A stretch of DNA of 64,000 bases from the NCBI GenBank assembly GCA_038227875.1, contig JBBRPR010000010.1:64001-128000 (forward strand). The letters are read 5' to 3'. Positions within the stretch are counted from its first letter, which is position 1, and the number at the start of each line of letters is the position of its first letter. Positions 1 through 64,000 of this stretch are shown here, piece by piece. The translations under genes were made by a program, and so were the position numbers. The notes below the pieces were generated by a model. That model ran no database searches. It was not told where the DNA came from and worked only from the letters and a program-made list of their open reading frames with translations. The DNA is from Planctomycetota bacterium. Its GTDB lineage: Bacteria; Planctomycetota; SZUA-567; H5-PLA8.

Positions 1-944
1 AGCAGGCCGTAGCCGGGTTTTGTCAGCAACCAGAAGACGTTCCCGCGGATGGTGAGCCCGTGGTAAAATTCGTCGAAGACCAGCGTTTTGCCCGGATGGT
101 TGAAAAGTTCGGCGGCGAGCACCGCGTTGTCGGCGTCCTTCGACAGCGAAAGATTGTCGAGCAGCGCCGGATCGCTGACGACCGTGACGGTCCCCGAACC
201 GACGCGGTAGAGCGCGGCCAGCGTGGCGCGACCGCCATCGGGCAGGCGGCAGGTCAGCGTGCCGGCATTTGCGGGGCCTGTGCCGGCTTCGATCACCTGC
301 AGGTCTTCTTCGACGACCGTCAGCATCTTGACCGGTTCCAGGTATTTCAAATCGCCGCTGACTTGAACGGGAACGCCGGTCTGCTTGGGCGGTGCGAGGA
401 TTTTCGAGAGCCGCGCGTCGAAATCATCGTCATCATCTTCGCTGGATAAATGGACAGGCTTGGACGGCGCCGGCGGTTCCGGGTGCAGCGGAACGACGGA
501 GACGTCGGCGAGTCCAAATTCCTGGAGCAGCGATGTATCGCGATCGATCTCGCCGCGGTGACGGGTGCGCGAGGCCGTCTTTTTGGCGAATCGTTTGTCC
601 GGGCGCGCCGGCGCGATGATCACGTTGCCGCCCGCGCTGACCCAATCTTTGACCGCGCCAAGATGTCCAGGCTCGATGCGCACCATGCCCGGATCGGAAT
701 CCCAGAAAACGACGCAGGTGTCGTTGGTCACGGCGACATTCGGCGGCACCATGCCGCGGCGCACGGGCAGTTTCAACGCGTCGAGCAGTTCGAAGAGCCC
801 GCGGTGGCCGTACATTTTGGTGCCGTAGGAATTGCGGCCCACGCCACCCTGATCCGGCGGCGCGGCGAGATCCATCAGCACGCCGCAGAACCCGGCCACG
901 GCCAGCGCGATGATAATCAGGATGACGCTACGGGAACTTAGCAC
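1..944 (-). CDS. DUF4350-like membrane-anchored protein (partial, runs off window start)
   Basis: Not in the ORF track. Manual translation from GTG at 944 (RBS GAAGGAGG upstream) gives MLSSRSVILIIIALAVAGFCGVLMDLAAPPDQGGVGRNSYGTKMYGHRGLFELL...KDWVSAGGNVIIAP. The N-terminal TM, S-Y-G-x-x-x-x-G motif and WVxxGG match DUF4350, and the gene follows a DUF4129 gene. Confidence 0.7.
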   Translation of the reverse strand, partial: MLSSRSVILIIIALAVAGFCGVLMDLAAPPDQGGVGRNSYGTKMYGHRGLFELLDALKLPVRRGMVPPNVAVTNDTCVVFWDSDPGMVRIEPGHLGAVKDWVSAGGNVIIAPARPDKRFAKKTASRTRHRGEIDRDTSLLQEFGLADVSVVPLHPEPPAPSKPVHLSSEDDDDDFDARLSKILAPPKQTGVPVQVSGDLKYLEPVKMLTVVEEDLQVIEAGTGPANAGTLTCRLPDGGRATLAALYRVGSGTVTVVSDPALLDNLSLSKDADNAVLAAELFNHPGKTLVFDEFYHGLTIRGNVFWLLTKPGYGL

Positions 945-1614
945 GTGGCGCCTCCTTCTCAGGTGGGGCGGCCTGTGCGCGCGCGGCCTGCTGGATTGAG
1001 GCGTACGCGCGCAGCGACTCCTGATAATCCTCCTCGGTGCAGGGAATGCCCGCGTACCATTTGCGGTCGACGGTTTCGACGAGGAAGAAGAGTGGATCGA
1101 AGGCCGGCGTGTTCTTGAAGCGCTTCAGGTATTCGCGGTTGGTGGTGCCGCGGCGGACGTTGCGCTTCTGTGCGGCTTCCAGCGTCATCAAGCTGGCCAG
1201 GAAGAGCAGCCGCACGGCTTCGATGAACTGGCCCTTCTTCGCGGCGGCGCGAGCGCGCTGTTCGATCTCGGCGGGCGTCAAATTGACCGGAGCGGCAAGC
1301 CCCGGCTGAATTTCATCCGGCGCGCGCAGGGCCGAGCGGAACGAGTAGATGAGATGCCAGGTCAAGGCAATCAAGGTGCCCACCAGCAGCGCGAAAACCA
1401 GCCCGCCGAGGATGGGCGAGAATTCGAAGAGCGCCTGAAGCCAACCGAACGCGGGCCCGAACGTTTTGCGCAGGAAGCGAATCGCGCGCAGCAGCGCGGG
1501 GACATCGTCGGTGGGGCCAAGATCGTAGACGGACCGATGGAGAATCTCCTGCGCCAGATGCTTGATCGCATCGGGGGGAGGGAGAGGGGGGAGATTCGGA
1601 GCTGGCGCGTCCAT
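928..1614 (-). CDS. DUF4129 domain membrane protein
   Basis: TM helix followed by EAVRLLFLASL...TTNREYL...VDRKWYAG, typical of DUF4129; usual neighbour of DUF4350. Confidence 0.75.
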   Translation of the reverse strand: MDAPAPNLPPLPPPDAIKHLAQEILHRSVYDLGPTDDVPALLRAIRFLRKTFGPAFGWLQALFEFSPILGGLVFALLVGTLIALTWHLIYSFRSALRAPDEIQPGLAAPVNLTPAEIEQRARAAAKKGQFIEAVRLLFLASLMTLEAAQKRNVRRGTTNREYLKRFKNTPAFDPLFFLVETVDRKWYAGIPCTEEDYQESLRAYASIQQAARAQAAPPEKEAPRAKFP

Positions 1615-1628
1615 TCGTTGTTGGTTTC

Positions 1629-2582
1629 TTATAGCGGGTGCGAGGGATTGGAACTCGGACCTGGCGGTATGATTTTTGGAGGTGAATCCAGATCACTCCC
1701 AGTAGAGACATTCGCACCTGCATTGTCAGCGAGCAAGCTGAGATCGAAATGTTCGCGCTTGCAGCGGCAGGAATAATAGAAGACCACAAACGTGCAGGCA
1801 CTGAATGTGATCAGGATTCCTTCCATACTGGCTTGCAACGCGGCGCGCAATGCCAGCATAGGAACAAATTTCTCCGAAATGATGAACAGAAAAAGGAGCA
1901 GTCGCGGGGCCAACAAAATGAGGATCAGCAGCATCTGCTCAAGGTAATTCCCGGCCATCAGTTCAGCACTTCGTGTCAGTGCTTTCATACCGCGTTTTTC
2001 TTCAATCATGATGGCGGAATTGAGAAGCGAAAAACGCATGACGATATAGGCAAAAACTAACACGGCGGGAAGGACTGCAAAATAACCAAACGGTCCCAAA
2101 AAAACGATCATCAACCCAGCGACAATGAACGCGCCGATGCCGCATCCGAATAGCGCCACGGTGAAGAGTAAATTGGCCCAGATCAAGCTGGGAAGTCTGG
2201 CGATGGACCTGCGGAGCGACTCGCTGGTGCTGACAGGGGTGTTCATATAGGCGTTGGACACAAGATGAACCACAGCCGCGTTAGTAAATGGAAGTATGAA
2301 CAGAATCATGACCCAGGTGAAGTATCGGTTTCCGGTTGAGCGGGCATGGGTGAGGCTGGAATACCATTCAAGTACTTCCCGAGTACTCATTCCCCATTTG
2401 AACGGCGTGATGGGACCGGCATTCGCTGCTGCCACGAGCGCCCTGATCACTTCCACGGGTATATAGACCGTGAGCGCGATGAGAAAAATGGTCTTGAAAT
2501 TGTCGCGATATAGAGCGACCGCCTGATCGAGCGTCCCCGGCACGCTCAAGGCCTGAACCTTATACGTCATATCGGACTCCAA
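1629..2582 (-). CDS. Multi-pass membrane protein (GDPD-membrane-domain-like), paralog of 2649-3479
   Basis: About 6 hydrophobic segments; IEEKRGMKALTRS and FYYSCRCKREHFDL motifs shared with the upstream gene. Start may be ATG at 2570/2567. Confidence 0.75.
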   Translation of the reverse strand: MESDMTYKVQALSVPGTLDQAVALYRDNFKTIFLIALTVYIPVEVIRALVAAANAGPITPFKWGMSTREVLEWYSSLTHARSTGNRYFTWVMILFILPFTNAAVVHLVSNAYMNTPVSTSESLRRSIARLPSLIWANLLFTVALFGCGIGAFIVAGLMIVFLGPFGYFAVLPAVLVFAYIVMRFSLLNSAIMIEEKRGMKALTRSAELMAGNYLEQMLLILILLAPRLLLFLFIISEKFVPMLALRAALQASMEGILITFSACTFVVFYYSCRCKREHFDLSLLADNAGANVSTGSDLDSPPKIIPPGPSSNPSHPL

Positions 2583-2648
2583 ACAGCCGCGAACGGATCT
2601 GACGGTATTCCGTTGCTCTACTGCCCCTGACTATAATGGAGCAGCCTG

Positions 2649-3479
2649 TTACTGCGCCGGCGGCGGCGGCGGAACCTGCGTCGGCGCAACTTCCACCGGT
2701 GCTTCCGCGCCCACCGAATGCGCCAGCATGGTCAGGTCGAAATTCTCCAATTTGCAGCGGCAGGAGAAATAGAAGACCACCGTTGCGGAAATGCCGTAGG
2801 AGAACATCACCGCGTTGACCAGCACCTGCACGATCACTTTTCCGCCGGCGGTGGGGATCATGTTGGATGCAACGCCGCCAATCATGTAGACGGCGAACAT
2901 CACCAGGCCCAGCACGAAGGCGGTGCCGAAATTTTCGTTCATCAATTGTCCGGATCTGGTGAGCGCTTCCATGCCGGCCTTTTCTTCAATCACCACGATC
3001 TCGCTCGAGAAGGACCATTTGTACAGAAAGTAGAGCCCGGGAATCAGACACGCCAGCATGCCCGCGCTGACGATCAGGGACTTTAGCAGCCCCGTGGCAA
3101 ACAAGCTGACGAAGCGTTTGACGCCGACACGCATGCACTCCGACGCGGCCGCCGGCTTGCCCAGGTATTCGCTGGCGATGGCGTGAACGATCGCCGCCTC
3201 GGTGATCGGCAGAACCGCCACGGCCAGAATGGCCAGAAATGAAAGCTGCACGACCAGAGCGGGAATGGCGGCGATCATGAAGTCGATCAGCACCTGTTGA
3301 CTGGCGCCGGTCGGCGGCGGCGCGGGCATCAGACCCACGGCCACAAGATTCGAGACAAGCTCCAGCGGAATCATGGCGTAGGCCATGATGGTCATCAGCA
3401 CTTTAAAGCGGTTCTGCAGAAGATTCGTGGCTGTGTCCAGAATCTCGCTGAGTGACATGGATTTCAAAACGTAGTTCAT
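2649..3479 (-). CDS. Multi-pass membrane protein (GDPD-membrane-domain-like)
   Basis: RBS AGAGGAG; LSEILD...F N-terminal motif; IEEKAGMEALTRSGQL and FYFSCRCKLENFDL motifs. Confidence 0.8.
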   Translation of the reverse strand: MNYVLKSMSLSEILDTATNLLQNRFKVLMTIMAYAMIPLELVSNLVAVGLMPAPPPTGASQQVLIDFMIAAIPALVVQLSFLAILAVAVLPITEAAIVHAIASEYLGKPAAASECMRVGVKRFVSLFATGLLKSLIVSAGMLACLIPGLYFLYKWSFSSEIVVIEEKAGMEALTRSGQLMNENFGTAFVLGLVMFAVYMIGGVASNMIPTAGGKVIVQVLVNAVMFSYGISATVVFYFSCRCKLENFDLTMLAHSVGAEAPVEVAPTQVPPPPPAQ

Positions 3480-3541
3480 GGCGCTCCTCTGCTTGATCAG
3501 TCAACTTTTACATTCTGATTGAGATTCATCAGTCTAGCGAT

Positions 3542-6500
3542 TCACGGCACAAAGCACACCACAATACCCGCTCTGGTGACGACCAGCAGATGTCCGGCTT
3601 CCAAGGCCAGGTCGGTGACTTCACCGCCAGGAACCGCGGCGCTCCAGAGTTCCGTGCCATCGCTGGCGCGCGTGGCGTACACTTTTCCTTCACCGCCGCT
3701 AAAGAGAATCTCGCCGGCTTTGATCAGCGTTGTCATCGGCTCGTCTTTCCAGGTGCTCCAGTTGAGCGCGTCCTTGGCGTGAGAGGCGAAGTCGTCCTTG
3801 AGCATGAACGTGGCCGTGTTACCGTCGGCGGCGTATTCGAACGCGGAGCGTTTTCCGGAAATTAAAAACGTCGACTTCGCGCCGGTCGTCTGGTTGAGCA
3901 AAAACACGGCGTCGGCGGTGAGCACGGGCAGGCGGTCGCGGTGCTGCTCCTCAATGGCCTTCACGTGATGGACGTACTCGAGATCCGGCGCGACGGTGAT
4001 CACGTTCTCGCCGGCGAGCATGATGTGCTCGCCCTTGATGTGGCAATCGCGTGTGCCGCAGATGAGCTCCGGTTTATGACCCTCGACGGCAACCGGCAGC
4101 GCCCAGGGAATGCCGGCGCCCGTGGCGAGATAAAGGCGGTTGTTGGAAAACGCCATCGCGCCCCGTGCGACGAAGCCCGTCCGGTAATTGTTTTCGTGGC
4201 GGTCGATCTGCTTCTTCCATTTTTGTGCGCCCGTCACGGCATCGAGCGCGTACACGCAGCCGCCTTCGTCGGGAAAATAACCGCTCGGCACATACGCGAC
4301 GCCGTTGTGAACAAGGACGCCGCCCCACGCCGGCCAGCGCGAGACCAGTCGGCCGTAGCCCATCATCCGTTCGTCGGAGAGCGCAGCGCGGAAGCGCCAG
4401 AGCTCCGCGCCATCGGCCGCGCGCAGGGCGTACGCGAAGCCGGCGTCGTCGCTGAAGTAGAGGCGCCCGTTTGCCCAGCTCGGCGCGACCGAAATGCCGC
4501 GGTCGGCTACGGTACGCCAGCGCAGTTTGCCGGTGGTCAGATCGAGCGCAGTCAGGGTGTGATCCGTCGATGCACAGTAGACGAGTCCTTGCGCCGCGGC
4601 GACAGGCGCAACGGTTCCGGCGAGTTGCGCCGACCAGAGTTCGTGCAGCGGTGTCGTCGTGCGCTCGTTGCTCTGACCGCTGCGCGTGACATCGTTGCGC
4701 CACGAAGCCCAGCCGGGCCCGTTGACAATCGGAATCGGTTCGCCAAACGCCGGGCCCTGGGTCAGGCGTTCGGTGGTTGAGGGTGGCGCGGGCGTGCCGG
4801 GCGTGAGCGCGATATTGCCGCGGATTGGCGACTGGCAGGCGCAGCCTTCGCCCTGAACGAAGAGAAGATTGTACGCGGGGATCGCCGGGTACGTGCACGA
4901 GGACCGAAAGCCGGCAAAGGTCGTCACTTTGGGCACCAGCGCTTTATTGTTGATCGATTTGAAATCGATGACCTGATTGGGCCCCGGACCACGCCGCAGA
5001 ACGAGGTTGGGGGTGGCGAGAGTTGGCGTGCAGCGCAGTTTCACGCCGGGCGGTTCGAGCCAAATGAACGCGCCGGTTTTCGCGTTGGCCATGCCCATAC
5101 CCTGGCCGCCGGCGTCCTGAGCTCCGTGTTGGCGCGCGCCGACGACGGTGTCTCCGGCGAACGAAAATCCGGCGATGGTCTGCCCGAAATCGCAGGTGAA
5201 GAGATGCTTGCCGTCGGTGGTCGAGAATGCGTCGAGCACGCGCGTGTTGCGGCCGCGCACGACGAGCTCCAGCGCGGCGAGGAGATTGCCCTTCTGATCC
5301 TTCTCCGGCGGAATGTGGAGCACCCAGAGCTTTTCGTCGTGTACGGCGGTGCCGACGACTTCGCTCCCGGCTTCGAAGCCGGTCCCACTAGTCCACGTTT
5401 CCGTGCCATCCTTCTGCTGGAACGCGTGGAGCTTCAAATCCGAATCGCAGCAGTAGAGCAGGCCCTTGGCGGCCGCGAGCGATGACGTGGCGACGGGCGT
5501 GTTCTTGATCCAGAGCAGCTTGCCATCGGTACGGTTCATCGCGAAGACGGCGGAGCAGACGCCGCGGTAGTGCATGGTGCTCCAGTCCACTTTCACGCCC
5601 GGTGGTTTGCCGACGCCGCCGAAAAGGGTGTCGCCATCGACGGAGAGGTAGAGCCAGACATCGGCCTCGTCGGCCTTGGCTTCCGGCGGAATTGGAAACG
5701 ACGCGCTGGTGGCGCCCGTTTCAAGATCGAAGACGTGGCAGAACTTACTCCCGAGCAGATAAAGCGCGTTGCCGGCGAGCGCGATGTCGGAGCAGGATTC
5801 GCGATTGCTGTAAACTCCTGGCGGACGCTCGATGGGGAGATTTTTCTTGCCGACGCGCGACCACAATTCCACGCCGGTGAAGGCATCGAGCGCTTGGATG
5901 TAGGGTGTCTGATTGGGTTCGTCGGCATAGCTGAGGCTGGCGATCACGACCTTCCCGCCAGCAATCGTGACCGCGGCGGAGCTCAGACCGGGTCTGTAGT
6001 CGCTGACCCACTTGGCTTTGAATTCGTTTCCGGCGATGTCATCGCGGCTGCTGTACGTGTTGGCGGCGTCGTGCATGCGGTGCGTCCAATCGTCCCAACC
6101 GGGCGCGAAGGGTTTGGTGATGCGCGCCCAGACGCCGTGTTCTTCGAGAATTTCAAACGACGTAATGTGCGCGTCGGCGAGCCACGTTTCGAGTTGCGCG
6201 CGCGTCAGCGGCTCCTTGGTGTGATTGGCCACGGCGGTGCTTTGACCGAGCAGTGCGACGCCGTTGGGACTCAAGACGCGGACGATCTCCGCAAGATCAC
6301 GGTCGCCATAGCCGGTGACGAACTGATCGCTGGCGAAAATCAGCGACATGCAGGAATCGGGATAATTGAGTTTGCCGGTGCTCTCGCGATTGGCGCTGAG
6401 ATGCGTTCCGTAAAGTCCGGACGCGAGAAACGACTCGCGAGCGGCGGTCACGGAATTTTGCTCAGAGCTAATGCATTCGAGATTGAGCGGCGCGAGTTTG

Positions 6501-6691
6501 GCGAGCGCGATGTCGAGGGAGGCATTGCCGCAGCCCAGATCGAGCGCTGGGCCTGAGCGCGTTTTTAAATGAGCGGCGAGGAATTGGCTGACTTCGGAAA
6601 TGTTTTCTTCTGCGCGAAGTGGGAGCGTAATGGCAGCAAGCAGGGCGACCGCAATGGCGACGCGAAATTGGCGAATCCTGCAAAGGTGCAT
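3542..6691 (-). CDS. Secreted PQQ-like beta-propeller protein with N-terminal class I SAM-methyltransferase-like domain
   Basis: Signal peptide from ATG 6691; LDLGCGN motif; EIVRVLSPNG; many ALDxxTGxxxW repeats in two propeller blocks; RSSC...IPA...CAC motif. Confidence 0.8.
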   Translation of the reverse strand: MHLCRIRQFRVAIAVALLAAITLPLRAEENISEVSQFLAAHLKTRSGPALDLGCGNASLDIALAKLAPLNLECISSEQNSVTAARESFLASGLYGTHLSANRESTGKLNYPDSCMSLIFASDQFVTGYGDRDLAEIVRVLSPNGVALLGQSTAVANHTKEPLTRAQLETWLADAHITSFEILEEHGVWARITKPFAPGWDDWTHRMHDAANTYSSRDDIAGNEFKAKWVSDYRPGLSSAAVTIAGGKVVIASLSYADEPNQTPYIQALDAFTGVELWSRVGKKNLPIERPPGVYSNRESCSDIALAGNALYLLGSKFCHVFDLETGATSASFPIPPEAKADEADVWLYLSVDGDTLFGGVGKPPGVKVDWSTMHYRGVCSAVFAMNRTDGKLLWIKNTPVATSSLAAAKGLLYCCDSDLKLHAFQQKDGTETWTSGTGFEAGSEVVGTAVHDEKLWVLHIPPEKDQKGNLLAALELVVRGRNTRVLDAFSTTDGKHLFTCDFGQTIAGFSFAGDTVVGARQHGAQDAGGQGMGMANAKTGAFIWLEPPGVKLRCTPTLATPNLVLRRGPGPNQVIDFKSINNKALVPKVTTFAGFRSSCTYPAIPAYNLLFVQGEGCACQSPIRGNIALTPGTPAPPSTTERLTQGPAFGEPIPIVNGPGWASWRNDVTRSGQSNERTTTPLHELWSAQLAGTVAPVAAAQGLVYCASTDHTLTALDLTTGKLRWRTVADRGISVAPSWANGRLYFSDDAGFAYALRAADGAELWRFRAALSDERMMGYGRLVSRWPAWGGVLVHNGVAYVPSGYFPDEGGCVYALDAVTGAQKWKKQIDRHENNYRTGFVARGAMAFSNNRLYLATGAGIPWALPVAVEGHKPELICGTRDCHIKGEHIMLAGENVITVAPDLEYVHHVKAIEEQHRDRLPVLTADAVFLLNQTTGAKSTFLISGKRSAFEYAADGNTATFMLKDDFASHAKDALNWSTWKDEPMTTLIKAGEILFSGGEGKVYATRASDGTELWSAAVPGGEVTDLALEAGHLLVVTRAGIVVCFVP

Positions 6692-6922
6692 GATCGAGTC
6701 GGTCACCGGGGCAAAAATAGCGGTTGAGAAGAAGGAATACAAGGCGCGCGCGTCAGCGCTGGCCAATTGACGTCGCATACCTTTGTGCCCAAAGGCACAA
6801 AGGTATGGTTATTAATCAACATAGCAGCAATTGCTGCACTGCTGGAGCCTGCTACTGAATTTACCAAAACCGCCATGCCAGTACCGTCTTGTCTTTGTCT
6901 TTTCCGTGCAATTGCAGTATTA

Positions 6923-7726
6923 ATGGGTGAAAGCTTCCACGCACAACGCGTTGGAGGAGGGGAAGTTCAGACGAAAGCGGTGTTGGAACGCGTGAATAAA
7001 GTGATAACGATTGCTCACAGAGGTGCGTCGCAGCAGGCGCCCGAGAATACCATCCCGGCGGTCAAAAAGGCCGTTGAATCCGGGGTCGAAATGATTGCCC
7101 TGGAGGTCCAAAAGACACGGGACAATCAACCCATCGTGCTCGGTGATGTCAGTTTGGACCGGACCACGAATGGCTCCGGCCGCGTTGCGCGCATGACGCT
7201 GGCCGAGATCCAGGCGCTGGACGCTGGAGCCTGGTTCAACACGGATTTCGCGGGTACGAAAGTACCGACGCTGGCCGAGGTTGTGAAAACGGTCGGGACG
7301 AAATCGCGGCTGATGCTGTCGCTGCCGGAAACGCGCGGCGATTCGCCCTGGGCGCAGCAGTTGCTTCAGGTGCTGAAGGACCGCGCCAAGCCCGCCGACG
7401 ATGTCCTGATCTTCAGCGACTCCGATAGCCTGAAATACTTCCGCGACCTGGCCAAGGATTTTACGTATTGCATGGCGCTGGGCGAAAAGGTGGACGGCTG
7501 GATCTATCTCGAGAAGGCGGACAAGCTCGGCCTGAAAGCTGTGCGTCCGTTCCGCTCGCAGATCGATTCTGTGCTGGTGGGTCAGGCGCACGCCAAAGGC
7601 GTGGCCGTGTACGCGTACTTTGCGAACGAAGAAGCGGACATCAAGACGCTCTTCGAGACGAAGGTGGACGGCATCATTACAGGCCGGCCGGAACGGGTTC
7701 AAGCCCTGTTGAAGAACAAAGAATAG
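6923..7726 (+). CDS. Glycerophosphodiester phosphodiesterase (GDPD) family protein, catalytically degenerate
   Basis: IAHRG...PENT, SLDRTTNG, LDAGAWF, VPTLAEV and DGIIT motifs present; metal ligands and second His substituted. Start uncertain (6923-6992). Confidence 0.8.
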   Translation: MGESFHAQRVGGGEVQTKAVLERVNKVITIAHRGASQQAPENTIPAVKKAVESGVEMIALEVQKTRDNQPIVLGDVSLDRTTNGSGRVARMTLAEIQALDAGAWFNTDFAGTKVPTLAEVVKTVGTKSRLMLSLPETRGDSPWAQQLLQVLKDRAKPADDVLIFSDSDSLKYFRDLAKDFTYCMALGEKVDGWIYLEKADKLGLKAVRPFRSQIDSVLVGQAHAKGVAVYAYFANEEADIKTLFETKVDGIITGRPERVQALLKNKE

Positions 7727-7750
7727 AGAGTTGTCCTAGTTGGGATTGCC

Positions 7751-8407
7751 ATGGGCATGAAATGCGAAGTCGAGACGTGCGAGAACGAAGCCACAGTGCA
7801 CCTGACCGAGATTCGGGAAGGCAAGAAACACGAAATGCATCTGTGCGAGCGCTGCGCCTCTGAAAAGGGGCTGCCGGGCAAGTCGCATTTTTCGATCTCC
7901 GATCTGCTTCACGGCATCGCCAGCCAGGCGCAGGCGCAGTCCCAGAAATCCAAACGCACGCGCGAGACGGCCTGCCCCAACTGCGGCGCGACGCTCTCGC
8001 AGTTTCAGTCCTCGGGGCGCTTCGGTTGTCCCGAGTGCTACGTGACCTTCAAAGACGACGTGCAAGGCCTGGTCGAGAAGATTCACGATAGTTCCCAGCA
8101 CGTGGGCAAGGTGCCGCGCCGGGTCTCGTCGGAAATTTCGCTGCAGAAGGATATCCGCCAACTGCAACTGGACCTGAAGAAGGCCGTGAAGCGCGAGGAT
8201 TACGAGAAGGCGGCGGCGATCCGCGACCAGATTCATCAGTTGGAAGAACAGATCAAGTTGAGGGAAAGCGCCGCGGCAACGCCGCCCGCTGCTCCCGCCT
8301 TGCCCAAGCCGGAACGGGCCGAGAAGACGGAAAAACCCGAAGAGGGCAATCCGGGCCCGAAGCCTGGCGGCAAGAAAAAAGGTCATTCCGAGAGCGAAGG
8401 CAAGTAA
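7751..8407 (+). CDS. mcsA: Protein-arginine kinase activator McsA
   Basis: Four Cys pairs (CEVETC, CERC, CPNC, GRFGCPECY), HVGKVP, UVR motif EDYEKAAAIRDQI; directly upstream of mcsB. Confidence 0.93.
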   Translation: MGMKCEVETCENEATVHLTEIREGKKHEMHLCERCASEKGLPGKSHFSISDLLHGIASQAQAQSQKSKRTRETACPNCGATLSQFQSSGRFGCPECYVTFKDDVQGLVEKIHDSSQHVGKVPRRVSSEISLQKDIRQLQLDLKKAVKREDYEKAAAIRDQIHQLEEQIKLRESAAATPPAAPALPKPERAEKTEKPEEGNPGPKPGGKKKGHSESEGK

Positions 8408-8440
8408 CGCACACCCACGAGCGAGCCGCGGATTCCAATA

Positions 8441-9502
8441 ATGGCGTTGAATGACATGATTAAATCGTCCGGCGAATGGATGCGCGGGACGGGGCCCGAG
8501 GCGGAGATTGTCATCTCCAGCCGGGTGCGATTGGCGCGCAATATCCGCGGCTACCGTTTCATCACGAAAATGGATGCCGCAGAACGGGGCGCGTGCGAAG
8601 CGCTGATTCACCAGCAGATTCAGAACGCGAAGATCATTCAAAACGGGATGTATCTACAGCTGCACAAGGTCGAAGGACTGGACCGCAAGTTCCTGGTCGA
8701 ACGGCACCTGATTTCGAAAGAGCACGAGGACGCGCAGTACCAGCGCGGCGTGGCGATCGGCGACAACGAAGCCATCGCGATCATGGTCAACGAAGAAGAC
8801 CACATCCGCCTGCAGGTGCTGCAATCGGGGTTTCAGTTGCAGGAAGCGTGGAAGATCTGCAGCAAGGTCGACGACGACCTCGAGCAGCATCTTGACTATT
8901 CGTTCTCGCCGCAGCTGGGTTATTTGACGGCCTGTCCGACGAACGTCGGCACGGGCATGCGCGTTTCGGTGATGCTCCACCTGCCGGCCCTGGTGCTGAC
9001 GCGGCACATCGAAAAAGTATTTCAGGCCGTCGCCAAGATGAACCTGGCTGTGCGCGGGTTGTACGGCGAAGGCACGGAAGCCAGCGGGCACTTCTACCAG
9101 ATCTCCAATCAAGTCACGCTCGGGCGTACGGAAGAAGAAATCGTCAGCAACGTCGAGCATGTGATTCCCAACATCGTCCGCTACGAACACAACGCCCGGC
9201 AGACGCTGCTGGCCAAGGATCGCAAGCGCCTGGAAGACCGCGTCTGGCGTGCCTACGGACTGTTGAAGTACGCACAGATGCTGCCCAGCGACGAGGCGAT
9301 GATGCTGCTATCGATGGTGCGCATGGGCGTCCACATGGGACTGCTGAAGGATCTGACGCTGCGCACGGTCAATGAACTCTTTATTTTCACGCAGCCGGCG
9401 CATTTGCAGAAGTTGACCGGCAAGGAACTGGAAGCCAGCGATCGGGACGTGCGGCGCGCGGAGTTCGTGCGGGCGAAATTGAACGCAATCAAGGGCGTGT
9501 AA
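8441..9502 (+). CDS. mcsB: Protein arginine kinase McsB
   Basis: ISSRVRLARN, NEEDHIR, GYLTACPTNVGTGMR, RGLYGEG, QISNQVTLG, QPAHLQ. Confidence 0.95.
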   Translation: MALNDMIKSSGEWMRGTGPEAEIVISSRVRLARNIRGYRFITKMDAAERGACEALIHQQIQNAKIIQNGMYLQLHKVEGLDRKFLVERHLISKEHEDAQYQRGVAIGDNEAIAIMVNEEDHIRLQVLQSGFQLQEAWKICSKVDDDLEQHLDYSFSPQLGYLTACPTNVGTGMRVSVMLHLPALVLTRHIEKVFQAVAKMNLAVRGLYGEGTEASGHFYQISNQVTLGRTEEEIVSNVEHVIPNIVRYEHNARQTLLAKDRKRLEDRVWRAYGLLKYAQMLPSDEAMMLLSMVRMGVHMGLLKDLTLRTVNELFIFTQPAHLQKLTGKELEASDRDVRRAEFVRAKLNAIKGV

Positions 9503-9513
9503 GTGTCGAGCAG

Positions 9514-10557
9514 TTGAGTCGGGTTTCTCGCGTGGGTTCAATGATGCGAATGCATTCGAAACCAGGCCTGAACTTCGCCACGCTTGCCTCTTTGGTGCGC
9601 CGCCACGTCGCGGTGCTGCTGGCGGTATTGTCGCTGGGCGTTTTTGGCTGCCGCACGGCGGATGTACAGCCCGGCAAGCCCCAGTTCGACACCGATATCA
9701 AGATTCTGGAACCCGCCTACGCCATGCGGCGGCCGAAAGATACGCCGTGGTATGCCAATATGCAGGTGCTGCTCGACGAGAAACCGGTCGACGAGAAGGA
9801 TCTGGAGACGAAGATCAACGAGGGCAAGCCCACCGTTCGCAAGAACACGGAGGAACTGCTTCAAGAGATCGAGAACAAGATCGACGAACAGCGCAAGGGC
9901 AACGAGCGCTGGAGCATCATTTCCGTGCAGTGCGGCCGGGGGAAGAAGCCGAACGAAATCCACTTTGATGCGGAAGTTGGGCTTACGAAACTTTATACCC
10001 GCCGCCCGGCGATCGCGATCAGCGGGGTGCCGATGGATATCTGCATCGCCAAGCTCTGCCGCGAGTCGGAAGTCCAGGACGCCCAGCCCAAGGGTCACAA
10101 TCCGCTGGTCAATTACGATAAGCAGAACGTCTCGGCCTATGACGCGATCGAGGCGATTCTGAAATCGAACGGATTCGATTCGAAGTACTCCGACACCAGC
10201 TACAAACTGACATACAAGGCGCAGGACTACGCCAGTCGCAAGGAATTTGTGGATGCCGTAACGACTGCGGTACTCGCCAAGGGGCAGACTTTAAACGGGG
10301 TCAAGTCGGCGTTGATCGTCTCGCCGCATGTGAAGGATCCGACGAAAACGGGCACCGACACCAAGACTTCGACCGAAACAAAGACAGCGGACACTGTGCC
10401 GGTCAAGGATTCCAAGGATCAGCCGAAGGACGCGCCCAAGGAGTCGAAGGACAACAAGGATTCAAAGAAGGCCAAGGTTGTGGACAACAGCGAGATCGGC
10501 ACCGTCGATCTGCCAGTTCCGCCGCCGCCCAAGGAAAAGCCGCAGGACAAGCGCTGA
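9514..10557 (+). CDS. Putative lipoprotein with STN-like (secretin/TonB short N-terminal) segment and K/D/P-rich tail
   Basis: Hydrophobic stretch ending LGVFGC (lipobox-like); GVPMDICIAKLC...QNVSAYDAIEAILKSNG resembles STN. Real start probably downstream of 9514. Confidence 0.6.
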   Translation: MSRVSRVGSMMRMHSKPGLNFATLASLVRRHVAVLLAVLSLGVFGCRTADVQPGKPQFDTDIKILEPAYAMRRPKDTPWYANMQVLLDEKPVDEKDLETKINEGKPTVRKNTEELLQEIENKIDEQRKGNERWSIISVQCGRGKKPNEIHFDAEVGLTKLYTRRPAIAISGVPMDICIAKLCRESEVQDAQPKGHNPLVNYDKQNVSAYDAIEAILKSNGFDSKYSDTSYKLTYKAQDYASRKEFVDAVTTAVLAKGQTLNGVKSALIVSPHVKDPTKTGTDTKTSTETKTADTVPVKDSKDQPKDAPKESKDNKDSKKAKVVDNSEIGTVDLPVPPPPKEKPQDKR

Positions 10558-10611
10558 CGCGGCTGGGCAGCCCGTTGATAACTCTTGACCTGACCTTTTT
10601 CGATAGGCTGC

Positions 10612-11391
10612 TTAGAGTCCGTCGTTTCGAATATCGCTGAGCGCCGGAAATTCCGCGCGCCAGGCTTTTAGCTTTTCCAGATCAAGATCGGCCGCGATGG
10701 CGCACGGGCTGTCGCCGGCTTGAGCCAGGATTTCTCCACGCATATCGATGATCGTGCTGCCGCCAGCGTAAGCATGGCGCGGATCCTGACCGCAGCGGTT
10801 GACGGCCGCAATGTAGCACTGGTTTTCAATGGCGCGAGCGCGGAGCAGCGTGGTCCAGTGCTCGTGCCGGGCTTTGGGCCAGTTGGCGAGCACGCAGATC
10901 AGCGTTGCGCCCTGCTTGACGGCGGCACGAAACGTCTCGGGGAAGCGCAGGTCGTAGCAGATCAGCGGTGCGACGTGAAAGCCGGCGACTTCGAATTGCG
11001 TCAGCGCGTCGCCGGGCAAGTAGACCTTGTCTTCGCCGGCGAACGAAAACGGATGAAGTTTGCAATACAGTGCCCGGAGCGTGCCGTCCGGACTGAACGC
11101 GACGGCTTCATTCAGGCCGCGGCCGTCGGGATCTGGCGCACGGCCAACAATGCCGGCGAGGACGGTGTTCTGGAAGTCATGCGCGAGGCTCTGGAGAAAG
11201 ACTTCCGACTCCCGCGCGGGCCCGTCCGCGGCTGCGGCCACGTTCATGGTAAATCCGGAAGCGAACATTTCCGGCAGCAGCAGCAGGGAATCCGGAGACG
11301 GCGTGACGCGTTTGAGCAGTTCCCGCACACGCTTGAAATTGGCCGGTTTGTCTTCCCAGGCCGTATCTGGCTGACAGCAGATTACACGCAT
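10612..11391 (-). CDS. Carbon-nitrogen hydrolase (omega-amidase YafV/Nit2-like)
   Basis: Catalytic triad motifs LPEMF, YCKLH, ICYDLRFPE; ARAIENQ. Confidence 0.9.
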   Translation of the reverse strand: MRVICCQPDTAWEDKPANFKRVRELLKRVTPSPDSLLLLPEMFASGFTMNVAAAADGPARESEVFLQSLAHDFQNTVLAGIVGRAPDPDGRGLNEAVAFSPDGTLRALYCKLHPFSFAGEDKVYLPGDALTQFEVAGFHVAPLICYDLRFPETFRAAVKQGATLICVLANWPKARHEHWTTLLRARAIENQCYIAAVNRCGQDPRHAYAGGSTIIDMRGEILAQAGDSPCAIAADLDLEKLKAWRAEFPALSDIRNDGL

Positions 11392-11480
11392 GGTGAGTTC
11401 CCATTTGGTGCCACTGGTACGGACAATTCTGAGACCCTGTTGCAAATTTGCCATCGGGTGCGAATGAAGTGGGATGAAAT

Positions 11481-11512
11481 AAAAACAGGCCCCATAAAGG
11501 GGCCTGTTTTTT
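11481..11512. terminator. Intrinsic terminator downstream of porin gene
   Basis: AAAAACAGGCCCC-ATAAA-GGGGCCTGTTTTT perfect stem with A/T tails. Confidence 0.85.
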
Positions 11513-11529
11513 CGGAACGGTATTGGTTC

Positions 11530-13020
11530 TCAGAACTTGTACAGCCAGCTGACCGAGAACGTGTCCTGGTAGTCCTGGCCCCAAGGATGGGCGCGGACCA
11601 ACGCGTCGACATTGTTGATGTCGTTGTTGCGGGAGCTGAACGCGTTGACGTTCGACTTGTCGTGGCGGTATTCGAAGCGCATGTGGAGCGGGTCAGACAG
11701 GGCGTAGTCCGTGGTGATCGTACCGGACTGGAGGTCCTGGCGGAAGCCCGTGCGCGCACCTTCCGGATCCGAGAAGTATTCGTAGCGACCGGCCACGTAC
11801 CACTTTTCGGTGAACTGATACTTGACGTACGCAGCAGCGCCGTACCAACGGCGGAAGTTGCGGGTCGTCAGGACGCCCGGGATTTCGTCGGGAGCGCCTT
11901 CGGTGCCGTAGTCGGCGTTCAGGACGAACGTGAACTTCTCGAACGGAGTGAACGTCATGACGGTGTCGAGCACAGCGCGCGGGCGGCCGTGCGACGGATC
12001 GAACTTCTTGCCCGTGAGCTGAGACTTCGCACCCGGCGTGGTCGGATCGTCCGGCGCGAGGCCCGGAGCATTCGGGTTGGCGAAGGTCGTGGCGCCGGCG
12101 GTGGCGTCATTGAAGCGCTGGCGTTCGTCGATGTACTGAGATTCACCGACACTTCCCTGTACAGTCCAGTTGAACCACTTCACCGGGGTCCAGTTCGACA
12201 TGAACAGACCGGTCGGGGAGTCCACTGGGTTCTGGATGGTATCGTTCGCGTTGGCAATGCCCAAACCGACAGTCCAGACGTCCTTGAAGGGGCTGTAGGT
12301 CGCGCGGACGCCGGTGTGCGTGAACGGAAAGGCGTCGCCGAAGAGGAAGGAGCGCGATTCGTTCATGTTGTCGGCGGCTTCGATCGTTTCCGCGCCCATC
12401 CATGTGACGAACTTACCGAAGTCGATCGTGATTTCGTTGCCGTGGCAGCCGCAGCCGACGCCCAGCTTGTATTCCAGATACGCCTGCTTCAGGTCAACCA
12501 CTTCGAACTGGTTGTTGCGCGCGCCCGGCGTGCTGATGTTATCCTGCGACGCGAAGATGCGCGGGTCGGTGCCCAACGCCATGTCGATCTTGAAACCGGC
12601 CTGACCAGCTTCGGTCGGGAGGCGGTCGAACGTCAGCTCGGCGAGGTGGACATTGAAGCCGTTGCTGTCGTTATCGAAAATGCGCTGATTGCTGTTGATG
12701 TTGTTCGGCCGGTTGAAATTGTACTGGTAGCTGGTGTCGAGGTAACCACCGATCTTCAACGGGCGGGTATTGCAACCCGGTTCCGGCGCAGTCACCACCA
12801 TACCCATCTTCTGGTTGGCTTCGGAGACCGCGTGGTCTACAGCGGAATGGCCACCCGAAGCAGCCTTCAGCTTGGATTCCAAATCCGCGTTCTTCTCTTC
12901 CAACGCCTTGAGGCGCGCGAGCACTTGCGTCATATCGCCGCCTTCGGCGCCGATTGTTACGCTCCCCATGCTGACGCACACAGCCAAAAGGGCGATCAGC
13001 CACAGCCCACGTCGAATCAT
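11530..13020 (-). CDS. Outer-membrane beta-barrel porin (BBP2/DUF1597-like)
   Basis: Signal peptide, coiled coil, GGYLDTSYQYNFN, QAYLEY, GKFVTWMGAETIEAADNMNESRS, PFTHTGVR, RFEYRHD and C-terminal aromatic YKF; strong RBS. Confidence 0.85.
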   Translation of the reverse strand: MIRRGLWLIALLAVCVSMGSVTIGAEGGDMTQVLARLKALEEKNADLESKLKAASGGHSAVDHAVSEANQKMGMVVTAPEPGCNTRPLKIGGYLDTSYQYNFNRPNNINSNQRIFDNDSNGFNVHLAELTFDRLPTEAGQAGFKIDMALGTDPRIFASQDNISTPGARNNQFEVVDLKQAYLEYKLGVGCGCHGNEITIDFGKFVTWMGAETIEAADNMNESRSFLFGDAFPFTHTGVRATYSPFKDVWTVGLGIANANDTIQNPVDSPTGLFMSNWTPVKWFNWTVQGSVGESQYIDERQRFNDATAGATTFANPNAPGLAPDDPTTPGAKSQLTGKKFDPSHGRPRAVLDTVMTFTPFEKFTFVLNADYGTEGAPDEIPGVLTTRNFRRWYGAAAYVKYQFTEKWYVAGRYEYFSDPEGARTGFRQDLQSGTITTDYALSDPLHMRFEYRHDKSNVNAFSSRNNDINNVDALVRAHPWGQDYQDTFSVSWLYKF

Positions 13021-13105
13021 TCCTATTCCTCCCTGGGTAAAAACCAAGACCGCTTTTCGCAGTCATCCACAATTGGATGCGTGTAAATGAGATTCTATTT
13101 ACACG

Positions 13106-13120
13106 GCATACGTCATGCCA
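13106..13120 (-). promoter_or_regulatory. Sigma54-type -24/-12 promoter for the porin gene
   Basis: Minus strand reads TGGCATGACGTATGC = GG-N10-GC, about 85 nt upstream of the porin ATG. Confidence 0.55.
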
Positions 13121-13279
13121 AGTTTGTCTTGAGTGGTGCGGAGCTTACTGCCGATACTCTCACGCACAAGAGGAATTTACAATTTCATACGTTGTGCGTG
13201 AAAATTTAACCCATTGTATCACAAGGACTTAAATTTGGTCACCCTGATCATTTTTAAACATTTCGTAAGTCCATTCTGT

Positions 13280-13555
13280 TCAAAACGTTGCGGAAATAAC
13301 AAACTCTTCATACTCCAAAGATGCCATTTCCCAAGCGATTTCGAGGTTCTCGATATGGCCGGACATTTCTGATTTTATTGCATTTAGAAAGGCCTCGAGC
13401 TCGGATTTCTCACTTTCGGCAACCAACTCTACTCTGCCGTCAGAGCGATTCCGGACCCACCCGGAGACCTTAAATCCCGCCGCAATCGTACGGCAGGTAT
13501 AACGGAACCCTACTCCCTGCACACGGCCCGTGAAGAATACGTGAATGCGCTGCAT
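13280..13555 (-). CDS. acyP: Acylphosphatase
   Basis: GRVQGVGFR and GWVRNRSDGRVE signatures. Confidence 0.93.
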   Translation of the reverse strand: MQRIHVFFTGRVQGVGFRYTCRTIAAGFKVSGWVRNRSDGRVELVAESEKSELEAFLNAIKSEMSGHIENLEIAWEMASLEYEEFVISATF

Positions 13556-13692
13556 GCTGGAAATGTTGAGCAGCGAATGTTGAATGTCGAGTGAAATTAT
13601 GGGGTCGAATCAGGCGGAACAGGCGCGCTCCAATTAATTAATTATGCGCTCGCCGATGCAAAATCTGAGAATGGAAGTTAGGATGTATCTAT

Positions 13693-15102
13693 ATGGATAA
13701 CTCCACTTCCAATGAAGCTCTGCTGCGCGGACTTCCTGCCGTTCAGCGTCTCCTCGACGAGCCCGAGCTTCGAACGCTCCAGGTTCAGTGCGGCCGCGAC
13801 GCGGTGCTCACCGCCGTGCGGGAAACCGTCGCGACCGTGCGCGCGGAAATTCTCTCCGGCGCTTTTTCCAGTAATGGAAACGGCGTGGTGACGCCGGCCC
13901 TCGTGGTCCGGAAAGTGGTCCAGCGCGTTCAGCGCCGCTTTGCCGGCGGCGTGCGACGCGCGATCAACGCGACGGGAGTGATCCTGCATACCGGGCTGGG
14001 CCGTGCGGTTCTGCCCGAGGCGGCCATTCGCGCGATCGTCGACGAGCTTTCCGGCTTCGCTTCCGTGGAAGTGGACGTCGAATCCGGCACCCGTGGCCAT
14101 CGCGACGACACCGTGCGCGATCTGGTTACCACACTATTGGGATGCGAACACGCGACGATCGTCAACAACAACGCCGCGGCCACGATGCTGGCACTGGCTG
14201 CGATCGCGCGCGGTAAAGAGGTCATTGTCAGCCGCGGACAACTGGTGGAAATCGGCGGCTCCTTCCGCGTTCCGGACGTGATGCGCGAGAGCGGTTGTAA
14301 GCTGGTCGAAGTCGGCACCACCAATCGCACCTATATCAGGGACTTCGAAGCCGCGATTACGCCGGAGACGGCGGCCTTGATGCTCGTCCACACCAGCAAT
14401 TTCAGAATTGTGGGATTCACCGCGGAACCGACGGTCCGCGAACTGGCGGAACTGGCGCATCGGCACAACCTCCCCCTTATCTATGACATCGGATCCGGCG
14501 CACTGCTTCCCGCACTGGCGGAAGAACTGCGCGAAGAGCCGGTCGTCAAGCAGGCGTTGGACGATGGCGCGGATCTGGTGCTGTTCTCTGCCGATAAAAT
14601 TCTCGGCGCGGCGCAGGGCGGCATCGCGGCCGGGCGCAAAGATCTGGTTGAAAAGCTGCGCCGTCATCCACTCTACCGCGCGTTCCGCGTCGATAAGCTG
14701 ACACTGCGGGCCGTCGAGACGACGTTGCAGCTGTACCTTCATTCCGAAAAACGGGCCGAGACGATTCCGACGCTGCGGATGTTAAAGCGGACGCTGGCCA
14801 GCATCAGCGATGAGGCCGCGGCGCTCGCGACGGCGCTGACGCGCGCCAACGGCAAGCTCGAAGCGCTGTGCCTGGAAGAGTCTTCGCGACTGGGTTCGGG
14901 AAGTTTGCCGGAGCGGAATATTCCCACGCGTGTGGTGGCGTTGCGGCACGCGACGCTGCCGGCCGCGGAGTTCGGCGCGAAACTGCGCGAGCACACGCCG
15001 CCGATCTTCACGCGCATCCAGGACGACCGCGTCTACATCGATCCGCGTACATTGCTTCCGGGCGATGGAGATGAAATTGTGCGTGCGGTGACGGCGCTTT
15101 AG
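13693..15102 (+). CDS. selA: L-seryl-tRNA(Sec) selenium transferase
   Basis: INATGVILHTGLGRA, VNNNAAA, SRGQLVEIGGSFR, EVGTTNRT, HTSNF, FSADKILG (PLP Lys). Confidence 0.93.
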   Translation: MDNSTSNEALLRGLPAVQRLLDEPELRTLQVQCGRDAVLTAVRETVATVRAEILSGAFSSNGNGVVTPALVVRKVVQRVQRRFAGGVRRAINATGVILHTGLGRAVLPEAAIRAIVDELSGFASVEVDVESGTRGHRDDTVRDLVTTLLGCEHATIVNNNAAATMLALAAIARGKEVIVSRGQLVEIGGSFRVPDVMRESGCKLVEVGTTNRTYIRDFEAAITPETAALMLVHTSNFRIVGFTAEPTVRELAELAHRHNLPLIYDIGSGALLPALAEELREEPVVKQALDDGADLVLFSADKILGAAQGGIAAGRKDLVEKLRRHPLYRAFRVDKLTLRAVETTLQLYLHSEKRAETIPTLRMLKRTLASISDEAAALATALTRANGKLEALCLEESSRLGSGSLPERNIPTRVVALRHATLPAAEFGAKLREHTPPIFTRIQDDRVYIDPRTLLPGDGDEIVRAVTAL

Positions 15103-15533
15103 TTCCGGATCGGGTCGCGTGTGAACGGGCGATCGAAAGAGTAGCCGTTGGGCGTTCGCGAATAGGGCACATAGAACGTCACTTTGCTGCCGCTGCGATG
15201 CAGCAGGTCCACGCGCAGGGCGTCAGTTTCGCCGGAGTTATCCTGCCGTGGGCAACTCACGTTCATGCAGAGCGCCGTCGAGCGCCAGCGTCCGGCGGCG
15301 ATACCCGCGGAAAACGTTTCCGCCAGCGTGCTCAGAATTTCGCGCAGCAGCGGCGGATCGTCGCCGGTCAGGACGTTGTGATTTTCGATCTGGCCGGATG
15401 TCGTGACCACGGCGCCGAAGGGATAGAAGGTGTTGAATTTTAGCAACTTTCCTTCCGCGATGTTGACGGCGTGGGTCAACAATGCCGTGTAATCCGGCGC
15501 GAGATCGGGGTCAGTCGGATTCGGATCGGGCAT
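15099..15533 (-). CDS. Hypothetical protein (144 aa)
   Basis: C-terminal part of the 527-aa ORF from ATG 15533 (MPDPNPTD...FYPFGAVV...TDALRVDLLH...YVPY) reads as a compact conserved-looking domain; the rest of that ORF is antisense to the AraC gene. Confidence 0.6.
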   Translation of the reverse strand: MPDPNPTDPDLAPDYTALLTHAVNIAEGKLLKFNTFYPFGAVVTTSGQIENHNVLTGDDPPLLREILSTLAETFSAGIAAGRWRSTALCMNVSCPRQDNSGETDALRVDLLHRSGSKVTFYVPYSRTPNGYSFDRPFTRDPIRN

Positions 15534-15677
15534 GACGGCGTCCTGTGGATTCCACGTTGAATACGGCCTAAAAGTCGGGCCAGTGTCCTCAAAAGTGTGG
15601 GATTTACGAGAGAAATTGCGGCGTAATGCGCGCAGACCCCTTGACCCGTGTGCCGCGCACGGGGTAACGTCCCCGGC

Positions 15678-16550
15678 ATGGCCAATCCCCGTTTTGATGT
15701 GATGACCCGCTTCGAATCGGCTGCATTGCCACGGGTAATTCACGCAGGCATTGCGCGCGATCCGGCCGGGACGGCGTTCGAAGAACACACGCTGGACTTG
15801 CTGGAGATCAATTTCCAGTCCGGCGGCAGTTGCGGCATCGTGGTCAATGGCACGCATACGCGCACGGAAGCGGGATCGGCGTACATGTATCGTCCAGGCG
15901 ATGTCTGCCGCGCATGGGTTGAACCGAATGCCGGAGCGCTGGTCTGCCGCTGGGTGAAGTTCACCTGGCCGGACAAAGACGCGAAAGCGGGGGGATTCGA
16001 GTTGCCGCGGGCCGTCGCGCTTTCTCCCGAAGGCCAGCGGATGGCGCAGCTTCATTTTGATGCTCTGCTGAATGCGCACGCCAACGGGCAGCCGGGCTGG
16101 GAGGTCGTCGCGAGCGGCAACCTGACGGCGCTGATCGGCGTACTGCTGCGCGAATCCGCGCGGGCCGGTCGCAGCAGCGGCAGTCCGGCGCTCGACCGGC
16201 GGCTGGCGGCCGCGTGTACGTTCATGGAACAGAATTTCGCACGGCGCCTGAAGATCCGCGACGTGGCGAAATCCGCGCGGCTGGCGGAGGATTATTTCTC
16301 GCGCGTGTTCCGCAAACGGCTGGGCGTCTCTCCGTTGCAGTACCTGATCGGCGCGCGCATTCAGGAAGGCCGCCGACTTCTGGCGCACTCTCCGGGCATG
16401 ACGATCCGCGAAGCCAGCCGGCTGTCCGGATTCGACGATGCGCGCCACTTTGCGCGTTCGTTCCGCCGGCAGTTCGGAGTGACGCCGGACCAGTTCCGCC
16501 GTGAACTGGCATCGCCCTTCAAATCCGCGCTCAAGCCGCCGCGCAGTTGA
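15678..16550 (+). CDS. AraC family transcriptional regulator
   Basis: Cupin-like N-terminus; YFSRVFRKRLGVSPLQY...GFDDARHFARSFRRQFGVTPDQFR double HTH. Confidence 0.9.
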   Translation: MANPRFDVMTRFESAALPRVIHAGIARDPAGTAFEEHTLDLLEINFQSGGSCGIVVNGTHTRTEAGSAYMYRPGDVCRAWVEPNAGALVCRWVKFTWPDKDAKAGGFELPRAVALSPEGQRMAQLHFDALLNAHANGQPGWEVVASGNLTALIGVLLRESARAGRSSGSPALDRRLAAACTFMEQNFARRLKIRDVAKSARLAEDYFSRVFRKRLGVSPLQYLIGARIQEGRRLLAHSPGMTIREASRLSGFDDARHFARSFRRQFGVTPDQFRRELASPFKSALKPPRS

Positions 16551-16581
16551 CACCGGAATCCTGCACCGTTTCACCGGGTTC
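16551..16581 (+). promoter_or_regulatory. Possible AraC-type operator (21-bp-spaced direct repeat)
   Basis: CACCGGAATC at 16551 and CACCGGGTTC at 16572, upstream of the PhyH gene. Confidence 0.35.
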
Positions 16582-16665
16582 GCGACGTCGCCGGCCGCTC
16601 CGGCGCGGGGTACCTTTACTCCAGAACGATTCGCCGCTTTGGAACTCTGGAGGAACACCCACGCC

Positions 16666-17466
16666 ATGCGCTTCACGCTCAACGATCAGCACATCAACGA
16701 ATTTCATTCGCAGGGACTCACGGTTTTCCGTGGCGTCATTCCGCCGGCGCTGATTCGCGATCTCCGGCGCGTCTGCGCCGACGGCGCGGCGCTGATTCGC
16801 GAGAAAGGAAACAAGGACGCGCAGCGTTTTCAGCCGGTCTCGAAATTCGAGATCGCGCAGAAGCCGTTTGAGGACTACCGCGATCTGCCGGAGCTGAAAG
16901 ACGCGTTCACGCGCCTCTTTTCGCCGCATCACGCGCACGGCGAATTATCGATTCTGGGCGTACTGATCGAACCAACGCAGCGGCCGTGGTGCACGAATTG
17001 GCATCGCGATTTTGTGCATCATGGTTTTGAACTGACGATGGAGACGACGCCGTTCATGAATCTGAATTTGTTCAACCAGATCAACTGCGCGCTCTACGAG
17101 GACGGCAGCACCTGGTACGTGCCGGGCAGTCACCTGCGTGCGGAACTGCCGGGCGAACTGGCCGCGTTTGGCGGACAACTGCCGGTGCCTGCGCCGGATT
17201 TGGAAAATTTGAGCGCCGAAGAAGCCGAAGCGCGATGTCTGGCCTATTGCCGCAAGATGCCCGGCGGTGTGCAGGTGCAGCTCAATGCCGGCGACCTGGC
17301 CGTGTACCGCGCGATCGGCTGGCACCTCGGCAATTACGCGCCATACCGCAAACGTGCGACGCTGCATGATGCGGTTGAGACACCGGAATACAAAGTGTGG
17401 CGCGATGCGGTTTACTCTGCCGCTGCCAAACGCAAGACCGAACAAGCGCTGGCCCTTGCGAAGTGA
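16666..17466 (+). CDS. Phytanoyl-CoA dioxygenase (PhyH) family Fe(II)/2OG enzyme
   Basis: WHRD (HxD), YVPGSH, LNAGD, WHLG distal His, RATLH; RBS GGAGG. Confidence 0.85.
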   Translation: MRFTLNDQHINEFHSQGLTVFRGVIPPALIRDLRRVCADGAALIREKGNKDAQRFQPVSKFEIAQKPFEDYRDLPELKDAFTRLFSPHHAHGELSILGVLIEPTQRPWCTNWHRDFVHHGFELTMETTPFMNLNLFNQINCALYEDGSTWYVPGSHLRAELPGELAAFGGQLPVPAPDLENLSAEEAEARCLAYCRKMPGGVQVQLNAGDLAVYRAIGWHLGNYAPYRKRATLHDAVETPEYKVWRDAVYSAAAKRKTEQALALAK

Positions 17467-17467
17467 A

Positions 17468-18031
17468 TTACTTCTCGGCGGGCTTCGCTTCACCGGGAAT
17501 CGTGATCTCGAAATCCTTCGACGAGACGGAGCCGAAGAAAAATTCGGACATCACTTTCTTGGACTCTGTCTCGCGTTTTTCGCCCTTCTTGATGAACCAC
17601 GCGTCCATGAAGAAGCTATCCTTCTTCACGTCGTACGACACGCTGACGGTATAATGGCCCGGCGGCAGGTCCACCGCGATGGCGCGTGTGACGCGGCTCT
17701 TTGCACGCAACCGCAGGCGGTCTTCGGGGGCGGCGATCCAGTCTTTGTGCTTGGTGGAAAGCTTGATCGTTTCGTTTTTCGGCGTCATCGCGTTGACGGT
17801 CACGACGCCGAACTCGGGATCCAGCTTGTTCAGCAGGAGCAGATCCGAGTCGCCGGAGTTTTCGAATTCGAGCCAGAGCTTGCCTTCTTTGAACGACACG
17901 TCGCTAATGGCAAGCGGTGTCTTTGGAGGCTCGTCGGATTCGCAGTGCGCCGATGAGATCACACAAAATGTGGCCGCTAAGGCCATACCAAGAACCGCGC
18001 GCATGTCGGGAACTCCAGCCATCGTTCGCAT
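17468..18031 (-). CDS. Hypothetical exported protein (Ig-like fold possible)
   Basis: Signal-peptide-like segment from MRAVLG; LPPGHYTVSVSY; codon usage like neighbours. Confidence 0.6.
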   Translation of the reverse strand: MRTMAGVPDMRAVLGMALAATFCVISSAHCESDEPPKTPLAISDVSFKEGKLWLEFENSGDSDLLLLNKLDPEFGVVTVNAMTPKNETIKLSTKHKDWIAAPEDRLRLRAKSRVTRAIAVDLPPGHYTVSVSYDVKKDSFFMDAWFIKKGEKRETESKKVMSEFFFGSVSSKDFEITIPGEAKPAEK

Positions 18032-18301
18032 ACGAACCGAAGTTAGTTCTATACGCAGCCGCGCCCGTCGTCCAACCGCTTGAACAATCTGCGGCCACCA
18101 AACATCCTCCTAAAATATTTTCAGGGAAACCAGAATCCGCCGTGTTACCCTAACCACCCGAAGTGGAGGATGACCTCTGCGGACTGCTGGGCGGACGGTT
18201 TTTTTGTTTAGTTTTTGCAGCGGCAGGATTGCAGGCACTACTGTATAAGTGCAAGTTCCTCACATTAGTAACACAGTCGAGTCGCTTATTTAGGAGGGGT
18301 C

Positions 18302-20068
18302 ATGCGCAGTTTAGTCTGCTGCTCCCGTACCTTGACGTTGTCGATGGTTTTCGCCATGGCCGGATTCTGTTTTGCGCTCGCTACGGCGTCGCGTGAGACG
18401 ACGGTATCGGTGGAGGACCGCGGCGTCGGTACTTTCTTGCCACTGCGGTACACCAACCCCAACGTCTTTGTCAACGGAGTGGCCTCCGCTGAATTCGACC
18501 TGGGCGACGTGGCGGCGACGCAGATCATCACGCGCTACATCTCCGCGGAAGGCGGCCTCAAGCCGTATCGCTTCACCTCGTCGGGCACGCAGAGCCTCGA
18601 CGCCGCAGTCGGCGCCACGGACTCGACGCTGACGCTGGGACTTTCCGGCGTGGTCTCCGGACGCATGTCCTCGCGCATCCCGTCCGTCCCGCTGATCATG
18701 CTCGGCAGCAGCTCCTATCTGACGACTCCCGGCACGCCCGGCTTCCGCTTCAAGGTCTCCCTGCAGGATGCCAAGGGCACGGCAGGTGATGTCGTGAACG
18801 GCTTCTTCAATCTGTTCTTTGTCACCGCCGACAAATTCAAATTCTGCATCGACGCCCTGCCCACTGGCCGCGTGCAGGACTCGTACATGACGAAAGTCGA
18901 AACCATGGGTGGCGCTGGCGCCGTGACGGTCTCGGTCGCCTCGATCTCCGGTGCAGCCACGACGCTGAAAGACCTCGGTTTGTCGATTGGCAGCGACGGC
19001 ACGATTTACGGCAAACCGCTCGTCACCGGAACTGTGACGATTGTGCTCCACGCCGTGGATAGCAAGAACAATGTCGCGCTCAACCGCGCCCGGACCGCCG
19101 CCGATCAGAGCCTGACGCTGGTGATCAATCCCAACACGATCACATCGTCGGATATGGTCACCACCAGCTGCTCCGTCACCGGCGACACCGCCAAGCAGGG
19201 CAACGATCGCCTCCGTTACTCGGGCATCGTCAACGTACTCGGCCAGGACAACTTCGCGATCGCCAACTCGGTGGTCACCTTCCACCTCGGCGGCATCTCG
19301 TTCACCGGCACGCTGGACAAGAAGGGTTCGTTCAAGGCCACGCTGGCCGACCTTTCGGTGGTCAGTGCGAAGATCAATGCGTCGTCCGGCATGTTTAGCA
19401 TCAGCATCACCAAGGGTACGTTCAGCAAGGTACTCAACGCCACCACCTTCAAGAATGGCGACAAGACGCGCGAAGCACTGGCTGTCGTCGTCGGCGACGC
19501 AGTGGGAACGGCGGAAGTGCTCGACTTCGCCACGAAAGTGAACGGCACCAAGTACGCGTTGAATTACCGCCTCGGCAGCCAGGGTTCGAATGCTGGCGGC
19601 GCGTTCCAGCTCGTGAAGGTTCAGGGCAAGGATCAGACCGGCGCCAACGGAGCCGCGGCTGACAAGTGGAACGTGAAGTTCATTGCGCTCGCCCCTGTGG
19701 GCCTGGGGACGACGCAGGGCACCACCAACGTCACCACCGCGCAGTTGCGCATCGGTACGAATTTCATCTCGAAGTTGCCGGCCAGCGGCAGGAATGCGGC
19801 GCGCGGCTTCTCGTTCCGTGGCAGCTCCGGAAGCCTGGTTCGCAGCCTGACCTTGTCGTCGAAGAACGGCGTCGGCAGCTTCAGCACGGCGGCCCTCGCG
19901 CCGTCGCAGACGGGCCTGCAGCCGGCCTCCCAGTCGCCGCGTTTTGGCAACATTTTCTTCCCCGTCGGATTGGATCTGACGCGCTCGGGTACGACGTTCA
20001 CGGGTGAACACGCGCGCCGCATCTTCGGCGTGAGAAATGTGTACAACGACGTGCCGCCCAAGCGCTAG
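18302..20068 (+). CDS. Secreted T/S/G-rich surface protein with putative Ig (He_PIG-like) repeats
   Basis: RBS AGGAGG; signal peptide; GGLKPYRF and LPTGRVQDSY...GLSIGSDGTIYGKP Ig-like motifs. Confidence 0.75.
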   Translation: MRSLVCCSRTLTLSMVFAMAGFCFALATASRETTVSVEDRGVGTFLPLRYTNPNVFVNGVASAEFDLGDVAATQIITRYISAEGGLKPYRFTSSGTQSLDAAVGATDSTLTLGLSGVVSGRMSSRIPSVPLIMLGSSSYLTTPGTPGFRFKVSLQDAKGTAGDVVNGFFNLFFVTADKFKFCIDALPTGRVQDSYMTKVETMGGAGAVTVSVASISGAATTLKDLGLSIGSDGTIYGKPLVTGTVTIVLHAVDSKNNVALNRARTAADQSLTLVINPNTITSSDMVTTSCSVTGDTAKQGNDRLRYSGIVNVLGQDNFAIANSVVTFHLGGISFTGTLDKKGSFKATLADLSVVSAKINASSGMFSISITKGTFSKVLNATTFKNGDKTREALAVVVGDAVGTAEVLDFATKVNGTKYALNYRLGSQGSNAGGAFQLVKVQGKDQTGANGAAADKWNVKFIALAPVGLGTTQGTTNVTTAQLRIGTNFISKLPASGRNAARGFSFRGSSGSLVRSLTLSSKNGVGSFSTAALAPSQTGLQPASQSPRFGNIFFPVGLDLTRSGTTFTGEHARRIFGVRNVYNDVPPKR

Positions 20069-20089
20069 ACGCCTTTTATAAACGTACAC

Positions 20090-20122
20090 ACTGAGGACTA
20101 CGAGAGTTTCGTAGTCCTCAGT
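20090..20122 (+). terminator. Hairpin/terminator after surface protein gene
   Basis: ACTGAGGACTACGA-GAGTT-TCGTAGTCCTCAGT 14-bp stem followed by TGTTT. Confidence 0.7.
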
Positions 20123-20143
20123 TGTTTGATAGGAGAAAAATAA

Positions 20144-20365
20144 ATGTCCGACGAAACCGTCAATCCCTGGCAGCTGGCTGAAGAAGGCTGGGCCGAACTG
20201 GTCGCCGCCGCCGCCAAGATTCAGAAAGCGTCCAACCTGATCAAGAAAACCGACCGCAGCGTTGACGGCTACAACGTCGAACGCTCGCTCAACAAGCATA
20301 AGCCGGCGCTGATGACCGAACACTACGAAGGCTTGAAGTTGCACCGGCAGGAACACAAGCTCTAA
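20144..20365 (+). CDS. Small hypothetical protein (73 aa)
   Basis: Strong RBS AGGAG, GC3-biased codons, helical amphipathic sequence. Confidence 0.7.
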   Translation: MSDETVNPWQLAEEGWAELVAAAAKIQKASNLIKKTDRSVDGYNVERSLNKHKPALMTEHYEGLKLHRQEHKL

Positions 20366-20457
20366 GACGCACCATTGCTGAAGTTCGACGGCTTGCGTTT
20401 GCGCGCGGATCTGTTCCGGCGCAGGCTGACTCTGCCCACTTTTAGGACATTGTATAA

Positions 20458-21531
20458 ATGGGAAAGCTTGCTGAAGTTCTCCAGCCGTTCGTCGACCGCC
20501 GCGCACTGGCCGGCGCGGTGGCGCTGGTCGCCAACGCCGACAAAGTGCTCGCCGTGGAGACCGTCGGCTTTGCCGACATCGCCGCGAAGAAGCCGATGCG
20601 CCCGGACACGATGTTCTGGATCGCTTCGCAGAGCAAGCCGATCACCGGCGCGGCGCTGATGATCCTGGTCGACGAAGGAAAGGTTGACGTCGAGGACCCG
20701 GTCGAGAAGTACCTCCCCGAATTCAAAGACCAGATGCTGATCGCCGTGAAAGACGAGCATTTCACGGTGCTGAAGAAGCCCGACCATCCGATCAAGGTCC
20801 GCGAAGTCCTCTCGCACACCAGCGGCCTGGCGTTCTGCACGCCGATGGAAAGCCCGACGCTCGACGCGTTGACCCTGCGCGATTCGGTGCGCTCGCACGC
20901 GATTATGCCGCTGCAGTTTCAGCCTGGAACGAAGTACCAGTATTCCAACGGCGGCACGAACACCGCGGGACGGATCATCGAAGTCGCAAGCGGCATGCCC
21001 TACGAGGAATTCCTCGACGAGCGCCTGTTCAAACCGCTGGGGATGAAGGATACGACGTTCTGGCCGAACGAAGAACAGCTCTCGCGGCTGGCCAAGGCCT
21101 ACAAACCGACAGACGACAAGACCAACATGGTTGAGTTGCTGATCGGGCAACTGCGCTATCCGTTGTGGGACCGCTCGCGCAATCCGATTCCCGCGGGTGG
21201 ATTGTTCTCAACCGCCAGCGATTGCGCGCGATTCTGCCAGATGGTGCTCAACGGCGGCACGTTCGGAGGCCGGCGCTACATCAGCGAAGCGTCGATTAAA
21301 CGGATGCTCGCCCGCGAGACGGCCCCGACGCTGCCGGAACACTACGGATTCGGCTGGGCGACGGACGCCGACGGGTCCTACGGCCACGGCGGCGCGTTCG
21401 CGACCAACATGAAAATCAATCCGGCGCGCAAGCTGATCACCGTCTGGCTGATTCAGCACGTCGGCTTCCCCAACGACGGCGACAAAGCCCACGGCGTATT
21501 CTTGCAGACCGCGCTGACGCAATTCTCGTAA
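20458..21531 (+). CDS. Serine hydrolase, beta-lactamase class C family
   Basis: SQSK (SxxK), LSHTSGL, YSN, PAGGLFST, HGG motifs. Confidence 0.9.
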   Translation: MGKLAEVLQPFVDRRALAGAVALVANADKVLAVETVGFADIAAKKPMRPDTMFWIASQSKPITGAALMILVDEGKVDVEDPVEKYLPEFKDQMLIAVKDEHFTVLKKPDHPIKVREVLSHTSGLAFCTPMESPTLDALTLRDSVRSHAIMPLQFQPGTKYQYSNGGTNTAGRIIEVASGMPYEEFLDERLFKPLGMKDTTFWPNEEQLSRLAKAYKPTDDKTNMVELLIGQLRYPLWDRSRNPIPAGGLFSTASDCARFCQMVLNGGTFGGRRYISEASIKRMLARETAPTLPEHYGFGWATDADGSYGHGGAFATNMKINPARKLITVWLIQHVGFPNDGDKAHGVFLQTALTQFS

Positions 21532-21533
21532 AT

Positions 21534-21573
21534 AAAAGAAGCCTGCGCCCGACTTCGGGCGCAGGCTGTTTTT
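21534..21573. terminator. Bidirectional intrinsic terminator
   Basis: AGCCTGCGCCCG...CGGGCGCAGGCT stem with flanking A and T runs between convergent genes. Confidence 0.85.
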
Positions 21574-21578
21574 CGACG

Positions 21579-23702
21579 TTACTTCTTCAGAATGGCATCA
21601 TACTTGGAACGCGGAACAGGACGGTAGTCCCACGGTTCCAACGTGAACGACGCACGTCCGCTCGAGAGTGAACGCGAGATACTGGAGTACGCAAACATCT
21701 CGCTCAGCGGCGCGCGCCCGCGGATGACCTTCAAACTGCCGCGGTCGCTCACCTCGATGATTTCCACCCGGCGTGCATTCAAGTCGCCGATGATCGCGCC
21801 CAGCGCCGTGTCCGGGAGCACCACTTCCAGCGTCATCACGGGCTCCAGCAGGATCGGCTTCGCCATCGCCGCAGCCATCCGGAACGCCTTCGCGCCCGCG
21901 ATTTCAAACGCGAGACTCGACGAGTCCTTAATGTGGATCTCCCCGTCCGTCACACGAACCCGGGTATGAATCAACGGATAGCCAGACCCGAGAATTCCCG
22001 ATCGTGCGGCATAACGCACCCCTCTTTCAATCGCCGGAATGTATTCCTTGGGAATCGTTCCGCCCACAACAGCGGACTCGAACACCAGATGATCCTGCTC
22101 GTCATTTTGGAACGGTTCGACTTCCAACGTGCAGACTCCAAACTGACCCGGTCCGCTGTTCTGCTTGACGTGCCGGCCTTCGGCCTCGGCGGCAACCGTG
22201 ATCCTTTCACGGTACGCCACGCGCGGCGCTCCGACCTCGACTGCCACCTTGTAATCGCGCGCCAGCTTCTCGCGGATGGTCTCCAGATGCAGTTCGCCCA
22301 TGCCGGAGATGACCAGTTGCCCGGTCTCCGAATCAAACGCGTGCGTAAACGTCGGATCGTCCTTGCTCAACTTCACCAACGCGTACGCCAGCTTCTCCGC
22401 CTCGGCGTTCGACTTCGATTCGACGGCCATCGAAATCACCGCGTCCGGGAAGGTTGGCGCTTCGAGCACGATCGGCGCTGACTCCACGCAGAGCGTGTCG
22501 CCAGTCCGCGTTTCACGGAGACCCGTGAGCGCGACGATCTGTCCGGCCATCGCCGACTGCAGCGTCGCCACGTTCGCGCCCTGCAGCCGGAAGATGCGCT
22601 CGACGCGCTCGCACCGTCCCAGCCTCGGGTTGAACACGGCTTGGCCGCGAGAGAGCGTTCCCGAATAGATTCTGACCATGGTCAACGCTCCGTATTGGTC
22701 GTGCAGAGTCTTGAACGCCAGACCCGTCAACGGGCCGTCGGGGTCCGCTTGTCTTTCGATCGTGCGCTCCGAACAGCTCGGATCGCTGCCATGGATAGTG
22801 CGTTCGGCTGGCGACGGCAGATACGCAACGACTGCGTCAAGCAACTGCTGTACGCCCATGTAGTGCTGCGCCGTGCCGCACACGACCGCGCAGGCCCGTC
22901 CGGCCACCGACACCCGCCGGATTGCCGCCACCAATTGCGCGGCGTCCGGTTGTGTGTCGTTCAGGAAGAGCTCCGCCATCTCCGTATCGAGATCCGCCAG
23001 CGTCGAGAACAGCTGCTGACGCTGCCGTGCGGCTTCGCTGGCCAACTCCACTTCAATCGCCGACTCGACCATGCGCGTGCCGGTACCTTCGGCGTTGGCT
23101 TCGAATTGGAATTGCCGCATCGCGATTAGGTCGATCACGCCGCGGAAGTCTTGGCCGCTGCCGACGGGCGACTGCAGCGGCAACGCTTTCGCATCCAGCC
23201 GCCGCCCGATTTCCGAGACCACGTTGGCGAAGTCCGCGCCCACGCGATCCATCTTATTGACGAAGCAGACGCGCGGCACGTTGAACTTGTCGGCCTGCCG
23301 CCAGACGGTCTCCGACTGCGCCTGAACGCCGTCGACGGCGGAGAAGACCACGACCGCGCCGTCGAGCACCGACAGCGCGCGCTGCACTTCAACCGTGAAG
23401 TCGATGTGCCCGGGCGTGTCGATGACGCAGATCGCGTGGCCGTTCCAATGGCAGGAGACGAGCGCCGCCTTGATGGTGATGCCGCGATTGCGTTCGGTCG
23501 GGTCGAAGTCCGTCGTCGTGTTGCCGGAATCCACGTCGCCGGACTTGTGCTGCGCGCCGGCGATGAACAGCACGCGCTCGGTACACGTGGTTTTTCCCGC
23601 ATCGATGTGCGCAATGATGCCGATGTTCCGCATGCGCAGGATCGCCGCGAGGTGTTCGGACCTGAGATTGGAATTCGTCAGTCGTAGATTCAGAGCACTC
23701 AT
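21579..23702 (-). CDS. fusA: Elongation factor G paralog (stand-alone, divergent)
   Basis: AHIDAGKTT, RGITI, DTPGH, NKMD, GMGELHLE, PRVAYRE, LLEPVM; not in an rpsL-rpsG-tuf operon. Confidence 0.85.
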   Translation of the reverse strand: MSALNLRLTNSNLRSEHLAAILRMRNIGIIAHIDAGKTTCTERVLFIAGAQHKSGDVDSGNTTTDFDPTERNRGITIKAALVSCHWNGHAICVIDTPGHIDFTVEVQRALSVLDGAVVVFSAVDGVQAQSETVWRQADKFNVPRVCFVNKMDRVGADFANVVSEIGRRLDAKALPLQSPVGSGQDFRGVIDLIAMRQFQFEANAEGTGTRMVESAIEVELASEAARQRQQLFSTLADLDTEMAELFLNDTQPDAAQLVAAIRRVSVAGRACAVVCGTAQHYMGVQQLLDAVVAYLPSPAERTIHGSDPSCSERTIERQADPDGPLTGLAFKTLHDQYGALTMVRIYSGTLSRGQAVFNPRLGRCERVERIFRLQGANVATLQSAMAGQIVALTGLRETRTGDTLCVESAPIVLEAPTFPDAVISMAVESKSNAEAEKLAYALVKLSKDDPTFTHAFDSETGQLVISGMGELHLETIREKLARDYKVAVEVGAPRVAYRERITVAAEAEGRHVKQNSGPGQFGVCTLEVEPFQNDEQDHLVFESAVVGGTIPKEYIPAIERGVRYAARSGILGSGYPLIHTRVRVTDGEIHIKDSSSLAFEIAGAKAFRMAAAMAKPILLEPVMTLEVVLPDTALGAIIGDLNARRVEIIEVSDRGSLKVIRGRAPLSEMFAYSSISRSLSSGRASFTLEPWDYRPVPRSKYDAILKK

Positions 23703-24060
23703 AAAGATTCGCTTTCTGGTGTGACAAAAGCACACCGGCCCCGTTGCGCGGGCGAGAATGTGTGCACGCGCAACGGTGGAATTAAAATTTGAACCGTAAG
23801 CGGACGCGCGCGCAGACGAATCGTCTGGCGGCACGGGCTTACACAGGGATCAATGAGGGCAGGGGAGCTCGCGGCAGCTGAACGAGCGGCTAGCGGCCGC
23901 AAGCCAGCTTATATTGCGTGACGGCACCTCGGTGCGAGGCGGCGAGCTGCATTCGGTGTGAGGATACGGAACATGGCAGCATTCCCAAATGGGCCCAGGT
24001 CGGCCGAGTGTGTCCGGATCACTAAATCACATGGAATGGGAGAATGCAAATCGGGCTGCG

Positions 24061-24816
24061 CTATAAACCTTCGCGCAATTCCTTCAGCGGAAAATTCTTC
24101 CCCGGGCAGGCGGTGCTGCCGCCGAGGCGCACTTGGTTGTGGCCGACCACGCTCGTGCCGGAAATGCTGTACTGGTGGCAGAGGCGAGTGATCAGCTTCT
24201 TCAGGGCGACAAGTTGTGCGGGGGTCGGGACATCCTGATCGAAGTTTCCCACCAGGCAGATGCCGATGCCGTGTTCGTTGTATTCGGTGGAGTTGGCGTG
24301 CGCGCCGGCTTCCTGGCTGTACCAGCGCGGACCGGCGACGATCGCGCCGTCGCCCTGGTCGGTGCCATTGCCGATCACGAAGTGGTAGCCGAGGCACTTC
24401 CAGCCGCGCTGCCGGTGGGCGACGTCGAAGATCTCCGCGCTGCCACGCACGCTGGCGGAGTGATGCAGCACGATGTATTTCCATTCGCGCGGCGGAGCAT
24501 TGGGGTCCGTGGTGAGCACTTCGTCGGTGAAAACGGCCGGCGCGGTCCATTTCATCGGCGGCTTGAGCGGCTTGGGATTGGGCACGGGACCGGAGGCGGC
24601 AAACAGTGCCCAGGAGCCGAGCGCCACGCAAATCGCCAGAATGCCGCCGCGGATCAGCACATCGACGACCGGATGCGCCGGCTTGCCGCCGGCAGCGGCG
24701 GGATTCGCGCTGCGGACTTTGTTTCTACGCGGTCGCGGGTACGATGAACCTGCCTGCCCGGCGGGAAGATGCAGCCCTGCGCGCATGCCGGAGAAGAAAT
24801 CCGTGATGAATCGCAT
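24061..24816 (-). CDS. Membrane-anchored N-acetylmuramoyl-L-alanine amidase (Amidase_2/PGRP-like)
   Basis: IVLHHSA, GYHFVI, GAHA, IGICLVGNF, VVGH...TACPG (Zn ligands H,H,C); N-terminal TM. Confidence 0.85.
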   Translation of the reverse strand: MRFITDFFSGMRAGLHLPAGQAGSSYPRPRRNKVRSANPAAAGGKPAHPVVDVLIRGGILAICVALGSWALFAASGPVPNPKPLKPPMKWTAPAVFTDEVLTTDPNAPPREWKYIVLHHSASVRGSAEIFDVAHRQRGWKCLGYHFVIGNGTDQGDGAIVAGPRWYSQEAGAHANSTEYNEHGIGICLVGNFDQDVPTPAQLVALKKLITRLCHQYSISGTSVVGHNQVRLGGSTACPGKNFPLKELREGL

Positions 24817-25006
24817 GACTGGCCCAGGGTTGCAAGGTCATCGCGGCGTTAGTACGTGTGTGTCCGCATTGCCGCGCCGATGCGACAATTTAAGTGCTCG
24901 TTTGGTATCGGCAGAATTCGGAACAGAAAATAGCAATTTGCGGAATGCCCTCTCCATAGGGTAGTTTAAGAAATCGCAATCGTAGGACTGACAAGGGACG
25001 GGTTGA

Positions 25007-25504
25007 ATGCAGAAGCCGAAGCCGGCCGCCACAGAGAAGAAAGAGTACCGCCAGACCGTGGCGACCAACTCCAAGGCGCGGCACGACTACTTCGTCGAAG
25101 AGACGATCGAGGCCGGTGTGGAGCTTCACGGCAGCGAGGTGAAGAGCCTGCGCATGCGCCGCGTGAATTTTGCGGATTCCTATGCGCGCGTGTACGAGAA
25201 CGAATGCTGGCTGATGGGTCTGCAACTCAACACCTACGACAAGGCCCACGTCGAGATTCCCGATCCCATCCGCCGGCGCAAGCTGCTGCTCAGCCGCCGC
25301 GAAATCGAAAAGATCCGCGCCAAAAGCGAGATTTCCGGCCGCACCATCGTGCCGCTCGAGATCTACTTCAAAGGTCGCTGGGCGAAAGTGCTGCTGGGAC
25401 TGTGCAAAGGCAAAACTCACGGCGACAAGCGCGAGACGCTGAAAGCCGCCGAAGTTAAACGCGACATCGCGCGCATCATGAAGTCGGTACGCAGCGGCCG
25501 TTAG
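25007..25504 (+). CDS. smpB: SsrA-binding protein
   Basis: NSKARHDY, EAGVELHGSEVKSLR, RKLLL, KGKTHGDKRE. Confidence 0.95.
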   Translation: MQKPKPAATEKKEYRQTVATNSKARHDYFVEETIEAGVELHGSEVKSLRMRRVNFADSYARVYENECWLMGLQLNTYDKAHVEIPDPIRRRKLLLSRREIEKIRAKSEISGRTIVPLEIYFKGRWAKVLLGLCKGKTHGDKRETLKAAEVKRDIARIMKSVRSGR

Positions 25505-25511
25505 TGGCTGC

Positions 25512-25546
25512 AAAAAAACTCGCCGCGTTTCCGCGGCGAGCTTTTT
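25512..25546. terminator. Bidirectional intrinsic terminator
   Basis: A7-CTCGCCGCG-TTTC-CGCGGCGAG-CT5 between convergent genes. Confidence 0.85.
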
Positions 25547-25565
25547 CCCATTCCCGTCGATTCCG

Positions 25566-26828
25566 TTACTTCAGCTTCAATTCCGAGAGTTCCACCACGC
25601 GCTTTTCCAAGCGGGCTTTTTCAGCGGCGAAGACGATCGCGTGCGAGCGCAGGGATTCGTCGGTGCCGGTGAGCACCAGCGATGGATCGTTCTTGCGCAT
25701 CGCGTTCATGAAGTTTCGCATCAACAGGTCGTCGGCTCCACCGTGGCTACCGGTGCCAAAAGGAATTTTCGTCGTCTCCACGGCGCGGTCGGCATGGCGG
25801 TGGACTTCGATCGTGTTGGAATCGGATTCCGCGCGGATGAATCCCGTCGTGCCGTGGATGCGCAGGAAACGTCCGCCGAACGGCGTGAACGCGGTCATCG
25901 TGAACGTGCCGGTGATGCCGCCGGCGAATTCGAAGTTCACCACCTGATGATCGACGACATCGTTGTCGGTCTGGAAGACACACTTGTCGAAGGGCGTGTG
26001 CTTCAGCGCCACCAGACGTTCCGCCGCGGTCTTCTGCGTGAAGCCGGCGTGATGCGCGACCCAGTGGTTGTTCTCCTGCGCGTAAATCTTCAATGAGGAG
26101 TACGGACAACTGAACTCCGCCGGACACCCGTCCGTGCAGTATGGCGGCGCGCCTTTCGGAGCGTGCTCCTTGCGGAAATAGGTCAGCGAACCAAACGAGC
26201 TCACGCGTTCGCACGGCTTGCCGACGATCCACGAAAACATGTCGATGTCGTGGCAGGTCTTGGCCATCAGCATGAACGTGCTTCGGGAGGTATTGCCCCA
26301 ATTGCCGCGGACGAAGCTGTGCGACTGGTGAATGTGCTCGACGGCTTCGAGCTGGTCGAAGCTGACCATCTGGCCGATGGCTCCGGCGTCGAGCAGCCTT
26401 TTGACTTCCGTGTACACGGAGCTGTAGCGCATGCTGTGGCAGACGCAGACGATGCGATTGTTGGCCTGCCGCGCTTTGTCGATGGCGATGCAATCTTCCA
26501 ACGACGTCGCCATCGGCTTTTCGAGAATCATGTGATAGCCGAGATTCAAACCTTTCACGGCCGATGCAACGTGAAGGCGATCCATGGTGGTGTTGATCAG
26601 GACGTCGGCGAGCTTGGGTTTGGCGAGCAGATCTTCCCAGCGTTCAAACTGCAGGTCCGCGGGAATGTTGTGCGCCTCGGCGACGTTCTTTCGTCGTTCC
26701 GGATTGGGTTCCGCGACGGCGACGACGCGTCCCGCGTCAGGATGGCCTTTGATCCAGTTGGAAAAATTAGTCCCGCGTCCACCAGCACCAATGATGGCGA
26801 AGGTAAAAGCTTGCTGCAGGTTGCTCAT
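25566..26828 (-). CDS. Gfo/Idh/MocA family oxidoreductase
   Basis: IIGAGGRG, LEKPM, HSFVRGNW, KTCHDID, HGGAD. Confidence 0.9.
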   Translation of the reverse strand: MSNLQQAFTFAIIGAGGRGTNFSNWIKGHPDAGRVVAVAEPNPERRKNVAEAHNIPADLQFERWEDLLAKPKLADVLINTTMDRLHVASAVKGLNLGYHMILEKPMATSLEDCIAIDKARQANNRIVCVCHSMRYSSVYTEVKRLLDAGAIGQMVSFDQLEAVEHIHQSHSFVRGNWGNTSRSTFMLMAKTCHDIDMFSWIVGKPCERVSSFGSLTYFRKEHAPKGAPPYCTDGCPAEFSCPYSSLKIYAQENNHWVAHHAGFTQKTAAERLVALKHTPFDKCVFQTDNDVVDHQVVNFEFAGGITGTFTMTAFTPFGGRFLRIHGTTGFIRAESDSNTIEVHRHADRAVETTKIPFGTGSHGGADDLLMRNFMNAMRKNDPSLVLTGTDESLRSHAIVFAAEKARLEKRVVELSELKLK

Positions 26829-27206
26829 TTACGGAGCTCCAAGAGGGAAGGGTTTCGATCACAAACTGTGTGTCCAGATTCGACCAAACAATCTAGTACA
26901 CCTCGTCCGGCGTACAACATCTAGTTCTGTCCATTTGTCTACTTGAGTACACCGTGACTTCGGATAATTCTGAAATTGTGAGGAGTATGGACAGCAGTCC
27001 ATTCTCCCTTAGTGACTCGAGTCACGAAGGTGTCAAAATGACCAACTCGGGCCACGTGGCCTCTGCGCCGTATCGGCCGCGGGCAAATTTGACCGCGGCC
27101 GAAACGACAGACCTCAAAATGGCCCGCGTCGATTCATCAGAATTTGCGACGGATGTGCTGAACTTCGCCCCTCTTAGGTAGCCTCAAGCCACCCGCGGAG
27201 CCCTTC

Positions 27207-29612
27207 ATGAACGACGTGCCGTACACCCAGCAGCTCGAAGCGACCGACGCTCAATTCCTTAAGCATCTTAAACTTCCAGGAACGGCCGGGAAGGCCCTGG
27301 CCGCCGCGCAGAAGGCCGGCGACGGCGTCCAGATCGCGCACGTTGTAGCCGAGCATTTCCGCCGGCGCTCCGCGCCGCAGTGCTTCTTCTATTCGCACGG
27401 TTCGCCCTGGCATGAAAACGACGCGCCCGGCGACGTGCTCGAAAAGGCCGATGGCCTCCTGAACAATCGCTTCCGCAGTTCGTGGCCGCCGCATCATTGG
27501 GTCAACATCGGCGGCAAAGACGGCGCGATCGATTGGGAACAGGCGATCACAGAAGCCGGCACCGCGACCGCTCGCAACACGTTCGTCACCGAGTTGTCGA
27601 CGGCGTGGGCGTTGACCGGCAACGCCGCGTACGCGCGCAAGGCGCTGGAGCTGATCCGCTCACTGGTCGCAACGTTTCCGTTCAATCTCGATCCGAAATT
27701 TTACGAGGACCACGACAGCTATTTCGGCGGCCGCGCCAATCACACGCTATCAGTTTCGTACCGTGGCTTCCGCTGGACCGACTTGATGTATTCCGGAGCG
27801 CTTCACGCGCCGGGAGTCTTCTCCGACGCTGATGTATTCTGGCTGGTCAAGCAGCTCTGGTTTTACGCCATGCAGTATTACCGGCTCTGCGGCGACGTGA
27901 TGCGGCGCGACAATCATCATCTGTTCGATCACGGGCACTCGCAATTTTTCTTCGGGATCATGTACCCGGAATTCGACATCAGCAAGGAGATGACGGAGTA
28001 CGGCGCGAAAGTGATCCGGCATCATTTTGGCGCAAATCTGCTGAAAGACGGCGGCTACGGAGAACACAGCGCGGAGTATCAGTACCATATTTCGTACCAC
28101 TTCCTTCATCCGCTCGGCGTCGCGGCCGCGAACGGCTACACACTGCTGAGCGTCGCGCAGATCGAGCGCGTGCGAAAGTGGGTGGAGTTCAATGCGCGGC
28201 TTTCGCTGCCGGACGGGCGCATCCCGCCGTTTGGCGATTCCGATGGGCGTACGTACCACAACTTTTTCGGACAGCTCGGCACGGCCGTCATGACGCCGCG
28301 CTTAAGCGCCATGGCTCGCGCGCTCAGCATCGAGCCCGGAAAAATGAACATCGCTTCGGCGCCGAAAGTCGCGCAACAGATGAGCGGCTGGGTGCCGGGC
28401 AAGGCGACGAAGATCGGGCTCTCCAATTATTATTTGAACAAGGGAAAGACGGAAAAGCCCGACCCGAAGGAACTGCGCGAAACGGCGAGCGCTCAATTTC
28501 CCGACGGCGGGTACACGGTCTTCCGTTCGGAATGGAGTCCCGACGCCGATTACCTCGCCATGTCGCACCACAGCAAGAGCCTCAACGGTGGTCACGCGCA
28601 TCTCGACATGCTCTCGTTCGTGCTGCATACGAAAGGCAAGCTGCTGATCGGCGATCCCGCCACGTGGCTGTATTTCGACCGGCGATTTTTCGGCCACGGC
28701 GGCGGCAAGCTGAAACCTGGCGCGGAGAACACGGGCTTGCACCGCGGCTACTCCTACGGCGCGGATTCGCACAATGTCTTCGTCCGCAATTATGATTTCA
28801 TCCGTCCGCTGCGCGCCTTGAATCATTTCACCGTGTACGGTCTGCAACGTCCACCGCTGTGCGGCCTCGGATTGTTCAAATCGGGTGGACCGATCGAAGT
28901 CGTCGACGCCTGGCACGACGAGAACGCGCCGGTACGGCATCGCCGCTTGCTCGTTCACATCAAGGGTGTTGGCTTCGCGTTTGTCGAGATGATGAACAGC
29001 CCCGTCGGCAGCCTCGCGCCGTACGATTACTCGCAGTTCTATCATTTCCAATTCGAGACTGAGATCGCCCCGGTGGAACCGCAGATTCAGCAGACGCTGA
29101 AAGTGTTCAATGGCGACGCCGCGTGCTTCATCGTGCCCGGACGCGAAGCCGAAGTGCGCTGGCAGACGTTCCGCGATGAGTACCTGCAAGACGTGTACTC
29201 AAATTACCGCAAGCCCGACGGTGAAAATCCGTGGGTTGCCGAACTCTCACGCCGCGCGCGTGGGCCTGTTGTCTTCACGAATTTCATCCTCACCGGGGGT
29301 GCCGATGGCTTGGTGAACGTGCCGGAAGCGCGGTACCTCGGCACCGCGCCGTCGGAATGGATGACCTGGCAGAGCGACGGTCTCAGCGCCCACGCGCTGG
29401 ACCTGGGCAAAAACGGTACGTTGCTGCTGGCGAGTTGCCCCTACGGAAAAGCGCTGGTGAGCAAGGATCTCGAAACCGACGCCGAGCTTGCGGTCGTGTT
29501 GTTGGATGCCAAAGGCAAGGTGAAACACTGGGCGCTCGCGCGCGGGTCGAAACTTTCCGTGCGCGGTAAGAAGCTTATTGCAGGTCGGAAGGTGGAGTGG
29601 AAAGAAAGCTGA
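27207..29612 (+). CDS. Heparinase II/III-like polysaccharide lyase family protein
   Basis: Alpha/alpha N-domain with NH and EHSAEY motifs; PPFGDSD; GGHAHLDMLSF...GDPA...SHN C-domain. No obvious signal peptide. Confidence 0.75.
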   Translation: MNDVPYTQQLEATDAQFLKHLKLPGTAGKALAAAQKAGDGVQIAHVVAEHFRRRSAPQCFFYSHGSPWHENDAPGDVLEKADGLLNNRFRSSWPPHHWVNIGGKDGAIDWEQAITEAGTATARNTFVTELSTAWALTGNAAYARKALELIRSLVATFPFNLDPKFYEDHDSYFGGRANHTLSVSYRGFRWTDLMYSGALHAPGVFSDADVFWLVKQLWFYAMQYYRLCGDVMRRDNHHLFDHGHSQFFFGIMYPEFDISKEMTEYGAKVIRHHFGANLLKDGGYGEHSAEYQYHISYHFLHPLGVAAANGYTLLSVAQIERVRKWVEFNARLSLPDGRIPPFGDSDGRTYHNFFGQLGTAVMTPRLSAMARALSIEPGKMNIASAPKVAQQMSGWVPGKATKIGLSNYYLNKGKTEKPDPKELRETASAQFPDGGYTVFRSEWSPDADYLAMSHHSKSLNGGHAHLDMLSFVLHTKGKLLIGDPATWLYFDRRFFGHGGGKLKPGAENTGLHRGYSYGADSHNVFVRNYDFIRPLRALNHFTVYGLQRPPLCGLGLFKSGGPIEVVDAWHDENAPVRHRRLLVHIKGVGFAFVEMMNSPVGSLAPYDYSQFYHFQFETEIAPVEPQIQQTLKVFNGDAACFIVPGREAEVRWQTFRDEYLQDVYSNYRKPDGENPWVAELSRRARGPVVFTNFILTGGADGLVNVPEARYLGTAPSEWMTWQSDGLSAHALDLGKNGTLLLASCPYGKALVSKDLETDAELAVVLLDAKGKVKHWALARGSKLSVRGKKLIAGRKVEWKES

Positions 29613-29620
29613 AGGTCTGG

Positions 29621-29741
29621 AACGGAGTCATTGGTCATCGGTCATTTGTCATTTTTCATTTACGAAGGGCGTTGTGTCGAGTTGCACGCTTGTCTGCCGC
29701 TCCCCGTAAATGACCAATGCCCATTGACCAATGACTCCGTT
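29621..29741. repeat. Inverted-repeat element built from GTCATTN heptamers
   Basis: Perfect 17-bp terminal IR AACGGAGTCATTGGTCA/TGACCAATGACTCCGTT plus inner TCATTTACG/CGTAAATGA. Confidence 0.85.
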
Positions 29742-32700
29742 CATGGTTCCTTCGCGGTCGCCGAAGGAGCAACAGGGTTATCCGCGGAATAGCTGAGTCC
29801 TTTTGGTGCCGCGCCGTTTTCGTCCATAAGTCGGCAGTAAAAGCCCCAGCCGCCGCCGCCTTGTGAAATAGTGAGCATCAGCGCGTTCCAGCCTTTGTTC
29901 AGCTTGATCTTGATCTTGTCCTGATCCGGCGCGCAGCCGCGCGTGGCGGGGTTGATGTGGATGGGCTGGCCGTTGAGCGCGGCCCGGATTCCATCGTCGC
30001 TGCCCAGCCACAGCTGCGCGTTCCGCTCGGCGTCGGAATAGATGTAGACATGCGCTGCGACTACGGAATTGTTCAGCGGACCGACAAGTTCCAGCAGGTT
30101 AAATGCACCGCTTTCGGATTCGGCATATGACCACGCGGAACCGCGAGTGGGCTGCGCTTTCTCATCGTAGTAGGGATCGCTCAGTTTCAGCGGATCGATA
30201 TTCTGCACGGCCTTCCCAATCAGAAATTCCGTCAGGAAGAATCCAGATGACGGACGACCCGGGGTCGCCGTGAACGCCAGCGGCTCGGGCGGTCCCATAC
30301 CGTCCTCGGCGGTCAGCGTCGTAAAGGTAAGGGTCGTGGGTTCGGTTTTCCATGCTGCGGTAGAGGTGAGCCGCAGCGTGCGGCCGTCGCGCTCCAATGT
30401 GGCCTTCTCGATTTTCACGCCGGGAATCGCGTAGTTGGCGACCGTTTCCGCCTGAGCTCGATTGAGCCGCTTGTTGCTGACGAGGGTGATCGTTTTCTCA
30501 TTTAGTCCGGCGTAACTGAAGCGCGGCGCGCCAGGTTCTTCGCCGAAGTACGCCAGTCCCCAATTCTCACGGTCACCGGCGGCGGCGGCATCAGGCGCCG
30601 ACCAGGTCAGTTCCTTGCCGTTCGCGCCGCGCAGCCGCCATTCGACGCGAGTCGATTTTCCGAGCGCGAAATCGCAGGGCTCGTTGCCGTGCTTCAGCGC
30701 ATCGAATGGAATCTGCGCGACGATCACGTAGCCGCTCTCGGCCTTTACGCCTGCGGCAGGGAGATGCGTGGTGTTGAGCACGGCGAGCGTTTTCTTGGTG
30801 CTCATCGCAAAAACGATCCGGCGGTCGGCGGGACTCGGCCCCTTGCTGGCGCGGCCGGCGTAAGCACTCGGCGATGTGATGAACAGTTCCACGCTGGGAC
30901 CTTGGGCGAGCTTGTCGGCGGTCTCCGGAGTCGCCAGATCCTTGCCGGTAAACGCGGCGTCCTTGACTTCGAGCGCGCAATACAGCTTGTTGTTGCCGTA
31001 AAGTACTCGCGCGGTCAGACCCAACTCTGCATCACTCAGTTTGAACGAGGCGACGTTTGCGAACTCGGCGAGCTTGGGATCGAGCTTGAAGTCTGCTCCG
31101 GCTCGTCCGATTGCTCGGTGCGTGCGGCGCGGCAGGAATGTTTCGACGCTGATTTCGCCGCTGCCACTCGTGTCGGTGGCGATAAATTTAAAGGCGTGCG
31201 TTCCGGTGGAAATCTGCGCGATCGGGACGAGCGCCGAAAACTGACCGCTGTGATTCACGTCTTTAAGTTCGAATTTTTTCTCGCCGGTGATCACAGTAAC
31301 AGAGGGCTCACCACCGCTCAACCCGGTCGAAAAGGCCGAAAGCGTCGCGTTCTGACCGTCCTCGGACAGCGTCACTGTCGTATTGGACAGAATCGGGTGA
31401 GGCTTGGCGTAAATGGCGATGTCATCCAGATCGTAATTGCGCGGCGCGCTGCCGGCTGGGGCGTCGAACATCAATTCACAGACGCCATCGGGCGCGGCCG
31501 GCGATCCGAAGAGCAGATCGGAGAGCGGAATGGCGACGAACTGGTAGCGCGGACCGACGGACTTGAGATACGCGGACAGAGGCACCTGGTTGGAGCGGTT
31601 GCCGTTGCCGTGGCCGAGGCGCCGGCCGTCGTCGCGGAAGCAGAGTTTCAAATCGGACGGGCCTTCGGTATCGGAGCGGATGCAGAATGTGAGCAGGCGA
31701 TGGTAGCGAACGTCATCGCCGTCAAAATTCGCACCGGGATTTTTCCAACTCGCGCCGGCCTGACCGGGTCCGAGTACTTCCACGCGCAGATGCGAATCGC
31801 CGCTGAACGGATTCTCCTTGCTCGCGTGGACGGACATGGTGTTGCCCCACGTGGAAAGAAAACTGTGGCTCTCGCCGTTCCACGCCACAAAGTCGTGCGT
31901 CGGTTTAAGCACGGTCAGCAGCGCGAGACGCGACTCAGTTTTGTCGTCCAGCGAAACCTTGACCGTGAGCGGCACGCGGCCGGGGAGGGGAGCGCCCTTG
32001 CGATCCTTCAGGCCAAAGACGTTTGCTGCGACTTCAGGAATTAATACCGTGTATGTGGATTCGGTTGTTCCAGCCTGTTCGGTCATCGGCACCGCAGGCG
32101 CGCCTCCGATGGGGCTCAGATCGATTTCGACCTTGGCGCCCTTCGCCGCCACGCAACTGAATGTCACCGCGCCTTCTCCGGCGACGACGGCCGGTGGTTG
32201 TGCGGCGACATGCGCGATCAGCTTGTGCTCAATGCCGGTGCCTCGATAGAGTTTGTCGTTGATGCACGCGTAAAGCACCGCGCCGTCGGCATTGACGCTC
32301 ATCCCAGCGCCATCGGTGACCCACTCACCGACGTAAAGCCCCGTGTTCAATTTCTTCCAGGTTTTGAAACCATCGCTCGACGTCAGCACGCCTTCCTTGT
32401 TCGGTTCGTAAATGTACTGCGCTTCGGTGAGCGACGAGGTGTAGCCGGCAGCCATGGAAACAACATAGATCTCCGGCGGACCGGCGTCGGTCTTCGTCAC
32501 GCCGAAATCGTCGGAGAGTTTGATGCCCGCGTCAGCCGTGCCCAACCACATGCGCGAACCGAAAAGACTTTCGTTCATTGCGCTTGGCGTGTCCACGCAA
32601 ACGCGGAACGAGCCACGGGTGGGATCGAGCCGGAAAAATCCGACTTCATCACCGCCCGCCGGATGCGCGCCGGCGAGGAAGATCGTGGATTCGACGAAGA

Positions 32701-33241
32701 TCATGCGATCAACGCCGTAGTCTTTGGCGAGGGTCTGCCAGGTTTTGCCGCCATCGTTTGAAACGGAGATGCCGGCCTTCGCGGCGGAGTGCATCGCATA
32801 AAGCGTTTTGAACGAGGAGTCGAAGCGGCTGAAGACCAGGCCGTGAATGTGTAGATGCGCCAGCCCGGCCTCGGTGCCGCCGAGCTTGCTCCAGGCGGAG
32901 CCTTCGTTCGTGCTCAGAAAAACGCCACTGCTGGCGGTGCCGGCATAAAGCGTTGCGGGCTGCGATGGATCGATGAGCAGCGTGGTGACGTTTTTTAACT
33001 CGGGGTTTACGGGCAGCGCTTTAAATGTCTTTCCGCCGTCTTTGCTGAGCGAGAAGTGATCGGTGCTCCAGACGAAAATCGTATCAGCGTCAACCTCGGA
33101 CGGGAAGACTTTCCGGGCCGGACCGCCTGTCTCGACCACGCTCCAGCGGAATGGGTCGGCAACTACCGGCTCCGATGAGCGGGCAGAATTCGTGAGAAGA
33201 AGTGGGAGAATCGCAGCGCAGCAGAGGAGACGTCGGATCAT
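29741..33241 (-). CDS. Large secreted multidomain protein: BNR/Asp-box beta-propeller + carbohydrate-binding-like + Ig-like + PA14-like domains
   Basis: Signal peptide; SxDGGKTW/F Asp-boxes; C-terminal LGSDDG...LNKGWN...GGGGWGF domain. Confidence 0.7.
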   Translation of the reverse strand: MIRRLLCCAAILPLLLTNSARSSEPVVADPFRWSVVETGGPARKVFPSEVDADTIFVWSTDHFSLSKDGGKTFKALPVNPELKNVTTLLIDPSQPATLYAGTASSGVFLSTNEGSAWSKLGGTEAGLAHLHIHGLVFSRFDSSFKTLYAMHSAAKAGISVSNDGGKTWQTLAKDYGVDRMIFVESTIFLAGAHPAGGDEVGFFRLDPTRGSFRVCVDTPSAMNESLFGSRMWLGTADAGIKLSDDFGVTKTDAGPPEIYVVSMAAGYTSSLTEAQYIYEPNKEGVLTSSDGFKTWKKLNTGLYVGEWVTDGAGMSVNADGAVLYACINDKLYRGTGIEHKLIAHVAAQPPAVVAGEGAVTFSCVAAKGAKVEIDLSPIGGAPAVPMTEQAGTTESTYTVLIPEVAANVFGLKDRKGAPLPGRVPLTVKVSLDDKTESRLALLTVLKPTHDFVAWNGESHSFLSTWGNTMSVHASKENPFSGDSHLRVEVLGPGQAGASWKNPGANFDGDDVRYHRLLTFCIRSDTEGPSDLKLCFRDDGRRLGHGNGNRSNQVPLSAYLKSVGPRYQFVAIPLSDLLFGSPAAPDGVCELMFDAPAGSAPRNYDLDDIAIYAKPHPILSNTTVTLSEDGQNATLSAFSTGLSGGEPSVTVITGEKKFELKDVNHSGQFSALVPIAQISTGTHAFKFIATDTSGSGEISVETFLPRRTHRAIGRAGADFKLDPKLAEFANVASFKLSDAELGLTARVLYGNNKLYCALEVKDAAFTGKDLATPETADKLAQGPSVELFITSPSAYAGRASKGPSPADRRIVFAMSTKKTLAVLNTTHLPAAGVKAESGYVIVAQIPFDALKHGNEPCDFALGKSTRVEWRLRGANGKELTWSAPDAAAAGDRENWGLAYFGEEPGAPRFSYAGLNEKTITLVSNKRLNRAQAETVANYAIPGVKIEKATLERDGRTLRLTSTAAWKTEPTTLTFTTLTAEDGMGPPEPLAFTATPGRPSSGFFLTEFLIGKAVQNIDPLKLSDPYYDEKAQPTRGSAWSYAESESGAFNLLELVGPLNNSVVAAHVYIYSDAERNAQLWLGSDDGIRAALNGQPIHINPATRGCAPDQDKIKIKLNKGWNALMLTISQGGGGWGFYCRLMDENGAAPKGLSYSADNPVAPSATAKEP

Positions 33242-33261
33242 CGATACACCAAGGCAGTAAA

Positions 33262-34248
33262 TCAGGGTTTTCCGAGCACGACCGTGCGCGCGATATTTCC
33301 TTCGCCGTCTTTCGTGGGAAGTGGGGCCGGCTCCTTGCCGTCCTCAAAAATTGTCGACGGCACGCCATCTCCGTTATCTTCAAGACCGGCAACTTCGGTG
33401 AGCACGCGCCGGCCGTACCATCCGTCGAGCACTTCCTGATTGTTGTTGGCCTTCTGTGGCTCGGCGCCACCGGGAGTCAATTCTCGTTCTGGATAGAACT
33501 TCTTGTACAGTGCCTGAAAGTCCTTGCCATGGACGGTCGTAACTTTCTTTTCAGCGAATTGATTCTGATAAAAATGCGTCGTCTCCATCGTCGCATGATT
33601 GAAGGCTTCGAGAAGATTTGTATTTCCTGTTTCGAGCGCGCGGAGAAAGAATTCGCAGAAGTACGTCTGGCTGCGTTGCCCGATCGTGGCGGCGGCGGTA
33701 ATGGTGATGCGGTTTTTTCCCATCATCGTTTTGGTAAATGCCGCGCTGGCTGCAGCCGTATCAATGCAGATGAGCAGCTTGGCTTTCAATCCTTCCAGCT
33801 CGCGCGCGACGTCGGTGTCGGTGAGATCCTTGCCGGGCAGACAAAGCTTGCTCAAGCCTTGCGAATCGTAGCCGTCGCCGATCAAGACAAGAACGACCTG
33901 GTCGTCGGCGCGACTTTCCTTCACCAATGTGGCGAGCGCCGATTTCACGTTCTCCAGACTCGCGGTCTCTGCGGCAGGGACAGTGGACAGCTCAGGCGTG
34001 AGAGGACGCACGGGATTGAGGTCGCCGGGCTTGCCGGGACTGCGCAGCATGCGAATGTTCTCGGCCTTAAAGCCGCACTTCGTCTGCAGCGCGGATTTCC
34101 AGCGCGTGGCCCAGTCGGTGAAGCGTTCCGCGGCGCTGTTGCTCTCGCCGGGGTCGCCGGCGACGATCAGCGCGCGGCATTCGGAAGCTCGCGTGCTGCC
34201 AACGGTGAGCAGCAGTGCGAGAAGTGTGGCGAGTCGGCGGACGATCAT
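33262..34248 (-). CDS. Secreted caspase/peptidase C13-like fold protein
   Basis: Signal peptide; ALIVAGDPG, LVLIGDG, CIDTAAAS, ITAA, EDNGDG follow clan CD topology; found with DUF4159. Confidence 0.55.
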   Translation of the reverse strand: MIVRRLATLLALLLTVGSTRASECRALIVAGDPGESNSAAERFTDWATRWKSALQTKCGFKAENIRMLRSPGKPGDLNPVRPLTPELSTVPAAETASLENVKSALATLVKESRADDQVVLVLIGDGYDSQGLSKLCLPGKDLTDTDVARELEGLKAKLLICIDTAAASAAFTKTMMGKNRITITAAATIGQRSQTYFCEFFLRALETGNTNLLEAFNHATMETTHFYQNQFAEKKVTTVHGKDFQALYKKFYPERELTPGGAEPQKANNNQEVLDGWYGRRVLTEVAGLEDNGDGVPSTIFEDGKEPAPLPTKDGEGNIARTVVLGKP

Positions 34249-34263
34249 CGCAAGGCAGCTCCG

Positions 34264-35043
34264 TTAGTGCGTAAGACAGTAGACGACAATGTTGACGCCG
34301 AGGTGGATGGAATTTTCGCGATCGAGTCCGGGCAGATTGCCGAAGCCGACCCAGCCGCAGTGAACGTCGCCAGACGTAACCATCGCCATCAGTCGGCCGG
34401 TATCCTTGTCGAACAGTCCCATCGCCGGATGGCGCACGCCCTGACAGTGCGGCGCGCCGTTCATTTTGAAGAAGCAGGTGAAGATTTCGTGATCGTTGGG
34501 AATGGGACGCATCGGATTTTCTGGAAATATTTTTCCCATCTGTTCGACGAATGATTTGTAAAAATCGTCGCCCACCTGGTCGCGCGTGCAGTCGTCCGCG
34601 TAGAGGAATCCTCCTTTTAAGAGGTACTCGCGCGCGGTCTTCATGTTTTTCTCGGAGACACTGAACGCGCCCTCGGAGGTCATGAAGACGAAGGGATATC
34701 GGAACAATTCATCCGGTTTGTCCAGGTTGACCACGATCGGGTCGGTGAGAATGTTGATGTTGCTCATTTTCTTGATCGCGTCGCGCAATTTCTGGTCGCC
34801 CTGCGGCCAGATGTCCCAGGGCTTGTTGACCGGCTTCAAATTTTGAAACTGAAGGCGTGGAAAATAAAACTGGCCGGACTTCACCAGCTCATTGCCGGAA
34901 CCCGGTGCGGCTTTGATCTGCTCACCAAGCTTCTTGTAGTTTTCGGCGGAGTTGGTGCCGGTCGGCGCCGGTCCGGGCGTCTCTTCCGCGCCGGCGAGGC
35001 ACGCGATGCTCAGCAGTGTCGCGATCAGAATAATCCTGCTCAT
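34264..35043 (-). CDS. DUF4159 domain protein
   Basis: Signal peptide; LFRYPFVFMT, REYLLKGGFLYADD, DHEIF, GVNIVVYCLTH; ATGA overlap with the upstream gene. Confidence 0.85.
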   Translation of the reverse strand: MSRIILIATLLSIACLAGAEETPGPAPTGTNSAENYKKLGEQIKAAPGSGNELVKSGQFYFPRLQFQNLKPVNKPWDIWPQGDQKLRDAIKKMSNINILTDPIVVNLDKPDELFRYPFVFMTSEGAFSVSEKNMKTAREYLLKGGFLYADDCTRDQVGDDFYKSFVEQMGKIFPENPMRPIPNDHEIFTCFFKMNGAPHCQGVRHPAMGLFDKDTGRLMAMVTSGDVHCGWVGFGNLPGLDRENSIHLGVNIVVYCLTH

Positions 35044-37313
35044 GCCAGTCCGCTCCTTCTCCTCAAAAACCATTCGGCGATCCACGCGGCGGCAATCAGC
35101 AGCAGCAGGACCGGCGCATCGCGGAGATCGCGCTCTTCGACCAGGTCGAGCAGCTTCTGCTTTTCGGAGACCTGCTTGAGAATCGCGGCGACGGCTTTGT
35201 CGGCGTTGGCTTCGAGGTCCAGCGTGCCATTGCCGGCCGCGGCGATCTGGCGCAGAGCGGCTGTATCCATCGACGTGTGAGCGAATTCGACGGAGGATTC
35301 GACGGCGGAGAAGGACGTGCTTTTCTCCAGCGTATTTCCGGCGAGTGTTGCGGTGACCGTAACGGCGAAATCTCCCTTGTCGGCAGGGCGGTAGGTGGCT
35401 TGGTAAACGCCGTCCTCGCTAAGAATCCAAGGGAGCGAAAGTTCGTCGGTATTGCCGAATGGATCTTTGATCTTCGCCACAACTTTCGCGTCGTTGGACG
35501 GGCGATGCGTTTTGTCGAGCACCTGCGCGGTCAGCACCAGCGGCTGGTGAACATTGATCGTGTCGCGATCGGTGCCGAGTGTCAGCATTTCCTTGGAGCC
35601 GACAGCCAGCCAGCGCATCATCTGCGACCAGAAGCGGCGGAACGAATCGTCGTCGAGCGGGCGGAGCATGCGCCAGCGCCAGGAATTGGCCGGCGCAAAT
35701 GCGGCGGTGCGTCCGGCGCCCACATCTTGAACGGCGAGCAGCACGCCGTTGGCGCCATTCGGACCGGGTCGTGAATCCGTGGCGAGCACGCGCGCGCCGG
35801 CCTTGGCCTTGAAGAGTGGATTCACGCCGCGCAGCGCAGGCATCAGATTCCACTGCGCGAGATTCTCCGACGCTTCACCGGACAGTCGCAGCACTTCGTG
35901 GGTGGCGCCTTCCTTGGTGATCTGAAATGCGAACTCGCTGTCGTCGAACGCGGGAGCGACATGCTCAACATTGAGTGAAACGGGCAGCAGCGCGGCGATT
36001 GGCGTGTCCTGGTATCCGCCGAGATTGAACGAATTCACTCCGCCGAGCATCAGTAGTCCGCCGCCGCGGATTTTTACGAAGTCGGAGATCAGCTGCAATT
36101 GCGCCGGCTTGAAGTACGACGCTTCAATGTCGCTCAAAATGATCGCCTTGAAGCGTCCGAGCTCTTCGGCGGTCTCGGGAAATCCCTGCGTCAGCATGCT
36201 GCTCGTGTCGCCGCTCTGATAATAGTGGCCCTTGCCAATGCGGACGAGGCTGATCACTTTGAATTGTTTGTCGTTCCACATTTCGCGGCGGATGTACGCG
36301 AATTCGTGGCGCGGCGAGCCTTCGACGATCAGGATTTCGACACGCGTTTCTTCAACCTGCATCTGAAAGACGCGCTTGTTGTTGTCGAGGTTCACTTCGC
36401 CGGCAACCTTGGGCAGCTCCAGGCGGTACGATTGCGCGCCTTCCTTTTCCGGTAGCACTTTGACCGTGACCAGCACCGGTTCGCCGTTGAGCGACGGCGG
36501 CACGGTGACGGCTTTGATGAAATTGACGTCCTGGTAGAGATCGACTTCGAGCGGGCCGGCGTAACTGCCACGCTGGACCATTACGTTGACGTCGACCAGC
36601 GCACCGCAGGACGCTTTGCGTGGCGCGTGCACGGCCAGAATTTCGACGTCCGGCGCTGTGGAAACGTCGCCGATGCCGATCGCATGGACTGTCGCGCCGC
36701 GCGAGGCGACGTAGCGCGCCATCGCGGTGGCGTCACCGCTGGTGGTATCGACGCCGTCGGTGAGCAACACGGCCGCTTCGAGCGGCACGCCGCGCGTCGA
36801 TTGCGTCATGTCCTTCAGCGCGCCGGAGAGATTGGTGCCGTCGTCGGTGGGTTCAAGCGTCGCGAGGTCTTCCGGCTTGATCAGCCGGGTGTTGCTGCCG
36901 AACGCGAAGACGCGGACTTCCGTCGCACCGCTCAGGCGGCTTAGGATTCCGCTCTTGCCCGAGAGCAAATCGCGGGCGCGCGAAAAACGGCTGCCGCTTC
37001 CGGCGCTCAGACCCATGCTCTTGGACGCGTCGATGCCGACCACCACCACGCCGTCGCTCTTCTCCTTCTTATGCAGCTTCAATTGCGGGCCGAGAATCGC
37101 GACGAGCAAGAGCGCCAGACCGGTGATGCGTAACGCCGCCAGCGCAGTGCGCTTGCGCCGCGTCAGCTGTGCTTCGCGCCGGTACATCCAGACGATGCCG
37201 GCGGTCAGCGCGGCAAGCCCAAGCAGCACCAGCTCAATGCGCGGTGAAAAGTTAAACCCGAATTCGGCATCGCGGTAGACCGACAACGGGTATTTGAAGA
37301 GCCATTCGAACAC
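35040..37313 (-). CDS. Membrane protein with vWA and glutamine-amidotransferase-like (DUF1355) domains
   Basis: Two N-terminal TMs; DASKS and LLTDG MIDAS; GGGLLMLGG, SWRWRM, FWSQMMRWL; C-terminal EWFLRRRSGLA. Confidence 0.85.
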   Translation of the reverse strand: MFEWLFKYPLSVYRDAEFGFNFSPRIELVLLGLAALTAGIVWMYRREAQLTRRKRTALAALRITGLALLLVAILGPQLKLHKKEKSDGVVVVGIDASKSMGLSAGSGSRFSRARDLLSGKSGILSRLSGATEVRVFAFGSNTRLIKPEDLATLEPTDDGTNLSGALKDMTQSTRGVPLEAAVLLTDGVDTTSGDATAMARYVASRGATVHAIGIGDVSTAPDVEILAVHAPRKASCGALVDVNVMVQRGSYAGPLEVDLYQDVNFIKAVTVPPSLNGEPVLVTVKVLPEKEGAQSYRLELPKVAGEVNLDNNKRVFQMQVEETRVEILIVEGSPRHEFAYIRREMWNDKQFKVISLVRIGKGHYYQSGDTSSMLTQGFPETAEELGRFKAIILSDIEASYFKPAQLQLISDFVKIRGGGLLMLGGVNSFNLGGYQDTPIAALLPVSLNVEHVAPAFDDSEFAFQITKEGATHEVLRLSGEASENLAQWNLMPALRGVNPLFKAKAGARVLATDSRPGPNGANGVLLAVQDVGAGRTAAFAPANSWRWRMLRPLDDDSFRRFWSQMMRWLAVGSKEMLTLGTDRDTINVHQPLVLTAQVLDKTHRPSNDAKVVAKIKDPFGNTDELSLPWILSEDGVYQATYRPADKGDFAVTVTATLAGNTLEKSTSFSAVESSVEFAHTSMDTAALRQIAAAGNGTLDLEANADKAVAAILKQVSEKQKLLDLVEERDLRDAPVLLLLIAAAWIAEWFLRRRSGLA

Positions 37314-37331
37314 AGGTTGCCTCGCTGACGG

Positions 37332-39827
37332 TTACTTGCCGTTCTCGGATTTCGACAATTCTTCATAGTACGCCGCAACGGCGGGCTTGTAGGCACCGGG
37401 GACTTCGTCCTTGCGGAAGTTTTTCATTGCCTTGGATTCTTTTTCTTTCTCGATCTTCTGCGAGAGACCCGCTTCCAGCTTTTCGACATTCGAGAGCATC
37501 GCCTGAACCTGCGCGATGCTGCGTTCGTAATCGCGTTCGAACGCGGGATCTTTTTTAGCGAGCTCTTCCATCATCTTTGCGGTGGCGGGATCGTTCTTGG
37601 CCAATCGCGACGTGACCTTCAGTAACTCAGCATTGAGCTGCTTGTTGGATGCGTTGAGGACCTGGCCCCAACTCGCGGTGACTTCCGAGTGCGGCGCATC
37701 CTTGCCGTTCTCGCTCTTCTGGCCACCTTCGCCCTTTTCGTTTTTGTCGCCGTTCTTTTCGCCATTTTGCGCGGCGGTCTTGTCCGGCTCGCCGGCGCCA
37801 TTTTTCTCACCGCCTTCGGGTTTTGCGGTGCTGGGATTGGCGCCGTTCTTGTCCTGACCTGCTGCCCCCGGATTTTTTGGATCCGGCTTTGCCGCCAAAT
37901 CGGTCTTTCCCTTTTCGCCGGGCGCCGGATCACCTTTATTTGTGCCCTTCGCTTCGACGGCGTCGTTCGCTCCGCCAGCATTCTTCTGCCCACTGTTGGG
38001 TTCGGCCTTGCCGTTGGGGTCCGCTTTCGCGTTGGGGTTAGCCTGTCCGTTGGCCGCCGCGGCCTTGGCGTTCTGTTCGAGGCGGCGCAGGCCGGCGGCG
38101 AGTTCCTTCAACGTATTGAAATCGCGCTCCAGTTTGTGATCGTCTCCACCCGCCAGCGCGTTGTCCGCGGCGTCGAGACGCCGCTGAACCGTGTTGAGTG
38201 TGCTCTGAACCTTGGCCATCGCGGTCGCGGCGCCTTCGGTATCGCCTTCGCCGAGCTTCATCGTCGCGTCGACGGTCGCCTGCTTGGTCTTGCCGCGGGC
38301 GAGGTCCTTCTCTGCCTTGCCGAGTTCTTCGCGCGCGGCGTTTTCGGCGGTGTGCGCGTTGCCGGCCTTGCTGGCGTCGGCGTTGCCGCGAGCTTGCGCC
38401 AGATCCTTCATCGTGGATTGCAGTTCTTCGATTTGAGGTTTCAGCTTGGATTGTTCGAGCATCAACGCGTTCTGGCGATCCTTCTTGACGCTGTCGGGAA
38501 CCGGCGCGCCGCTGGCGTCTTTTCCGGCCTGCTGCGCCTGCCCCAGAATTTTCTGCTGCTGATCCTGAAGCTTCTCGACTTTCTTCTTGATGCCGTTGAG
38601 TGCTTCTTCCATCGATCCGGTGCCGGCCATGCCTGCGTCTTTCAGCGCGTCGTTGATGCGCCGTTCGGCGTCCGCGCTGGCGGCGGCGGCCTGGGTGAGA
38701 TCATTTTTCTCCACAAGATCGGCGACGTGATCGGCAGCCGCGGCGGCCTGGCGGAATTTGTTGGCGAGCTTATTGTTGTCCGCGCCTTTCAACTGCGCGT
38801 ACTGGTTGGCCAGGTCGTTGAGCGCGCGGGCGATGGCTTTTTCCTTCGCGGACACATTTTGAGCCGTGGATGGCGCGTTCTTGCCAGCGGGGTCGGCCTG
38901 ACCCTGCGGGTCGGCATTGGCTGGGTTCGCGGCATTGGCGTCGGGCTTGCCCGCGTTCGCCTGTTTGGGATCGGCGGGATTGGGCTGCCCGCCGTTGGCA
39001 TTGGGTGGGGGCGTGGTGCCGTTCGGCGTTTCCGGTTTGCCCTGCGGATTTGCTTGCGGCGCGCCGGCATTCGCGGCGGCATTGGGCTGCTGATCGGGTT
39101 TGGCGTTGGGATCCTTTGGCGCATTCGGGTCGGCTTGGCCGGCTGCCGCTGCGGCAGCGGGATTTTGTTCCGGTTTCTGATTCTTATCCGGGTTCGGATT
39201 GCCCGCGGCGTGGGCTGGCGGCGGAGCAGCCTGCGACTGGTCGGGCCCGGGCATGACGATCTTGCGGATGTTCTCGTCTTCTTTTGTCTTTGGTTTTTCC
39301 GGGGCGCCTGGTTTTGCCGCGGCAGCCATGCCCTGAATTTCGATCGTGACAGTCTTCTGTTCCGCGTCGATTTTCTTCGCGGCTTCTTCGGTCTGCTGGA
39401 TCAACTTCCGCTTGTACAAACCATTGTCGACGCTATCCGGCGCTCCAGTGCCGGAAGCCAGACCGACCTCGACGATCTGCTCCATGTCACCGGAGGCATC
39501 GACCTTGTCAAAGGGCGTGCCCTTTTCATTTCCCATTGCGACGCCGGCCATCAGCGGCTCACTGCCCTTTAGTGTATTAAGGTGTTGCGAGATCTCGAAG
39601 GCCTTGCGCAGTTCCGCGACCGCTTCGTCGGGTTTGTGGCCGTCGACCAACAGACGGTAGCCTTTTTCGAGCGACTCGTTGGCGGAATCCAGTTCGGCCT
39701 GCTGTTCAGGCGTCAACACGACATGTTTGGGGCCCTTCATTTTTTTGACTGGTGATGGCGGAGCGTCTTCAGCGTGAAGCGCTCCGGTGGCGAGTGCCGC
39801 CAGCATGAATGCCATAACTTTTTTCAT
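37332..39827 (-). CDS. Secreted coiled-coil, low-complexity protein (DUF4175 C-terminal-like)
   Basis: Signal peptide; Q/A/K helical repeats and N/P/G-rich linkers; ends VPGAYKPAVAAYYEELSK, the typical DUF4175-like C-terminus. Confidence 0.7.
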   Translation of the reverse strand: MKKVMAFMLAALATGALHAEDAPPSPVKKMKGPKHVVLTPEQQAELDSANESLEKGYRLLVDGHKPDEAVAELRKAFEISQHLNTLKGSEPLMAGVAMGNEKGTPFDKVDASGDMEQIVEVGLASGTGAPDSVDNGLYKRKLIQQTEEAAKKIDAEQKTVTIEIQGMAAAAKPGAPEKPKTKEDENIRKIVMPGPDQSQAAPPPAHAAGNPNPDKNQKPEQNPAAAAAAGQADPNAPKDPNAKPDQQPNAAANAGAPQANPQGKPETPNGTTPPPNANGGQPNPADPKQANAGKPDANAANPANADPQGQADPAGKNAPSTAQNVSAKEKAIARALNDLANQYAQLKGADNNKLANKFRQAAAAADHVADLVEKNDLTQAAAASADAERRINDALKDAGMAGTGSMEEALNGIKKKVEKLQDQQQKILGQAQQAGKDASGAPVPDSVKKDRQNALMLEQSKLKPQIEELQSTMKDLAQARGNADASKAGNAHTAENAAREELGKAEKDLARGKTKQATVDATMKLGEGDTEGAATAMAKVQSTLNTVQRRLDAADNALAGGDDHKLERDFNTLKELAAGLRRLEQNAKAAAANGQANPNAKADPNGKAEPNSGQKNAGGANDAVEAKGTNKGDPAPGEKGKTDLAAKPDPKNPGAAGQDKNGANPSTAKPEGGEKNGAGEPDKTAAQNGEKNGDKNEKGEGGQKSENGKDAPHSEVTASWGQVLNASNKQLNAELLKVTSRLAKNDPATAKMMEELAKKDPAFERDYERSIAQVQAMLSNVEKLEAGLSQKIEKEKESKAMKNFRKDEVPGAYKPAVAAYYEELSKSENGK

Positions 39828-40024
39828 CGACGATCCTCAAGGGCAAATATGCGTGTGATGCGGCGAAAAAGCCGGTACTCGACATAAACTTCAAACGCTC
39901 GAAGTGTCGATTAAAAACGATCCTAAAAAACACCTGTCTCACAGGCGAGACTCTTGAAATTGATTCTGCTCAATTGATCTGGCGGGGGTAGTCCACTTTG
40001 CGCCCGTAAATTCAACGCGCGGAG

Positions 40025-41029
40025 GTGACCATGGCAGAAGCTGACCCGGGTATTCTGAAAGAAATCGCCGAATTCCGCGACGACATGCGGGAGGCGCTGA
40101 GCGAGGTGATCGTCGGCCAGCCGGAAGCAATCGATCACGTGCTCGTCGCTTTTCTCACCGGCGGCCACGTGCTGCTCACCGGCGGCGCGGCGACCGCGAA
40201 GGGACTGCTCGTACAATGCATGTCCAAAGTCGCGAACCTGGGCTTCAAGCGCATTCAGTTTACTCCCGATTTGATGCCTTCCGACATCACCGGCTCGGAA
40301 GTGCTCGAAGACAACGCGGGCGCGAAATCCGAAGGACGCAGCACGCGCTTTGTCTCCGGCCCGATCTTTACCAATCTGCTGCTCGCCGACGAAATCAATC
40401 GCACGCCGCCGAAGACTCAGGCCGCGCTGCTGGAAGCGATGCAGGAAAAACAAGTCACCAGCGGTGGCGTCACGCGTCCGCTGCCGGCTCCATTTTTCGT
40501 GATGGCCACCAAGACGTCCGTCGAAACCGACGGCACGTACGCCCTCCCCGAAGCGCAGCAGGATCGTTTCATGCTCAACGTCGAGATGATTCCACTGAGC
40601 GAAGAAGAGGAAATGCGGGTGGTGCTCGAAGATCCCGCGACGTTTCTTGACGAACTGACCGAGATCATCGACGGACCGGGCTTGATCCGTTTTCAGCAAG
40701 CCGTGCGCGCCGTTGAAATTCCCAAAGCGGTGCAGAAATACATCGTCGACCTCAGCGGCGCGTCGCGACCGAACATGCCGGGCGGCGCGGCGGCGATCAC
40801 CAAATACGTGGCGTGGGGTGCCGGCGTGCGTGCGACGCAGTGTCTGGCGCTGGGCTGCAAAGCGCGCGCGGCGATGGAAGGCCGCAAGGCGGCGACAAGC
40901 GCTGATGTCAAAGCCGTCGCACTGCCGGTGATGCGTCACCGCATCGGCGTAAATTTCCGCGCGGAGAACGAAGGCATTACGTCGTCGAAGCTGGTCGGCA
41001 TGTTGATCGAGAGCGTCAAGGCTCCCTGA
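40025..41029 (+). CDS. MoxR family AAA+ protein with degenerate Walker A
   Basis: RIQFTPDLMPSD, LLADEINRTPPKTQAALLEAM, DRF; Walker A reads GGAATAKG. Confidence 0.88.
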   Translation: MTMAEADPGILKEIAEFRDDMREALSEVIVGQPEAIDHVLVAFLTGGHVLLTGGAATAKGLLVQCMSKVANLGFKRIQFTPDLMPSDITGSEVLEDNAGAKSEGRSTRFVSGPIFTNLLLADEINRTPPKTQAALLEAMQEKQVTSGGVTRPLPAPFFVMATKTSVETDGTYALPEAQQDRFMLNVEMIPLSEEEEMRVVLEDPATFLDELTEIIDGPGLIRFQQAVRAVEIPKAVQKYIVDLSGASRPNMPGGAAAITKYVAWGAGVRATQCLALGCKARAAMEGRKAATSADVKAVALPVMRHRIGVNFRAENEGITSSKLVGMLIESVKAP

Positions 41030-41032
41030 ATT

Positions 41033-41057
41033 TGCCGATGATTTGGAATCGTCGGCA
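41033..41057 (+). terminator. Hairpin between the two moxR genes
   Basis: TGCCGATGATT-TGG-AATCGTCGGCA stem-loop, weak U tail. Confidence 0.45.
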
Positions 41058-41138
41058 TAAATTTATCCTATGTTCAAAAAGAAACAGTTCGTTGCAAATT
41101 TGTGTGAGTTTTCGTGCGGGTGTTGAGAAGGAGAAACC

Positions 41139-42149
41139 ATGACAGCTCCACAAGCGGCGACCGGCAAGGAAAGCGTGGTGCGCGTGCAGAAAGCGCGCGA
41201 CGCGATTCTGTCGGAAGTTCAGAAGGTCATCATCGGGCAGCACGACATTGTCGAAAACGTGCTCACCAGCTTTTTCGCCGGCGGCCACTGCCTGATTACC
41301 GGCGTGCCGGGCCTGGCGAAAACGCTGCTGATCTCCAGTCTCGGCAGCGTGCTGGCGCTGAAATTCAAGCGCATCCAGTTCACGCCCGACCTGATGCCCT
41401 CCGACATCGTTGGCCACGAAATCCTGACTGAAAAAGACGGCAAGCGCGTGCTCTCGTTCGTCAACGGTCCGATCTTCAGCAACATTGTGCTGGCCGACGA
41501 AATCAACCGCACGCCGCCCAAGACGCAAGCCGCGCTGCTCGAAGCGATGCAGGAACATCAAGTCACCAGCGGCGGCATCAGCCGCAAGCTGGAAGAGCCG
41601 TTTTTCGTGCTCGCGACGCAGAATCCGATCGAACAGGAAGGCACCTATCCGCTCCCGCTGGCACAGCAGGATCGCTTCATGTTCAGCCTGATCATCGGCT
41701 ACCCGACACCCGAAGAAGAAATTCAGATTCTCGACAACACCACGTCGAATCGCAAAATCGCATTGAAGTCCGCGATCACCGGGCCGGAATTGTTGGAAGC
41801 GCAGAAGATTGTCCACGCGCTTCCCGTCGCCGCGCCGCTGGCACGTTACGCGGTGCAACTCGCGGCGTCTTCGCGGCCGTACAACAAGGACGCGCCGGAT
41901 TACGTGCGCCAGTACGTCTCGATTGGCGCGAGCTTGCGCGGGTCCCAGTACTTGATTCAAGGCGCGCGAGCCCGGGCCGTGATGGCGGGCCGACTCGCCG
42001 TCTCGCTCGACGACATTCGCGCCGTCTCGACGGCCGTACTGCGCCACCGCATCGTGGTGAATTTCAAGGCTGATGCGGCGAAAGTGAATTCCGACGAAAT
42101 CATCCGTCGTCTGATCGAAACCGTGCCCGCGCCGAAGGCGAAGCTCTAA
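41139..42149 (+). CDS. moxR: MoxR family AAA+ ATPase
   Basis: GVPGLAKT, RIQFTPDLMPSD, DEINR, ATQNPIEQEGTYPLP, DRF. Confidence 0.93.
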   Translation: MTAPQAATGKESVVRVQKARDAILSEVQKVIIGQHDIVENVLTSFFAGGHCLITGVPGLAKTLLISSLGSVLALKFKRIQFTPDLMPSDIVGHEILTEKDGKRVLSFVNGPIFSNIVLADEINRTPPKTQAALLEAMQEHQVTSGGISRKLEEPFFVLATQNPIEQEGTYPLPLAQQDRFMFSLIIGYPTPEEEIQILDNTTSNRKIALKSAITGPELLEAQKIVHALPVAAPLARYAVQLAASSRPYNKDAPDYVRQYVSIGASLRGSQYLIQGARARAVMAGRLAVSLDDIRAVSTAVLRHRIVVNFKADAAKVNSDEIIRRLIETVPAPKAKL

Positions 42150-42156
42150 AAAGGTA

Positions 42157-43080
42157 GTGCCCGAGGACTGGATTGTGGCAAAGACCCCGTCGGCCAAACC
42201 CGAACTGCTCGACACCGCGACGCTGGCGCGGCTCAACAGCCTGCAGCTGCTGGCGAAGACGGTCGTTGAAGGATTTATTCTCGGGTTGCATAAATCGCCG
42301 TTCCAGGGCGTCAGCGTCGAATTCGCGGAATACCGCGCTTATGTTCCCGGCGATGACATCAAACACATCGACTGGAAAGTTTACGCGCGCAGCGACCGGC
42401 ATTTCATCAAGCTTTTCGAAGAAGAGACAAATCTCGCCTGCCATGTGGTGCTCGACGCCAGCGGTTCGATGGCCTACGGCTCGCAGCCACTGACGAAACT
42501 GGAGTACGCTGCGCGCATGGCCGCGTGCCTCTGCTATTTCATGATGGGCCAGCGCGACGCCGCGGGGCTGGCGGTGTTCGACACGGAAGTGAAAGCGTTC
42601 CTGCCCGCGCGCTTGCGGCAGAGCCAGCTGCAACACATTCTTTCCACGCTGGAAGAGACCAAACCCGGCGCGGAAACGGACCTCGCCGGACCGCTTCATT
42701 CGGTCGCGGAAACGATCAAGAAGCGCGGCATGGTCGTCGTGATCAGTGATCTGCTCTCCGATGTCGAGCCGCTGGTCGAAGCGCTCCAGCATCTCAAATT
42801 TTCCGGTCATGACGTGCTCGTTTTCCAGGTGCTCGATCCCGATGAAATCGAATTTCCGTTCTCGAAACTGACGGAGTTCACCGACCTGGAAACCGGCGAG
42901 CGGCTGAAGACCTCTGGCCGGTCCGTGCGCGACGAATACATCAAGGAATTCAATACGCATCAGAAAGCCATTCAGGACGCGCTGGCCGATTTGAAGATCG
43001 ACTTCGCGCGCTTCGACACGCGCATGCCGCTGGATTTTGCGCTTTCGGAATACCTCTACCGTCGCGGGAGAAGTGGATGA
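42157..43080 (+). CDS. DUF58 domain protein
   Basis: GVSVEFAEYRAYVPGDDIKHIDWK, FEEETN, DASGSM, ISDL. Confidence 0.92.
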   Translation: MPEDWIVAKTPSAKPELLDTATLARLNSLQLLAKTVVEGFILGLHKSPFQGVSVEFAEYRAYVPGDDIKHIDWKVYARSDRHFIKLFEEETNLACHVVLDASGSMAYGSQPLTKLEYAARMAACLCYFMMGQRDAAGLAVFDTEVKAFLPARLRQSQLQHILSTLEETKPGAETDLAGPLHSVAETIKKRGMVVVISDLLSDVEPLVEALQHLKFSGHDVLVFQVLDPDEIEFPFSKLTEFTDLETGERLKTSGRSVRDEYIKEFNTHQKAIQDALADLKIDFARFDTRMPLDFALSEYLYRRGRSG

Positions 43081-45095
43081 CCTGGCTTACCCCGTCGCTG
43101 CTCTGGTTCGCGCTGCTGGGCGCGGTACCGATTCTGCTTCACTTTCTGTTGCGGGAGCGCGTGCAGAAAGTCGCATTCAGCGCGATGCGTTTTTTGCGCA
43201 AGCAGAGCCGCGAGGTGCTGTCGCGCAAGAAGTGGCTGGAATGGCTGCTGACGATATTGCGCGTCGCGTGCATCATGCTGCTGGTCGCTGCGTTTGCGCG
43301 TCCGTTCTTCGCGAGCGGAATCGATGCTGCCGGAAAATTCGGCTCCGACACCTACATTCTGCTGGACACCTCGCGCTCGATGACCTTCGGCACGCGTTTC
43401 GCCGATGCCCAGGCGCAAGCCGAGCAGCTCGCCAAGGCAGCTGCGGGCGATTCGCGCATCACTGTCGTCACGTTCGGCGGTGCCGAACAAATTCACTTCA
43501 GCGAACCGGGGGATGCTACGGCCGCTGTCGACGCGATTCATCATGCCGCAGCGACAGCTGGCTCGACGGACGTCTTCGCGGCGATCGACAAAGTGCTGGA
43601 GACCGTGAAACAGCACAATGGCAGCGGCGAAGTTCATCTGATCTCCGATCTCCAGGCGTCGGGACTTCCGCGCAATCGCGATGTCCGGAAGCTACCGCCC
43701 TCCTACAAATTCGTAGTTCACGCCATCGCGGGAAAACTGCCCGAAGCCGGCGGCGTGGCTATAGAAGGTGGCGCGTTCTCCGCTGATGTCACCCCCGGGG
43801 AACAGAATTTCAGTGTTGCCGCGCGCGTTCACAACCGTGGCCCGGCGCGCGAAGTTGAGGCCCAGCTGAAAATCGCCGGCAAGAGTATCGCCACCAAACG
43901 CATTCAACTGGCCGCCAACGGAGAGACCGCGCTAACGCTCGGCGGCACGCTGCGCGACGTTGGCGAACATCCCGGTCAAGTTGTGATTACCGGCGCGCCT
44001 GTGATTCTGCCAGGCGACGACGCGTACAATTTTATCGTTCGCGTGGTGAAGAAAGTGAAAGTCGTTGTCGTCAACGGCCATCCCAGCAAGAACGAAAAGG
44101 ACGACGCCGCCTATTACATTCTCGCCGCGTTGAACGCCGGCGACGACAGCCCGTACAGCGCCAAGGCCTACGAAACGCTCCCCGACCTGAAAGACGTCAA
44201 CGTGGTCATTCTCTCCGCGCTCTCGACGTTGCCTCCGGCGGATGTGAAGCGCCTGGAAGAGTTCGTGAAGTCTGGCGGAGGAATGATGATCAGCGCCGGC
44301 CCCGGCGTCAACGCGGCATCGTTTGACGCGAGCATCGGCACGATCTCGCCCGCGAAATTGCGCGCGTGGACGGCCGGCGACGATCTGTTCCTGATGCCTG
44401 CCAACGCGCATCACTCCTTGGTCACGCGGATCGTTTCCGAAGGCGGCGGCGATCTTACGGCCGGACGTTTCAACGGATACTGGGACCTGAAAGATTCGCA
44501 GGAAGCTGATGTCGTCCTGCGCTTCAGCAACAATCGTCCCGCGCTGCTGCAAGGTCACCTCGGCAATGGCACCACGATTTTCTTTCCCGCCGCGATGGAT
44601 ATGCGCGCCGGCGATTTTCCCCTGCACGGCATTTTCGTGCCCTTCATTCGCGAGGCCGTACGAATTCTGCAGGACCACGGCACGAAAGCCGCCAGCGTCC
44701 TCGCTGGGGAATCCTATCAACTCGGCGCCGATGGCAGCATCGAAGGCCCGGACGGGAAAATTCAGCGCAGCGAGAAGTCTGCCGTGGCCGTGACACTCAG
44801 TGCGCCGGGCATCTATAAGGTGACGCAGTCGAACACCACCGAACTCCTGGCCGTGAATGGCGACGTGAAGGAATCCGACCTCACGCCCGCGTCTGCTTCC
44901 GATCTCGAGAAGATGATTGCCTCCGCGCCAGAAACTGAAGTTCGCCGCACGGCCGAAGGTTTCGAACGCGTGCTTAGCGGCGACGCGCGGGTGGGGGCGG
45001 AGCACAAACAGAATATCGGCTGGTACTGTCTGCTCACCGTCGCGGCGTTGTGTCTGACGGAACTTTACGTGGCCCAGCTTGCATCGAGGAAATAA
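43077..45095 (+). CDS. BatA N-terminal + vWA domain membrane protein
   Basis: PILLHFL...FSAMRFL...AFARP BatA motif; DTSRSM, ISDLQ; C-terminal TM. Confidence 0.88.
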   Translation: MTWLTPSLLWFALLGAVPILLHFLLRERVQKVAFSAMRFLRKQSREVLSRKKWLEWLLTILRVACIMLLVAAFARPFFASGIDAAGKFGSDTYILLDTSRSMTFGTRFADAQAQAEQLAKAAAGDSRITVVTFGGAEQIHFSEPGDATAAVDAIHHAAATAGSTDVFAAIDKVLETVKQHNGSGEVHLISDLQASGLPRNRDVRKLPPSYKFVVHAIAGKLPEAGGVAIEGGAFSADVTPGEQNFSVAARVHNRGPAREVEAQLKIAGKSIATKRIQLAANGETALTLGGTLRDVGEHPGQVVITGAPVILPGDDAYNFIVRVVKKVKVVVVNGHPSKNEKDDAAYYILAALNAGDDSPYSAKAYETLPDLKDVNVVILSALSTLPPADVKRLEEFVKSGGGMMISAGPGVNAASFDASIGTISPAKLRAWTAGDDLFLMPANAHHSLVTRIVSEGGGDLTAGRFNGYWDLKDSQEADVVLRFSNNRPALLQGHLGNGTTIFFPAAMDMRAGDFPLHGIFVPFIREAVRILQDHGTKAASVLAGESYQLGADGSIEGPDGKIQRSEKSAVAVTLSAPGIYKVTQSNTTELLAVNGDVKESDLTPASASDLEKMIASAPETEVRRTAEGFERVLSGDARVGAEHKQNIGWYCLLTVAALCLTELYVAQLASRK

Positions 45096-46849
45096 TGACA
45101 GAGCTGCAGCGAAAAATCGATGCGGTGCGCGGCGCGTGGCGGCGCACAGAGATGCTCAAAGGCGTCGCCGCGCTGATTTCCGACGCGATAGTGATTGTGC
45201 TGGCCCTGATCGCCATCGACGCGATTTATCACCTCGCCGCGCCGATCCGCGGCGGACTGCTGCTAGTTGGACTCGGGATTCTTGCCGGCGCCGCGTTTCT
45301 TGCATTGTTGAAACCGCTCAAGAAAAAGCATCAAGACGGCGACCTGGCGCTCTACGTTGAAAATCGATTTCCCGATTTGAAAGGCACGCTCATCGCCGCC
45401 GTGGAGTTCGAAGGCCGCGACGCCAGCAGCCCGATGCAGGCCGGCCTGATCGAATCGCTCGTCACCGACTGCCTGGAACGCGCTGCCAAGGTCAACATCG
45501 CCGATGCCATCGACAAAGGGCGGCTGAAGACACGCGTGATCGCTGCCGCCGTGCTGCTCGCGTTTTTTCTCGGCGCGGTGTTGATCAAGCCGCAACTGTT
45601 CCAGCATCAGCTCGCCCGCGTTCTGACGCCGTGGGTCGATGTACCGCTCAGCGAATCCGAGCAGGCGCTGCTGCGCGAAAAGGAAGAGCAGAAAGCCCGG
45701 GCTGAGCAGGTGCTTCATCAGATGGAGGAAGCCGCCAAGCCCATTAAGATCGAACTGAATGTGATGCCCGGCAATACGGATGTGATTCGCGGCGGAGAAC
45801 TGGCGATCGATGCCGGCGCCAACAAGATTACCGCGATTCCCGTGCTGAAATTCAAAGGCAGCGACGGCGAATGGCGCAAGCTGGAGATGAACGAAGACCC
45901 GTCGCGGCCCGAACACTACACCCGTACGCTCAGCGACCTCAGCGAGGACGTCACGTACCGCGTCGCGATGAAAGACGTCGAATCACCGGAATACACGATC
46001 CACGTTTTCGATCCGGCCACAATCAAGAACCTGCGCCTGACGTACCACTTTCCGAAGTTCATGGAGAAGCCCGATCACATCGTCACGGGCATGGACGGCA
46101 ATATCGAGGCGCTCGAAGGGTCCACGGTCGACATCGCACTGCTGGCGACGGGGCCGTTGAAGTCTGGCAAATTGGCGCTGAGCAGCGGCGAAATAGTCAC
46201 GATGTCCGCGACGGGCAACGAAGTTTCCGGCACGATCACCGTCGACAAACCCGGCGACTACAGCATCGTCGCCACCGACACGCGCGGAGCGTCGCTCGCG
46301 CCGCCGACGCGCTTTTCGATCACTCCGCTCAAGCCGTTGCCGCCGACGCTGGACGTCGTCTACCCGGCGCTCGATTCGCTGGTTCATCCCATGGAAGAAA
46401 TCGCGTTCGCCGCGAAAGTCGAAGGCAGCGTCGGTCTGAAGGAAGTGCGCCTCCATTCGTTCTACAACAGTGAAGCCGAGCAAGTCCAGCGCGTCTCGTG
46501 TCGCGAAAACGATCAGCCCGCGACGATGAAACTGGCGGAATTCGTCATCGATCTGGAGAAGCGCAAGAACGTCCAGGCCGGCGACACGATTCTCTATCAC
46601 TTCGAAGCCGAAGACATGAAGGGTCAGGTGTCGTCGAGCGACGTGTACTCCGTGACCGTCCGCGCGATCGAATCGTTCTCCGCCTACGGATATCATCCCG
46701 TCATGCCCGCGCACGGCTATGCCGGCCCGGCGCTGATCAATGTCATCGGCGCCGCGTGGGATCTGCACACCAAAGAGAAAACGATGACCCCCGAAGAATT
46801 CAAAGCCGCCTGCGAAAAAGTGGCGCGTGCGCTGGAAGACAATCACTAG
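45095..46849 (+). CDS. DUF4175-like N-terminal membrane protein with Ig-like repeats
   Basis: Three TMs, ALYVENRFPDL, PGNTDVIRGG, DGNIEALEGS, AGDTILYHFEAED; TAATG coupling with the upstream gene. Confidence 0.72.
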   Translation: MTELQRKIDAVRGAWRRTEMLKGVAALISDAIVIVLALIAIDAIYHLAAPIRGGLLLVGLGILAGAAFLALLKPLKKKHQDGDLALYVENRFPDLKGTLIAAVEFEGRDASSPMQAGLIESLVTDCLERAAKVNIADAIDKGRLKTRVIAAAVLLAFFLGAVLIKPQLFQHQLARVLTPWVDVPLSESEQALLREKEEQKARAEQVLHQMEEAAKPIKIELNVMPGNTDVIRGGELAIDAGANKITAIPVLKFKGSDGEWRKLEMNEDPSRPEHYTRTLSDLSEDVTYRVAMKDVESPEYTIHVFDPATIKNLRLTYHFPKFMEKPDHIVTGMDGNIEALEGSTVDIALLATGPLKSGKLALSSGEIVTMSATGNEVSGTITVDKPGDYSIVATDTRGASLAPPTRFSITPLKPLPPTLDVVYPALDSLVHPMEEIAFAAKVEGSVGLKEVRLHSFYNSEAEQVQRVSCRENDQPATMKLAEFVIDLEKRKNVQAGDTILYHFEAEDMKGQVSSSDVYSVTVRAIESFSAYGYHPVMPAHGYAGPALINVIGAAWDLHTKEKTMTPEEFKAACEKVARALEDNH

Positions 46850-46963
46850 TCATTTCGAAACGGCAATGCCACCGGGCCTCGCTTCTGCTAAAATGCAGAG
46901 CGTGCGTCGGGCGGTGTGCCTTGCGCTGCCCGTTTGTTCCGAACTTTGTGGCTCCTTTCCGTC

Positions 46964-48004
46964 ATGTCGAATCCCCGAACGATCGTTTCCATGTCCGAAG
47001 ATGAATTGGCCGCGCTCTTCAAGAGTTACGGCGAGCCCGCGTTTCGCGCGACGCAGTTGCGGGAGTTTGTCTTCCGGCGCGGCGTCGCTTCCTACGATGG
47101 CGTAACCAATCTAAGCAAAGTGCTGCGCGCGAAGCTGGCGGAGACCGCGCCGCTTTACGAAATGACCGTCGCCGGCGAAAGCGAAGGCGACGACGCGACC
47201 AAGTGGCTGTGGAAAGCCCGCGACGGAGCGCTGATCGAGTCCGTGCAGATCCGCACGCCCGATCGCGTCACGAGCTGCCTCTCGAGCCAGGTGGGATGCG
47301 CGATGGGCTGCGTTTTCTGCGCGACGGGACTTGGCGGCTTCGAACGCCACTTGAGCTACGCCGAAATCATCGAGCAGTACCTGCAAATGTGGGCGCGATC
47401 CGGCGTGCATTCCAGCCACATCGTGTTCATGGGCATGGGTGAGCCGTTCCACAATTACGACGAAGTCATGCGCGCCGTCCGTATCCTGAACAGTCCGCCG
47501 CCGAAGGGCGTGGGCATCGGTGCGCGCAAGATCACGATCTCCACCGTCGGCATCGTGCCGGGCATCAAGCAGCTGGCGCAGGAAAAGCTCCAGATCGAGC
47601 TGGCCATTTCGCTCCACGCGCCCGACGAAGAGACGCGCCGCAAATTGATTCCCGTGGCCAAGCGCTACCCCATTAAGGAAATCATGAAAGCCGCGGAGGA
47701 GTTCTCGCGCAACACGCGGCGTATTGTGACGTACGAATATGTATTGCTGGCCGGCGTCAACGATTCATCACACCAGGCCGGCGAACTGGTGGGGCTGCTG
47801 CAGTCACACCCCTGCAAGGTGAATCTGATTCCGTTCAATGCCGTCAACGATAGCGGCTACGCGCGGCCGACCATCGAAGCGCAGGAGAATTTCAAAGGCA
47901 TTCTCGAGCGCGCGCACATTCCCGTCACGATCCGCTTTTCGAAAGGGCGCAAAGTCGACGCAGCCTGCGGTCAATTGCGGCGGCACACGGCGGAAACCAA
48001 GTAG
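46964..48004 (+). CDS. rlmN: 23S rRNA/tRNA m2A methyltransferase RlmN
   Basis: CLSSQVGCAMGCVFC (CxxxCxxC), FMGMGEP, ISLHA, AACGQL. Confidence 0.93.
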   Translation: MSNPRTIVSMSEDELAALFKSYGEPAFRATQLREFVFRRGVASYDGVTNLSKVLRAKLAETAPLYEMTVAGESEGDDATKWLWKARDGALIESVQIRTPDRVTSCLSSQVGCAMGCVFCATGLGGFERHLSYAEIIEQYLQMWARSGVHSSHIVFMGMGEPFHNYDEVMRAVRILNSPPPKGVGIGARKITISTVGIVPGIKQLAQEKLQIELAISLHAPDEETRRKLIPVAKRYPIKEIMKAAEEFSRNTRRIVTYEYVLLAGVNDSSHQAGELVGLLQSHPCKVNLIPFNAVNDSGYARPTIEAQENFKGILERAHIPVTIRFSKGRKVDAACGQLRRHTAETK

Positions 48005-48045
48005 CCGTCATTCATGAGTCGTAGTTGCGACAGGATTATTACAGG

Positions 48046-48077
48046 AAAAACGCCGATTTTAATCGGCGTCTTTTTTT
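48046..48077 (+). terminator. Intrinsic terminator after rlmN
   Basis: ACGCCGAT...ATCGGCGT stem followed by CT7. Confidence 0.8.
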
Positions 48078-48103
48078 GAAACTTTATTCAACTCCACGTC
48101 GTC
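48078..48103 (+). promoter_or_regulatory. Putative ECF-type promoter
   Basis: GAAAC-N17-CGTC immediately upstream of the ECF gene. Confidence 0.45.
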
Positions 48104-48116
48104 CCCTCTACCGAAG

Positions 48117-48782
48117 TTGAACTCGAATCTTCGAGCTTCGACGCGGGAGTTGTGGATGGCGATGGCAGCGGCCCTGGCAGACGGTCAGCAGATTTCGCAC
48201 TTCCGGTGTGAGCCGGATGCAACCGGCGCGAACGTCACGGCCGAATCGATCGAATCCTTGCGCGCAGGCGATGCCGGCTGCTGGGAGCGCCTGCTGATCC
48301 GCATGGAACGCCGCGCGCTGGCGCTGTCATGGCGGATTCTCAACGACGCGCATCTTGCCGCGGACGCGGTCCAGAACGCGTTCGTCAAAGCGTACACGCG
48401 CCGCTCTGCGCTCCATGCTGGCAGCGACGTGGAGCGCTGGCTGCTGGCGATCGTCGCCAACGCGGCCCGGGATATGGCCCGCCAGAACGCGCGCGCACAC
48501 GGACGAATTCAAGGCAACGCCGAAGAGTTGGCTCAGCGTGCGGAGCATGCCGCGCCGGAAGTCTGCGAGAGCGAAATGGAGCAGCGCTTGCGCGTGGCGT
48601 TATCGAAACTCGATGAGGAGTCGCGCGTGCTTTTTCTGCTCGTCCATCAGGAAGGCTTTTCGTACGAGGCCGTCGCGAAAGAACTGGGGTGGCCGCTGGG
48701 TACGGTGCGGTCGACGCTGCATCGGGCGCGGTTGAGGTTGCGTGAATTACTCAGAAATAGACGCGGGGAGTCCGGATCATGA
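48117..48782 (+). CDS. ECF RNA polymerase sigma factor
   Basis: AADAVQNAFVKAY, WLLAIVAN, GFSYEAVA...LGTVRSTLHRAR; start may be ATG 48156. Confidence 0.9.
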   Translation: MNSNLRASTRELWMAMAAALADGQQISHFRCEPDATGANVTAESIESLRAGDAGCWERLLIRMERRALALSWRILNDAHLAADAVQNAFVKAYTRRSALHAGSDVERWLLAIVANAARDMARQNARAHGRIQGNAEELAQRAEHAAPEVCESEMEQRLRVALSKLDEESRVLFLLVHQEGFSYEAVAKELGWPLGTVRSTLHRARLRLRELLRNRRGESGS

Positions 48783-49627
48783 ACTGCGATTCAGCGCAAA
48801 TCCTGATTCAAGCGCGGCTCGACCGCGAGCTGGATGTCGAGCGCGCCATCGAGTTGGGGGGGCACCTGGCGCTCTGCCCGGAATGCCGCGACTTGTCTGC
48901 GGATCTAGAACAGTGTTGTGTCTCGGCCGGAGTGCTTCCTGAGTTTCGCACCGGCAGTGTGGTGAGCGCAGCGGCGTTGAATCGGATACGCAATGCAGAC
49001 CAACTGCCGAGGCGGAATTGGAGACCGCAGTGGGCCGCTCTGGCGGCAGGTATCGCGATGATCCTGGGATTCGGCGGCTATTTTCGTCTTCGAAGCCCTT
49101 CTCTAACCGAATATCCGAAAGCCGCCGCGCCCGACCGGGTTGTTGTTCCGAAAATTCCTCCACCACATTCAATTCCAGTCGCGCCTGCACCCGCGCCCGA
49201 GGTGGAAATGAATCAGGATCCGATGCAGGCACTTCTGGTGGAGCACTACTGGAGCGAACACCGCCGCCCGGAAGGCGAACGCGCGCGCGAACGCCGCCGT
49301 GCCGAACTGCTTCGCGACTTGCGCAATCCAGACAAAGCCGGCGACGCTGCAGAGGAATTGCTGGATGACGCCGACAACGCCACAGTCTGGGCCGTGGCCG
49401 CGAGCGTGTCGGACACCTCCAGTGGAGCGGAGGTGTTCGCCGCTGCCGCGAAACTCAAGCCCGACCTGCGGCTGGTGCCGGTCTACATTGCCGCTCTCGA
49501 CGCTTCGAAAACACGCGCGCGCGCCACCGAGCTGCTGTGCAGCGCATCGGGAAAAAAGTTTGGATCTCAAAAGGAAATTTGGCTGACGTGGTGGGCCGGA
49601 GCCCGTTCTCAACTCCGCGATGATTAA
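48779..49627 (+). CDS. Zinc-finger (zf-HC2) anti-sigma factor with TM and HEAT-like periplasmic domain
   Basis: MNC...HLALCPEC, TM, Pro-rich linker, C-terminal LCSASGKKFG...WLTWW; ATGA overlap with the sigma gene. Confidence 0.85.
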   Translation: MNCDSAQILIQARLDRELDVERAIELGGHLALCPECRDLSADLEQCCVSAGVLPEFRTGSVVSAAALNRIRNADQLPRRNWRPQWAALAAGIAMILGFGGYFRLRSPSLTEYPKAAAPDRVVVPKIPPPHSIPVAPAPAPEVEMNQDPMQALLVEHYWSEHRRPEGERARERRRAELLRDLRNPDKAGDAAEELLDDADNATVWAVAASVSDTSSGAEVFAAAAKLKPDLRLVPVYIAALDASKTRARATELLCSASGKKFGSQKEIWLTWWAGARSQLRDD

Positions 49628-49664
49628 ATTTTCATGCTTTCGGATTCTTTCAGGAGCAGGCGAC

Positions 49665-50672
49665 ATGCGAAAACTATGGATGGTGATGCTGCTGTGTGGT
49701 GTGGTCTCTGGCGCGTCGGCCCCAGCGGAGGAGGCCAAGCCCGGACTCGCCGTTGAACTGCAGATTTACGATGTCGCGGACATTATCAAGCAGCCCACGG
49801 ATTTTCCGGCGTCAAGGCTGTATCCCGGCAACTCCGATTCGTCCATTGTGTCGCCTTTTGTTGACATTACGCCCGCGCCGTCGTTTCAGGCCGCGGATAT
49901 TGTTTCATTGCTGCACGACCGCGTATTTGCCGCCGAATTCGCCGATCCAAGGACCAGTATTGCCGAAAGTGGCGGCTGCCTGGTGGTGATGCAGACGCCC
50001 GCGATCCAGAAGAAGGTGACCAGTTACATTTCGAAGCTGCGCGGAATCATGAAACCGCAAGTGATCATCAAGGGAAAGTTGATGAGTGCAGCGGATATTC
50101 CTGCAGGAACGATCTTCGATGCCGCGGCGTTCTCAAAATTGAACGCGACGGTAAAGCCGGAGAGCATTCTCGCGTCAACCCGGCTGTTGAGTTACAACGG
50201 CCAACTGGTCCATACTCAGAGCGGACGGCTGTACAGCTACATCCGTGATTACGATGTCGCCGGAAGCGTCTACGACCCGGTGATTGGCCATGGACTGGAA
50301 GGCTATGTTTTTGAAACCCGCTCGACGCTCAGCAGCGATCGCAACAGTGCCGATGTCAATCTCCGCTTCACCTTCACTGCACCCAGCGGAAAGCCGGAGA
50401 CGCGCAACATCGTGCTGGCACCGCCGGTAACCTCGGTCACGGCCGCGGGAGAGAAAGCGCCGGACGCCGCCGCGGCTGCCCAGACGGTCACGCTCCCGAT
50501 AGACGTACCATCCATCGATGTCCAGGAAATCAGCACCACGCTGCGCGTGCCCCTGGGCAAATGGATGCTGGCTGGCGTGATGAACAACCCCGTCCCCAAT
50601 GCGGCAGAGAAACGCGTGCTGCTGTTTATCAGCATCGAACTGGCCGGAACTAACGCTCCCGCTGCCAAGTAG
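49665..50672 (+). CDS. Mini-secretin-like protein 1
   Basis: Signal peptide; IYDVADI N-domain; TRLLSYNGQ...YDPVI...STLSSDRN...TTLRVPLGKWMLAG...LLFIS resembles the secretin beta-core. Confidence 0.65.
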   Translation: MRKLWMVMLLCGVVSGASAPAEEAKPGLAVELQIYDVADIIKQPTDFPASRLYPGNSDSSIVSPFVDITPAPSFQAADIVSLLHDRVFAAEFADPRTSIAESGGCLVVMQTPAIQKKVTSYISKLRGIMKPQVIIKGKLMSAADIPAGTIFDAAAFSKLNATVKPESILASTRLLSYNGQLVHTQSGRLYSYIRDYDVAGSVYDPVIGHGLEGYVFETRSTLSSDRNSADVNLRFTFTAPSGKPETRNIVLAPPVTSVTAAGEKAPDAAAAAQTVTLPIDVPSIDVQEISTTLRVPLGKWMLAGVMNNPVPNAAEKRVLLFISIELAGTNAPAAK

Positions 50673-50722
50673 CCGCGGCACTCCAGCACGATTCCTCCCA
50701 TTGATCCTCAAGGAGATTTTCC

Positions 50723-51805
50723 ATGCGTACACGATGTATGACAGTTCTGATGGTCGTGGGTTGCCTGGCATCCTGTGCCTTTGGCGCCGACGATCCGCCC
50801 AAGATCGACGTCGAAATGAAAATCTACGACGTCCATAGCCTCGTAAACCCGGTTGTGGATTATCCCGGTCCGGATTTGAATTTAGGCGCGTCTCCTGTCT
50901 CTGCCGCCCCCACGGCACCGATGGGCAACGGGGTGAGTCCCAAGGTAACGGTCGTTCCCACGGTCGCGAATATTGTAGACATGCTCAAATCCCGAGTGCG
51001 ACCGGAATCATGGGATCCAGCGCTCGGGACCAGTGTCGAGGAGATGAGCGGCTATCTCGTGATCATGCAGCGGCCCGAAGTTCATGCATTGATTACTCAA
51101 CTGCTCGCCGCGTTTAGCAACACGTCGCAAAGGCAGGTGGTGGTCAAGTCACTGCTCATTCCCGCGGCCACAATTCCCGACGAGACGTTCTTCGACGACG
51201 CTGAACTGAACAAGGCATTCGATGGCAACGCGGCCGCGGCTGCTGTTGCCGCGCCGCGCATATCCTGCTTCAACAAGCAGCGCGTTTACGTGCTGAGCGG
51301 AACTATGGTCTCTGTCGTTCGCGACCTGGACGTCAACGGCGATAGTTACGATCCCGTCGTGACGTCGCAGGTCGATGGCTTTGTTCTCGATGTGCGCCCC
51401 ACGGTTTCCTACGACAGCAGCGTGACGGAACTGGAGCTACGCGCCTCGTTTAACACCAATTTGAAGCGCAATCCCCGGACGCTGGGGACCCCCGCTTCCA
51501 GCGCACTGCGCTCCGTGGCGGCGCTGGCGCAGGAAGAGTCGAGTAGCACCACGACAAAAAAAGAGAACGGCCATGACGAAGTCACTGCCAGCAGCCGCCG
51601 CCCCGCTGGCCAGATCCTGAACGCGCAGTACCTGGTCGGAATCGACATGGATTTTCCCTCCGTCGACAGCGGCAATGTTCGCACGGAACTTTCGATCCCC
51701 ACGGGGAAATGGGTGCTCGCCGCGACGCTGAACAACCCCGACGCAAAATCTCCCAAGAAGAACATGTTGCTCTTCGTGAGTTCCGAAACGATCGACACGA
51801 AGTGA
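50723..51805 (+). CDS. Mini-secretin-like protein 2
   Basis: RBS AAGGAG; signal peptide; IYDVHSL, RVRPESWD, APRISCFNKQR, GFVLDVRPTVSYD, RTELSIPTG, LLFVS. Confidence 0.7.
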   Translation: MRTRCMTVLMVVGCLASCAFGADDPPKIDVEMKIYDVHSLVNPVVDYPGPDLNLGASPVSAAPTAPMGNGVSPKVTVVPTVANIVDMLKSRVRPESWDPALGTSVEEMSGYLVIMQRPEVHALITQLLAAFSNTSQRQVVVKSLLIPAATIPDETFFDDAELNKAFDGNAAAAAVAAPRISCFNKQRVYVLSGTMVSVVRDLDVNGDSYDPVVTSQVDGFVLDVRPTVSYDSSVTELELRASFNTNLKRNPRTLGTPASSALRSVAALAQEESSSTTTKKENGHDEVTASSRRPAGQILNAQYLVGIDMDFPSVDSGNVRTELSIPTGKWVLAATLNNPDAKSPKKNMLLFVSSETIDTK

Positions 51806-51839
51806 ATGGGACTTGGTCCATTGGTCAAAATCCAACATG

Positions 51840-51892
51840 GGGAAAATTTTCCCTATCCTGCCAACCCTGTCGTAAATTTACGACAGGGTTGG
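51840..51892. repeat. Two adjacent perfect palindromes (14 bp and 32 bp)
   Basis: GGGAAAATTTTCCC (51840-51853) and CCAACCCTGTCGTAAATTTACGACAGGGTTGG (51861-51892). Confidence 0.85.
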
Positions 51893-52007
51893 TTCCAGAC
51901 ATTTGGGCGTACTCGCAACGCTCAAGCGTCAACGCATCCATGACACCCGCCTTCCGCGTGCGTTTTTTATTTTGAATTTTAAATTTTTAACTTTCCCCGC
52001 CCCATCC

Positions 52008-52034
52008 TGTAACCTCGCCTGTTCCCAAGCGTCT
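52008..52034 (+). promoter_or_regulatory. Putative ECF-type promoter
   Basis: TGTAAC-N16-CGTCT, preceded by an AT-rich tract, about 20 nt upstream of ATG 52054. Confidence 0.5.
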
Positions 52035-52053
52035 CACGTGGGTGCGAACAGGC

Positions 52054-52680
52054 ATGGCTGAAAAAGCGATACCCATCGGCGCCGGAGCTGCAATGAGCTC
52101 CGCTGCCGCGGACGTCTCCGATGCGGAGCTGCTGCGCCGCGTCGCTGCGTCCGATCACCTCCCGGCACGGACCAGGGCGCTGGAACTGCTCTTCGAACGG
52201 CACTCCGAACCGCTGCTCCGCTTTCTCACCCGTACCCTGCGCCACGAACACACCGCCGAAGACATCCTTCACGACGTGTTTGTGCGCGTCGCGGAAGCGG
52301 CGCCGACGTTCCGGGGAGAAAGCACTGTGCGCACGTGGCTCTTCACTCTGGCCTTGAACAAAGTCCGCAGCGGCAAACGCCGCGACGCCGTCGAAAACCG
52401 CGCCACCGAAATGATGGTGGCGTCCCGGCCGGCGCAACACACCGATCACAAGCACGATCCGTTCGAGCAGGCGCAGCAGCGCGAATTGCGCCAGCGCGTC
52501 GACGTGGCCATCGGCGAACTAGGCGCAGACGAACGCGAAACCTTTCTGCTCTACTGGTTCGGCGGCATGAACTACGCCGAAATCAGCGCCGCCAGCAACA
52601 TCACCGTTTCCGCGGCCAAGGTGCGCGTCCATCGCGCGCTGCTGCGTTTGAACAAACTTCTGGGCGAGGCCACGGCGTGA
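52054..52680 (+). CDS. ECF RNA polymerase sigma factor
   Basis: SDAELL, AEDILHDVF, FRGESTVRTWLF, NYAEIS...AAKVRVHRA. Confidence 0.9.
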   Translation: MAEKAIPIGAGAAMSSAAADVSDAELLRRVAASDHLPARTRALELLFERHSEPLLRFLTRTLRHEHTAEDILHDVFVRVAEAAPTFRGESTVRTWLFTLALNKVRSGKRRDAVENRATEMMVASRPAQHTDHKHDPFEQAQQRELRQRVDVAIGELGADERETFLLYWFGGMNYAEISAASNITVSAAKVRVHRALLRLNKLLGEATA

Positions 52681-52729
52681 CGTTTTACTCCGCCTGTTTT
52701 CGCCGACTGCAATTTTGGGAGAGCCGTAC

Positions 52730-55700
52730 ATGAACCAGACCTGCGAACACATTGAAGAGCAAATTCCCGATGCGCTCAGCGGCCGCTTGAATGGCGCCGC
52801 GCTGGCCGAACTGGAAGCGCACTGCGAAATCTGTGCGGATTGCCGGGCACTCTACGGTTCATTCGAACAGACCACGCAACTGTTGGAACGCGCGTTTCCC
52901 GTCTCGGGCGGCCATCGTCCTGAACTGTGGGATCGGATCGAATCCAGCGTGAGCGCCAAGTCGGCGCGCATGGCCGCGCCACGCGTGATTCCGGCGTGGG
53001 GCCCGATCGCTGCCGCCGCCGCGATGGTTGCGCTCGCTGTTCTGCTCTTTGCCGGAAGCCCGGCGCGCCGCACCGAAAACGTTGCGAGCGTGACTGTGCC
53101 ACCCATCACAGAAACTCCACGTGAGAAAACGTCGAAAAGCACGACGCCGACGCCCGTGGCGATCGCGCGCGGTCCTCGTGAGGTCATCGACGACACGCGC
53201 GGCCTGGCGCTCTTGCGGACGACCGGCCCGGTCTTTACGTTCGACGCGGAGCACCAGGCGTGGCGTCAGGTCGTCTCCGGTGAGCGAATCGCTTATGGCG
53301 CCGCGCTCCGCACCGCGCCCGGCGCACTGGCGGAACTGGCCTTCGGCGAAAGCCGGGTGCGCGTCGATGAAAAGTCGGAAGTCACGGTCTCCAACGCGAC
53401 GGTATCCGCCGCGCGGGTGGCTGAATTGACGCACGGCCGTGTGCGCGTCGATCTGCTCCATTCCGAACGCCCCTTTCAGATCCGCTCCGGCGGCGGCATG
53501 GTGGAACTCACCGGTACCGTCGTCGACGTGGACGCGCCGGCCACCGATCTCGCTTTCGTGCAGGTCCTCGAAGGCCACGTCCGCGTCACGCCCGCCGCGA
53601 ACACAGCCGACGTTGCGCCCGTATCCGTCGTAGCTGGGCAGGAAGCGTTGGTCGCGTCGCGCATCAACGCTGCGCTGCTGAAGTCTCTCCCTGCCGACGT
53701 GCAAGCGCGCTTGAGCGCCTTCAAATCGTCGCAGGCCCTCGGCCGCGATGCAGCCGCGAACTGGACGGATTCGCTCGATCATCCGCCGTCGCCGAAAAAT
53801 TCCGCGATCGGACAACTGATCGTCAAAGACGAACACGGCCGCGAAGCCGAACCACTGCGCATCGTCAGCATGGATGTGAAAACGCAGGTTCGCGGTCCAG
53901 AATCGATCACCCGTATCGACCAGAGCTTCTACAACTCCACCAACGGTACGTTGGAAGGCACGTTCTATTTCAACGTGCCGCCCGGAGCCGCGATCTCGCG
54001 CTTTGCGATGTACGTCGACGAAAAAAATCTGATCGAGGGTGAAGTTGTCGAACGTGGCCGGGCCCGCGCCATCTACGAATCGATCCTGCACGCCAAGCGC
54101 GATCCCGCGCTGCTGGAATGGGTCGACGGCAACACCTTCAAAGCGCGCGTCTTCCCGATCCAGGCGCGCAGCAACAAGCGTATCATCATGGAATACACGC
54201 AGGTGCTGCCTGCGTTCTTCGACACGCGACGTTACGTTTTTCCGCTCGTCAGCGATCTGGCGCAGAAAGCCGAAATCGGAAAACTGAGCATCCAGGTTCA
54301 ACTCGCCACCGGCGACAGCTCGAGCTTCAGCGAAATCGCGTCGCCGTCCTACTCAAGCGACCTGCGCATCCAAGGCGATGGTGAAGCCTTCGCCACTGCG
54401 TCGCTCCATCTGGAGCACGCCCGCCCGGCGGCCGACTTTGTCCTCAATTTCTCCGCGCCGCGCGCGTCGGAACTCTACGCGTCGGCATATGCGCAGAACG
54501 GCGAGCAGCCCTACCTTCTATTGGGCTACCAGCCGCGCCTTCCGGCCACCTACAAGCGCGCCGCGAATGCCGCGGGCCGCGACATTCTCTTCGTCGTGGA
54601 AACCTCCGGCGCGCGCACGCCGCAGGACCTGAGCGCCCAGCGCCAGGCGCTCACCGCGATGCTCGCCGCGCTGAACGATAACGATCGCGTCGCATTCGCC
54701 GCCGCCGACATCGGACTCGTGCCGCTCACGACACGTTTTCTCCCCGCGCGCGCCGCGGAAGTCGATGCCGCTCTCGCCGCGCTCAAGCAGCGTGTGGCGA
54801 TGGGCGCGCTCGATCTCTCGGCGAGCATTCGCGCCGCCGCTACCAGCTTCGATACATCAGCCCCAACTCGCGAGCGCCTGATGCTCTTCATCGGCTCCGG
54901 CGTGCCCGCGCTGGGCGAACTCGACAGCGGCAAAATCGCAGCGGAAGGTGCGGAAGCTCTGGCCAAAGCGAAAGCGTCGTTCGTCGCCGTCTCGCTCGGC
55001 CAATCGGTCGATGCGCTGACGCTCTCGGAAGTCGCGCGCCGCAGCAATGGTTTCTATCTGCCGCTGAAAGCCGACGAAGGCCTCGACGCCGCCGCCTTCC
55101 AACTGGCGCTCGGTCTGCAAACGCCGCTGCTCACGTCGCCGGAATTCAAAGCCGACGCCAACTGCACCGCCGAAATCTATCCCGCGAACCTCGGCGCGTT
55201 GCTGCCCGGCCAGGAGATCTTCCTCAACACGCGCGCCGCCAAAACCGGCGCTTCAGTGCTTCGCTTCACGCTGAGCGCCGAACTTCAGAAGCAGCCGTTC
55301 ACGTCCAACTTCGTGGTCGCGCTCCCGTCCGACCTCAGCGCCGACCCCGCCGCCGGCCGTTTCTGGGCGCGCGCGCGTCTGGATCATCTCCTCGCGCAGC
55401 CGCAAAGCGACGAATTGCGCAACGAAGTCATCGAACTGGCCAAAACCTGGACGCTGATGAGCCCGTACACATCATTCCTGGTGCTCGAATCCAACGAGGA
55501 ATACAAACGCTACGACATCGACCGCAGCAAACGCCGCCCGGCCTGGCGGGATCTGGAAGCTCCGACAGTGGCTCAGAATCCGGGCCAGTCGCTCATCGGT
55601 GTGCTCACCCGCGTCAAAGGCAGCAGGAGCGGGGTCGCCTACGAGAAGTCTGCGAATGCCTATGTAATTCGCGATCCTGCTGCGGAATCCACCGGCTTGC

Positions 55701-58700
55701 TGCAAGAAGGATTGAAGTTCTTCAACGAACTCGAATACGAGTCGGCGAAGCCGGCTCTCGAGCGCGCCGTTCTTCTGGATCCGACCAACGAAGTTGCAAA
55801 GCAGAAACTGCAGACTGTGAACTCGTTGCTCGCAATCCATGTAGACAAAATCGGGCGCAAGATTCGCGAATTGGAACAGGGGGAGCGCGTCAGGCAGTCG
55901 GAGTCGCTGGTCCAACTTGCCAACGCGTTTCAAGATGGCCGGAGTCAAGAAGAACTGGGCTCAAAGCCCGCGCAAGAAACGACCGGCGCGAACAAGGAAC
56001 AGATTCTTGCCGACCAGCTCGACCATTTGCGAAAGGCACAGGACAAGTTCCGCCGCGTCACAGAAATCCTGAACTGGTTGCCGCCGTCGTTCGACCTGCC
56101 GTCTGAACGTGCGTCAGTCGAAGATTCCTTGAAGCGCACTAAACAGAAAATCGCTGAGAAGGAAGACGAGATCATTTACCTGCGACGCGTCGCTGCGCAA
56201 AAAGAGGCCGACGAAAACCGCGTGCGGGAGACGGAATTGTTCAAGGCGCGCATTGCCAAACTGACCGAGCAGGTCAAGGATCGCTACTATCGCGGCGACT
56301 ACAAAGCAGCCGAGCGGCTGTCGACGCGGATTCTCCAGATAGATCCGTTCAACACGGACGCTGAAGGCTGGAAGTTGAAAGCGCAGGGAGCGGGGATGTC
56401 GCTCAACGGAAGAAACGCTTCAGAGCATCCTGATGAATACGTGGACGCGGATATCGACAAAGCGACCATTGGGTTTGCGCCAATCATTCTCTACCCATCT
56501 AACTGGGACCAGATTACACGGCGTGTGGACGATTTGACAAAAGTATCGCGCGGCAGCTTGGCTGAGAAAGCAAGTATCGGCAAAGAGTATCAAGGATTGG
56601 ATGCCCGAGTCTTATTCGGCGACTTTGGAGATATTAAGAATTTGCCACGCGTCGATCTGGGAACGACACGCGGCGAAGTCATTGATCCCTTCAAAGCTCC
56701 ACTGAGATGGGACCTTCAATCGCAAGCCGACGCGCACCGCGAAGCCGGGAAGCGCCTGTTCGATTCCTTCAAGCTCGCGGATACCAATCTCGAGAGTTCA
56801 GATTCTCGAAAATCCAAACAAGAGCAGAGTGAATTCGATCAATTGAAGCGCGAAATTGAAGATTTACGAAAGCGGCTAAAGACTGCGGGAACAAACCCGC
56901 GAATCACCTATGTGGATAGCGTGTTGGATAGCAAATATGGTCCCAATACTTCTGTAACCACGAAGAACGGCGATCTGAAAATCGGTGGGCTGACTCAGGC
57001 CTGGCATGGGAAAGAGTCAGATCCAGAGACCGCGGCTCGCATCCATGGTGTGGATTCGGAAACTGGCGAGTCGAATGCCGAGCAACGGGCTCGCATGCGC
57101 GAATACGAGAAGCAGAAATTCAGCACGGTAGAAAAGGCAGCAGAGGACCTAACAAAAGCGCAGCAAGACGATGAGTTGAAGAGCTATAAAGTTCTTAACG
57201 GTCGGCTCGATGTCCACTCGGAAGAGGTCGCTGAAGTCCGGGACAATGACACGGAAACAACCGGCCGCAAAGAGGTCGCCATCGCCGCGAAGGACAATAC
57301 CATCCGCCAGCAGGAATCACTGCTCGCTCAGGAGAAAGCGGAGAAGGAGACACTCGCCGAACAGAACAAGGCGTTGGCTGAACAGAATCTCCAACTCGCT
57401 GAAAAGAACGCCAGGATCGCCCAAGAGCAGGCTGCGGAAACGATGGCGCTGGGTCAGAAAATTGCGGAACAGGACAGTTTACTTCATGACTTGGGAACGC
57501 TGTACTCGCGCGGCGCGATGACGGATACGAAGCACGACGCGTTGGAGAAGATGCCGGAATCGGCAACGAAAACGCCAGCGCTTTCTCCGGAACTTGAGAT
57601 CTACGATGTCCGCGATTTGACAAATACCATTGCCGACTTCCCAGGACCGGAATTGAAGCTGGAGAAGAAAGAGGCCGCTCCGCCGACGCCTCCAACGGAA
57701 ACGGCGACACCGCCAAAGAGAGACATTGCGGATCTGATGGCAAAATTGATCGACAAGGGTGTGCCCAATACGTCGATTGCAGAGAACAACGGGCAACTCG
57801 TGGTCATGGCCGACCCCGTGTCCCAGGCGAAGGTGGCGAAGGCGTTGAAGGAAATGCGCGAGCCCAACAACTCCAATATCTTCGAAACGATAAATGATCA
57901 GTTGAAGACTGCTCGCAATACCGCAAAAAGCGGGGGATTCGGACCCGTGAGTTCGCCGCAGCCGAAAATCTGCGCGATCTGTAATCAGCCTTTGTTCAAG
58001 CACGCCGATCCGAATTTTGTCTGTCAGCCAAACGCGGACCGTAGCGACCAGCGAGCAAACCAGGAGTTGCGTCTCAAGTTCAACGCCGAACGGGATGCTC
58101 ATCAGGAGGCTCTCGCAAAACTCGCGACTGCGGAGCACGAAAATGGCAAGCTGCTGGCTGAAGACCAGGAATACATCAAGAAAAGTACGCAAGAATTGAA
58201 CGACCACACGTCGGTATTGAGTTCGCCGGTGCTCTTCCAGGGATTGACCAAGGAGCTGCTACGTACCACGCCAACCGACCCGCAGGTCCGCGCGCGAAAC
58301 GAGAAGTCGGAACTCGAATATGAATTGGCGATCACCAACCAGACGCTCAGCGCGCTGGAAAAGGATAAGCGCAGCGTTGAAGAAGACCTGGCACTTCAAA
58401 CCAGCCGAATTGAGCGGCTGCTAAAATCAGGTGTTCCAATCGCTCGGCTTCTGGGAGAAGATTCGGCGTCCGATGGGCCAGCCACAGCCTCGGCACCGAA
58501 AACCCCTCCAGCAAGCGCGCCTGGCGATGTTCTTCCAGGCTTCTTTAGCCGCGCGGAGATTCCGTTGGATCTGCCGCAAACCTCCCAGCGAATCGAAGTC
58601 ACGAAAGTGGTCCCGTCGCCGGTGCCGGAACATCCCGCGTCGCATGAACAACCCTACCGGGCAACCTTCGGTCCGATCAGTAACGATTCGGCCGACATCG

Positions 58701-60430
58701 CGAAGCTCAAAGATGAAGTGAACGCCGCCAAGCAGAAGCTCGCGCAGCAGAATCGGGACAAGCATGCCATCGAAGAAGATCTCGCCCTGCAAACCAGCCG
58801 CATTGAAAGGCTGATGAAGAACGGCGTGCCGATCGCGCATCTTGTTGGGGAAGATCCAACCGCGACGCAACCGTTCGTCGCCGATGGCCAAGTGCTGGGC
58901 GTTCGTCCTGAGATTAGACTTGTGATGCTGTCCATAGGTTCGCAACAGGGCGTCAAGCCTGGCTTCCAGTACACCATTAAGCGCGGTGACCAATACGTCA
59001 CACGAGTAATTGTCGAAAAGGTGTATCCAGATATGTCGTCGGCCCGCTATGTCGAAGGTCTTATGAATAAAGAAGGCCGTGAGGTCGAAGTGAACGACGA
59101 AGTCATCACGCGTGGCGGGAGCGCACCCGTCTCCGACGACAAACCCCTCGCGCCGAAAACCGCACCCGTCAATCTCTCCCGCGACCAAATCGCCGCACTG
59201 CTTGCCACCATGCCCAAAAATTCCGATGTCGCCGCCGCGCGTGCGGAACTTTACCGCAAGCTTGCGGCGCTCAGCACTGGGCTTGACGCCTGCCGCGTCC
59301 TCGCGCAAGGCCTCGCGGAATTCCAGGGTGAAGGGACGCAGGCCGAACAGCTCGCGGGCGATGTCGTTGTGCTCGTCGACAGTGAATCCAGCGCGGCGGT
59401 GCTCGACGCGATGCTGCCGCTGCTCAGCGATGAAAATCTGCGAGCGCGGGTGCTCGCTCGGCGCGGCGCGGTGGAACCGGACTTGAACAAGCGCTGTGAA
59501 TTTCTGGCGTCGGCGTTCGAAGCGTCCGGAAAAGAAGTGTCGTACCTTCACCCGCTGGCGGTGGCGCTGAATACCGGAGGGCGTCACGCTCAAGTCATTG
59601 CGCGGCTGGAAGCGAGTCTGCGTTCCGGCGGCGCGCAGAATTGGATGTGGCCGCTGCTCACCGTGTCGTACCGCGCGATCGGCGATGCGGCCGGCGCACT
59701 GCGCGCGGGCTCGCAGCTTGTCGCGCAGCATCCGCGGGAAGCGGCGCCGCGCATGGAATTCGCACGGGCGCTGGATGGCCTGGGCCGGGGTGCCGATGCG
59801 ATCCGCGAAATGCGCGCAGCCTGCACGTTTGCGCCGGAGAACGTCGACGCGGTGCGCGCGCTGCGCGACCTTTCTAAAAAGTACGACGATGCGGAAACGC
59901 GCGCGTGGGCGCTGCTGGCGCTGCTCCGCAACGACTGGGGCAACGACAGCCAGCCGATCTGGGCCGACACGCGCAAGGAACTGGACGCGCTGAAAGCCGA
60001 TTTTCTCAAAGCCGGAATGAAGGACAAGGCCGCGGATCTCGCCAGCCGAGCCCGCGAAGCGGACGTCACCGACATCGTCGCGGTGATGAGCTGGAACACG
60101 GACAAGACCGACATTGATCTGCACGTGGAAGAGCCCGGCCAGCAGCGCGTCAGCTACAATTCACGCTCGACGTTCCGCGGCGGCAACCTCGATCACGACA
60201 ACACCTCCGGCTACGGCCCGGAGACGTACACGCTGCGCCACGCGCCGGCCGGGCGGTACATCATCAAGGTCCACTACTATTCCGGCCAACCACCGACCGA
60301 CGTGACGATCAACGTCACGCGCCGCAAGGGCGGAGCAGAAGAGACGACGCAGACGTTCCACGTTCACCTTGAGAAGGCGCATGACGAGCAGATTGTGGAG
60401 ACGATCGATATTCCGAACGGAACGGAATGA
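52730..60430 (+). CDS. Giant anti-sigma factor: zf-HC2 + TM + FecR + VIT + vWA + mosaic insert + TPR + DUF2135-like
   Basis: HCEICADC; TM; FecR (LTHGRV, GTVVDV, VLEGHV); VIT (LEGTFYF...ARAIYE...RDPALLEW...RVFPI); vWA-like FVVETSG; MSPYTSFLVLE; TPRs; SWNTDKTDIDLHVEEP...DNTSGYGPE. Single uninterrupted frame. Confidence 0.85.
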   Translation: MNQTCEHIEEQIPDALSGRLNGAALAELEAHCEICADCRALYGSFEQTTQLLERAFPVSGGHRPELWDRIESSVSAKSARMAAPRVIPAWGPIAAAAAMVALAVLLFAGSPARRTENVASVTVPPITETPREKTSKSTTPTPVAIARGPREVIDDTRGLALLRTTGPVFTFDAEHQAWRQVVSGERIAYGAALRTAPGALAELAFGESRVRVDEKSEVTVSNATVSAARVAELTHGRVRVDLLHSERPFQIRSGGGMVELTGTVVDVDAPATDLAFVQVLEGHVRVTPAANTADVAPVSVVAGQEALVASRINAALLKSLPADVQARLSAFKSSQALGRDAAANWTDSLDHPPSPKNSAIGQLIVKDEHGREAEPLRIVSMDVKTQVRGPESITRIDQSFYNSTNGTLEGTFYFNVPPGAAISRFAMYVDEKNLIEGEVVERGRARAIYESILHAKRDPALLEWVDGNTFKARVFPIQARSNKRIIMEYTQVLPAFFDTRRYVFPLVSDLAQKAEIGKLSIQVQLATGDSSSFSEIASPSYSSDLRIQGDGEAFATASLHLEHARPAADFVLNFSAPRASELYASAYAQNGEQPYLLLGYQPRLPATYKRAANAAGRDILFVVETSGARTPQDLSAQRQALTAMLAALNDNDRVAFAAADIGLVPLTTRFLPARAAEVDAALAALKQRVAMGALDLSASIRAAATSFDTSAPTRERLMLFIGSGVPALGELDSGKIAAEGAEALAKAKASFVAVSLGQSVDALTLSEVARRSNGFYLPLKADEGLDAAAFQLALGLQTPLLTSPEFKADANCTAEIYPANLGALLPGQEIFLNTRAAKTGASVLRFTLSAELQKQPFTSNFVVALPSDLSADPAAGRFWARARLDHLLAQPQSDELRNEVIELAKTWTLMSPYTSFLVLESNEEYKRYDIDRSKRRPAWRDLEAPTVAQNPGQSLIGVLTRVKGSRSGVAYEKSANAYVIRDPAAESTGLLQEGLKFFNELEYESAKPALERAVLLDPTNEVAKQKLQTVNSLLAIHVDKIGRKIRELEQGERVRQSESLVQLANAFQDGRSQEELGSKPAQETTGANKEQILADQLDHLRKAQDKFRRVTEILNWLPPSFDLPSERASVEDSLKRTKQKIAEKEDEIIYLRRVAAQKEADENRVRETELFKARIAKLTEQVKDRYYRGDYKAAERLSTRILQIDPFNTDAEGWKLKAQGAGMSLNGRNASEHPDEYVDADIDKATIGFAPIILYPSNWDQITRRVDDLTKVSRGSLAEKASIGKEYQGLDARVLFGDFGDIKNLPRVDLGTTRGEVIDPFKAPLRWDLQSQADAHREAGKRLFDSFKLADTNLESSDSRKSKQEQSEFDQLKREIEDLRKRLKTAGTNPRITYVDSVLDSKYGPNTSVTTKNGDLKIGGLTQAWHGKESDPETAARIHGVDSETGESNAEQRARMREYEKQKFSTVEKAAEDLTKAQQDDELKSYKVLNGRLDVHSEEVAEVRDNDTETTGRKEVAIAAKDNTIRQQESLLAQEKAEKETLAEQNKALAEQNLQLAEKNARIAQEQAAETMALGQKIAEQDSLLHDLGTLYSRGAMTDTKHDALEKMPESATKTPALSPELEIYDVRDLTNTIADFPGPELKLEKKEAAPPTPPTETATPPKRDIADLMAKLIDKGVPNTSIAENNGQLVVMADPVSQAKVAKALKEMREPNNSNIFETINDQLKTARNTAKSGGFGPVSSPQPKICAICNQPLFKHADPNFVCQPNADRSDQRANQELRLKFNAERDAHQEALAKLATAEHENGKLLAEDQEYIKKSTQELNDHTSVLSSPVLFQGLTKELLRTTPTDPQVRARNEKSELEYELAITNQTLSALEKDKRSVEEDLALQTSRIERLLKSGVPIARLLGEDSASDGPATASAPKTPPASAPGDVLPGFFSRAEIPLDLPQTSQRIEVTKVVPSPVPEHPASHEQPYRATFGPISNDSADIAKLKDEVNAAKQKLAQQNRDKHAIEEDLALQTSRIERLMKNGVPIAHLVGEDPTATQPFVADGQVLGVRPEIRLVMLSIGSQQGVKPGFQYTIKRGDQYVTRVIVEKVYPDMSSARYVEGLMNKEGREVEVNDEVITRGGSAPVSDDKPLAPKTAPVNLSRDQIAALLATMPKNSDVAAARAELYRKLAALSTGLDACRVLAQGLAEFQGEGTQAEQLAGDVVVLVDSESSAAVLDAMLPLLSDENLRARVLARRGAVEPDLNKRCEFLASAFEASGKEVSYLHPLAVALNTGGRHAQVIARLEASLRSGGAQNWMWPLLTVSYRAIGDAAGALRAGSQLVAQHPREAAPRMEFARALDGLGRGADAIREMRAACTFAPENVDAVRALRDLSKKYDDAETRAWALLALLRNDWGNDSQPIWADTRKELDALKADFLKAGMKDKAADLASRAREADVTDIVAVMSWNTDKTDIDLHVEEPGQQRVSYNSRSTFRGGNLDHDNTSGYGPETYTLRHAPAGRYIIKVHYYSGQPPTDVTINVTRRKGGAEETTQTFHVHLEKAHDEQIVETIDIPNGTE

Positions 60431-60523
60431 CGATGCGATTGGGTTCAAATTACAACTTTTGCACTTCCCAAGACTTTGCGAAACTGTTAATAACACCCTC
60501 GGGGGAAACTAGGGTAATGTTAG

Positions 60524-62098
60524 ATGCGCTGTTCCCTCGTGCGGTTCGGTGTCTATTTGGTTTTTGCGGCAAGCCCTTTCGTGGCCTATGCCAGCTCGAT
60601 TGATGACCTGCGGCAGGAAGTCGAGCGCCTCAAAAAAGAAGTCGCGGTCCACGCCGCTCCCGAAATCCCCATTGAACAAAAATATCCCGGCTCCGTCGAC
60701 GCCTGTTCATCCGCTGTTGCGGTGCGCAGCCGTGCGACATTGACCGTCGGCGGCTTGCTGCAGGTCTGGTATCAATCGGTTCAGAACGATCGGCGCGGCA
60801 TCGTCTTCAATTCGCCGGTCAGCGATCTCAGCGGCGAATCGAACCAGACCAACGACAACGATACCTTCCGTATTCGCCGCGCGGAACTGCGCTTCGTCGC
60901 CGATGTCGACGAGCATTTCAGCGCTCACGTCACGCTGGATCCAGCGCGTGAAAGTTCGGCCTCGTTTTACCCGCTGCCCACGTTCATGAATCACAACCGG
61001 CTGCTGTCGCCGGCGCTTCCCAACACCACGCTTGGCGGTGTACCCGTCGCCGCGGGCACACGCACGACGCTCAGCGCCAACCAGATCACGCCTTTATTAT
61101 TGGAAGACGCGTACATCAGCATTCACGATTGGCTGCCGCACCATGAAGTTCTGCTCGGACAGATGAAGCCGCCGTCGGGCGCGGAAGCGTGGACGGACAA
61201 TGGCGACCTCGATTTTGTCGAACGCTCACTGATCGCGCAGGCGTCGGACATCCGCGACATCGGCGTGATGGTCCACGGCACGTGGTTCTGCGAACGACTG
61301 CAGTACTGGGTCGGGGCGTTCAACGGGCCGGACGGCACGACACTGGCCGATACCGAGAACGTCACCGGTGCCAATCGCGCTGACGACAACAACGACAAGG
61401 ATTTTGCGTGGCGTGTTCTGGCCCGGCCGGTGTGGAATGCCGATGCGTGGTCCGGCCGCCTGGAAGTCGGCTACGCGCGCACCGATGGCTACCGCGGCAG
61501 CAGCGGCCAGGCCTTCGATGCGTCGACGCCGCTCAACGCGTTGAACGAGCAGCGTACCGCCATCAACCGGCAGAACGCCTGGTTGACGTACCGTCCCGGC
61601 GGAGTGCTGCGCGGCGTCTGGGCGCGCGGCGAATGGGAATCGCAGCATGCACGTTTTAGCGCGTTCCGCGGCCGCACGAATCTGCTCGGCACGGGTTCCG
61701 ACGCCGCGAGCATTGATGGGACAACGGTGATCTTCGGGCAGCTGAACCCCGCGCCGGTGACCGCGTCCGGCTGGAGCGCTTCGGCCGGCTACCGCCTCTC
61801 GGAATCCCGCTTCGCCGCTTGTTCGTGCGATTCCTCGGGTCTGCGCCAGGCGCTGAACAATTTGGAGTTCGCCTTCCGCGCCGAACAGTATGAAAACGTC
61901 GCCGCCGAAAGTTTCGTGAATCCCGATCGCGCCACGAATCTCTACCGCACGCGCGTCTACACCGGCGGCGTGAATTACTACATGAGCGCCGCGAGCAAAC
62001 TGCAGTTGAACTACGGTATCGTCAAAGACCCCCGCAGCGGAGCCCTCCGCGACGTCCGCAACAATTTCCTCGCGCTGAATTTCCAGGTGGGGTTTTGA
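60524..62098 (+). CDS. Outer-membrane porin (OprO/OprP-like family)
   Basis: Signal peptide, coiled coil, FRIRRAEL, LEDAY, GQMKPP, LDFVERS, RDIG, GAFNG, GVNYY and terminal FQVGF. Confidence 0.8.
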   Translation: MRCSLVRFGVYLVFAASPFVAYASSIDDLRQEVERLKKEVAVHAAPEIPIEQKYPGSVDACSSAVAVRSRATLTVGGLLQVWYQSVQNDRRGIVFNSPVSDLSGESNQTNDNDTFRIRRAELRFVADVDEHFSAHVTLDPARESSASFYPLPTFMNHNRLLSPALPNTTLGGVPVAAGTRTTLSANQITPLLLEDAYISIHDWLPHHEVLLGQMKPPSGAEAWTDNGDLDFVERSLIAQASDIRDIGVMVHGTWFCERLQYWVGAFNGPDGTTLADTENVTGANRADDNNDKDFAWRVLARPVWNADAWSGRLEVGYARTDGYRGSSGQAFDASTPLNALNEQRTAINRQNAWLTYRPGGVLRGVWARGEWESQHARFSAFRGRTNLLGTGSDAASIDGTTVIFGQLNPAPVTASGWSASAGYRLSESRFAACSCDSSGLRQALNNLEFAFRAEQYENVAAESFVNPDRATNLYRTRVYTGGVNYYMSAASKLQLNYGIVKDPRSGALRDVRNNFLALNFQVGF

Positions 62099-62520
62099 TC
62101 GCTTAACCTCGCGTATCTTGTGGGCACTTGCATAGACCCTGCCTGCACTTCACACCTTAACAAGTGTCCCGCCAGTGGAACGCGATTTGCACATGAGCAT
62201 CCCCGATTCACGATCACGCAAAACCGTGCCGCGACTAGACTATCTCTTCTGGGGAGCTAAACTGTGCAGTGTTTTGGAGATAAGCATGACGCAGAGGTGG
62301 ACGAAGCGCTTCGTTCGCTCTGCGCGTCGCTGGCCGATCTGCTCAACGAGTTCAAGAAGCACCAGTCGTTGACTCCATTTGCAGTCTGTCCGCGTCCACC
62401 ACGTCGCTGTTCCTGCTCGGTTGGCCAGTTCAGGTTTGGCCAGGTCCGAACGGACGACGCGGTCCGGCATGCCTCGCATTCCCTGGGAAGCTCTCAGCCA
62501 GATCTGAGGTCAGGACCAAC

Positions 62521-63222
62521 ATGGTAATGGTGACGGATTCCGCCGCGGCCTTTCTGCGGCAGCTCAATACCGACATTCACGCGCATCCTTTTCTTTCCGA
62601 TCCGTTCCTTAAGCGCATGGCGACGCCCGGCGCGATCAGCCGCGAGCAGGCCCGGCGCTTCGCGGTGCTCTACTACCCGCACATTTTCCGGACGCGGCTT
62701 TACCAGGCCAACTCGCTGGGCATCGCCGCCGACGAGAACGTCCAGTTCGTGCTCGCCGAAATTCTTTACGATGAGTACGGCAACGGCGACAAGACGCGCA
62801 CCCATCCGGCCGTCTATCGCAAGTTCATGAAAGCACTCAACGTCGACGCTGCCGATTACAATACCGACCCTCGCTTCCCCGAATTGGTGCTCTACGTCGA
62901 TGCGATGATGCGCCTGACGCAAAGCGGCGACTGGCTGGCTGCGGCCGCCGCCGTCGGCATCGCCAGCGAGTGGCCGATTCCGCAGTACTACGGCGATCTG
63001 CTCAAAGGCCTCCGCACGGTGCCGGGCATTGTCGAAGACGACCTGGAATTGTTCTCCAGCCACATCGGCATCGACGAACACCATTCCAAAATGATGTACG
63101 ACGCGCTGGCGCCATACGCCGGCTCGACGGAAGGCCAGGCGCGCATCCGCGCGGGCGTGAAAGCGAATCTCGATGCGCGGCGCGTGATGATGCAGGGGCT
63201 CAACCGACTGGTCTTTGAATAA
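62521..63222 (+). CDS. Heme-oxygenase-like diiron redox enzyme (PqqC/CADD/TenA superfamily)
   Basis: HPF, DEYG...H, E, HxxxDxxH (HIGIDEHH) metal-ligand pattern. Confidence 0.8.
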   Translation: MVMVTDSAAAFLRQLNTDIHAHPFLSDPFLKRMATPGAISREQARRFAVLYYPHIFRTRLYQANSLGIAADENVQFVLAEILYDEYGNGDKTRTHPAVYRKFMKALNVDAADYNTDPRFPELVLYVDAMMRLTQSGDWLAAAAAVGIASEWPIPQYYGDLLKGLRTVPGIVEDDLELFSSHIGIDEHHSKMMYDALAPYAGSTEGQARIRAGVKANLDARRVMMQGLNRLVFE

Positions 63223-63235
63223 CCGTAGCGAAGAC

Positions 63236-63301
63236 AGTTTTGAGTTTTGAGTTTTGAATTATTGCCGCCGCGAAGCCATTCAAAACTCATCACTCAAAAC
63301 T
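63236..63301. repeat. Inverted heptamer repeat (AGTTTTG)3 / (CAAAACT)
   Basis: AGTTTTGx3-AAT ... ATT-CAAAACT-CATCACT-CAAAACT between convergent genes. Confidence 0.8.
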
Positions 63302-63337
63302 ATTCCGCGAGTTCCGCGCTCGGAAGGCGGCCGCTCC

Positions 63338-64000
63338 TCACACCGGTTTGATCCGGTCGATCGCCTTCTGAAACAGATCGCTGAGGATCGTCACGCGCAC
63401 GCGGTTGCCGGGGATGGGAATTTTCTCGGCGGCGAATGCGCGGTTGATCCGTTCGACGAACAGGTTGTTGATCACGTCCTGCTGCTGCGGCAGCACGTAA
63501 ACGCGGATGCGCAGGTAGACATCCTGCGTGGAACTGCTGATCACACCCTCCACGCGCGGCGGCACGGTGAAGTAGGGCAGTTCCTTCGCCAGATCGACGC
63601 AGATGCGGCCGGCGATTTCGCGGGCTTTTTCGCCGAAGCTGGCGTTTTCCAAAGAGACGTCGACGACGGCGGGAATCGCGCCGGTGGTGTAGTTGCTGAC
63701 CATGCCGATGGTGCGATTGAAGATCACGTGCTGCGCGCCAAGCTGGTCGCGGAGCTTGACCACGCGCAGTCCGATCTCTTCGACCGCGCCGGACTTGCCG
63801 TTGATCTCCACGTAATCACCCACGGCCAGTTGCTCTTCAGCGAGCATCGACAGGCCGGTAATCAAATCCTGGACGAGCCCCTGCGAGCCGAAGCCGATGG
63901 CCGCGGCGACGACCGCCGAACCGGCGAGCAGGGAATCGCGCGGCACACCCCAGAGCGTCAGAATCCAGAGCAGTGCGGCGATGTAGATGGCGTACTTGGC
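63338..64000 (-). CDS. MscS family mechanosensitive channel (partial, start beyond window)
   Basis: AIGFGSQGLVQDLITG, VGDYVEI, SGAVEEIGLR. Confidence 0.9.
   Translation of the reverse strand, partial: AKYAIYIAALLWILTLWGVPRDSLLAGSAVVAAAIGFGSQGLVQDLITGLSMLAEEQLAVGDYVEINGKSGAVEEIGLRVVKLRDQLGAQHVIFNRTIGMVSNYTTGAIPAVVDVSLENASFGEKAREIAGRICVDLAKELPYFTVPPRVEGVISSSTQDVYLRIRVYVLPQQQDVINNLFVERINRAFAAEKIPIPGNRVRVTILSDLFQKAIDRIKPV

Follow-up and report, generated by a model that had tools for sequence, protein, structure and literature searches.

What is the middle of a giant anti-sigma factor made of, and what might it sense? The question is raised by an open reading frame (ORF) at 52715..60430 of the window, the 64,000-nucleotide stretch of planctomycete DNA analysed here, on whose + strand all the features described below lie. 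The ORF encodes 2571 aa from a TTG or 2566 aa from the ATG at 52730, and the copy of the giant in the protein collection, being 2566 aa long, is consistent with the ATG. Its modules follow each other in the order zf-HC2, transmembrane helix (TM), FecR, VIT, vWA, a 1197-aa middle, TPR and DUF2135. The putative cytoplasmic zf-HC2 anti-sigma domain (52742..52846, aa 10-44) scored 17.9 bits against Pfam zf-HC2, below the cut-off of 22.2; its H-x3-C-x2-C motif is visible in the translation as HCEICADC, and zf-HC2 scores of 21-31 bits were obtained for orthologs of the giant. A single hydrophobic stretch, spotted by eye in the translation (AWGPIAAAAAMVALAVLLFAG, 52994..53056), is the probable transmembrane helix. 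It is followed by a FecR domain (PF04773; 53306..53584, aa 198-290, 38.4 bits against a cut-off of 24) and by a VIT and vWA module (53864..55057) with VIT at 53864-54196 (aa 384-494, 81 bits) and VWA_3 at 54581-55057 (aa 623-781, 56.8 bits), both above the Pfam cut-off. The MIDAS position of the vWA reads ETSGA, so that the canonical DxSxS is absent; ETSG(A/G) stands there in all nine close orthologs aligned, and more distant paralogs are of the DxSxS type (DTSLS, DVSGS or DISGS). The conserved C-terminal module (59150..60427, 43–44% identity to orthologs) combines a TPR-like region with DUF2135, which scored 14 bits at 60242-60367 (aa 2510-2551), below the Pfam cut-off, and aligns with the DUF2135 end of a stand-alone VIT-vWA paralog.

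An ECF sigma factor gene (52042..52680, start probably the ATG at 52055) lies 5′ of and co-directional with the anti-sigma gene, an arrangement kept in 6/6 close orthologs. It matches Pfam Sigma70_r2 and Sigma70_r4_2 and scored 93.8 bits against NCBIfam sigma70-ECF (cut-off 42.9). These features identify the giant, at the level of sequence, as the membrane-bound anti-sigma factor of the sigma factor encoded just 5′ of it, with a predicted periplasmic layout of FecR, VIT-vWA, variable region and TPR-DUF2135. An ECF-type promoter-like motif, GTAACC-N15-CGTCT, is found 5′ of the sigma gene (52009..52034), and the layout GTAAC(C/T)...(CGTC/CATC) recurs at this place in all six orthologous loci examined. 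A genome scan for GTAAC(C/T)-N14-16-CGTC(T/A) returned 25 sites against ~44 expected, none of them upstream of any of the genes identified below as sources of the middle region, so a feedback loop is not supported; a regulon link through this motif was dropped, the two best look-alikes having led only to a HEAT-repeat ORF. The neighbours of the gene pair are a Porin_O_P-type porin directly 3′ of the giant (60524..62098; PF07396, 59.4 bits), which was not found in this position at the orthologous loci fetched, and, 5′ of the sigma gene, two short secretin-derived ORFs of 350 and 360 aa (49620..51805). ORF360 resembles residues 580-697 (52.5%) and 820-896 of secretin A, and ORF350 residues 467-581 (43%) and 774-901 of secretin B. 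No TonB-dependent transducer was present among these scanned neighbours (sigma gene, porin and the two secretin-derived ORFs).

The middle region (55559..59149, aa 949-2145) had been described in an earlier note as a less GC-rich stretch of continuous reading frame in which fragments of the cell's other envelope proteins are assembled as a candidate decoy or bait. The compositional part of that description is borne out: the region belongs to a single ORF, the spot counts of G+C given for it and for the N-terminal module prove correct (32/60 at 56521 and 40/60 at 54661), and the GC contents of the N-terminal module, middle and C-terminal module are 0.645, 0.552 and 0.652, respectively. GC3 dips likewise along the gene (0.767, 0.635 and 0.777), to a value also below that of the source genes. 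To find these sources, the giant was compared by BLASTP with 49,053 ORFs of the same genome, which yielded matches spanning 988 of the 1197 middle residues and belonging, as the note had proposed, to several separate envelope proteins.

One copy (55685..56632, aa 991-1306) corresponds to residues 189-504, in the TPR region, of secretin A, a type-IV-pilus-like secretin, with 66–69% identity (66% in a 321-aa alignment, E 4e-116); the copied part begins after the low-complexity linker of the secretin. Against a collection of 5.8 billion proteins this copy gave 23 matches, all 23 of them secretins, and the best was the own-genome secretin (69%, 417 bits), with a metagenome secretin, P0010, nearly as close (68%). 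It is followed by a copy of the mature N-terminus of Porin_O_P-type porins (56804..57007, aa 1364-1431), comprising a coiled coil and an apparent first strand and beginning directly after the porin signal peptide, with 40–59% identity to seven Porin_O_P paralogs. The coiled-coil stalk of an OmpA/MotB-like lipoprotein was copied completely (57251..57523, aa 1513-1603, source residues 61-151), starting directly after the lipobox Cys of the source; it is 77–78% identical to the source and, at 78%, much closer to the own-genome protein than to its orthologs in other genera (46–50%). Next comes an old and diverged secretin N-domain-like module (57575..57862, aa 1621-1716; 42% to residues 468-564 of secretin B), the origin of which was not resolved in a long-branched N-domain tree. 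The giant gave no Pfam match to the secretin beta-barrel domain (PF00263), and only TPR-region and N-domain parts of secretins were copied.

The two remaining modules lie towards the C-terminus. At 57860..58024 lies a segment copied from the N-terminal Cys cluster of a secreted DUF2225/TPR protein; in BLASTP, aa 1716-1852 matched residues 41-174 of that protein with 37% identity over 137 aa, and another comparison gave 56% over 75 aa. Then, at 58025..59113, comes a copy of the entire ectodomain of a 291-aa TM/coiled-coil/beta-barrel protein; it begins past the source's TM helix and first coil and is broken by a ~113-aa insertion with a partial repeat. BLASTP matched aa 1771-1943 at 51% and aa 1996-2133 at 83%; in a 13-row alignment (A1) the copy is 73% identical to its own-genome source and retains all columns that are invariant across the 13 rows. 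The AlphaFold model of the source protein (pLDDT 86) had no PDB match at E 0.001 or better in Foldseek, the best being MreC at 1.5e-3, so by its model the protein may be called MreC-like in layout only; neither the ESM Atlas nor NCBIfam supplied a name. A further match, at aa 957-987, was weak (E 1e-3). Most copied modules represent the N-terminus of the mature source protein, and the variable region in this lineage consists, as far as sequence comparison tells, of copies of periplasmic modules from the cell's own envelope proteins. In detail, the duplication reported in the earlier note was found as a partial repeat within the copied ectodomain (aa 1865-1927 and 1996-2058, 51%), while other points needed amendment. 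'Fragments' describes part of the pieces, but one is a complete ectodomain and another a complete lipoprotein stalk. Of the two matches said to lie within the window, that to the porin at 60524-62098 exists but is weak (27%, E 9e-4 in a four-sequence comparison), the good matches lying outside the window; that of the secretin N-domain also exists, at 31–35% identity, but its partners are the two short secretin-derived ORFs (49620-50672 and 50723-51805) and not a full secretin.

How unusual such a mosaic is was gauged with the 325 ORFs of at least 1000 aa in the same genome, using as criterion at least four distinct partners at E<1e-10 and identity of at least 40%. Six ORFs had that many partners, including the giant. 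Secretin A, whose strongest partner is the giant itself, is among the other five; in the ORFs on C12, C17 and C16, at least two partner ORFs adjoin on one contig and are therefore read as split paralogs, and the ORF on C34 has one adjoining partner pair as well as partners on two further contigs. Copying of the same kind, of a stalk or an N-domain, was also seen in a DUF4349 anti-sigma factor of the same genome, and the metagenome vWA/DUF3520 anti-sigma factors P0006 and P0007 contain stalk-like and N-domain-like pieces too.

Among orthologs, the flanks are 43–57% identical and the middle differs in length and content, so that the proposed pattern of conserved flanks around a variable insert holds and the insert is not collinear across genera. 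Copies of own-genome secretins were present in the insert of four of the six orthologs tested (G000, G010, G008 and G003), with identities to the own secretins of 59–72% in G010, 45–55% in G008 and 57–65% in G003; the G008 insert is also 63% identical to that genome's own 294-aa protein. The other two, both of genus g7, lack self-copies, so that the protein family does not depend on them. The G006 insert is a low-complexity spacer rich in Ala, Pro, Glu and Lys and bears no relation to the 291-aa family in a profile comparison (probability 0.05%). In more distant paralogs the corresponding region holds either an unrelated insert with one weak or no own-genome match (G008:C67 and G009) or an alpha/alpha-toroid domain (G021).

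Phylogenetic analysis placed the TPR copies at four positions within the secretin-A clade, each beside same-lineage secretins (supports 85/91, 96/92, 98/95 and 98/93). Constraining the anti-sigma TPR copies to a single clade cost 116.7 lnL units (AU p = 8e-65, for a group chosen after the tree had been inspected). The ectodomain copies likewise pair with the protein of the same genome in G000 (99/98), G008 (96/92) and G010 (89/72), and in both trees the copies sit on long branches. dN/dS between copies and sources was 0.07, 0.13, 0.27 and 0.25, with dS of 1.5–2.5, that is, saturated; on account of this saturation we rejected the idea that recent gene conversion alone explains the likeness. In related genera, capture from same-lineage genes, or homogenisation with them, took place several times; the copies have since been held under purifying selection, yet they evolve faster than their sources. 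The lower GC3 of the mosaic and the long branches are compatible with relaxed constraint. We are highly confident of this part of the account as a whole, namely the anti-sigma identity, the layout, the self-copies, their repeated capture and the purifying selection on them.

What role the self-copies play we infer from the kind of parts that were copied. Periplasmic N-terminal stalks, TPR regions and oligomerisation modules fit co-assembly with the source proteins, or competition for their partners, at least as well as they fit a decoy, and co-assembly or competition is the reading that we favour. The copied stalks, TPR arrays and oligomerising domains would still form the contacts of the originals, so that a copy could either join the assemblies of its source protein or compete with it for partners; the occupancy or strain of such contacts would set how easily the anti-sigma factor is cleaved and the sigma factor released, and transcription would thereby respond to how far the secretin, porin and OmpA-like envelope machinery is assembled or how abundant it is. 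Complex prediction is weakly in favour of residues 140-291 of the 291-aa source pairing with the copy: the score was 0.56, against 0.00 for the best of three controls, and above a mark passed by 116 of 157 solved complexes and 2 of 215 mismatched pairs, although passes at 0.60 or less comprise only 18 of the 157 solved complexes together with both passing mismatches. The three runs shared at least 92% of contacts and the partner pLDDT was at least 75. Since the copy is 83% identical to the source, the pass may mirror mere self-association of the source. Taken together, a self-copy anti-sigma factor that senses through co-assembly or partner competition is our best explanation, held tentatively at somewhat less than an even chance; the co-assembly mechanism by itself we put marginally lower.

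The alternative that survives best holds that the region between vWA and TPR-DUF2135 is simply permissive, fragments being kept as foldable spacers that span the periplasm and sense nothing, with neutral duplication and occasional gene conversion accounting for the likeness to the sources. The low-complexity region of G006, the unrelated content in G008:C67, G009 and G021, the GC3 below that of flanks and sources and the long branches of the copies would all be expected of a spacer, but dN/dS of 0.07–0.27 despite saturated dS and the retention of every A1-invariant column in the ectodomain copy would not. Moreover, the same kinds of source, the secretin above all, recur across four genera and in other anti-sigma types, which speaks against random capture. 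We consider a pure spacer unlikely, if still worth serious attention.

The favoured co-assembly reading shares all of its evidence with a close variant in which the copies bind third parties of the sources, such as pilus assembly proteins or peptidoglycan-associated factors, and not the sources themselves. The anti-sigma factor would then gauge free partner rather than source proteins. Secretin N0/STN-type domains are docking sites elsewhere, and STN is also a signalling domain for FecR-type proteins (FecA/FecR); Pfam matches to STN, GspD N0 and Secretin_N in ortholog inserts would suit such ligand sharing. No candidate partner emerged, however, and the data fit both variants alike; we judge ligand sharing improbable. 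The decoy or bait proposed in the earlier note, with copies acting as surrogate targets for proteases or hostile effectors that trigger proteolysis of the anti-sigma factor, is a possible reading to which we assign a similarly low probability. A mimic must track its same-lineage source and be held under purifying selection, as the copies do and are, and insert content turns over between genera; DUF2135, moreover, occurs beside bacterial alpha-2-macroglobulin genes. The copied parts are nevertheless periplasmic stalks, TPR or N-domains and not surface loops open to phage or external effectors, neither a protease gene nor a cleavage motif was identified, turnover is slow, as the saturated dS indicates, and the giant gave no Pfam match to A2M, MG or TED domains at E up to 1.

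That the mosaic is an artefact, either of a chimeric contig or of source genes belonging to another organism in the bin, is very improbable, and chimeric assembly was rejected because the frame stays open for 2571 codons through at least six piece junctions, the pieces are 37–83% identical to their sources, a separately built Logan contig, evenly covered at a depth of 11.9, spans 52000-61000 with no differences, one junction is also crossed by a contig of a different study (57127-57459, 11 differences), and P0003, from another data set, is collinear with the giant over aa 6-1431 and 1716-2569. With identities so far from 100%, collapsed repeats cannot account for the pieces. On the other side, the genome is a sediment planctomycete metagenome bin (176 contigs, 88% complete, 4% contamination), so that the label 'own genome' rests on binning, and the run behind the spanning contig may be the sample of origin and hence perhaps not independent.

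The giant shares with FecR-type or zf-HC2 (class I) ECF anti-sigma factors the FecR domain and the adjacent ECF sigma gene and, putatively, the N-terminal zinc finger and the single TM. It differs from them in its ~2400 predicted periplasmic residues, in that no TonB-dependent transducer was seen at the locus and in a putative sensor region assembled from copies of envelope proteins of the same cell. The outer modules of RsgI anti-sigma factors are carbohydrate-binding modules. As presented in PMC6852018 and PMC10328401, RsgI, the anti-sigma-I of cellulolytic clostridia, has in common with the giant that outer modules resemble modules of the regulated machinery; its modules bind external polysaccharide, whereas those of the giant are periplasmic copies of envelope proteins that track same-lineage originals and would be ligand-binding only putatively. 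In ECF289-type anti-sigma factors, DUF3520 is fused to a von Willebrand domain according to the main text of PMC7826278, which mentions neither 'VIT' nor 'secretin'; as there described, they resemble the giant in being anti-sigma factors with a periplasmic vWA, and differ from it in that the giant has VIT-vWA and TPR-DUF2135 without DUF3520. The same core and DUF2135 end occur in a stand-alone VIT-vWA-TPR-DUF2135 protein, a 1108-aa ORF on contig C86 (27% over 577 aa), but stand-alone proteins of this kind lack the head formed by the anti-sigma, TM and FecR parts, and their vWA core is separated from the TPR by only ~200 aa. At the MIDAS position, where the giant has ETSGA, two further stand-alone vWA paralogs from this genome have DVSGS and DISGS, the C86 ORF lying outside this comparison. 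Integrated decoys of plant NLRs are sensors with a built-in copy of a domain of another host protein. The integrated domains of the giant similarly derive from host proteins, but kingdom, protein family and output differ, so that the likeness would be an analogy of design only. Among the literature matches listed for anti-sigma and ECF factors, we found no published description of a self-copy anti-sigma factor.

Collectively, the sequences suggest that the giant may keep watch over the cell's envelope machinery in a manner not yet described for bacteria. To our knowledge, few bacterial systems have been described that sense the condition of large outer-membrane machines; examples are DegS/RseA sensing of porin C-termini, RcsF and the Psp response to secretins. 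The giant points, on sequence grounds, to a different solution, in which a regulator carries copies of the proteins it would monitor and these copies follow the originals through evolution; such a regulator yields testable predictions of which proteins it touches and which perturbations release its sigma factor. It is also a rare bacterial instance of the capture of self-domains into a putative sensor and gives a starting point for work on the giant anti-sigma factors of the Planctomycetota, which are unstudied, and on the type-IV-pilus-like secretins of these bacteria. That some planctomycetes possess 'self-mimic' anti-sigma factors, with copies renewed from same-lineage genes and their engagement or destruction read out as release of an ECF sigma factor, strikes us as conceivable but rather doubtful; if true, bacteria would have their own parallel to integrated-domain immune receptors, and envelope assembly would be sensed by a new principle.

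The giant anti-sigma factor is encoded by an unbroken frame of 2571 codons (window 52715–60430, + strand), and its residues are numbered here from the TTG start; the copy in a public collection has 2566 aa and begins at the ATG at 52730, five residues downstream. Pfam placed FecR (aa 198–290), VIT (aa 384–494) and VWA_3 (aa 623–781) above the cut-off and zf-HC2 (aa 10–44) and DUF2135 (aa 2510–2551) below it, and the translation contains the zinc motif HCEICADC at the N-terminus and a single hydrophobic helix at aa ~94–114. The ECF sigma gene that precedes the frame ends 35 bases before it, and the gene of a Porin_O_P porin follows downstream. The giant is a predicted zf-HC2/FecR-type ECF anti-sigma factor. 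Its vWA MIDAS position (window 54590–54604, aa 626–630) reads ETSGA, not DxSxS; ETSG(A/G) occurs there in 9 of 9 aligned close orthologs, and DTSLS, DVSGS or DISGS in more distant paralogs. Metal-dependent ligand binding by the vWA domain may have been lost or altered in this orthogroup. A promoter-like motif, GTAACC-N15-CGTCT, lies at window 52009–52034, 8–20 bases before candidate start codons of the sigma gene, which would have a very short leader; this layout is kept in six orthologous loci. Further upstream, another pair made up of an ECF sigma of 221 aa and a zf-HC2 anti-sigma of 282 aa (window 48117–49627, +) directly precedes two ORFs of 350 aa (49620–50672, +) and 360 aa (50723–51805, +), which separate this pair from the giant's sigma gene. 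Neither ORF has a Pfam match; the first resembles secretin B residues 467–581 and 774–901, the second secretin A residues 580–697 (52.5%) and 820–896, and both are truncated secretin derivatives.

The middle of the giant (aa 949–2145, nt 55559–59149) is less GC-rich than its two flanks, as the earlier note had gathered from two spot counts, both exact: GC was 0.552 against 0.645 and 0.652, and GC3 0.635 against 0.767 and 0.777. BLASTP with the full set of 49,053 own-genome ORFs as database, complemented by tblastn, accounted for 988 of the 1197 middle residues, bearing out the proposal that this region consists of pieces of the cell's own envelope proteins. Giant aa 991–1306 correspond to residues 189–504 of the 1013-aa secretin A (66% identity over 321 aa, E 4e-116), aa 1364–1431 to the N-termini of seven Porin_O_P paralogs (40–59%), aa 1513–1603 to residues 61–151 of an OmpA-family protein (77%) and aa 1716–1852 to residues 41–174 of a secreted DUF2225/TPR protein (37%). 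A further piece (aa 1621–1716) resembles the N-domain of a neighbouring secretin, secretin B (42%), as well as two ORFs of the window (31–35%), and aa 1771–1943 and 1996–2133 resemble a 291-aa protein (51% and 83%). Sources were identified with Pfam; in NCBIfam, the secretins fell nearest to type-IV-pilus secretins (Amuc_1098, MshL, PilQ), below family cut-offs, and the OmpA-like source among MotB/OmpA peptidoglycan binders.

Among 325 own-genome ORFs of at least 1000 aa, six, including the giant, had at least four distinct partners at E<1e-10 and at least 40% identity. Another was secretin A, whose strongest partner is the giant. ORFs on contigs C12, C17 and C16 had at least two partners adjoining on one contig and read as cases of split paralogs, and one on C34 had partners on two other contigs besides a single adjoining pair. 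On C12, at ~18149–24363, the 1045-aa ORF is directly preceded by a row of five short ORFs that are 63–78% identical to it and look like an adjacent paralog broken into pieces. A stand-alone ORF of ~215 aa on C20 (L005:2150–2857), 34–35% identical to the giant's TPR copy, looks by sequence like another dispersed secretin fragment; it sat on a long branch within the group of the giant's copy and secretin A in a first, 20-row TPR tree, and was excluded from the later 28-row tree.

The copies begin at or near the start of the mature source protein. The porin copy starts immediately past the signal peptide and spans a short coiled coil, and reads as also including the first strand; in the OmpA-like lipoprotein, the stretch copied as the stalk starts immediately past the lipobox Cys (LLCTGC) and stops before the OmpA domain. 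The secretin A copy starts past the lipobox and a ~165-residue linker rich in Pro, Ala and Thr, and the Cys-cluster copy past a signal peptide and Ser/Thr-rich linker. A 13-row alignment showed that giant aa 1771–2133 represent the entire ectodomain of the 291-aa protein, from the end of its TM helix and first coil onward. The copy is split by an insertion of ~113 residues in which part of the coil recurs and which accounts for the duplicated piece described in the earlier note. Overall this copy is 73% identical to its own-genome source, whereas orthologs of the source in other genera share 28–61% identity with that source. AlphaFold modelled the source as a TM helix, one ~190-residue helix and a small beta-barrel (mean pLDDT 86), and Foldseek returned weak structural matches, the best being MreC at E 1.5e-3. 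On C88, at L002:423–1067, its gene is followed by that of a membrane protein of 215 aa whose tail consists of repeats rich in Lys, Ala, Pro and Asp; we found no family name for either protein. Given what its pieces are, the mosaic strings together stalks from the periplasm, TPR arrays and small domains, and is free of membrane anchors and barrels.

In 40 related genomes, a tally involving the unpublished genome G017, no collinear match to the middle was found, and the best non-self matches were secretin A orthologs. Orthologs of the N module (45–57% identity; G017 also enters this tally, but no claim depends on it) occur in G010 (3317 aa), G008 (2080 aa), G006 (2142 aa), G012 (2144 aa), G014 (1357 aa) and G003, where the gene is split over two contigs. 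Pairwise maps showed flanks conserved up to aa ~946–961 and again from ~2140–2180 around middles that differ in length, order and content, a variable insert between conserved flanks as the earlier note had anticipated. Compared with a stand-alone 1108-aa VIT-vWA-TPR-DUF2135 paralog, the insert sits just past LVLES...Y.R..I.R, the conserved sequence with which the vWA core closes. When each insert was searched against its own genome, that of G010 matched its own secretins (59–72%), that of G008 its own 294-aa protein (63%) and secretins (45–55%), and that of G003 its own secretins (57–65%) and porin N-termini. The G006 and G014 inserts matched only themselves in their own genomes, that of G006 being a low-complexity spacer rich in Ala/Pro/Glu/Lys. 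Self-copies were thus present in four of six orthologs (the giant included), each from a different genus. Two more distant giant paralogs have inserts with one weak or no own-genome match. At the same insert position, another distant paralog (L035:4749–7442, G021) carries an alpha/alpha-toroid domain with weak squalene-hopene-cyclase and A2M-TED-like Pfam matches, 37–47% identical to at least 20 proteins of roughly 370–1100 aa (mostly ~530) in that genome. Many small ORFs with secretin N-domain-like parts occur in G003, G008 and G010.

In a collection of 5.8 billion proteins, only five others shared the middle at E ≤1e-5. Protein P0003 is collinear with the giant over aa 6–1431 (67%) and 1716–2569 (57%), and P0004 and P0005 only to aa ~1270; a narrow group has therefore passed the mosaic on by descent, and beyond that group it has been rebuilt.

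Phylogenetic analyses showed that the copies track local originals. Between the TPR copy of the giant and the secretin A of its own genome, identity is 69%, against only 56–57% between this copy and the corresponding P0003 and P0004 pieces; searched alone, it retrieved 23 proteins, all secretins, the own-genome secretin first and a metagenome secretin next (68%). A 28-row TPR tree, with secretin B rows as outgroup, placed anti-sigma copies at four points within the secretin A clade: the giant with P0003 (85/91) in the group holding its own secretin A, P0004 with P0012, a secretin from a metagenome (96/92), the G010 copy with secretins of its genus (98/95) and P0005 with the G001 secretin A (98/93). 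Two further copies, from P0005 and G010, fell between clade and outgroup. Forcing five secretin-A-like copies together cost 116.7 log-likelihood units (AU p = 8e-65) on the 20-row tree, the constrained group having been chosen after viewing that tree. In the ectodomain tree, the giant, P0003 and P0004 copies grouped with the giant's own-genome protein (99/98), and the G008 and G010 copies with their own (96/92 and 89/72). The stalk copy shares 78% identity with its own source, 63% with the P0003 piece and 46–50% with orthologs elsewhere; the stalk tree was short and mostly unresolved, and the secretin N-domain tree unresolved. Free-standing genes lie on short branches and copies on long ones, and the direction is therefore from envelope gene to anti-sigma factor.

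Against their sources, the ectodomain end gave dN 0.11 and dS 1.66, the stalk 0.20 and 1.49, the first ectodomain part 0.42 and 1.57, and the TPR copy dN 0.26 with dS saturated beyond computation; dN/dS was 0.07–0.27, with dS possibly inflated by the GC3 difference. By these rates the copies are old, not fresh conversions, with their protein sequence kept. The lower GC3 and long branches are consistent with relaxed constraint. For the lineage-matched sequence at the same position in several orthologs there are two possible explanations, repeated re-copying and past gene conversion.

Since it is by means of these modules that the sources form oligomers and stand in the periplasm, we favour the reading that the modules retain the contacts of the originals. 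The copied modules would become part of the source assemblies or compete for the partners of the sources, and these contacts would gate proteolysis of the anti-sigma factor. Some support comes from the two short secretin-derived ORFs at the locus, from other types of anti-sigma factor that hold a similar stalk or N-domain piece, and from a pairing test. In this test, source residues 140–291 and the copy gave a score of 0.56, and the highest of three control scores was 0.00, which weakly suggests pairing. Of 157 solved complexes, 116 reached the mark, as did 2 of 215 mismatched pairs; 18 of the 157 and both of those mismatches did so with scores no higher than 0.60. At least 92% of contacts agreed between runs, with partner pLDDT of at least 75; given the 83% identity, the score may merely mirror self-association of the source. 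Counting against retained contacts are the signs of relaxed constraint, the genus of G006 and G014, which lacks self-copies, and the failure to find a regulon link between the giant's sigma factor and the source genes. A purely structural spacer with no sensing role seems to us rather unlikely. We give little credence to the decoy or bait of the earlier note, with the copies as surrogate targets, and similarly little to ligand sharing, in which copies would bind the same third parties as their sources.

An 845-aa anti-sigma factor of the same genome (L007:1732–4323, C36), with zf-HC2 and five DUF4349 stretches, holds an OmpA-like stalk copy (37% over 182 aa, 61% over 61 aa), as do the metagenome vWA/DUF3520 anti-sigma factors P0006 and P0007.

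The evidence speaks against a mosaic produced by assembly. The window belongs to a sediment-metagenome bin (9.3 Mb, 176 contigs, 88% complete, 4% contamination), and a Logan contig from run X1 spans 52000–61000 in a single piece with no differences and an even depth of 11.9, although X1 is possibly the sample of origin and its contig therefore not independent. Run X2, of the same study, gave small identical contigs inside the mosaic, and run X3, of another study, a contig over 57127–57459 with 11 differences that crosses the start of the stalk copy. P0003 comes from a different data set and is collinear, the pieces are 37–83% rather than about 100% identical to their sources, and the frame is open at every junction.

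Among known systems, as far as the accounts consulted extend, RsgI factors appear the nearest design analogue, and the integrated domains of plant NLRs a more distant one. Anti-sigma factors bearing vWA domains are already in print as ECF289 (PMC7826278), where neither 'VIT' nor 'secretin' occurs in the main text. In the literature searched we found no description of an anti-sigma factor made of copies that derive from envelope proteins of the same cell and track their lineage, and the giant is of real interest for envelope sensing.

Follow-up and report, generated by a model that had tools for sequence, protein, structure and literature searches.

The putative sensory region of a 2571-residue predicted anti-sigma factor of a Planctomycetota bacterium is built from pieces of the bacterium's own envelope proteins, and the same theme recurs in a second anti-sigma architecture. 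A porin piece, already pointed out in the first-pass annotation of this DNA, belongs to a set of about ten that were copied from envelope proteins, a pattern that the annotation had not contained. All coordinates given below are positions within the window, i.e. the whole stretch of 64,000 nt that was analysed; the 2571-aa anti-sigma factor is referred to as the giant and its porin-like residues 1370-1430 as the piece. The window comes from a 9.3-Mb draft genome (G000) of 176 contigs, which is 88% complete.

The giant is encoded between an ECF sigma factor gene and a porin gene:

52009..52035, plus strand: ECF-type promoter 5' of the sigma gene (GTAACCT, 13 bases, GCGTC)
52042..52680, plus strand: ECF sigma factor gene (Pfam Sigma70_r2, E 2.1e-12; Sigma70_r4_2, E 3.9e-11)
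52715..60430, plus strand: giant anti-sigma factor, one open frame, 2571 aa from TTG 52715
53000..53056, plus strand: sole transmembrane helix of the giant, aa 96-114 (Kyte-Doolittle, 19-residue window)
59126..60415, plus strand: C-terminal module common to orthologous giants, TPR-like with a DUF2135-like end (weak DUF2135 match)
60524..62098, plus strand: Porin_O_P-family porin directly 3' of the giant (Pfam PF07396, E 4.8e-16)

The sigma gene ends 34 bases upstream of the giant and is also located upstream of it in all five orthologous genomes examined (G012, G006, G014, G010, G008), and inspection by eye found the promoter motif, identically spaced, in front of the sigma gene at each of 6 orthologous loci. 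The entry of the giant in the public protein collection (P0004) starts at ATG 52730 and is 2566 aa long. Pfam domains of the giant include FecR (PF04773, aa 198-290), which follows the membrane helix and scores 38.4 bits against a cut-off of 24 (E 1.7e-9), VIT (384-494) and VWA_3 (623-781). A zf-HC2 match at aa 10-44 reaches 17.9 bits, under the cut-off of 22.2, an H-x3-C-x2-C (HxxxCxxC) motif is seen in the sequence, and the orthologous giants of G008 and G010 score 30.6 and 21.1 bits for the same domain. The helix at aa 96-114 has a Kyte-Doolittle score of 2.16, the next best window of the giant one of 1.33. An ECF sigma gene adjoining upstream and a single transmembrane helix, the features by which genes of class I (zinc-binding) anti-sigma factors were recognised, are both present. 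The giant is predicted to be the anti-sigma factor of the adjoining ECF sigma factor, with its zinc-finger domain probably in the cytoplasm and everything C-terminal to the helix, the piece included, in the periplasm. Its C-terminal module shares 43-45% identity with the ends of the orthologous giants in G010, G008, G012, G006 and G014. The 94-base gap between the giant and the porin holds no terminator-like or sigma-70-like site on the plus strand, and in none of the 80 loci related to the giant does a porin adjoin it. The annotated genes adjoining the operon are two short secretin-like genes and the porin.

The porin-like part of the giant consists of the following features:

56822..57004, plus strand: copy of the porin N-terminal stalk (helix, helix, YGPN loop) with most of strand 1, aa 1370-1430
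56972..57004, plus strand: DLKIGGLTQAW, corresponding by alignment to residues 74-84 of the 15-residue first porin strand

The proposal that a porin N-terminus is embedded in the anti-sigma factor was borne out. The plus strand at 56822-57004 translates to the peptide that had been quoted, inside a single open frame. A BLASTP search of the 61-aa piece against all 53,153 stop-to-stop frames of at least 80 aa of its own genome returned 10 non-self matches (E 7e-13 to 5e-4), all of them N-terminal, in 8 porin-sized frames (476-580 aa) and 2 frames cut by contig ends; the best showed 50% identity over 56 aa. The piece scores 58.7 bits with an HMM built from 9 porin N-termini of the same genome, covering model positions 1-60 of 60, and 71.1 bits with an HMM of 65 porins from the public protein collection, 3 of which belong to this genome. 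The module has nine columns with a conservation of 85% or more among the 65 porins, and the piece retains every one of them (alignment, by eye). Pfam detected no Porin_O_P (PF07396) domain in the giant, the full-length model of the 9 porins (512 positions) aligns to it at positions 20-110 only, with confident similarity ending near position 62-70, and past W1430 there is neither porin similarity nor a detectable strand 2. Since the giant lacks a complete Porin_O_P barrel, the piece is a fragment rather than a porin.

The prediction that a closer donor paralog would be found elsewhere in the genome also held. Within the 37 comparable residues, the best match of the piece is a porin N-terminus at the end of contig C43, with a score of 111, followed by a score of 85. 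This porin and the paralog at the start of contig C67 are both truncated by the contig boundary. The porin at 60524-62098, to which the piece had been likened, is indeed related (E 7e-5 in a pairwise comparison), but it is the least similar paralog (E 1.3 genome-wide) and its use as a model for the piece is unsupported. The likeness to a second porin of the window (11530-13047, minus strand) did not stand: this is a BBP2-family barrel, rejected as a relative of the piece because E 0.097 in a single comparison is not significant. Taken together, the sequence comparisons support derivation of the piece from the N-terminus of OprP/OprO-like porins of the same genome.

The piece starts with a charged, heptad-like helix, which is prone to spurious matches, and it comes from a 176-contig draft, 88% complete; hence chance, compositional similarity or an assembly chimera had to be considered. 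Masking of the coiled coil had been named beforehand as the refuting test. The 34 remaining residues still matched five porins of the genome (E 2e-13 to 1e-7, 47-64 bits), whereas the best of 100 shuffles reached 30.3 bits, so the porin similarity survives. In addition, the frame is open through 2571 codons, in a separate assembly (from a run that is a possible source sample) a single 12.5-kb contig covers 56300-57500 without any difference, and giants of three other genera, independently assembled, hold the porin piece at an equivalent place. An artefact of this kind is refuted as far as tested and seems hardly credible. Sequencing runs besides the probable source sample contain short flanking parts only and leave the piece uncovered, and no RNA run was found to contain the locus.

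According to the AlphaFold model of a porin paralog (mean pLDDT 85.5, pTM 0.80), the module comprises helices at residues 25-45 and 50-59, a loop and a strand at residues 74-88, the latter with block pLDDT values of 87-95. Because strand 1 occupies residues 74-88, the similarity, contrary to the first-pass annotation, does not end where the barrel begins; the piece covers 11 of the 15 residues of the strand and ends inside it. The nearest solved folds of the P0005 porin model are the trimeric porins OprP (2o4v, E 1e-14) and OprO (4rjw), while a search of solved structures by sequence with the porin alignment gave no matches. The donor paralogs combine an OprP-like fold with a match to the PF07396 profile (P0003, E 4.8e-16; C67 paralog, E 6.3e-11). 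The AlphaFold model of aa 1355-1620 of the giant, made with 5 sequences, contains helices only (mean pLDDT 64, pTM 0.27); it is uninformative on packing, and DLKIGGLTQAW has a pLDDT below 50.

Approximately between aa 957 and 2133 the giant is a string of partial copies of the genome's own secretins, an OmpA-family lipoprotein and other envelope-type proteins:

55703..56551, plus strand: copy of a secretin N-terminal TPR/coiled-coil region, aa 997-1279, 71% identical to aa 201-482 of C18_108329_105273
57251..57523, plus strand: copy of an OmpA-family lipoprotein N-terminal coiled coil, aa 1513-1603, 77% identical to aa 91-181 of C63_17828_16821
57575..57862, plus strand: copy of a secretin N-domain region, aa 1621-1716, from aa 461-557 of secretins C50 and C18b (42% identity)
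57860..58054, plus strand: copy of the N-terminus of a DUF2225/TPR protein, aa 1716-1780, from aa 47-111 of C21_129201_131354 (62-75% identity per tile)
58031..59113, plus strand: two partial copies of the 298-aa membrane protein C88 (C88_1978_1085), aa 1773-1928 and 2000-2133

The donor of the first copy contains the Pfam domains Secretin and TPR. The coiled-coil copy begins directly after the lipobox of its donor, which contains the Pfam domain OmpA, and its first 25 of 25 residues are identical. Short stretches of the secretin N-domain copy are 85-93% identical to C50/C18b, and the two C88 copies are 51% and 83-86% identical to C88_1978_1085. Pieces from within a secretin barrel domain (C19, aa 556-580) are also copied. 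The string runs from the secretin N-terminal region through the porin stalk, the OmpA coiled coil, the secretin N-domain bits and the DUF2225 N-terminus to C88; the OmpA coiled coil, the secretin N-domain bits and the DUF2225 N-terminus are found in it in this genome. All identified donors are recognisable envelope proteins except the DUF2225 and C48 proteins, and several copies begin where the structured part of the mature donor begins, or close to it.

Comparison of the pieces with their donors gave dS of 1.6-3.0 and dN of 0.10-0.31, with dN/dS of 0.06-0.12 in 7 of 9 comparisons, including two of the four porin comparisons. The two higher values (0.59 against C67 and 0.29 against C15) concern the strand-1 part of the porin piece and rest on 25-27 codons. 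Saturated synonymous sites combined with such low ratios indicate that most copies are old and under purifying selection, which the codon comparisons show for most pieces of the giant. Recent gene conversion was rejected as the source of the high identity, since dS is saturated in 7 of 9 comparisons and only about half of the residues identical between copies and donors use identical codons.

In the trees of C88 and of the secretin TPR region, the giant copy pairs with the gene of its own genome in G000, G010 and G008 (6 of 6 pairings, support 0.98-0.998), a grouping that could be explained by gene conversion alone. The porin pieces of 4 of 4 giants match a porin of their own genome best by local alignment score, with small margins, and in the tree of the short porin module one giant in four (G008) pairs with its own porin, those of G000 and G010 pairing together.

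The copies of the giant evolve 3-10 times faster than their donors, as judged from branch lengths, and orthologous giants range from 2080 to 3317 aa, with a central region that varies in length and content. Both observations, together with the mostly helical or coiled-coil nature of the copies, would be expected if segments of envelope genes had been duplicated as recycled building blocks of a long periplasmic spacer or scaffold without a functional link to the donors, their folds being kept by selection and their likeness to the donors by occasional gene conversion. The same may be said of the distribution of the piece: VIT-vWA giants are widespread in Planctomycetota, yet the porin piece occurs in only 2 of the 80 related loci, which come from a contig scan with an alignment as query (a scan with the single giant sequence found no relative). 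What such recycling leaves unexplained is that the donors, DUF2225 and C48 excepted, are envelope proteins, that a lone barrel strand carries all invariant residues and that the pair of porin stalk and OmpA coiled coil occurs in an unrelated anti-sigma architecture. We regard it as unlikely.

The recurrence of the piece was followed with a family model, and 139 matches were obtained, with all 17 genomes of the family represented. The vast majority (134) lie in frames of 68-858 aa, mostly porin-sized, and the other five in frames of 1284-3317 aa; four of these are giants (G000, G010, G008, G003) and the fifth, in G004, is a YfbK/vWA protein whose gene adjoins an ECF sigma gene. An exhaustive phmmer search of 1.84 billion representatives yielded 52 non-self matches to the piece, all within the module, which starts past residue 100 in four of them. 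Copies in giants of four genera and in a second anti-sigma architecture, together with a low dN/dS between piece and donor in three of the four porin comparisons, speak for some function. One of the four late-starting matches is a 1646-aa zf-HC2, vWA and YfbK_C anti-sigma factor that has the same OmpA coiled-coil piece C-terminal to its porin piece; the YfbK_C-type architecture with the porin piece (G004 fusion, P0152) consists of vWF_A, VWA and YfbK_C. A word-indexed search for proteins of 1414-4500 aa with the piece returned the giant itself only, among 34 candidates. The order TPR, porin, C88, C-terminus is common to three giants (G000, G010, G008), and orthologous giants carry STN domains of the secretin/TonB type.

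The helical stalk and the YGPN loop are present in 9 of 9 internal copies, strand 1 in seven (this giant, G003, the G004 fusion and 4 metagenome proteins); it is missing from the giants of G010 and G008. In G003 and P0124 strand 1 is accompanied by more of the barrel, and in the G004 fusion about 190 model positions are covered. This uneven extent of the barrel, together with the scrambled order of porin fragments in G003 and G010, would suit a functionless remnant, i.e. a porin copy without signal peptide that inserted into an ancestral giant and has been eroding in each lineage. Against such decay, dS is saturated (2.3-3.0) in two of the four porin comparisons, yet 60-70% of the residues and nine of nine conserved columns are kept, and an unconstrained stretch of 60 residues would no longer reach 58-71 bits. 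Decay seems quite improbable.

It is also conceivable that the copies, bare strands included, resemble unfolded or unassembled envelope proteins and serve as bait to which a chaperone of the periplasm, the barrel-assembly machine or a protease of quality control binds. Unassembled porins or secretins that pile up would then compete this factor away or recruit a protease, the anti-sigma factor would be degraded and the sigma factor released, which would amount to a built-in form of outer-membrane-protein stress sensing. Parts that are membrane-embedded and exposed only when unfolded are indeed among the copies: strand 1 in most internal copies, the C19 secretin-barrel pieces, in the G010 giant a weakly matching C-terminal hairpin of the barrel (model positions 463-494, i-E 0.56 and 0.036), and in G003, G010 and G004 a strand motif, GY(K/R)L, that was recognised by eye. 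The start of several copies at, or close to, the first structured residues of the mature donors fits as well. On the other hand, the core that never varies among the internal copies is the helical stalk with its loop and contains no strand, the long conserved TPR, coiled-coil and C88 modules resemble folded domains and not unfolded bait, and in the operon, whose neighbouring frames are annotated in part, neither a protease nor a chaperone gene was seen. Such a mechanism therefore appears fairly unlikely.

The likeliest reading, favoured tentatively and at somewhat less than an even chance, is that the porin-stalk copy is genuine, old and selected and that the giant is a self-mimic, i.e. a docking or sensing module. 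A self-mimic should carry an embedded copy that derives from candidate sensed proteins and has been kept by selection, and this is what was found. The proposal is that each copy would present the same surface as the native periplasmic N-terminal segment and, because of this, bind whatever the native segment binds: either the native oligomerisation interface (the porin trimer stalk, the OmpA-type coiled coil, the secretin ring) or a periplasmic partner common to the copy and the native protein. The anti-sigma factor would be docked to envelope assemblies, or titrated by them, and release of the sigma factor would thereby be coupled to their state. This reading starts from the homology, conservation and periplasmic location of the copies, the purifying selection on most pieces and the own-genome grouping of the two long modules; binding by the copies and a link to sigma release are inferred from them.

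One must bear in mind that barrel strands are not elements of oligomerisation; the retention of strand 1 in seven copies is thus left unexplained by stalk mimicry. The shortness of the porin piece, its single own-genome pairing among four in the tree and the two internal copies without strand 1 were also counted against self-mimicry, as were the two higher dN/dS values, the poor model of the giant segment and the absence of the sigma promoter motif from the donors. With regard to the latter, the strict promoter pattern has a single match genome-wide, at the sigma gene's own promoter, and the medium pattern has 0 of 20 near donor genes; since the motif is absent 5' of these genes, no feedback loop on the donors is visible.

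Self-mimicry may also be put in a more elaborate, joint form, which on the whole is somewhat unlikely. As a "self-portrait" sensor, the chain of co-evolving copies (porins, several secretins, an OmpA-type peptidoglycan binder) would sense assembly by homotypic binding, while the recurring pair of porin stalk and OmpA-lipoprotein coiled coil would mimic a putative two-protein link between porin and peptidoglycan in Planctomycetota.

Pairs of an ECF sigma factor and its anti-sigma factor rank among the major signalling systems of bacteria, and most groups have no known signal. The copies in the giant suggest that a cell may watch over its envelope in a manner not described before; should the pieces act as mimics, envelope surveillance would have a new input principle, and candidate interaction surfaces (porin stalk, OmpA-type coiled coil, secretin N-terminal regions) would be named in the planctomycete outer membrane, which is almost unstudied. 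The copies also supply directly testable peptides of 20 to 90 residues. No description of porin or secretin fragments inside an anti-sigma factor was found in literature titles and abstracts or in passages of PMC7826278.

Several known systems invite comparison. Plant NLR immune receptors contain integrated decoy domains that copy part of the proteins thought to be watched. Kingdom, fold and signalling are different and nothing marks the copies of the giant as targets of an attacker, but by way of analogy only, the giant likewise carries partial copies of candidate watched proteins. The RseA/DegS/sigma-E system of E. coli has a separate protease whose activators are free C-terminal peptides from unassembled porins. 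The giant resembles RseA in being a single-pass ECF anti-sigma factor, and the periplasmic side of RseA responds to outer-membrane-protein sequences; in contrast to RseA, the giant itself contains porin sequence (N-terminal stalk and strand 1) along with secretin and OmpA-type pieces. In FecA-FecR-FecI cell-surface signalling an outer-membrane protein is in contact with the anti-sigma factor through its periplasmic N-terminal domain. The giant shares the FecR domain with such regulators, yet it carries copies of the N-terminal parts of outer-membrane proteins rather than only a receptor for them, and among the annotated genes of its operon no TonB-dependent transducer was seen. FecR-like anti-sigma groups are mentioned in passages of PMC7826278, where anti-sigma factors that combine a von Willebrand A domain with DUF3520/YfbK_C are described for ECF289; these passages make no mention of embedded porin, OmpA or secretin segments for this group. 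The G004 fusion and P0152, with vWF_A, VWA and YfbK_C next to an ECF sigma gene, are similar to ECF289, whereas the giant has VIT and VWA_3 in place of YfbK_C.

DcaP of Acinetobacter is a porin with a periplasmic N-terminal coiled coil. The same is true of OmpM of diderm Firmicutes (bioRxiv 10.1101/2023.08.14.552755). In these bacteria OmpM as a single protein is the porin-to-peptidoglycan tether, while the tether proposed here would consist of two proteins. Both porins are among the fold matches to our porin model (PDB 8bym, OmpM; 6eus, DcaP). The donor porins are likewise barrels of the trimer type that are extended at the N-terminus by helices lying in the periplasm, but this extension is short (∼50 residues) and has no SLH domain, and the finding reported here concerns the copy of the extension that a regulator contains rather than the porin itself.

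Positions 56822-57004 (+) of the window (contig C10:64001-128000 of a 9.3-Mb draft genome in 176 contigs) encode EQSEFDQLKREIEDLRKRLKTAGTNPRITYVDSVLDSKYGPNTSVTTKNGDLKIGGLTQAW, residues 1370-1430 of a predicted ECF anti-sigma factor, hereafter the giant. The porin-like piece is contained in a single uninterrupted frame of 2571 aa (52715-60430), the version in the public protein collection being 2566 aa long with its start at an ATG five codons downstream. Only 34 bases separate the end of the ECF sigma gene from the giant downstream. Since aa 96-114 alone are hydrophobic enough for a transmembrane helix, residues 115-2571, including the piece, are predicted to be periplasmic. In a separate assembly of a possible source-sample run, 56300-57500 fell within one 12.5-kb contig with zero differences, and other sequencing runs gave flanking fragments only; independent support for the architecture comes from orthologues assembled from other samples.

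Pfam domains of the giant
aa 10-44: zf-HC2, score under the cut-off, HxxxCxxC motif visible
aa 198-290: FecR
aa 384-494: VIT
aa 623-781: VWA_3
C-terminal end: DUF2135-like, weak

The similarity of the piece to porins is real. Its 61 residues matched 10 of the 53,153 own-genome frames of at least 80 aa searched (E 7e-13 to 5e-4), always N-terminally, eight of these frames being porin-sized and two cut by contig ends. In the alignment, the porins show a signal peptide, a helix with heptad-like hydrophobic spacing, a linker and LDSKYGPNxxVTTKxGKLxIGGLxQxW, and the likeness to the giant ends past the W of this motif. The piece scored 58.7 bits across all 60 positions with a model of nine own porin N-termini and 71.1 bits with a model of 65 porins from the public collection; it retains all nine columns of the porin module (helix, second helix, YGPN loop, barrel strand 1) that are at least 85% conserved among these 65. 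DNA-level likeness is modest (76-82% across 50-78 bases). The first-pass annotation would have been refuted by a loss of similarity to porin N-termini once the coiled coil was masked. After deletion of the helix, 34 residues are left, and these matched five own porins (E 2e-13 to 1e-7) at 47-64 bits, compared with 30.3 bits for the top of 100 shuffles, and the porin relationship therefore stands.

The parallels originally drawn for the piece fared less well. Of its paralogs, the adjacent porin (60524-62098, Porin_O_P) is the least close, with E 1.3 in the genome-wide search and 7e-5 in a pairwise comparison, and the other proposed parallel (11530-13047, -) is a BBP2-family protein without significant similarity to the piece. 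In this OmpL-like barrel a short charged helix precedes the first strand, an N-terminal layout like that of the Porin_O_P paralogs, the N-termini having no detectable homology. A closer donor elsewhere in the genome, as had been anticipated, was indeed located: a truncated porin N-terminus at the end of contig C43 and the start of contig C67 is the best match (22/37 identical, score 111 vs 85 for the next, over 37 comparable residues and 35 modules from four genomes). C43:75488-75874 (+) and C67:3-257 (-) are two different porin genes with identical mature N-terminal sequence; both contigs end at the same residue (..LDSKY), the remainder of both genes being unassembled, which looks like an assembly break at repeated porin sequence. 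A further porin paralog, C15:81435-83301 (+), is split: one frame covers model positions 8-344 and a second, overlapping one covers 304-512, probably because of a frameshift or sequencing error.

An AlphaFold model of the Porin_O_P-type paralog P0005 (65 sequences; mean pLDDT 85.5, pTM 0.80), to which OprP and OprO are the nearest solved structures, places a helix at 25-45, a second at 50-59, the YGPN loop and the first strand at 74-88, the N-terminal extension being only moderately confident (block pLDDT 55-77). The piece thus spans the entire extension into the periplasm plus 11 residues of the 15-residue strand 1, rather than stopping where the barrel begins, as had been supposed.

The porin piece is one of about ten envelope-protein segments in the giant, whose residues ~957-2133 are nearly fully tiled by segments with own-genome paralogs; several start where the structured part of the mature donor begins, or close to that point.

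Segments of the giant and the corresponding own-genome proteins
aa 957-995: secretin C19 aa 291-326, 56-59% identity
aa 997-1279: secretin C18a (C18_108329_105273) aa 201-488, TPR/coiled-coil N-terminal region, 70-89% per tile
aa 1288-1310: secretin C18a aa 713-735, 83% identity
aa ~1306-1334, 1626-1649, 1684-1698, 1831-1850: several short bits of secretins C50/C18b, 38-93% identity
aa 1371-1430: mature N-terminus of porins, best tile 83%
aa 1513-1603: OmpA-family lipoprotein C63 aa 91-181, coiled coil directly after the lipobox, 77%, first 25 residues identical
aa 1587-1614: C48 aa 311-336 (1687 aa, no Pfam family), 68% identity
aa 1716-1780: DUF2225/TPR protein C21 aa 47-111, 62-75% per tile
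aa 1773-1928: membrane protein C88 aa 72-249, 51% identity
aa 1942-1964: secretin C19 aa 556-580, 68-78% identity
aa 2000-2133: membrane protein C88 aa 165-298, 83-86% identity

The twice-copied C88 protein (C88:1085-1978 (-), L016; 298 aa) has no Pfam family, and ~300-aa frames matching this part of the giant are present in many related genomes searched. Giant aa 1870-1927 and 2001-2058 (58322-58498 and 58715-58888) form an internal repeat of the C88-type coiled coil, 53% identical. A second anti-sigma factor of the genome (C36:11731-14322 (-), L014; 864-aa frame, zf-HC2 and DUF4349) also carries the OmpA-lipoprotein coiled-coil piece, with ~37% identity to giant aa 1514-1682 over 182 aligned positions. 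Closely upstream of the sigma gene, two ~360-aa genes without a Pfam family (49620-50672 and 50723-51805, +) show 31-35% identity to giant aa 1621-1715 and to a secretin N-domain, their ends looking like a shortened secretin C-terminal part.

In 17 genomes of the family the module model gave 139 matches, 134 of them in frames of 68-858 aa, mostly porin-sized with a few short or contig-cut, and five in frames of 1284-3317 aa: the giants of this genome (G000) and of the compared genomes G010, G008 and G003, and one G004 protein. In the G010 and G008 giants the module consists of just the helix, the linker and KYGPNA, with the strand absent; the G003 giant fragment has the helix, ~55 residues including a GYKLS strand motif, and then GRYGPNAAVTTRNGKLTVGGLMQAW. 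The 1453-aa G004 protein, encoded immediately downstream of an ECF sigma gene, combines vWF_A, VWA and YfbK_C with ~190 porin model positions. The search did not find the module in the giants of G012, G006, G014, G021 and G015. At 80 related loci in public genomes, the module was found only in the G010 and G008 giants and a porin beside the giant at none. The model being built from this family's porins, more distant copies could escape it. The unpublished genome G017 was counted in one tally only, and none of the conclusions depends on it. In the G010 giant (L024, G010:C41), with porin-like pieces in scrambled order, aa 2263-2294, ~20 residues past the porin stalk, resemble a porin C-terminal hairpin (GFNYYLRGNDAKIWFNL vs consensus GVNYYIKGHNAKIQLNY; weak model match, i-E 0.036 to 0.56).

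An exhaustive phmmer search with giant aa 1330-1480 against 1.84 billion representatives returned 52 non-self matches, every one limited to the module, which starts within the first 79 residues in 48 and is internal in four. P0152 (1646 aa; zf-HC2, DUF2950, vWF_A, VWA, YfbK_C) carries the porin piece at 597-662 followed by the OmpA coiled-coil piece, a pair shared by P0155, whose cluster includes a 1533-aa member and members named Planctomycetota; P0124 and P0130, both short as called, combine pieces of porin and of secretin. The helix and YGP motif occur in all nine internal copies, strand 1 in seven.

Where residues are identical between giant and donors, only about half of the codons are too. 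Seven of nine comparisons gave saturated dS (1.6-3.0), dN of 0.10-0.31 and dN/dS of 0.06-0.12 (Nei-Gojobori; pairwise estimates on short pieces, codon bias left out of the model), among them the porin helix part (0.12, 38 codons) and the strand part against donor C10a (0.10, 30 codons). Because likeness is kept despite saturated synonymous sites, the copies appear constrained, old and selected, neither recent nor junk. The strand part gave higher values against C67 (0.59) and C15 (0.29), on 25-27 codons.

For the C88 module (~130 residues) and the secretin TPR module (~280), trees pair the giant copy with the own-genome gene in 6/6 cases (G000, G010, G008; support 0.98-0.998), the giant branches being 3-10 times longer. 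These three giants share the order TPR, porin, C88, C-terminus, and both observations therefore point to an inherited architecture whose units were either repeatedly realigned with their donors or kept in step with them by selection. In the case of the porin piece, an own-genome porin scores best in 4/4 giants, some margins being small, and its tree gives own-genome pairing only in the G008 giant, those of G000 and G010 being sisters. Own-genome tracking is thus clear for the two long modules and mixed for the short porin piece.

By eye, GTAACYT-N13-KCRTC precedes the sigma gene in 6/6 orthologous loci; its strict form occurs once genome-wide, at the sigma gene, and none of 20 genome matches to a looser form lies upstream of a donor gene. 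Neither a plus-strand terminator-like site nor a sigma-70-like promoter was found in the stretch that separates the giant from the porin after it, so the two may be co-transcribed.

Taken together, a selected copy of the periplasmic stalk, the selected copies of periplasmic N-terminal parts of secretins and an OmpA-type protein that flank it, and the recurrence of this theme in two anti-sigma architectures suggest that the piece is most likely a self-mimic module presenting the same surface as the native porin segment. Such a surface could dock the anti-sigma to envelope assemblies or their common partner, or let the assemblies titrate it, and sigma release would thereby be tied to the state of porin/secretin/OmpA-type assemblies. 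The piece might instead be a pseudo-substrate, a bait for chaperone, Bam or protease, which bare barrel strands fit better than docking by self-mimicry; a scaffold built from recycled parts or a decaying remnant is possible as well. A model of the giant segment (helices 1363-1393, 1395-1408 and 1515-1611; mean pLDDT 64, pTM 0.27) left the strand part without a confident structure and carried no packing information.

Should self-mimicry hold, the principle of sensing has a real chance of being new. At the level of titles and abstracts, no account of anti-sigma factors containing fragments of porins or secretins was found. The giant belongs to the ECF anti-sigma factors and combines FecR, VIT and vWA domains. 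Anti-sigma factors with a vWA domain and DUF3520 are noted for group ECF289 (PMC7826278).

Follow-up and report, generated by a model that had tools for sequence, protein, structure and literature searches.

Gene content of the locus

The window, a 64,000-nucleotide stretch from the genome of an uncultured member of the Planctomycetota (assembly GCA_038227875.1, contig JBBRPR010000010.1, positions 64,001 to 128,000), holds two neighbouring units that each start with an ECF sigma factor gene and an anti-sigma gene; all features described below lie on the forward (+) strand. The first unit (48117..49627 for its head, assigned by Pfam) consists of an ECF sigma gene (48117-48782) and a gene for a 282-aa zf-HC2 anti-sigma factor (48779-49627), followed by genes for two small proteins that we call mini-secretins: one of 350 aa (335 aa from Met16; 49620..50672) and its paralogue of 360 aa (50723..51805), similar over their full length (E 8e-46, 31% identity). 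The sigma, anti-sigma and first mini-secretin genes overlap, and the same four-gene order is found in genome G005.

The second unit comprises the ECF sigma factor sigma-2 (52042..52680; Sigma70_r2 E 2.1e-12, Sigma70_r4_2 E 3.8e-11) and its cognate partner, a giant anti-sigma factor of 2,571 aa (52715..60430). The sigma-2 gene ends at 52680 and the anti-sigma gene starts with TTG at 52715 or, alternatively, with ATG at 52730; the database version of the protein uses the latter start and counts 2,566 aa. An orthologous sigma gene (46-52% identity) lies directly upstream of the giant anti-sigma gene in four other genomes (G010, G008, G006 and G014). A candidate autoregulatory ECF promoter, GTAACC-N15-CGTCT (52009..52034), precedes sigma-2, and in five genomes the motif GTAACY-N15-CRTCY is found at the corresponding position before the orthologous sigma gene. 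Scanning the genome for GTAACY-N14-16-CRTCY gave 33 matches, 15 with a downstream ORF; the only convincing one is the site before sigma-2, and none was found before a secretin, porin or OmpA gene. Directly 3' of the anti-sigma gene lies a gene for a Porin_O_P-type outer-membrane protein (60524..62098; PF07396 E 4.8e-16).

From its sequence, the giant protein is a ZAS-type (zf-HC2) anti-sigma factor with an ECF sigma gene directly upstream. The zf-HC2 domain (aa 10-44; 52742..52846) carries the motif H-x3-C-x2-C, read from the translation as HCEICADC, and matches PF13490 at E 0.0034 with 17.9 bits, under the cut-off of 22.2; the orthologue P0082 reaches 30.6 bits. It is followed by a hydrophobic stretch at about aa 91-114 (seen by eye; a putative membrane span), a FecR domain (aa 198-290; 53306..53584; PF04773 E 1.7e-9, 38.4 bits, cut-off 24), a VIT and a VWA_3 domain (aa 384-494 and 623-781; 53864..55057; PF08487 9e-23, PF13768 3.4e-15) and, at the far end, a DUF2135-like domain (aa 2510-2551; 60242..60367; PF09906 E 0.055, with E 1.6e-5 in orthologue P0091). 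The latter belongs to a conserved C-terminal TPR plus DUF2135 core; the last ca. 400 aa share 43-45% identity with the orthologues. Among the Pfam matches at E<=1 of this protein there is neither STN nor FecR_C, nor PspA/IM30, PspB or PspC. Public annotations call these giant anti-sigma proteins merely VIT, TPR or VWA proteins.

A secretin N-domain inside the anti-sigma factor

Between the VWA domain and the C-terminal core, 57590..57865 is stop-free and in frame inside the ORF 52715-60430, and encodes aa 1626-1717, the peptide quoted in an earlier, sequence-only reading of this DNA. That reading held the segment to resemble the N-termini of both mini-secretins, and it does: in BLASTP the 92 aa match the product of 49620-50672 at E 2e-14 (34%, 96 columns) and that of 50723-51805 at E 9e-13 (33%, 98 columns), in each case at the N-terminus. 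A six-frame search of the genome revealed six clear copies of the segment, itself included: besides the two mini-secretins (E 1.1e-7 and 1.3e-7), it matched three secretins of 943-1,013 aa (E 1.7e-13, 2.4e-13 and 3.7e-8). Given these pairwise E-values and the six clear genome copies, the similarity is real and far above chance. Judged by sequence similarity, the nearest relatives of the segment are the three 943-1,013-aa PF00263 secretins encoded elsewhere in the genome and not its neighbours: identity is 42-45% to the large A-type secretins versus 33-37% to the mini-secretins, and the pairwise E-value with secretin P0006 is 9e-16. In the large secretins P0006-P0008 the module stands upstream of PF00263 (module at aa 458-554 and 580-683; PF00263 from aa 754 and 825). 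In the anti-sigma factor it is followed by a piece resembling a DUF2225 protein and by no PF00263 domain; lacking a secretin barrel after the N-domain, the giant anti-sigma factor is not itself a secretin.

The Pfam Secretin_N profile, PF03958, has no match at E<=1 in the segment, the whole anti-sigma factor, the two mini-secretins or P0006-P0008; its matches in the genome are confined to classical secretins on contigs C60, C111, C19 and C12. A profile built from six module sequences, in which the segment and the two mini-secretin N-termini group together, reached 1,638 representatives at E<=1e-3, including the poly-Secretin_N proteins P0127 (16 PF03958 stretches), P0139 (8) and P0125 (3). Its matches coincide with those of PF03958 (P0111, 792-844 versus 794-847; P0152, 747-796 versus 758-795). 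The family relationship to Secretin_N thus stands by way of the six-module profile, and not by a direct PF03958 match. A profile of the mini-secretin family aligned the last N-domain of PilQ (6w6m residues 264-334) to the module; searching the PDB sequences with the six-module profile gave nothing at E<=10.

The AlphaFold2 (AF2) model of the segment has a beta-alpha-beta-beta-alpha order (E7-12, H52-59, E68-72, E75-80, H82-96), strand 1 and helix 1 being separated by a Pro/Thr-rich low-complexity loop of 30 aa. The 13 best of 48,161 PDB chains in VIA-align are all secretins (Z 6.5-8.0), among them XcpQ 241-324 and PilQ 250-318, with rmsd 2.0-5.7 over 57-87 residues. The best Foldseek match is ExeD (probability 0.99, E 0.19). 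Taken by themselves these predictions give middling structural support (pLDDT 72.5, no Foldseek match at E<=1e-3, Z not above 8.0), and the predicted fold is the KH-like one of secretin N1/N3 domains that the sequence-only reading had expected. The reading had named failure of the three segments to group, or a fold other than N3/KH-like, as outcomes that would count against it; it has outlived both, because the segments group in one profile and the fold is KH-like. BLAST, profiles and fold together identify aa 1626-1717 as a genuine secretin N-domain of the kind that stands last among the N-domains (N3); it is a copy that stems from the A-type secretin lineage of planctomycetes. The copy has diverged: the consensus M-Q-R-P-E-x-H reads M-A-D-P-V-S-Q, consensus residues being lost, and its placement in the tree, on a branch of 1.25, is unsure.

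The two neighbours are minimal secretins by predicted fold, with an N3-type domain and a reduced secretin barrel. For mini-secretin 1 (AF2 pLDDT 87.4, pTM 0.77) all 39 PDB matches at E<=1e-3 in Foldseek are secretins, the best being BfpB (8.7e-9), and all six PDB matches of the family profile are secretins as well. PF00263 has no match at E<=1 in either protein; at E<=0.01 it recognizes 11 of the 33 family members in the alignment (best 2.1e-5). NCBIfam gives weak MshL matches (E 1.3e-3 and 7.4e-5) where N-domain and barrel meet, a direct search of the PDB with the sequence of mini-secretin 1 gave nothing at E<=10, and a word-based homologue search with it returned 7 matches. The N-domain of mini-secretin 2 is the tree sister of that of the B-type secretin (SH-aLRT 95). 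Across six genomes examined, a sigma/anti-sigma pair stands upstream of the mini-secretins only in the present genome (G000) and G005; the upstream ORFs in G010, G004 and G014 have no sigma or anti-sigma Pfam match, and G024, one of two extra loci compared, gave no BLAST match. By BLAST, no mini-secretin lies at the loci examined around the orthologous giant anti-sigma genes in G010, G008, G006 and G014, and the mini-secretin pair of G010 is on a different contig from its giant anti-sigma gene.

A mosaic of envelope-protein tiles

The N-domain proves, on tblastn similarity of the anti-sigma factor to its own genome, to be one tile of a region of about 1,200 aa (aa ~950-2140) made of copies of the periplasm-facing parts of the organism's own envelope proteins, at 35-80% identity. 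The region opens with a classical Secretin_N fragment (aa 957-987; 55583..55675; 61% over 31 aa, E 5.3e-4 genome-wide in tblastn), which resembles residues 291-321 of a 678-aa GspD-type secretin on contig C19, inside the PF03958 match (256-342) of that secretin. Next comes a copy of the N-terminal TPR/coiled-coil part of P0008, a B-type secretin (aa 991-1306; 55685..56632; 66% over 321 columns, E 5e-120; 65.7% in tblastn), sister in the tree to the secretin of the same genome with support 100/99. A 24-aa piece (aa 1287-1310; 56573..56644) corresponds to P0008 residues 706-729 (79%; E 1e-8 pairwise, 5.5e-5 genome-wide). The stretch aa 1364-1431 (56804..57007) resembles the coiled-coil N-termini plus first strand of Porin_O_P-type proteins at nine loci (35-61%, E 5e-9 to 8e-4 in tblastn), one related source, on contig C67, being a PF07396 protein. 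It is followed by a coiled coil (aa 1513-1603; 57251..57523; 77% over 91 aa, E 9e-26) copied from the mature N-terminus of a 336-aa OmpA-family (PF00691) protein on contig C63.

Behind the N-domain, aa 1716-1852 (57860..58270; 37% over 137 aa, E 2.7e-19) resemble a 718-aa DUF2225 protein on contig C21 at its mature N-terminus. Two copies (aa 1771-1943 and 1996-2138; 58025..59128; 51% and 80%, E 3e-39 and 4e-67) derive from a 298-aa membrane-anchored protein with a coiled coil plus beta-barrel on contig C88; the C88-like copy is 83% identical to the own-genome gene in the trimmed alignment and is its sister with support 100. Short pieces resembling A-type secretins lie at aa 1831-1853 and 1963-1993, between the C88 copies (E 1e-4 and 8e-3 pairwise); the parts of P0006 copied in pieces are residues 68-119 (N-terminal), 625-656 and 694-716. 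Several tiles, of 16-31 aa, could not fold at such a length and have the look of scars left by recombination. A chimera of the assembly can be excluded: the identities are 35-83% and not about 100%, and orthologous mosaics occur in independent assemblies.

Orthologues, selection and donor tracking

Orthologues of the giant anti-sigma factor measure 2,080-3,317 aa and, by sequence, tiles of these kinds are also found in those of other genera. The N-domain module is present in those of G008 and G010, in the contig-split one of G003 and in the database protein P0091, mostly together with an STN-like domain; STN matches lie mid-protein in the orthologues P0082, P0091 and P0159, and in P0061. Another anti-sigma architecture (zf-HC2 ... 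vWF_A-VWA-YfbK_C; P0061 and P0136) has tiles of the same types. Tile content and order vary among the orthologues, and the order 'GDxGDIxNL - porin-like - HGVD' is common to G000 and G010. Secretin tiles are absent from the orthologues of genus g7 (G006, and G014 by HMM), which have a low-complexity middle instead, in G006 low complexity only; the core anti-sigma function can therefore do without the tiles.

In all five blocks compared between anti-sigma copy and donor, pN is far under pS: 0.11-0.22 versus 0.66-0.76 in three high-identity blocks (77-82% at the aa level; the OmpA coiled coil, C63, has 0.17 versus 0.66) and 0.42 versus 0.72 in the N3 block, values that yield crude dN/dS ratios because dS is saturated. 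Recent gene conversion as the cause of the high identities is excluded by the saturated synonymous sites (pS 0.66-0.76), and any conversion or re-copying must for the same reason be old. In eight out of eight blocks tested the anti-sigma copy nevertheless matches the donor of its own genome best: 69% (best other at most 54%) for TPR-B and 83% (at most 57%) for the C88-like block of G000; 75% (at most 71%) for STN, 65% (at most 52%) for TPR-A, 50% (at most 49%) for TPR-B and 89% (at most 84%) for the C88-like block of G010; and 65% (at most 59%) for the C88-like block and 44% (42%) for STN plus N3 of G008. Own-genome sister pairs are supported for the TPR/coiled-coil block of G000 (100/99) and the C88-like blocks of G000 and G008 (SH-aLRT 100 and 98); the C88-like copy of G010 falls in a supported clade (96) that holds the own-genome gene, the inside of this clade being unresolved. 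Branches of the anti-sigma copies compare with those of the donors as 0.42 versus 0.089 and 0.18 versus 0. The N3 tile of the window, taken by itself, shows no own-genome tracking in identity or score: 42.3% and 69.7 bits with the A-type secretins of its own genome versus 42.0% and 67.4 bits with those of G006.

What the mosaic may do

As the best explanation of the N3 identity and the mosaic context we propose, tentatively and by analogy, that the tiles act as bait for their parent proteins, a reading that may well prove right but to which we would not yet commit. Each tile would retain the self-association surface of its parent, be it the edge of an N-domain or a coiled-coil stalk, and would, in the periplasm, bind its parent or intermediates of the parent's assembly, so that the anti-sigma factor is coupled to envelope complexes. 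If partners were scarce, in excess or wrongly assembled, this binding would change and with it the exposure of the anti-sigma factor to periplasmic proteases, which would in turn release the sigma factor. The identity of the domain, the mosaic, the low pN, the tracking of own-genome donors and the FecR-type precedent speak for this reading. Against it count the missing own-genome tracking of the N3 tile, its long branch and lost consensus residues, the g7 orthologues free of secretin tiles, the tiles too short for a fold, the middling structural support and the failure of the motif scan to place a sigma-2 site before secretin, porin or OmpA genes. The broader generalization, that planctomycetal giant anti-sigma factors are bait arrays, each a single periplasmic chain of self-associating parts copied from secretins, porins, an OmpA-type tether and a coiled-coil membrane protein, whose copies are kept in step with their parents and which read the assembly of the outer-membrane proteome by homotypic capture, strikes us as unlikely at present.

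A rival account, which we consider somewhat unlikely, is that a tolerant, largely unstructured linker has taken up pieces of strongly expressed envelope genes through illegitimate recombination or gene conversion, the N-domain folding without any sensing role and adding at most length or bulk. The tiles of 16-31 aa, the variable tile content and order among orthologues (with only low complexity in G006), the longer branches of the anti-sigma copies and the lost N3 consensus residues are all as neutral accretion would have it. What speaks against it is that pN stays far under pS in every block compared, the 7.7-kb ORF is uninterrupted, a tile order is common to G000 and G010, the same tile types appear again in a second anti-sigma architecture, and all eight blocks track own-genome donors despite saturated synonymous sites.

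The tiles might instead bind not the parents but their shared partners (an inner-membrane platform, a pilotin or chaperone, peptidoglycan); in competing with the clients of the assembly machinery, the anti-sigma factor would report how much of that machinery's capacity is free. Co-evolution with a common partner would explain the donor tracking just as well, and several tiles (those from C63, C21, the porins and P0006 68-119) stand first among the folded parts of their source, behind its signal peptide, lipobox or membrane anchor, a position at which factors for targeting or assembly could act. We nonetheless hold such competition to be decidedly unlikely: other tiles are internal or barrel-proximal in the secretins (P0008 706-729; P0006 625-656 and 694-716; C19 291-321). 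Very improbable, finally, is the model of the sequence-only reading, in which the N-domain docks into or monitors mini-secretin rings as a one-protein analogue of the Psp response: the homology to the mini-secretin N-domains, their secretin fold and the adjacency of the genes here would suit it, but the large A-type secretins are closer relatives of the copy, the mini-secretins share an operon with a sigma/anti-sigma pair of their own here and in G005 and are missing by BLAST from the four orthologous loci, and nothing supports the Psp analogy, Psp-type Pfam domains being absent from the giant anti-sigma factor.

Should the tiles bind their parents, the partner of a sensor domain could be read from the genome as the paralogue that the tile tracks, regulators could be tested without prior knowledge of their signal, and the mosaic may let one regulator watch over envelope assembly. 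Whatever their function, the analysis defines a widespread module (1,638 representative clusters) of which Pfam misses the copies in this genome, a minimal-secretin family with members of about 350 aa, and a case of long-term concerted evolution between regulator and structural genes.

Comparison with known systems

Planctomycetota possess numerous ECF sigma factors whose very large anti-sigma partners are unexplained, and outer-membrane assembly sensing outside the model Proteobacteria is, to our knowledge, largely obscure. In the sigma-E system, RseA/DegS senses the C-terminal peptides of unfolded porins through the PDZ domain of the protease, and the Psp response senses the membrane damage caused by mislocalised secretins. 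Both serve in the envelope-stress response and, like the system proposed here, report on how outer-membrane proteins or secretins are assembled; Pfam detects no homologous part of either in the giant anti-sigma factor, and neither carries, as far as we know, copies of its client proteins. If true, a bait array would be a sensing principle distinct from DegS/RseA peptide sensing and from Psp. Our full-text literature search found no report of secretin N3 or TPR modules inside anti-sigma factors, and the word 'secretin' occurs 0 times in the main text of the ECF reclassification paper.

Among secretins themselves, the N1-N3 domains of GspD, XcpQ and PilQ have the same beta-alpha-beta-beta-alpha fold as the copy, and in the paralogous secretins of this genome the module stands upstream of the barrel. 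Unlike the GspD, XcpQ and PilQ domains, the copy lacks a direct PF03958 match, has a long low-complexity loop after strand 1 and stands alone, with no barrel. PUMA3 of Pseudomonas aeruginosa (PMC2729926) offers a likeness in gene context: its ECF sigma/anti-sigma pair goes with a secretion system, one part of which is a secretin, the VreA-VreI-VreR genes lying beside the Hxc type II secretion genes, and overexpression of VreI raises the hxc genes (hxcQ 4.4-fold). It differs in that the STN-superfamily domain resides on a separate periplasmic protein without a barrel, VreA, and neither N3 nor a mosaic appears; in the window, for its part, the motif scan gave no sign that sigma-2 drives secretin genes.

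A closer precedent than Psp, by analogy, is the STN subdomain of the FecR/PupR/FoxR anti-sigma factors. The periplasmic domain of PupR contains an STN subdomain and binds the signalling domain of PupB (PMC7186176), and FoxR is shielded from proteolysis by the signalling domain of FoxA (PMC11637429). These single-pass anti-sigma factors share the FecR domain (PF04773) with the giant protein, and their periplasmic STN binds a homologous outer-membrane signalling domain; the orthologues of the window's protein carry an STN-like domain beside N3. The giant anti-sigma factor exceeds PupR (324 aa) about 8 times in length and has no FecR_C or STN match of its own. Unlike in these systems, the copied domain is an N3-type ring domain, the copied partner type is a secretin and not a TonB-dependent transducer, and the N-domain is one of many tiles drawn from several unrelated envelope proteins.

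Host protein and neighbouring genes

The segment at 57590-57865 (forward strand) translates cleanly into the same 92 residues that the sequence-only reading had quoted, and lies in frame (aa 1626-1717) inside a single ORF at 52715-60430, which counts 2,571 codons from the TTG at 52715; a start at the ATG at 52730 fits this giant protein, since its database copy has 2,566 aa. The protein carries a zf-HC2 motif, H-x3-C-x2-C (PF13490 17.9 bits, here below the cut-off), a hydrophobic stretch spotted by eye at aa ~91-114, Pfam matches to FecR (38.4 bits), VIT (9e-23) and VWA_3 (3.4e-15), and a weak one to DUF2135 at its C-terminus. Upstream lies the gene for an ECF sigma factor that has Sigma70_r2 and Sigma70_r4_2 domains (sigma-2, 52042-52680). 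Because this pairing of sigma factor and giant protein is seen again in four further genomes from the same family, and because an orthologue has zf-HC2 at 30.6 bits, we accept that the giant protein is a membrane anti-sigma factor, with ~2,450 aa of it in the periplasm. Its topology, with the membrane span read by eye from the sequence, would place the segment in the periplasm. A conserved promoter-like motif (52009-52034) ends only 7 nt upstream of the sigma-2 GTG, so that the sigma-2 transcript may have almost no leader, or else translation may really start four codons downstream, at an ATG. Directly downstream of the anti-sigma gene is a Porin_O_P gene (60524-62098). Farther upstream (40025-46849) there is a further VWA-rich system in the neighbourhood of the VIT-VWA anti-sigma, in which two MoxR-type AAA_3 ATPases are clustered with a DUF58/VWA protein and a BatA-VWA protein.

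The mini-secretin genes belong to an operon distinct from that of the giant anti-sigma: another ECF sigma (48117-48782) and a zf-HC2 anti-sigma of 282 aa (48779-49627) stand, with overlapping gene ends, ahead of mini-secretin 1 (49620-50672, 350 aa) and mini-secretin 2 (50723-51805, 360 aa). The four-gene order of sigma, anti-sigma and mini-secretin pair is also found in genome G005, and mini-secretin pairs occur in G005, G004, G010 and G014. The name is fair for these ~350-aa proteins, because the predicted fold of the first (pLDDT 87.4) has secretins for all 39 of its Foldseek matches at E<=1e-3, and 11 of the 33 family members match PF00263. The two are paralogues over their full length (E 8e-46).

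The segment as a secretin N-domain

The sequence-only reading had taken the segment for a secretin N-domain copy resembling both mini-secretins. The resemblance is confirmed and lies far beyond chance (BLASTP E 2e-14 and 34% identity to mini-secretin 1; E 9e-13 and 33% to mini-secretin 2), and the domain identity is borne out by four agreeing lines, namely paralogues in the same genome, a profile search, a link to PilQ and the predicted fold, even though Pfam gives no PF03958 (Secretin_N) match to the segment, the mini-secretins or the large secretins P0006-P0008. These last, P0006 and P0007 (A-type) and P0008 (B-type), are the three proteins of 943, 953 and 1,013 aa found by a six-frame search of the window's genome with the segment, and in each a segment-like module lies upstream of the PF00263 Secretin domain (E 1e-25 to 2e-24). 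At E<=1e-3 the profile A1, of six modules, matched 1,638 representatives out of 1.84 billion, including proteins in which PF03958 is repeated 16, 8 and 3 times; its matches in P0111 and P0152 fall on the same residues as those of PF03958. All six PDB matches of the mini-secretin family profile are secretins, the best being PilQ (6w6m, 5.5e-5), with the module aligned to the last N-domain of PilQ and extending into the first barrel strand.

The AlphaFold2 model of aa 1620-1722 (pLDDT 72.5), with 31 aligned modules as input, has a strand and a long, loose loop, followed by a helix, two strands and a second helix. Aligned by VIA-align to 48,161 chains, this predicted fold has secretins in all of places 1-13 (Z 8.0-6.5), among them XcpQ 241-324, GspD N1, PilQ 250-318 and pIV 109-175, with KH domains ranking below. 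Foldseek gave nothing at E<=1e-3, its best match being the secretin ExeD (E 0.19, probability 0.99). These scores are middling for a domain of this small size; we find the identity persuasive because all the top VIA-align places are secretins.

P0127, P0139, P0125 and P0076 are giant many-Secretin_N-repeat proteins: the first three have 16, 8 and 3 PF03958 stretches and a Pfam scan that lacks the Secretin barrel domain, and P0076 (5,106 aa) has 15 matches to the module profile. In P0124 (1,483 aa) a full serpin domain (E 5e-97) occurs together with STN and several secretin-N module copies.

The segment shares 42-45% identity with the A-type secretins, 37-38% with the B-type and 33-37% with the mini-secretins. 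A quick tree of 40 modules gives the anti-sigma copy a long branch (1.25) and places it, with weak support (SH-aLRT 80), in one clade with A-type secretins, modules of the mini-secretin-1 type and the copies in the anti-sigma factors of genomes G008 and G010; it is no specific relative of the mini-secretins. From their positions in this tree, the N-domain of mini-secretin 2 being sister to that of the B-type secretin (SH-aLRT 95) and the mini-secretin 1 module grouping with the A-type clade, the mini pair (49620-51805) mirrors the large tandem A/B pair (locus L002, 3338-9312). The earlier interpretation is partly supported: it was right on domain identity, but neither the special tie to the mini-secretins, the segment being nearer the A-type secretins and the mini pair lying in the other operon, nor the proposed Psp-like role finds support.

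A mosaic of envelope-protein tiles

The picture is broader and odder than the sequence-only reading had it: the sensor region of the giant anti-sigma is a mosaic, under selection, of envelope proteins that the cell itself encodes. By BLASTP this anti-sigma has 66% identity to P0008 over 321 columns (aa 991-1306 against 189-505, E 5e-120); the remaining tiles were mapped by a tblastn search of the window's genome with the full-length protein. They are aa 957-987 (61% to the Secretin_N domain of a 678-aa GspD-type secretin on contig C19), aa 1287-1310 (79% to P0008 residues 706-729), aa 1364-1431 (window 56804-57007; 35-61% to the coiled-coil N-termini of Porin_O_P paralogues that the genome encodes elsewhere), aa 1513-1603 (77% to the mature N-terminal coiled coil of an OmpA-family protein, C63), aa 1716-1852 (37% to the N-terminus of a DUF2225 protein, C21), and aa 1771-1943 and 1996-2138 (51% and 80% to one 298-aa membrane-anchored coiled-coil/beta-barrel protein, C88), with short A-type-secretin pieces between them. 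This arrangement, a B-type block and then A-type pieces, repeats that of P0008 and P0007, whose genes sit side by side on one contig, and suggests that these tiles derive from a copied gene pair.

The C88 protein (L014 1085-1978, minus strand), in which a membrane span at the N-terminus is combined with a coiled coil and a small beta-barrel, has no Pfam match; relatives of the window's genome keep it at ~297 aa, and the anti-sigma factors of the window's genome, G008 and G010 contain copies of it. Related pieces occur elsewhere in the window's genome. A second anti-sigma of 864 aa (L084, C36:11731-14322, minus), with zf-HC2 and five DUF4349 stretches, carries the OmpA-protein coiled-coil piece (37% to aa 1514-1682), and a stand-alone 236-aa ORF without a Pfam match (L085, C20:100149-100856, minus) copies the first half of the B-type secretin TPR/coiled-coil region (35% to aa 991-1143).

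Donors, selection and conservation

The own-genome donor is the best match in all eight blocks counted. The TPR/coiled-coil tile of the window's protein is sister to its own B-type secretin (support 100/99) within the B-type orthologue clade, and the C88-like tile is nearest the own stand-alone gene in the three genomes tested: in the window's genome (83%, best other <=57%; sister, SH-aLRT 100), in G008 (65%, <=59%; sister, SH-aLRT 98) and in G010 (89%, <=84%; in a starred clade (96) with its own gene, the branching inside not settled). The STN, TPR-A and TPR-B tiles of G010 match own-genome secretins best, as does, more weakly, the STN+N3 tile of G008. The exception, outside that count, is the window's N3 tile, which lacks clear tracking (42.3% to own secretins against 42.0% to those of G006).

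By a crude Nei-Gojobori count, the three blocks of high identity (77-82% at the amino-acid level in the alignment used) have pN 0.11-0.22 against pS 0.66-0.76, the weaker C88-like N-terminal block 0.32 against 0.66, and the N3 block 0.42 against 0.72. With pN below a high pS, the copies are old and under purifying selection. Decaying junk is ruled out by pN well under pS, and fresh conversion tracts by pS of 0.66-0.76.

N-domain, STN-like domain and TPR/coiled-coil blocks are all present in the orthologues of G008 (2,080 aa) and G010 (3,317 aa, with a ~200-aa insert within the N-domain loop); the orthologue of G003, split across contigs, and database protein P0091 likewise carry the N-domain. 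HMM search found no such module in G006, whose orthologue has only low-complexity sequence in its mid-region, or in G014. Matching tile types (porin N-terminus, OmpA coiled coil, C88-like piece, secretin TPR region, STN and N3) recur in another anti-sigma architecture, zf-HC2 ... vWF_A-VWA-YfbK_C (P0061, P0136). Among 16 large proteins scanned with Pfam, four have zf-HC2 at E<=1e-3, and a further two, P0091 and the protein of the window itself, are orthologous to members of that set. Two of the tallies took in the unpublished genome G017, on which nothing stated here rests.

Proposed mechanism and known systems

We propose that the tiles would bind their parent proteins or the parents' partners, and that such binding would couple envelope assembly to proteolysis of the anti-sigma. 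Against this count the genome scan with the conserved sigma-2 promoter motif, in which the one convincing site was that before sigma-2 itself, the absence of tiles from some orthologues, the shortness of some tiles, which could not fold, and the state of the N3 tile, the most diverged, in which the Q-R-P...H consensus residues are lost. The nearest precedent for the proposed binding is cell-surface signalling. There, the periplasmic domain of PupR is described as having an STN subdomain and binding the signalling domain of PupB (PMC7186176), FoxR is reported to be shielded from proteolysis by the signalling domain of FoxA (PMC11637429), and PUMA3 is presented as an ECF system with an STN protein linked to the Hxc type II secretion genes (PMC2729926).
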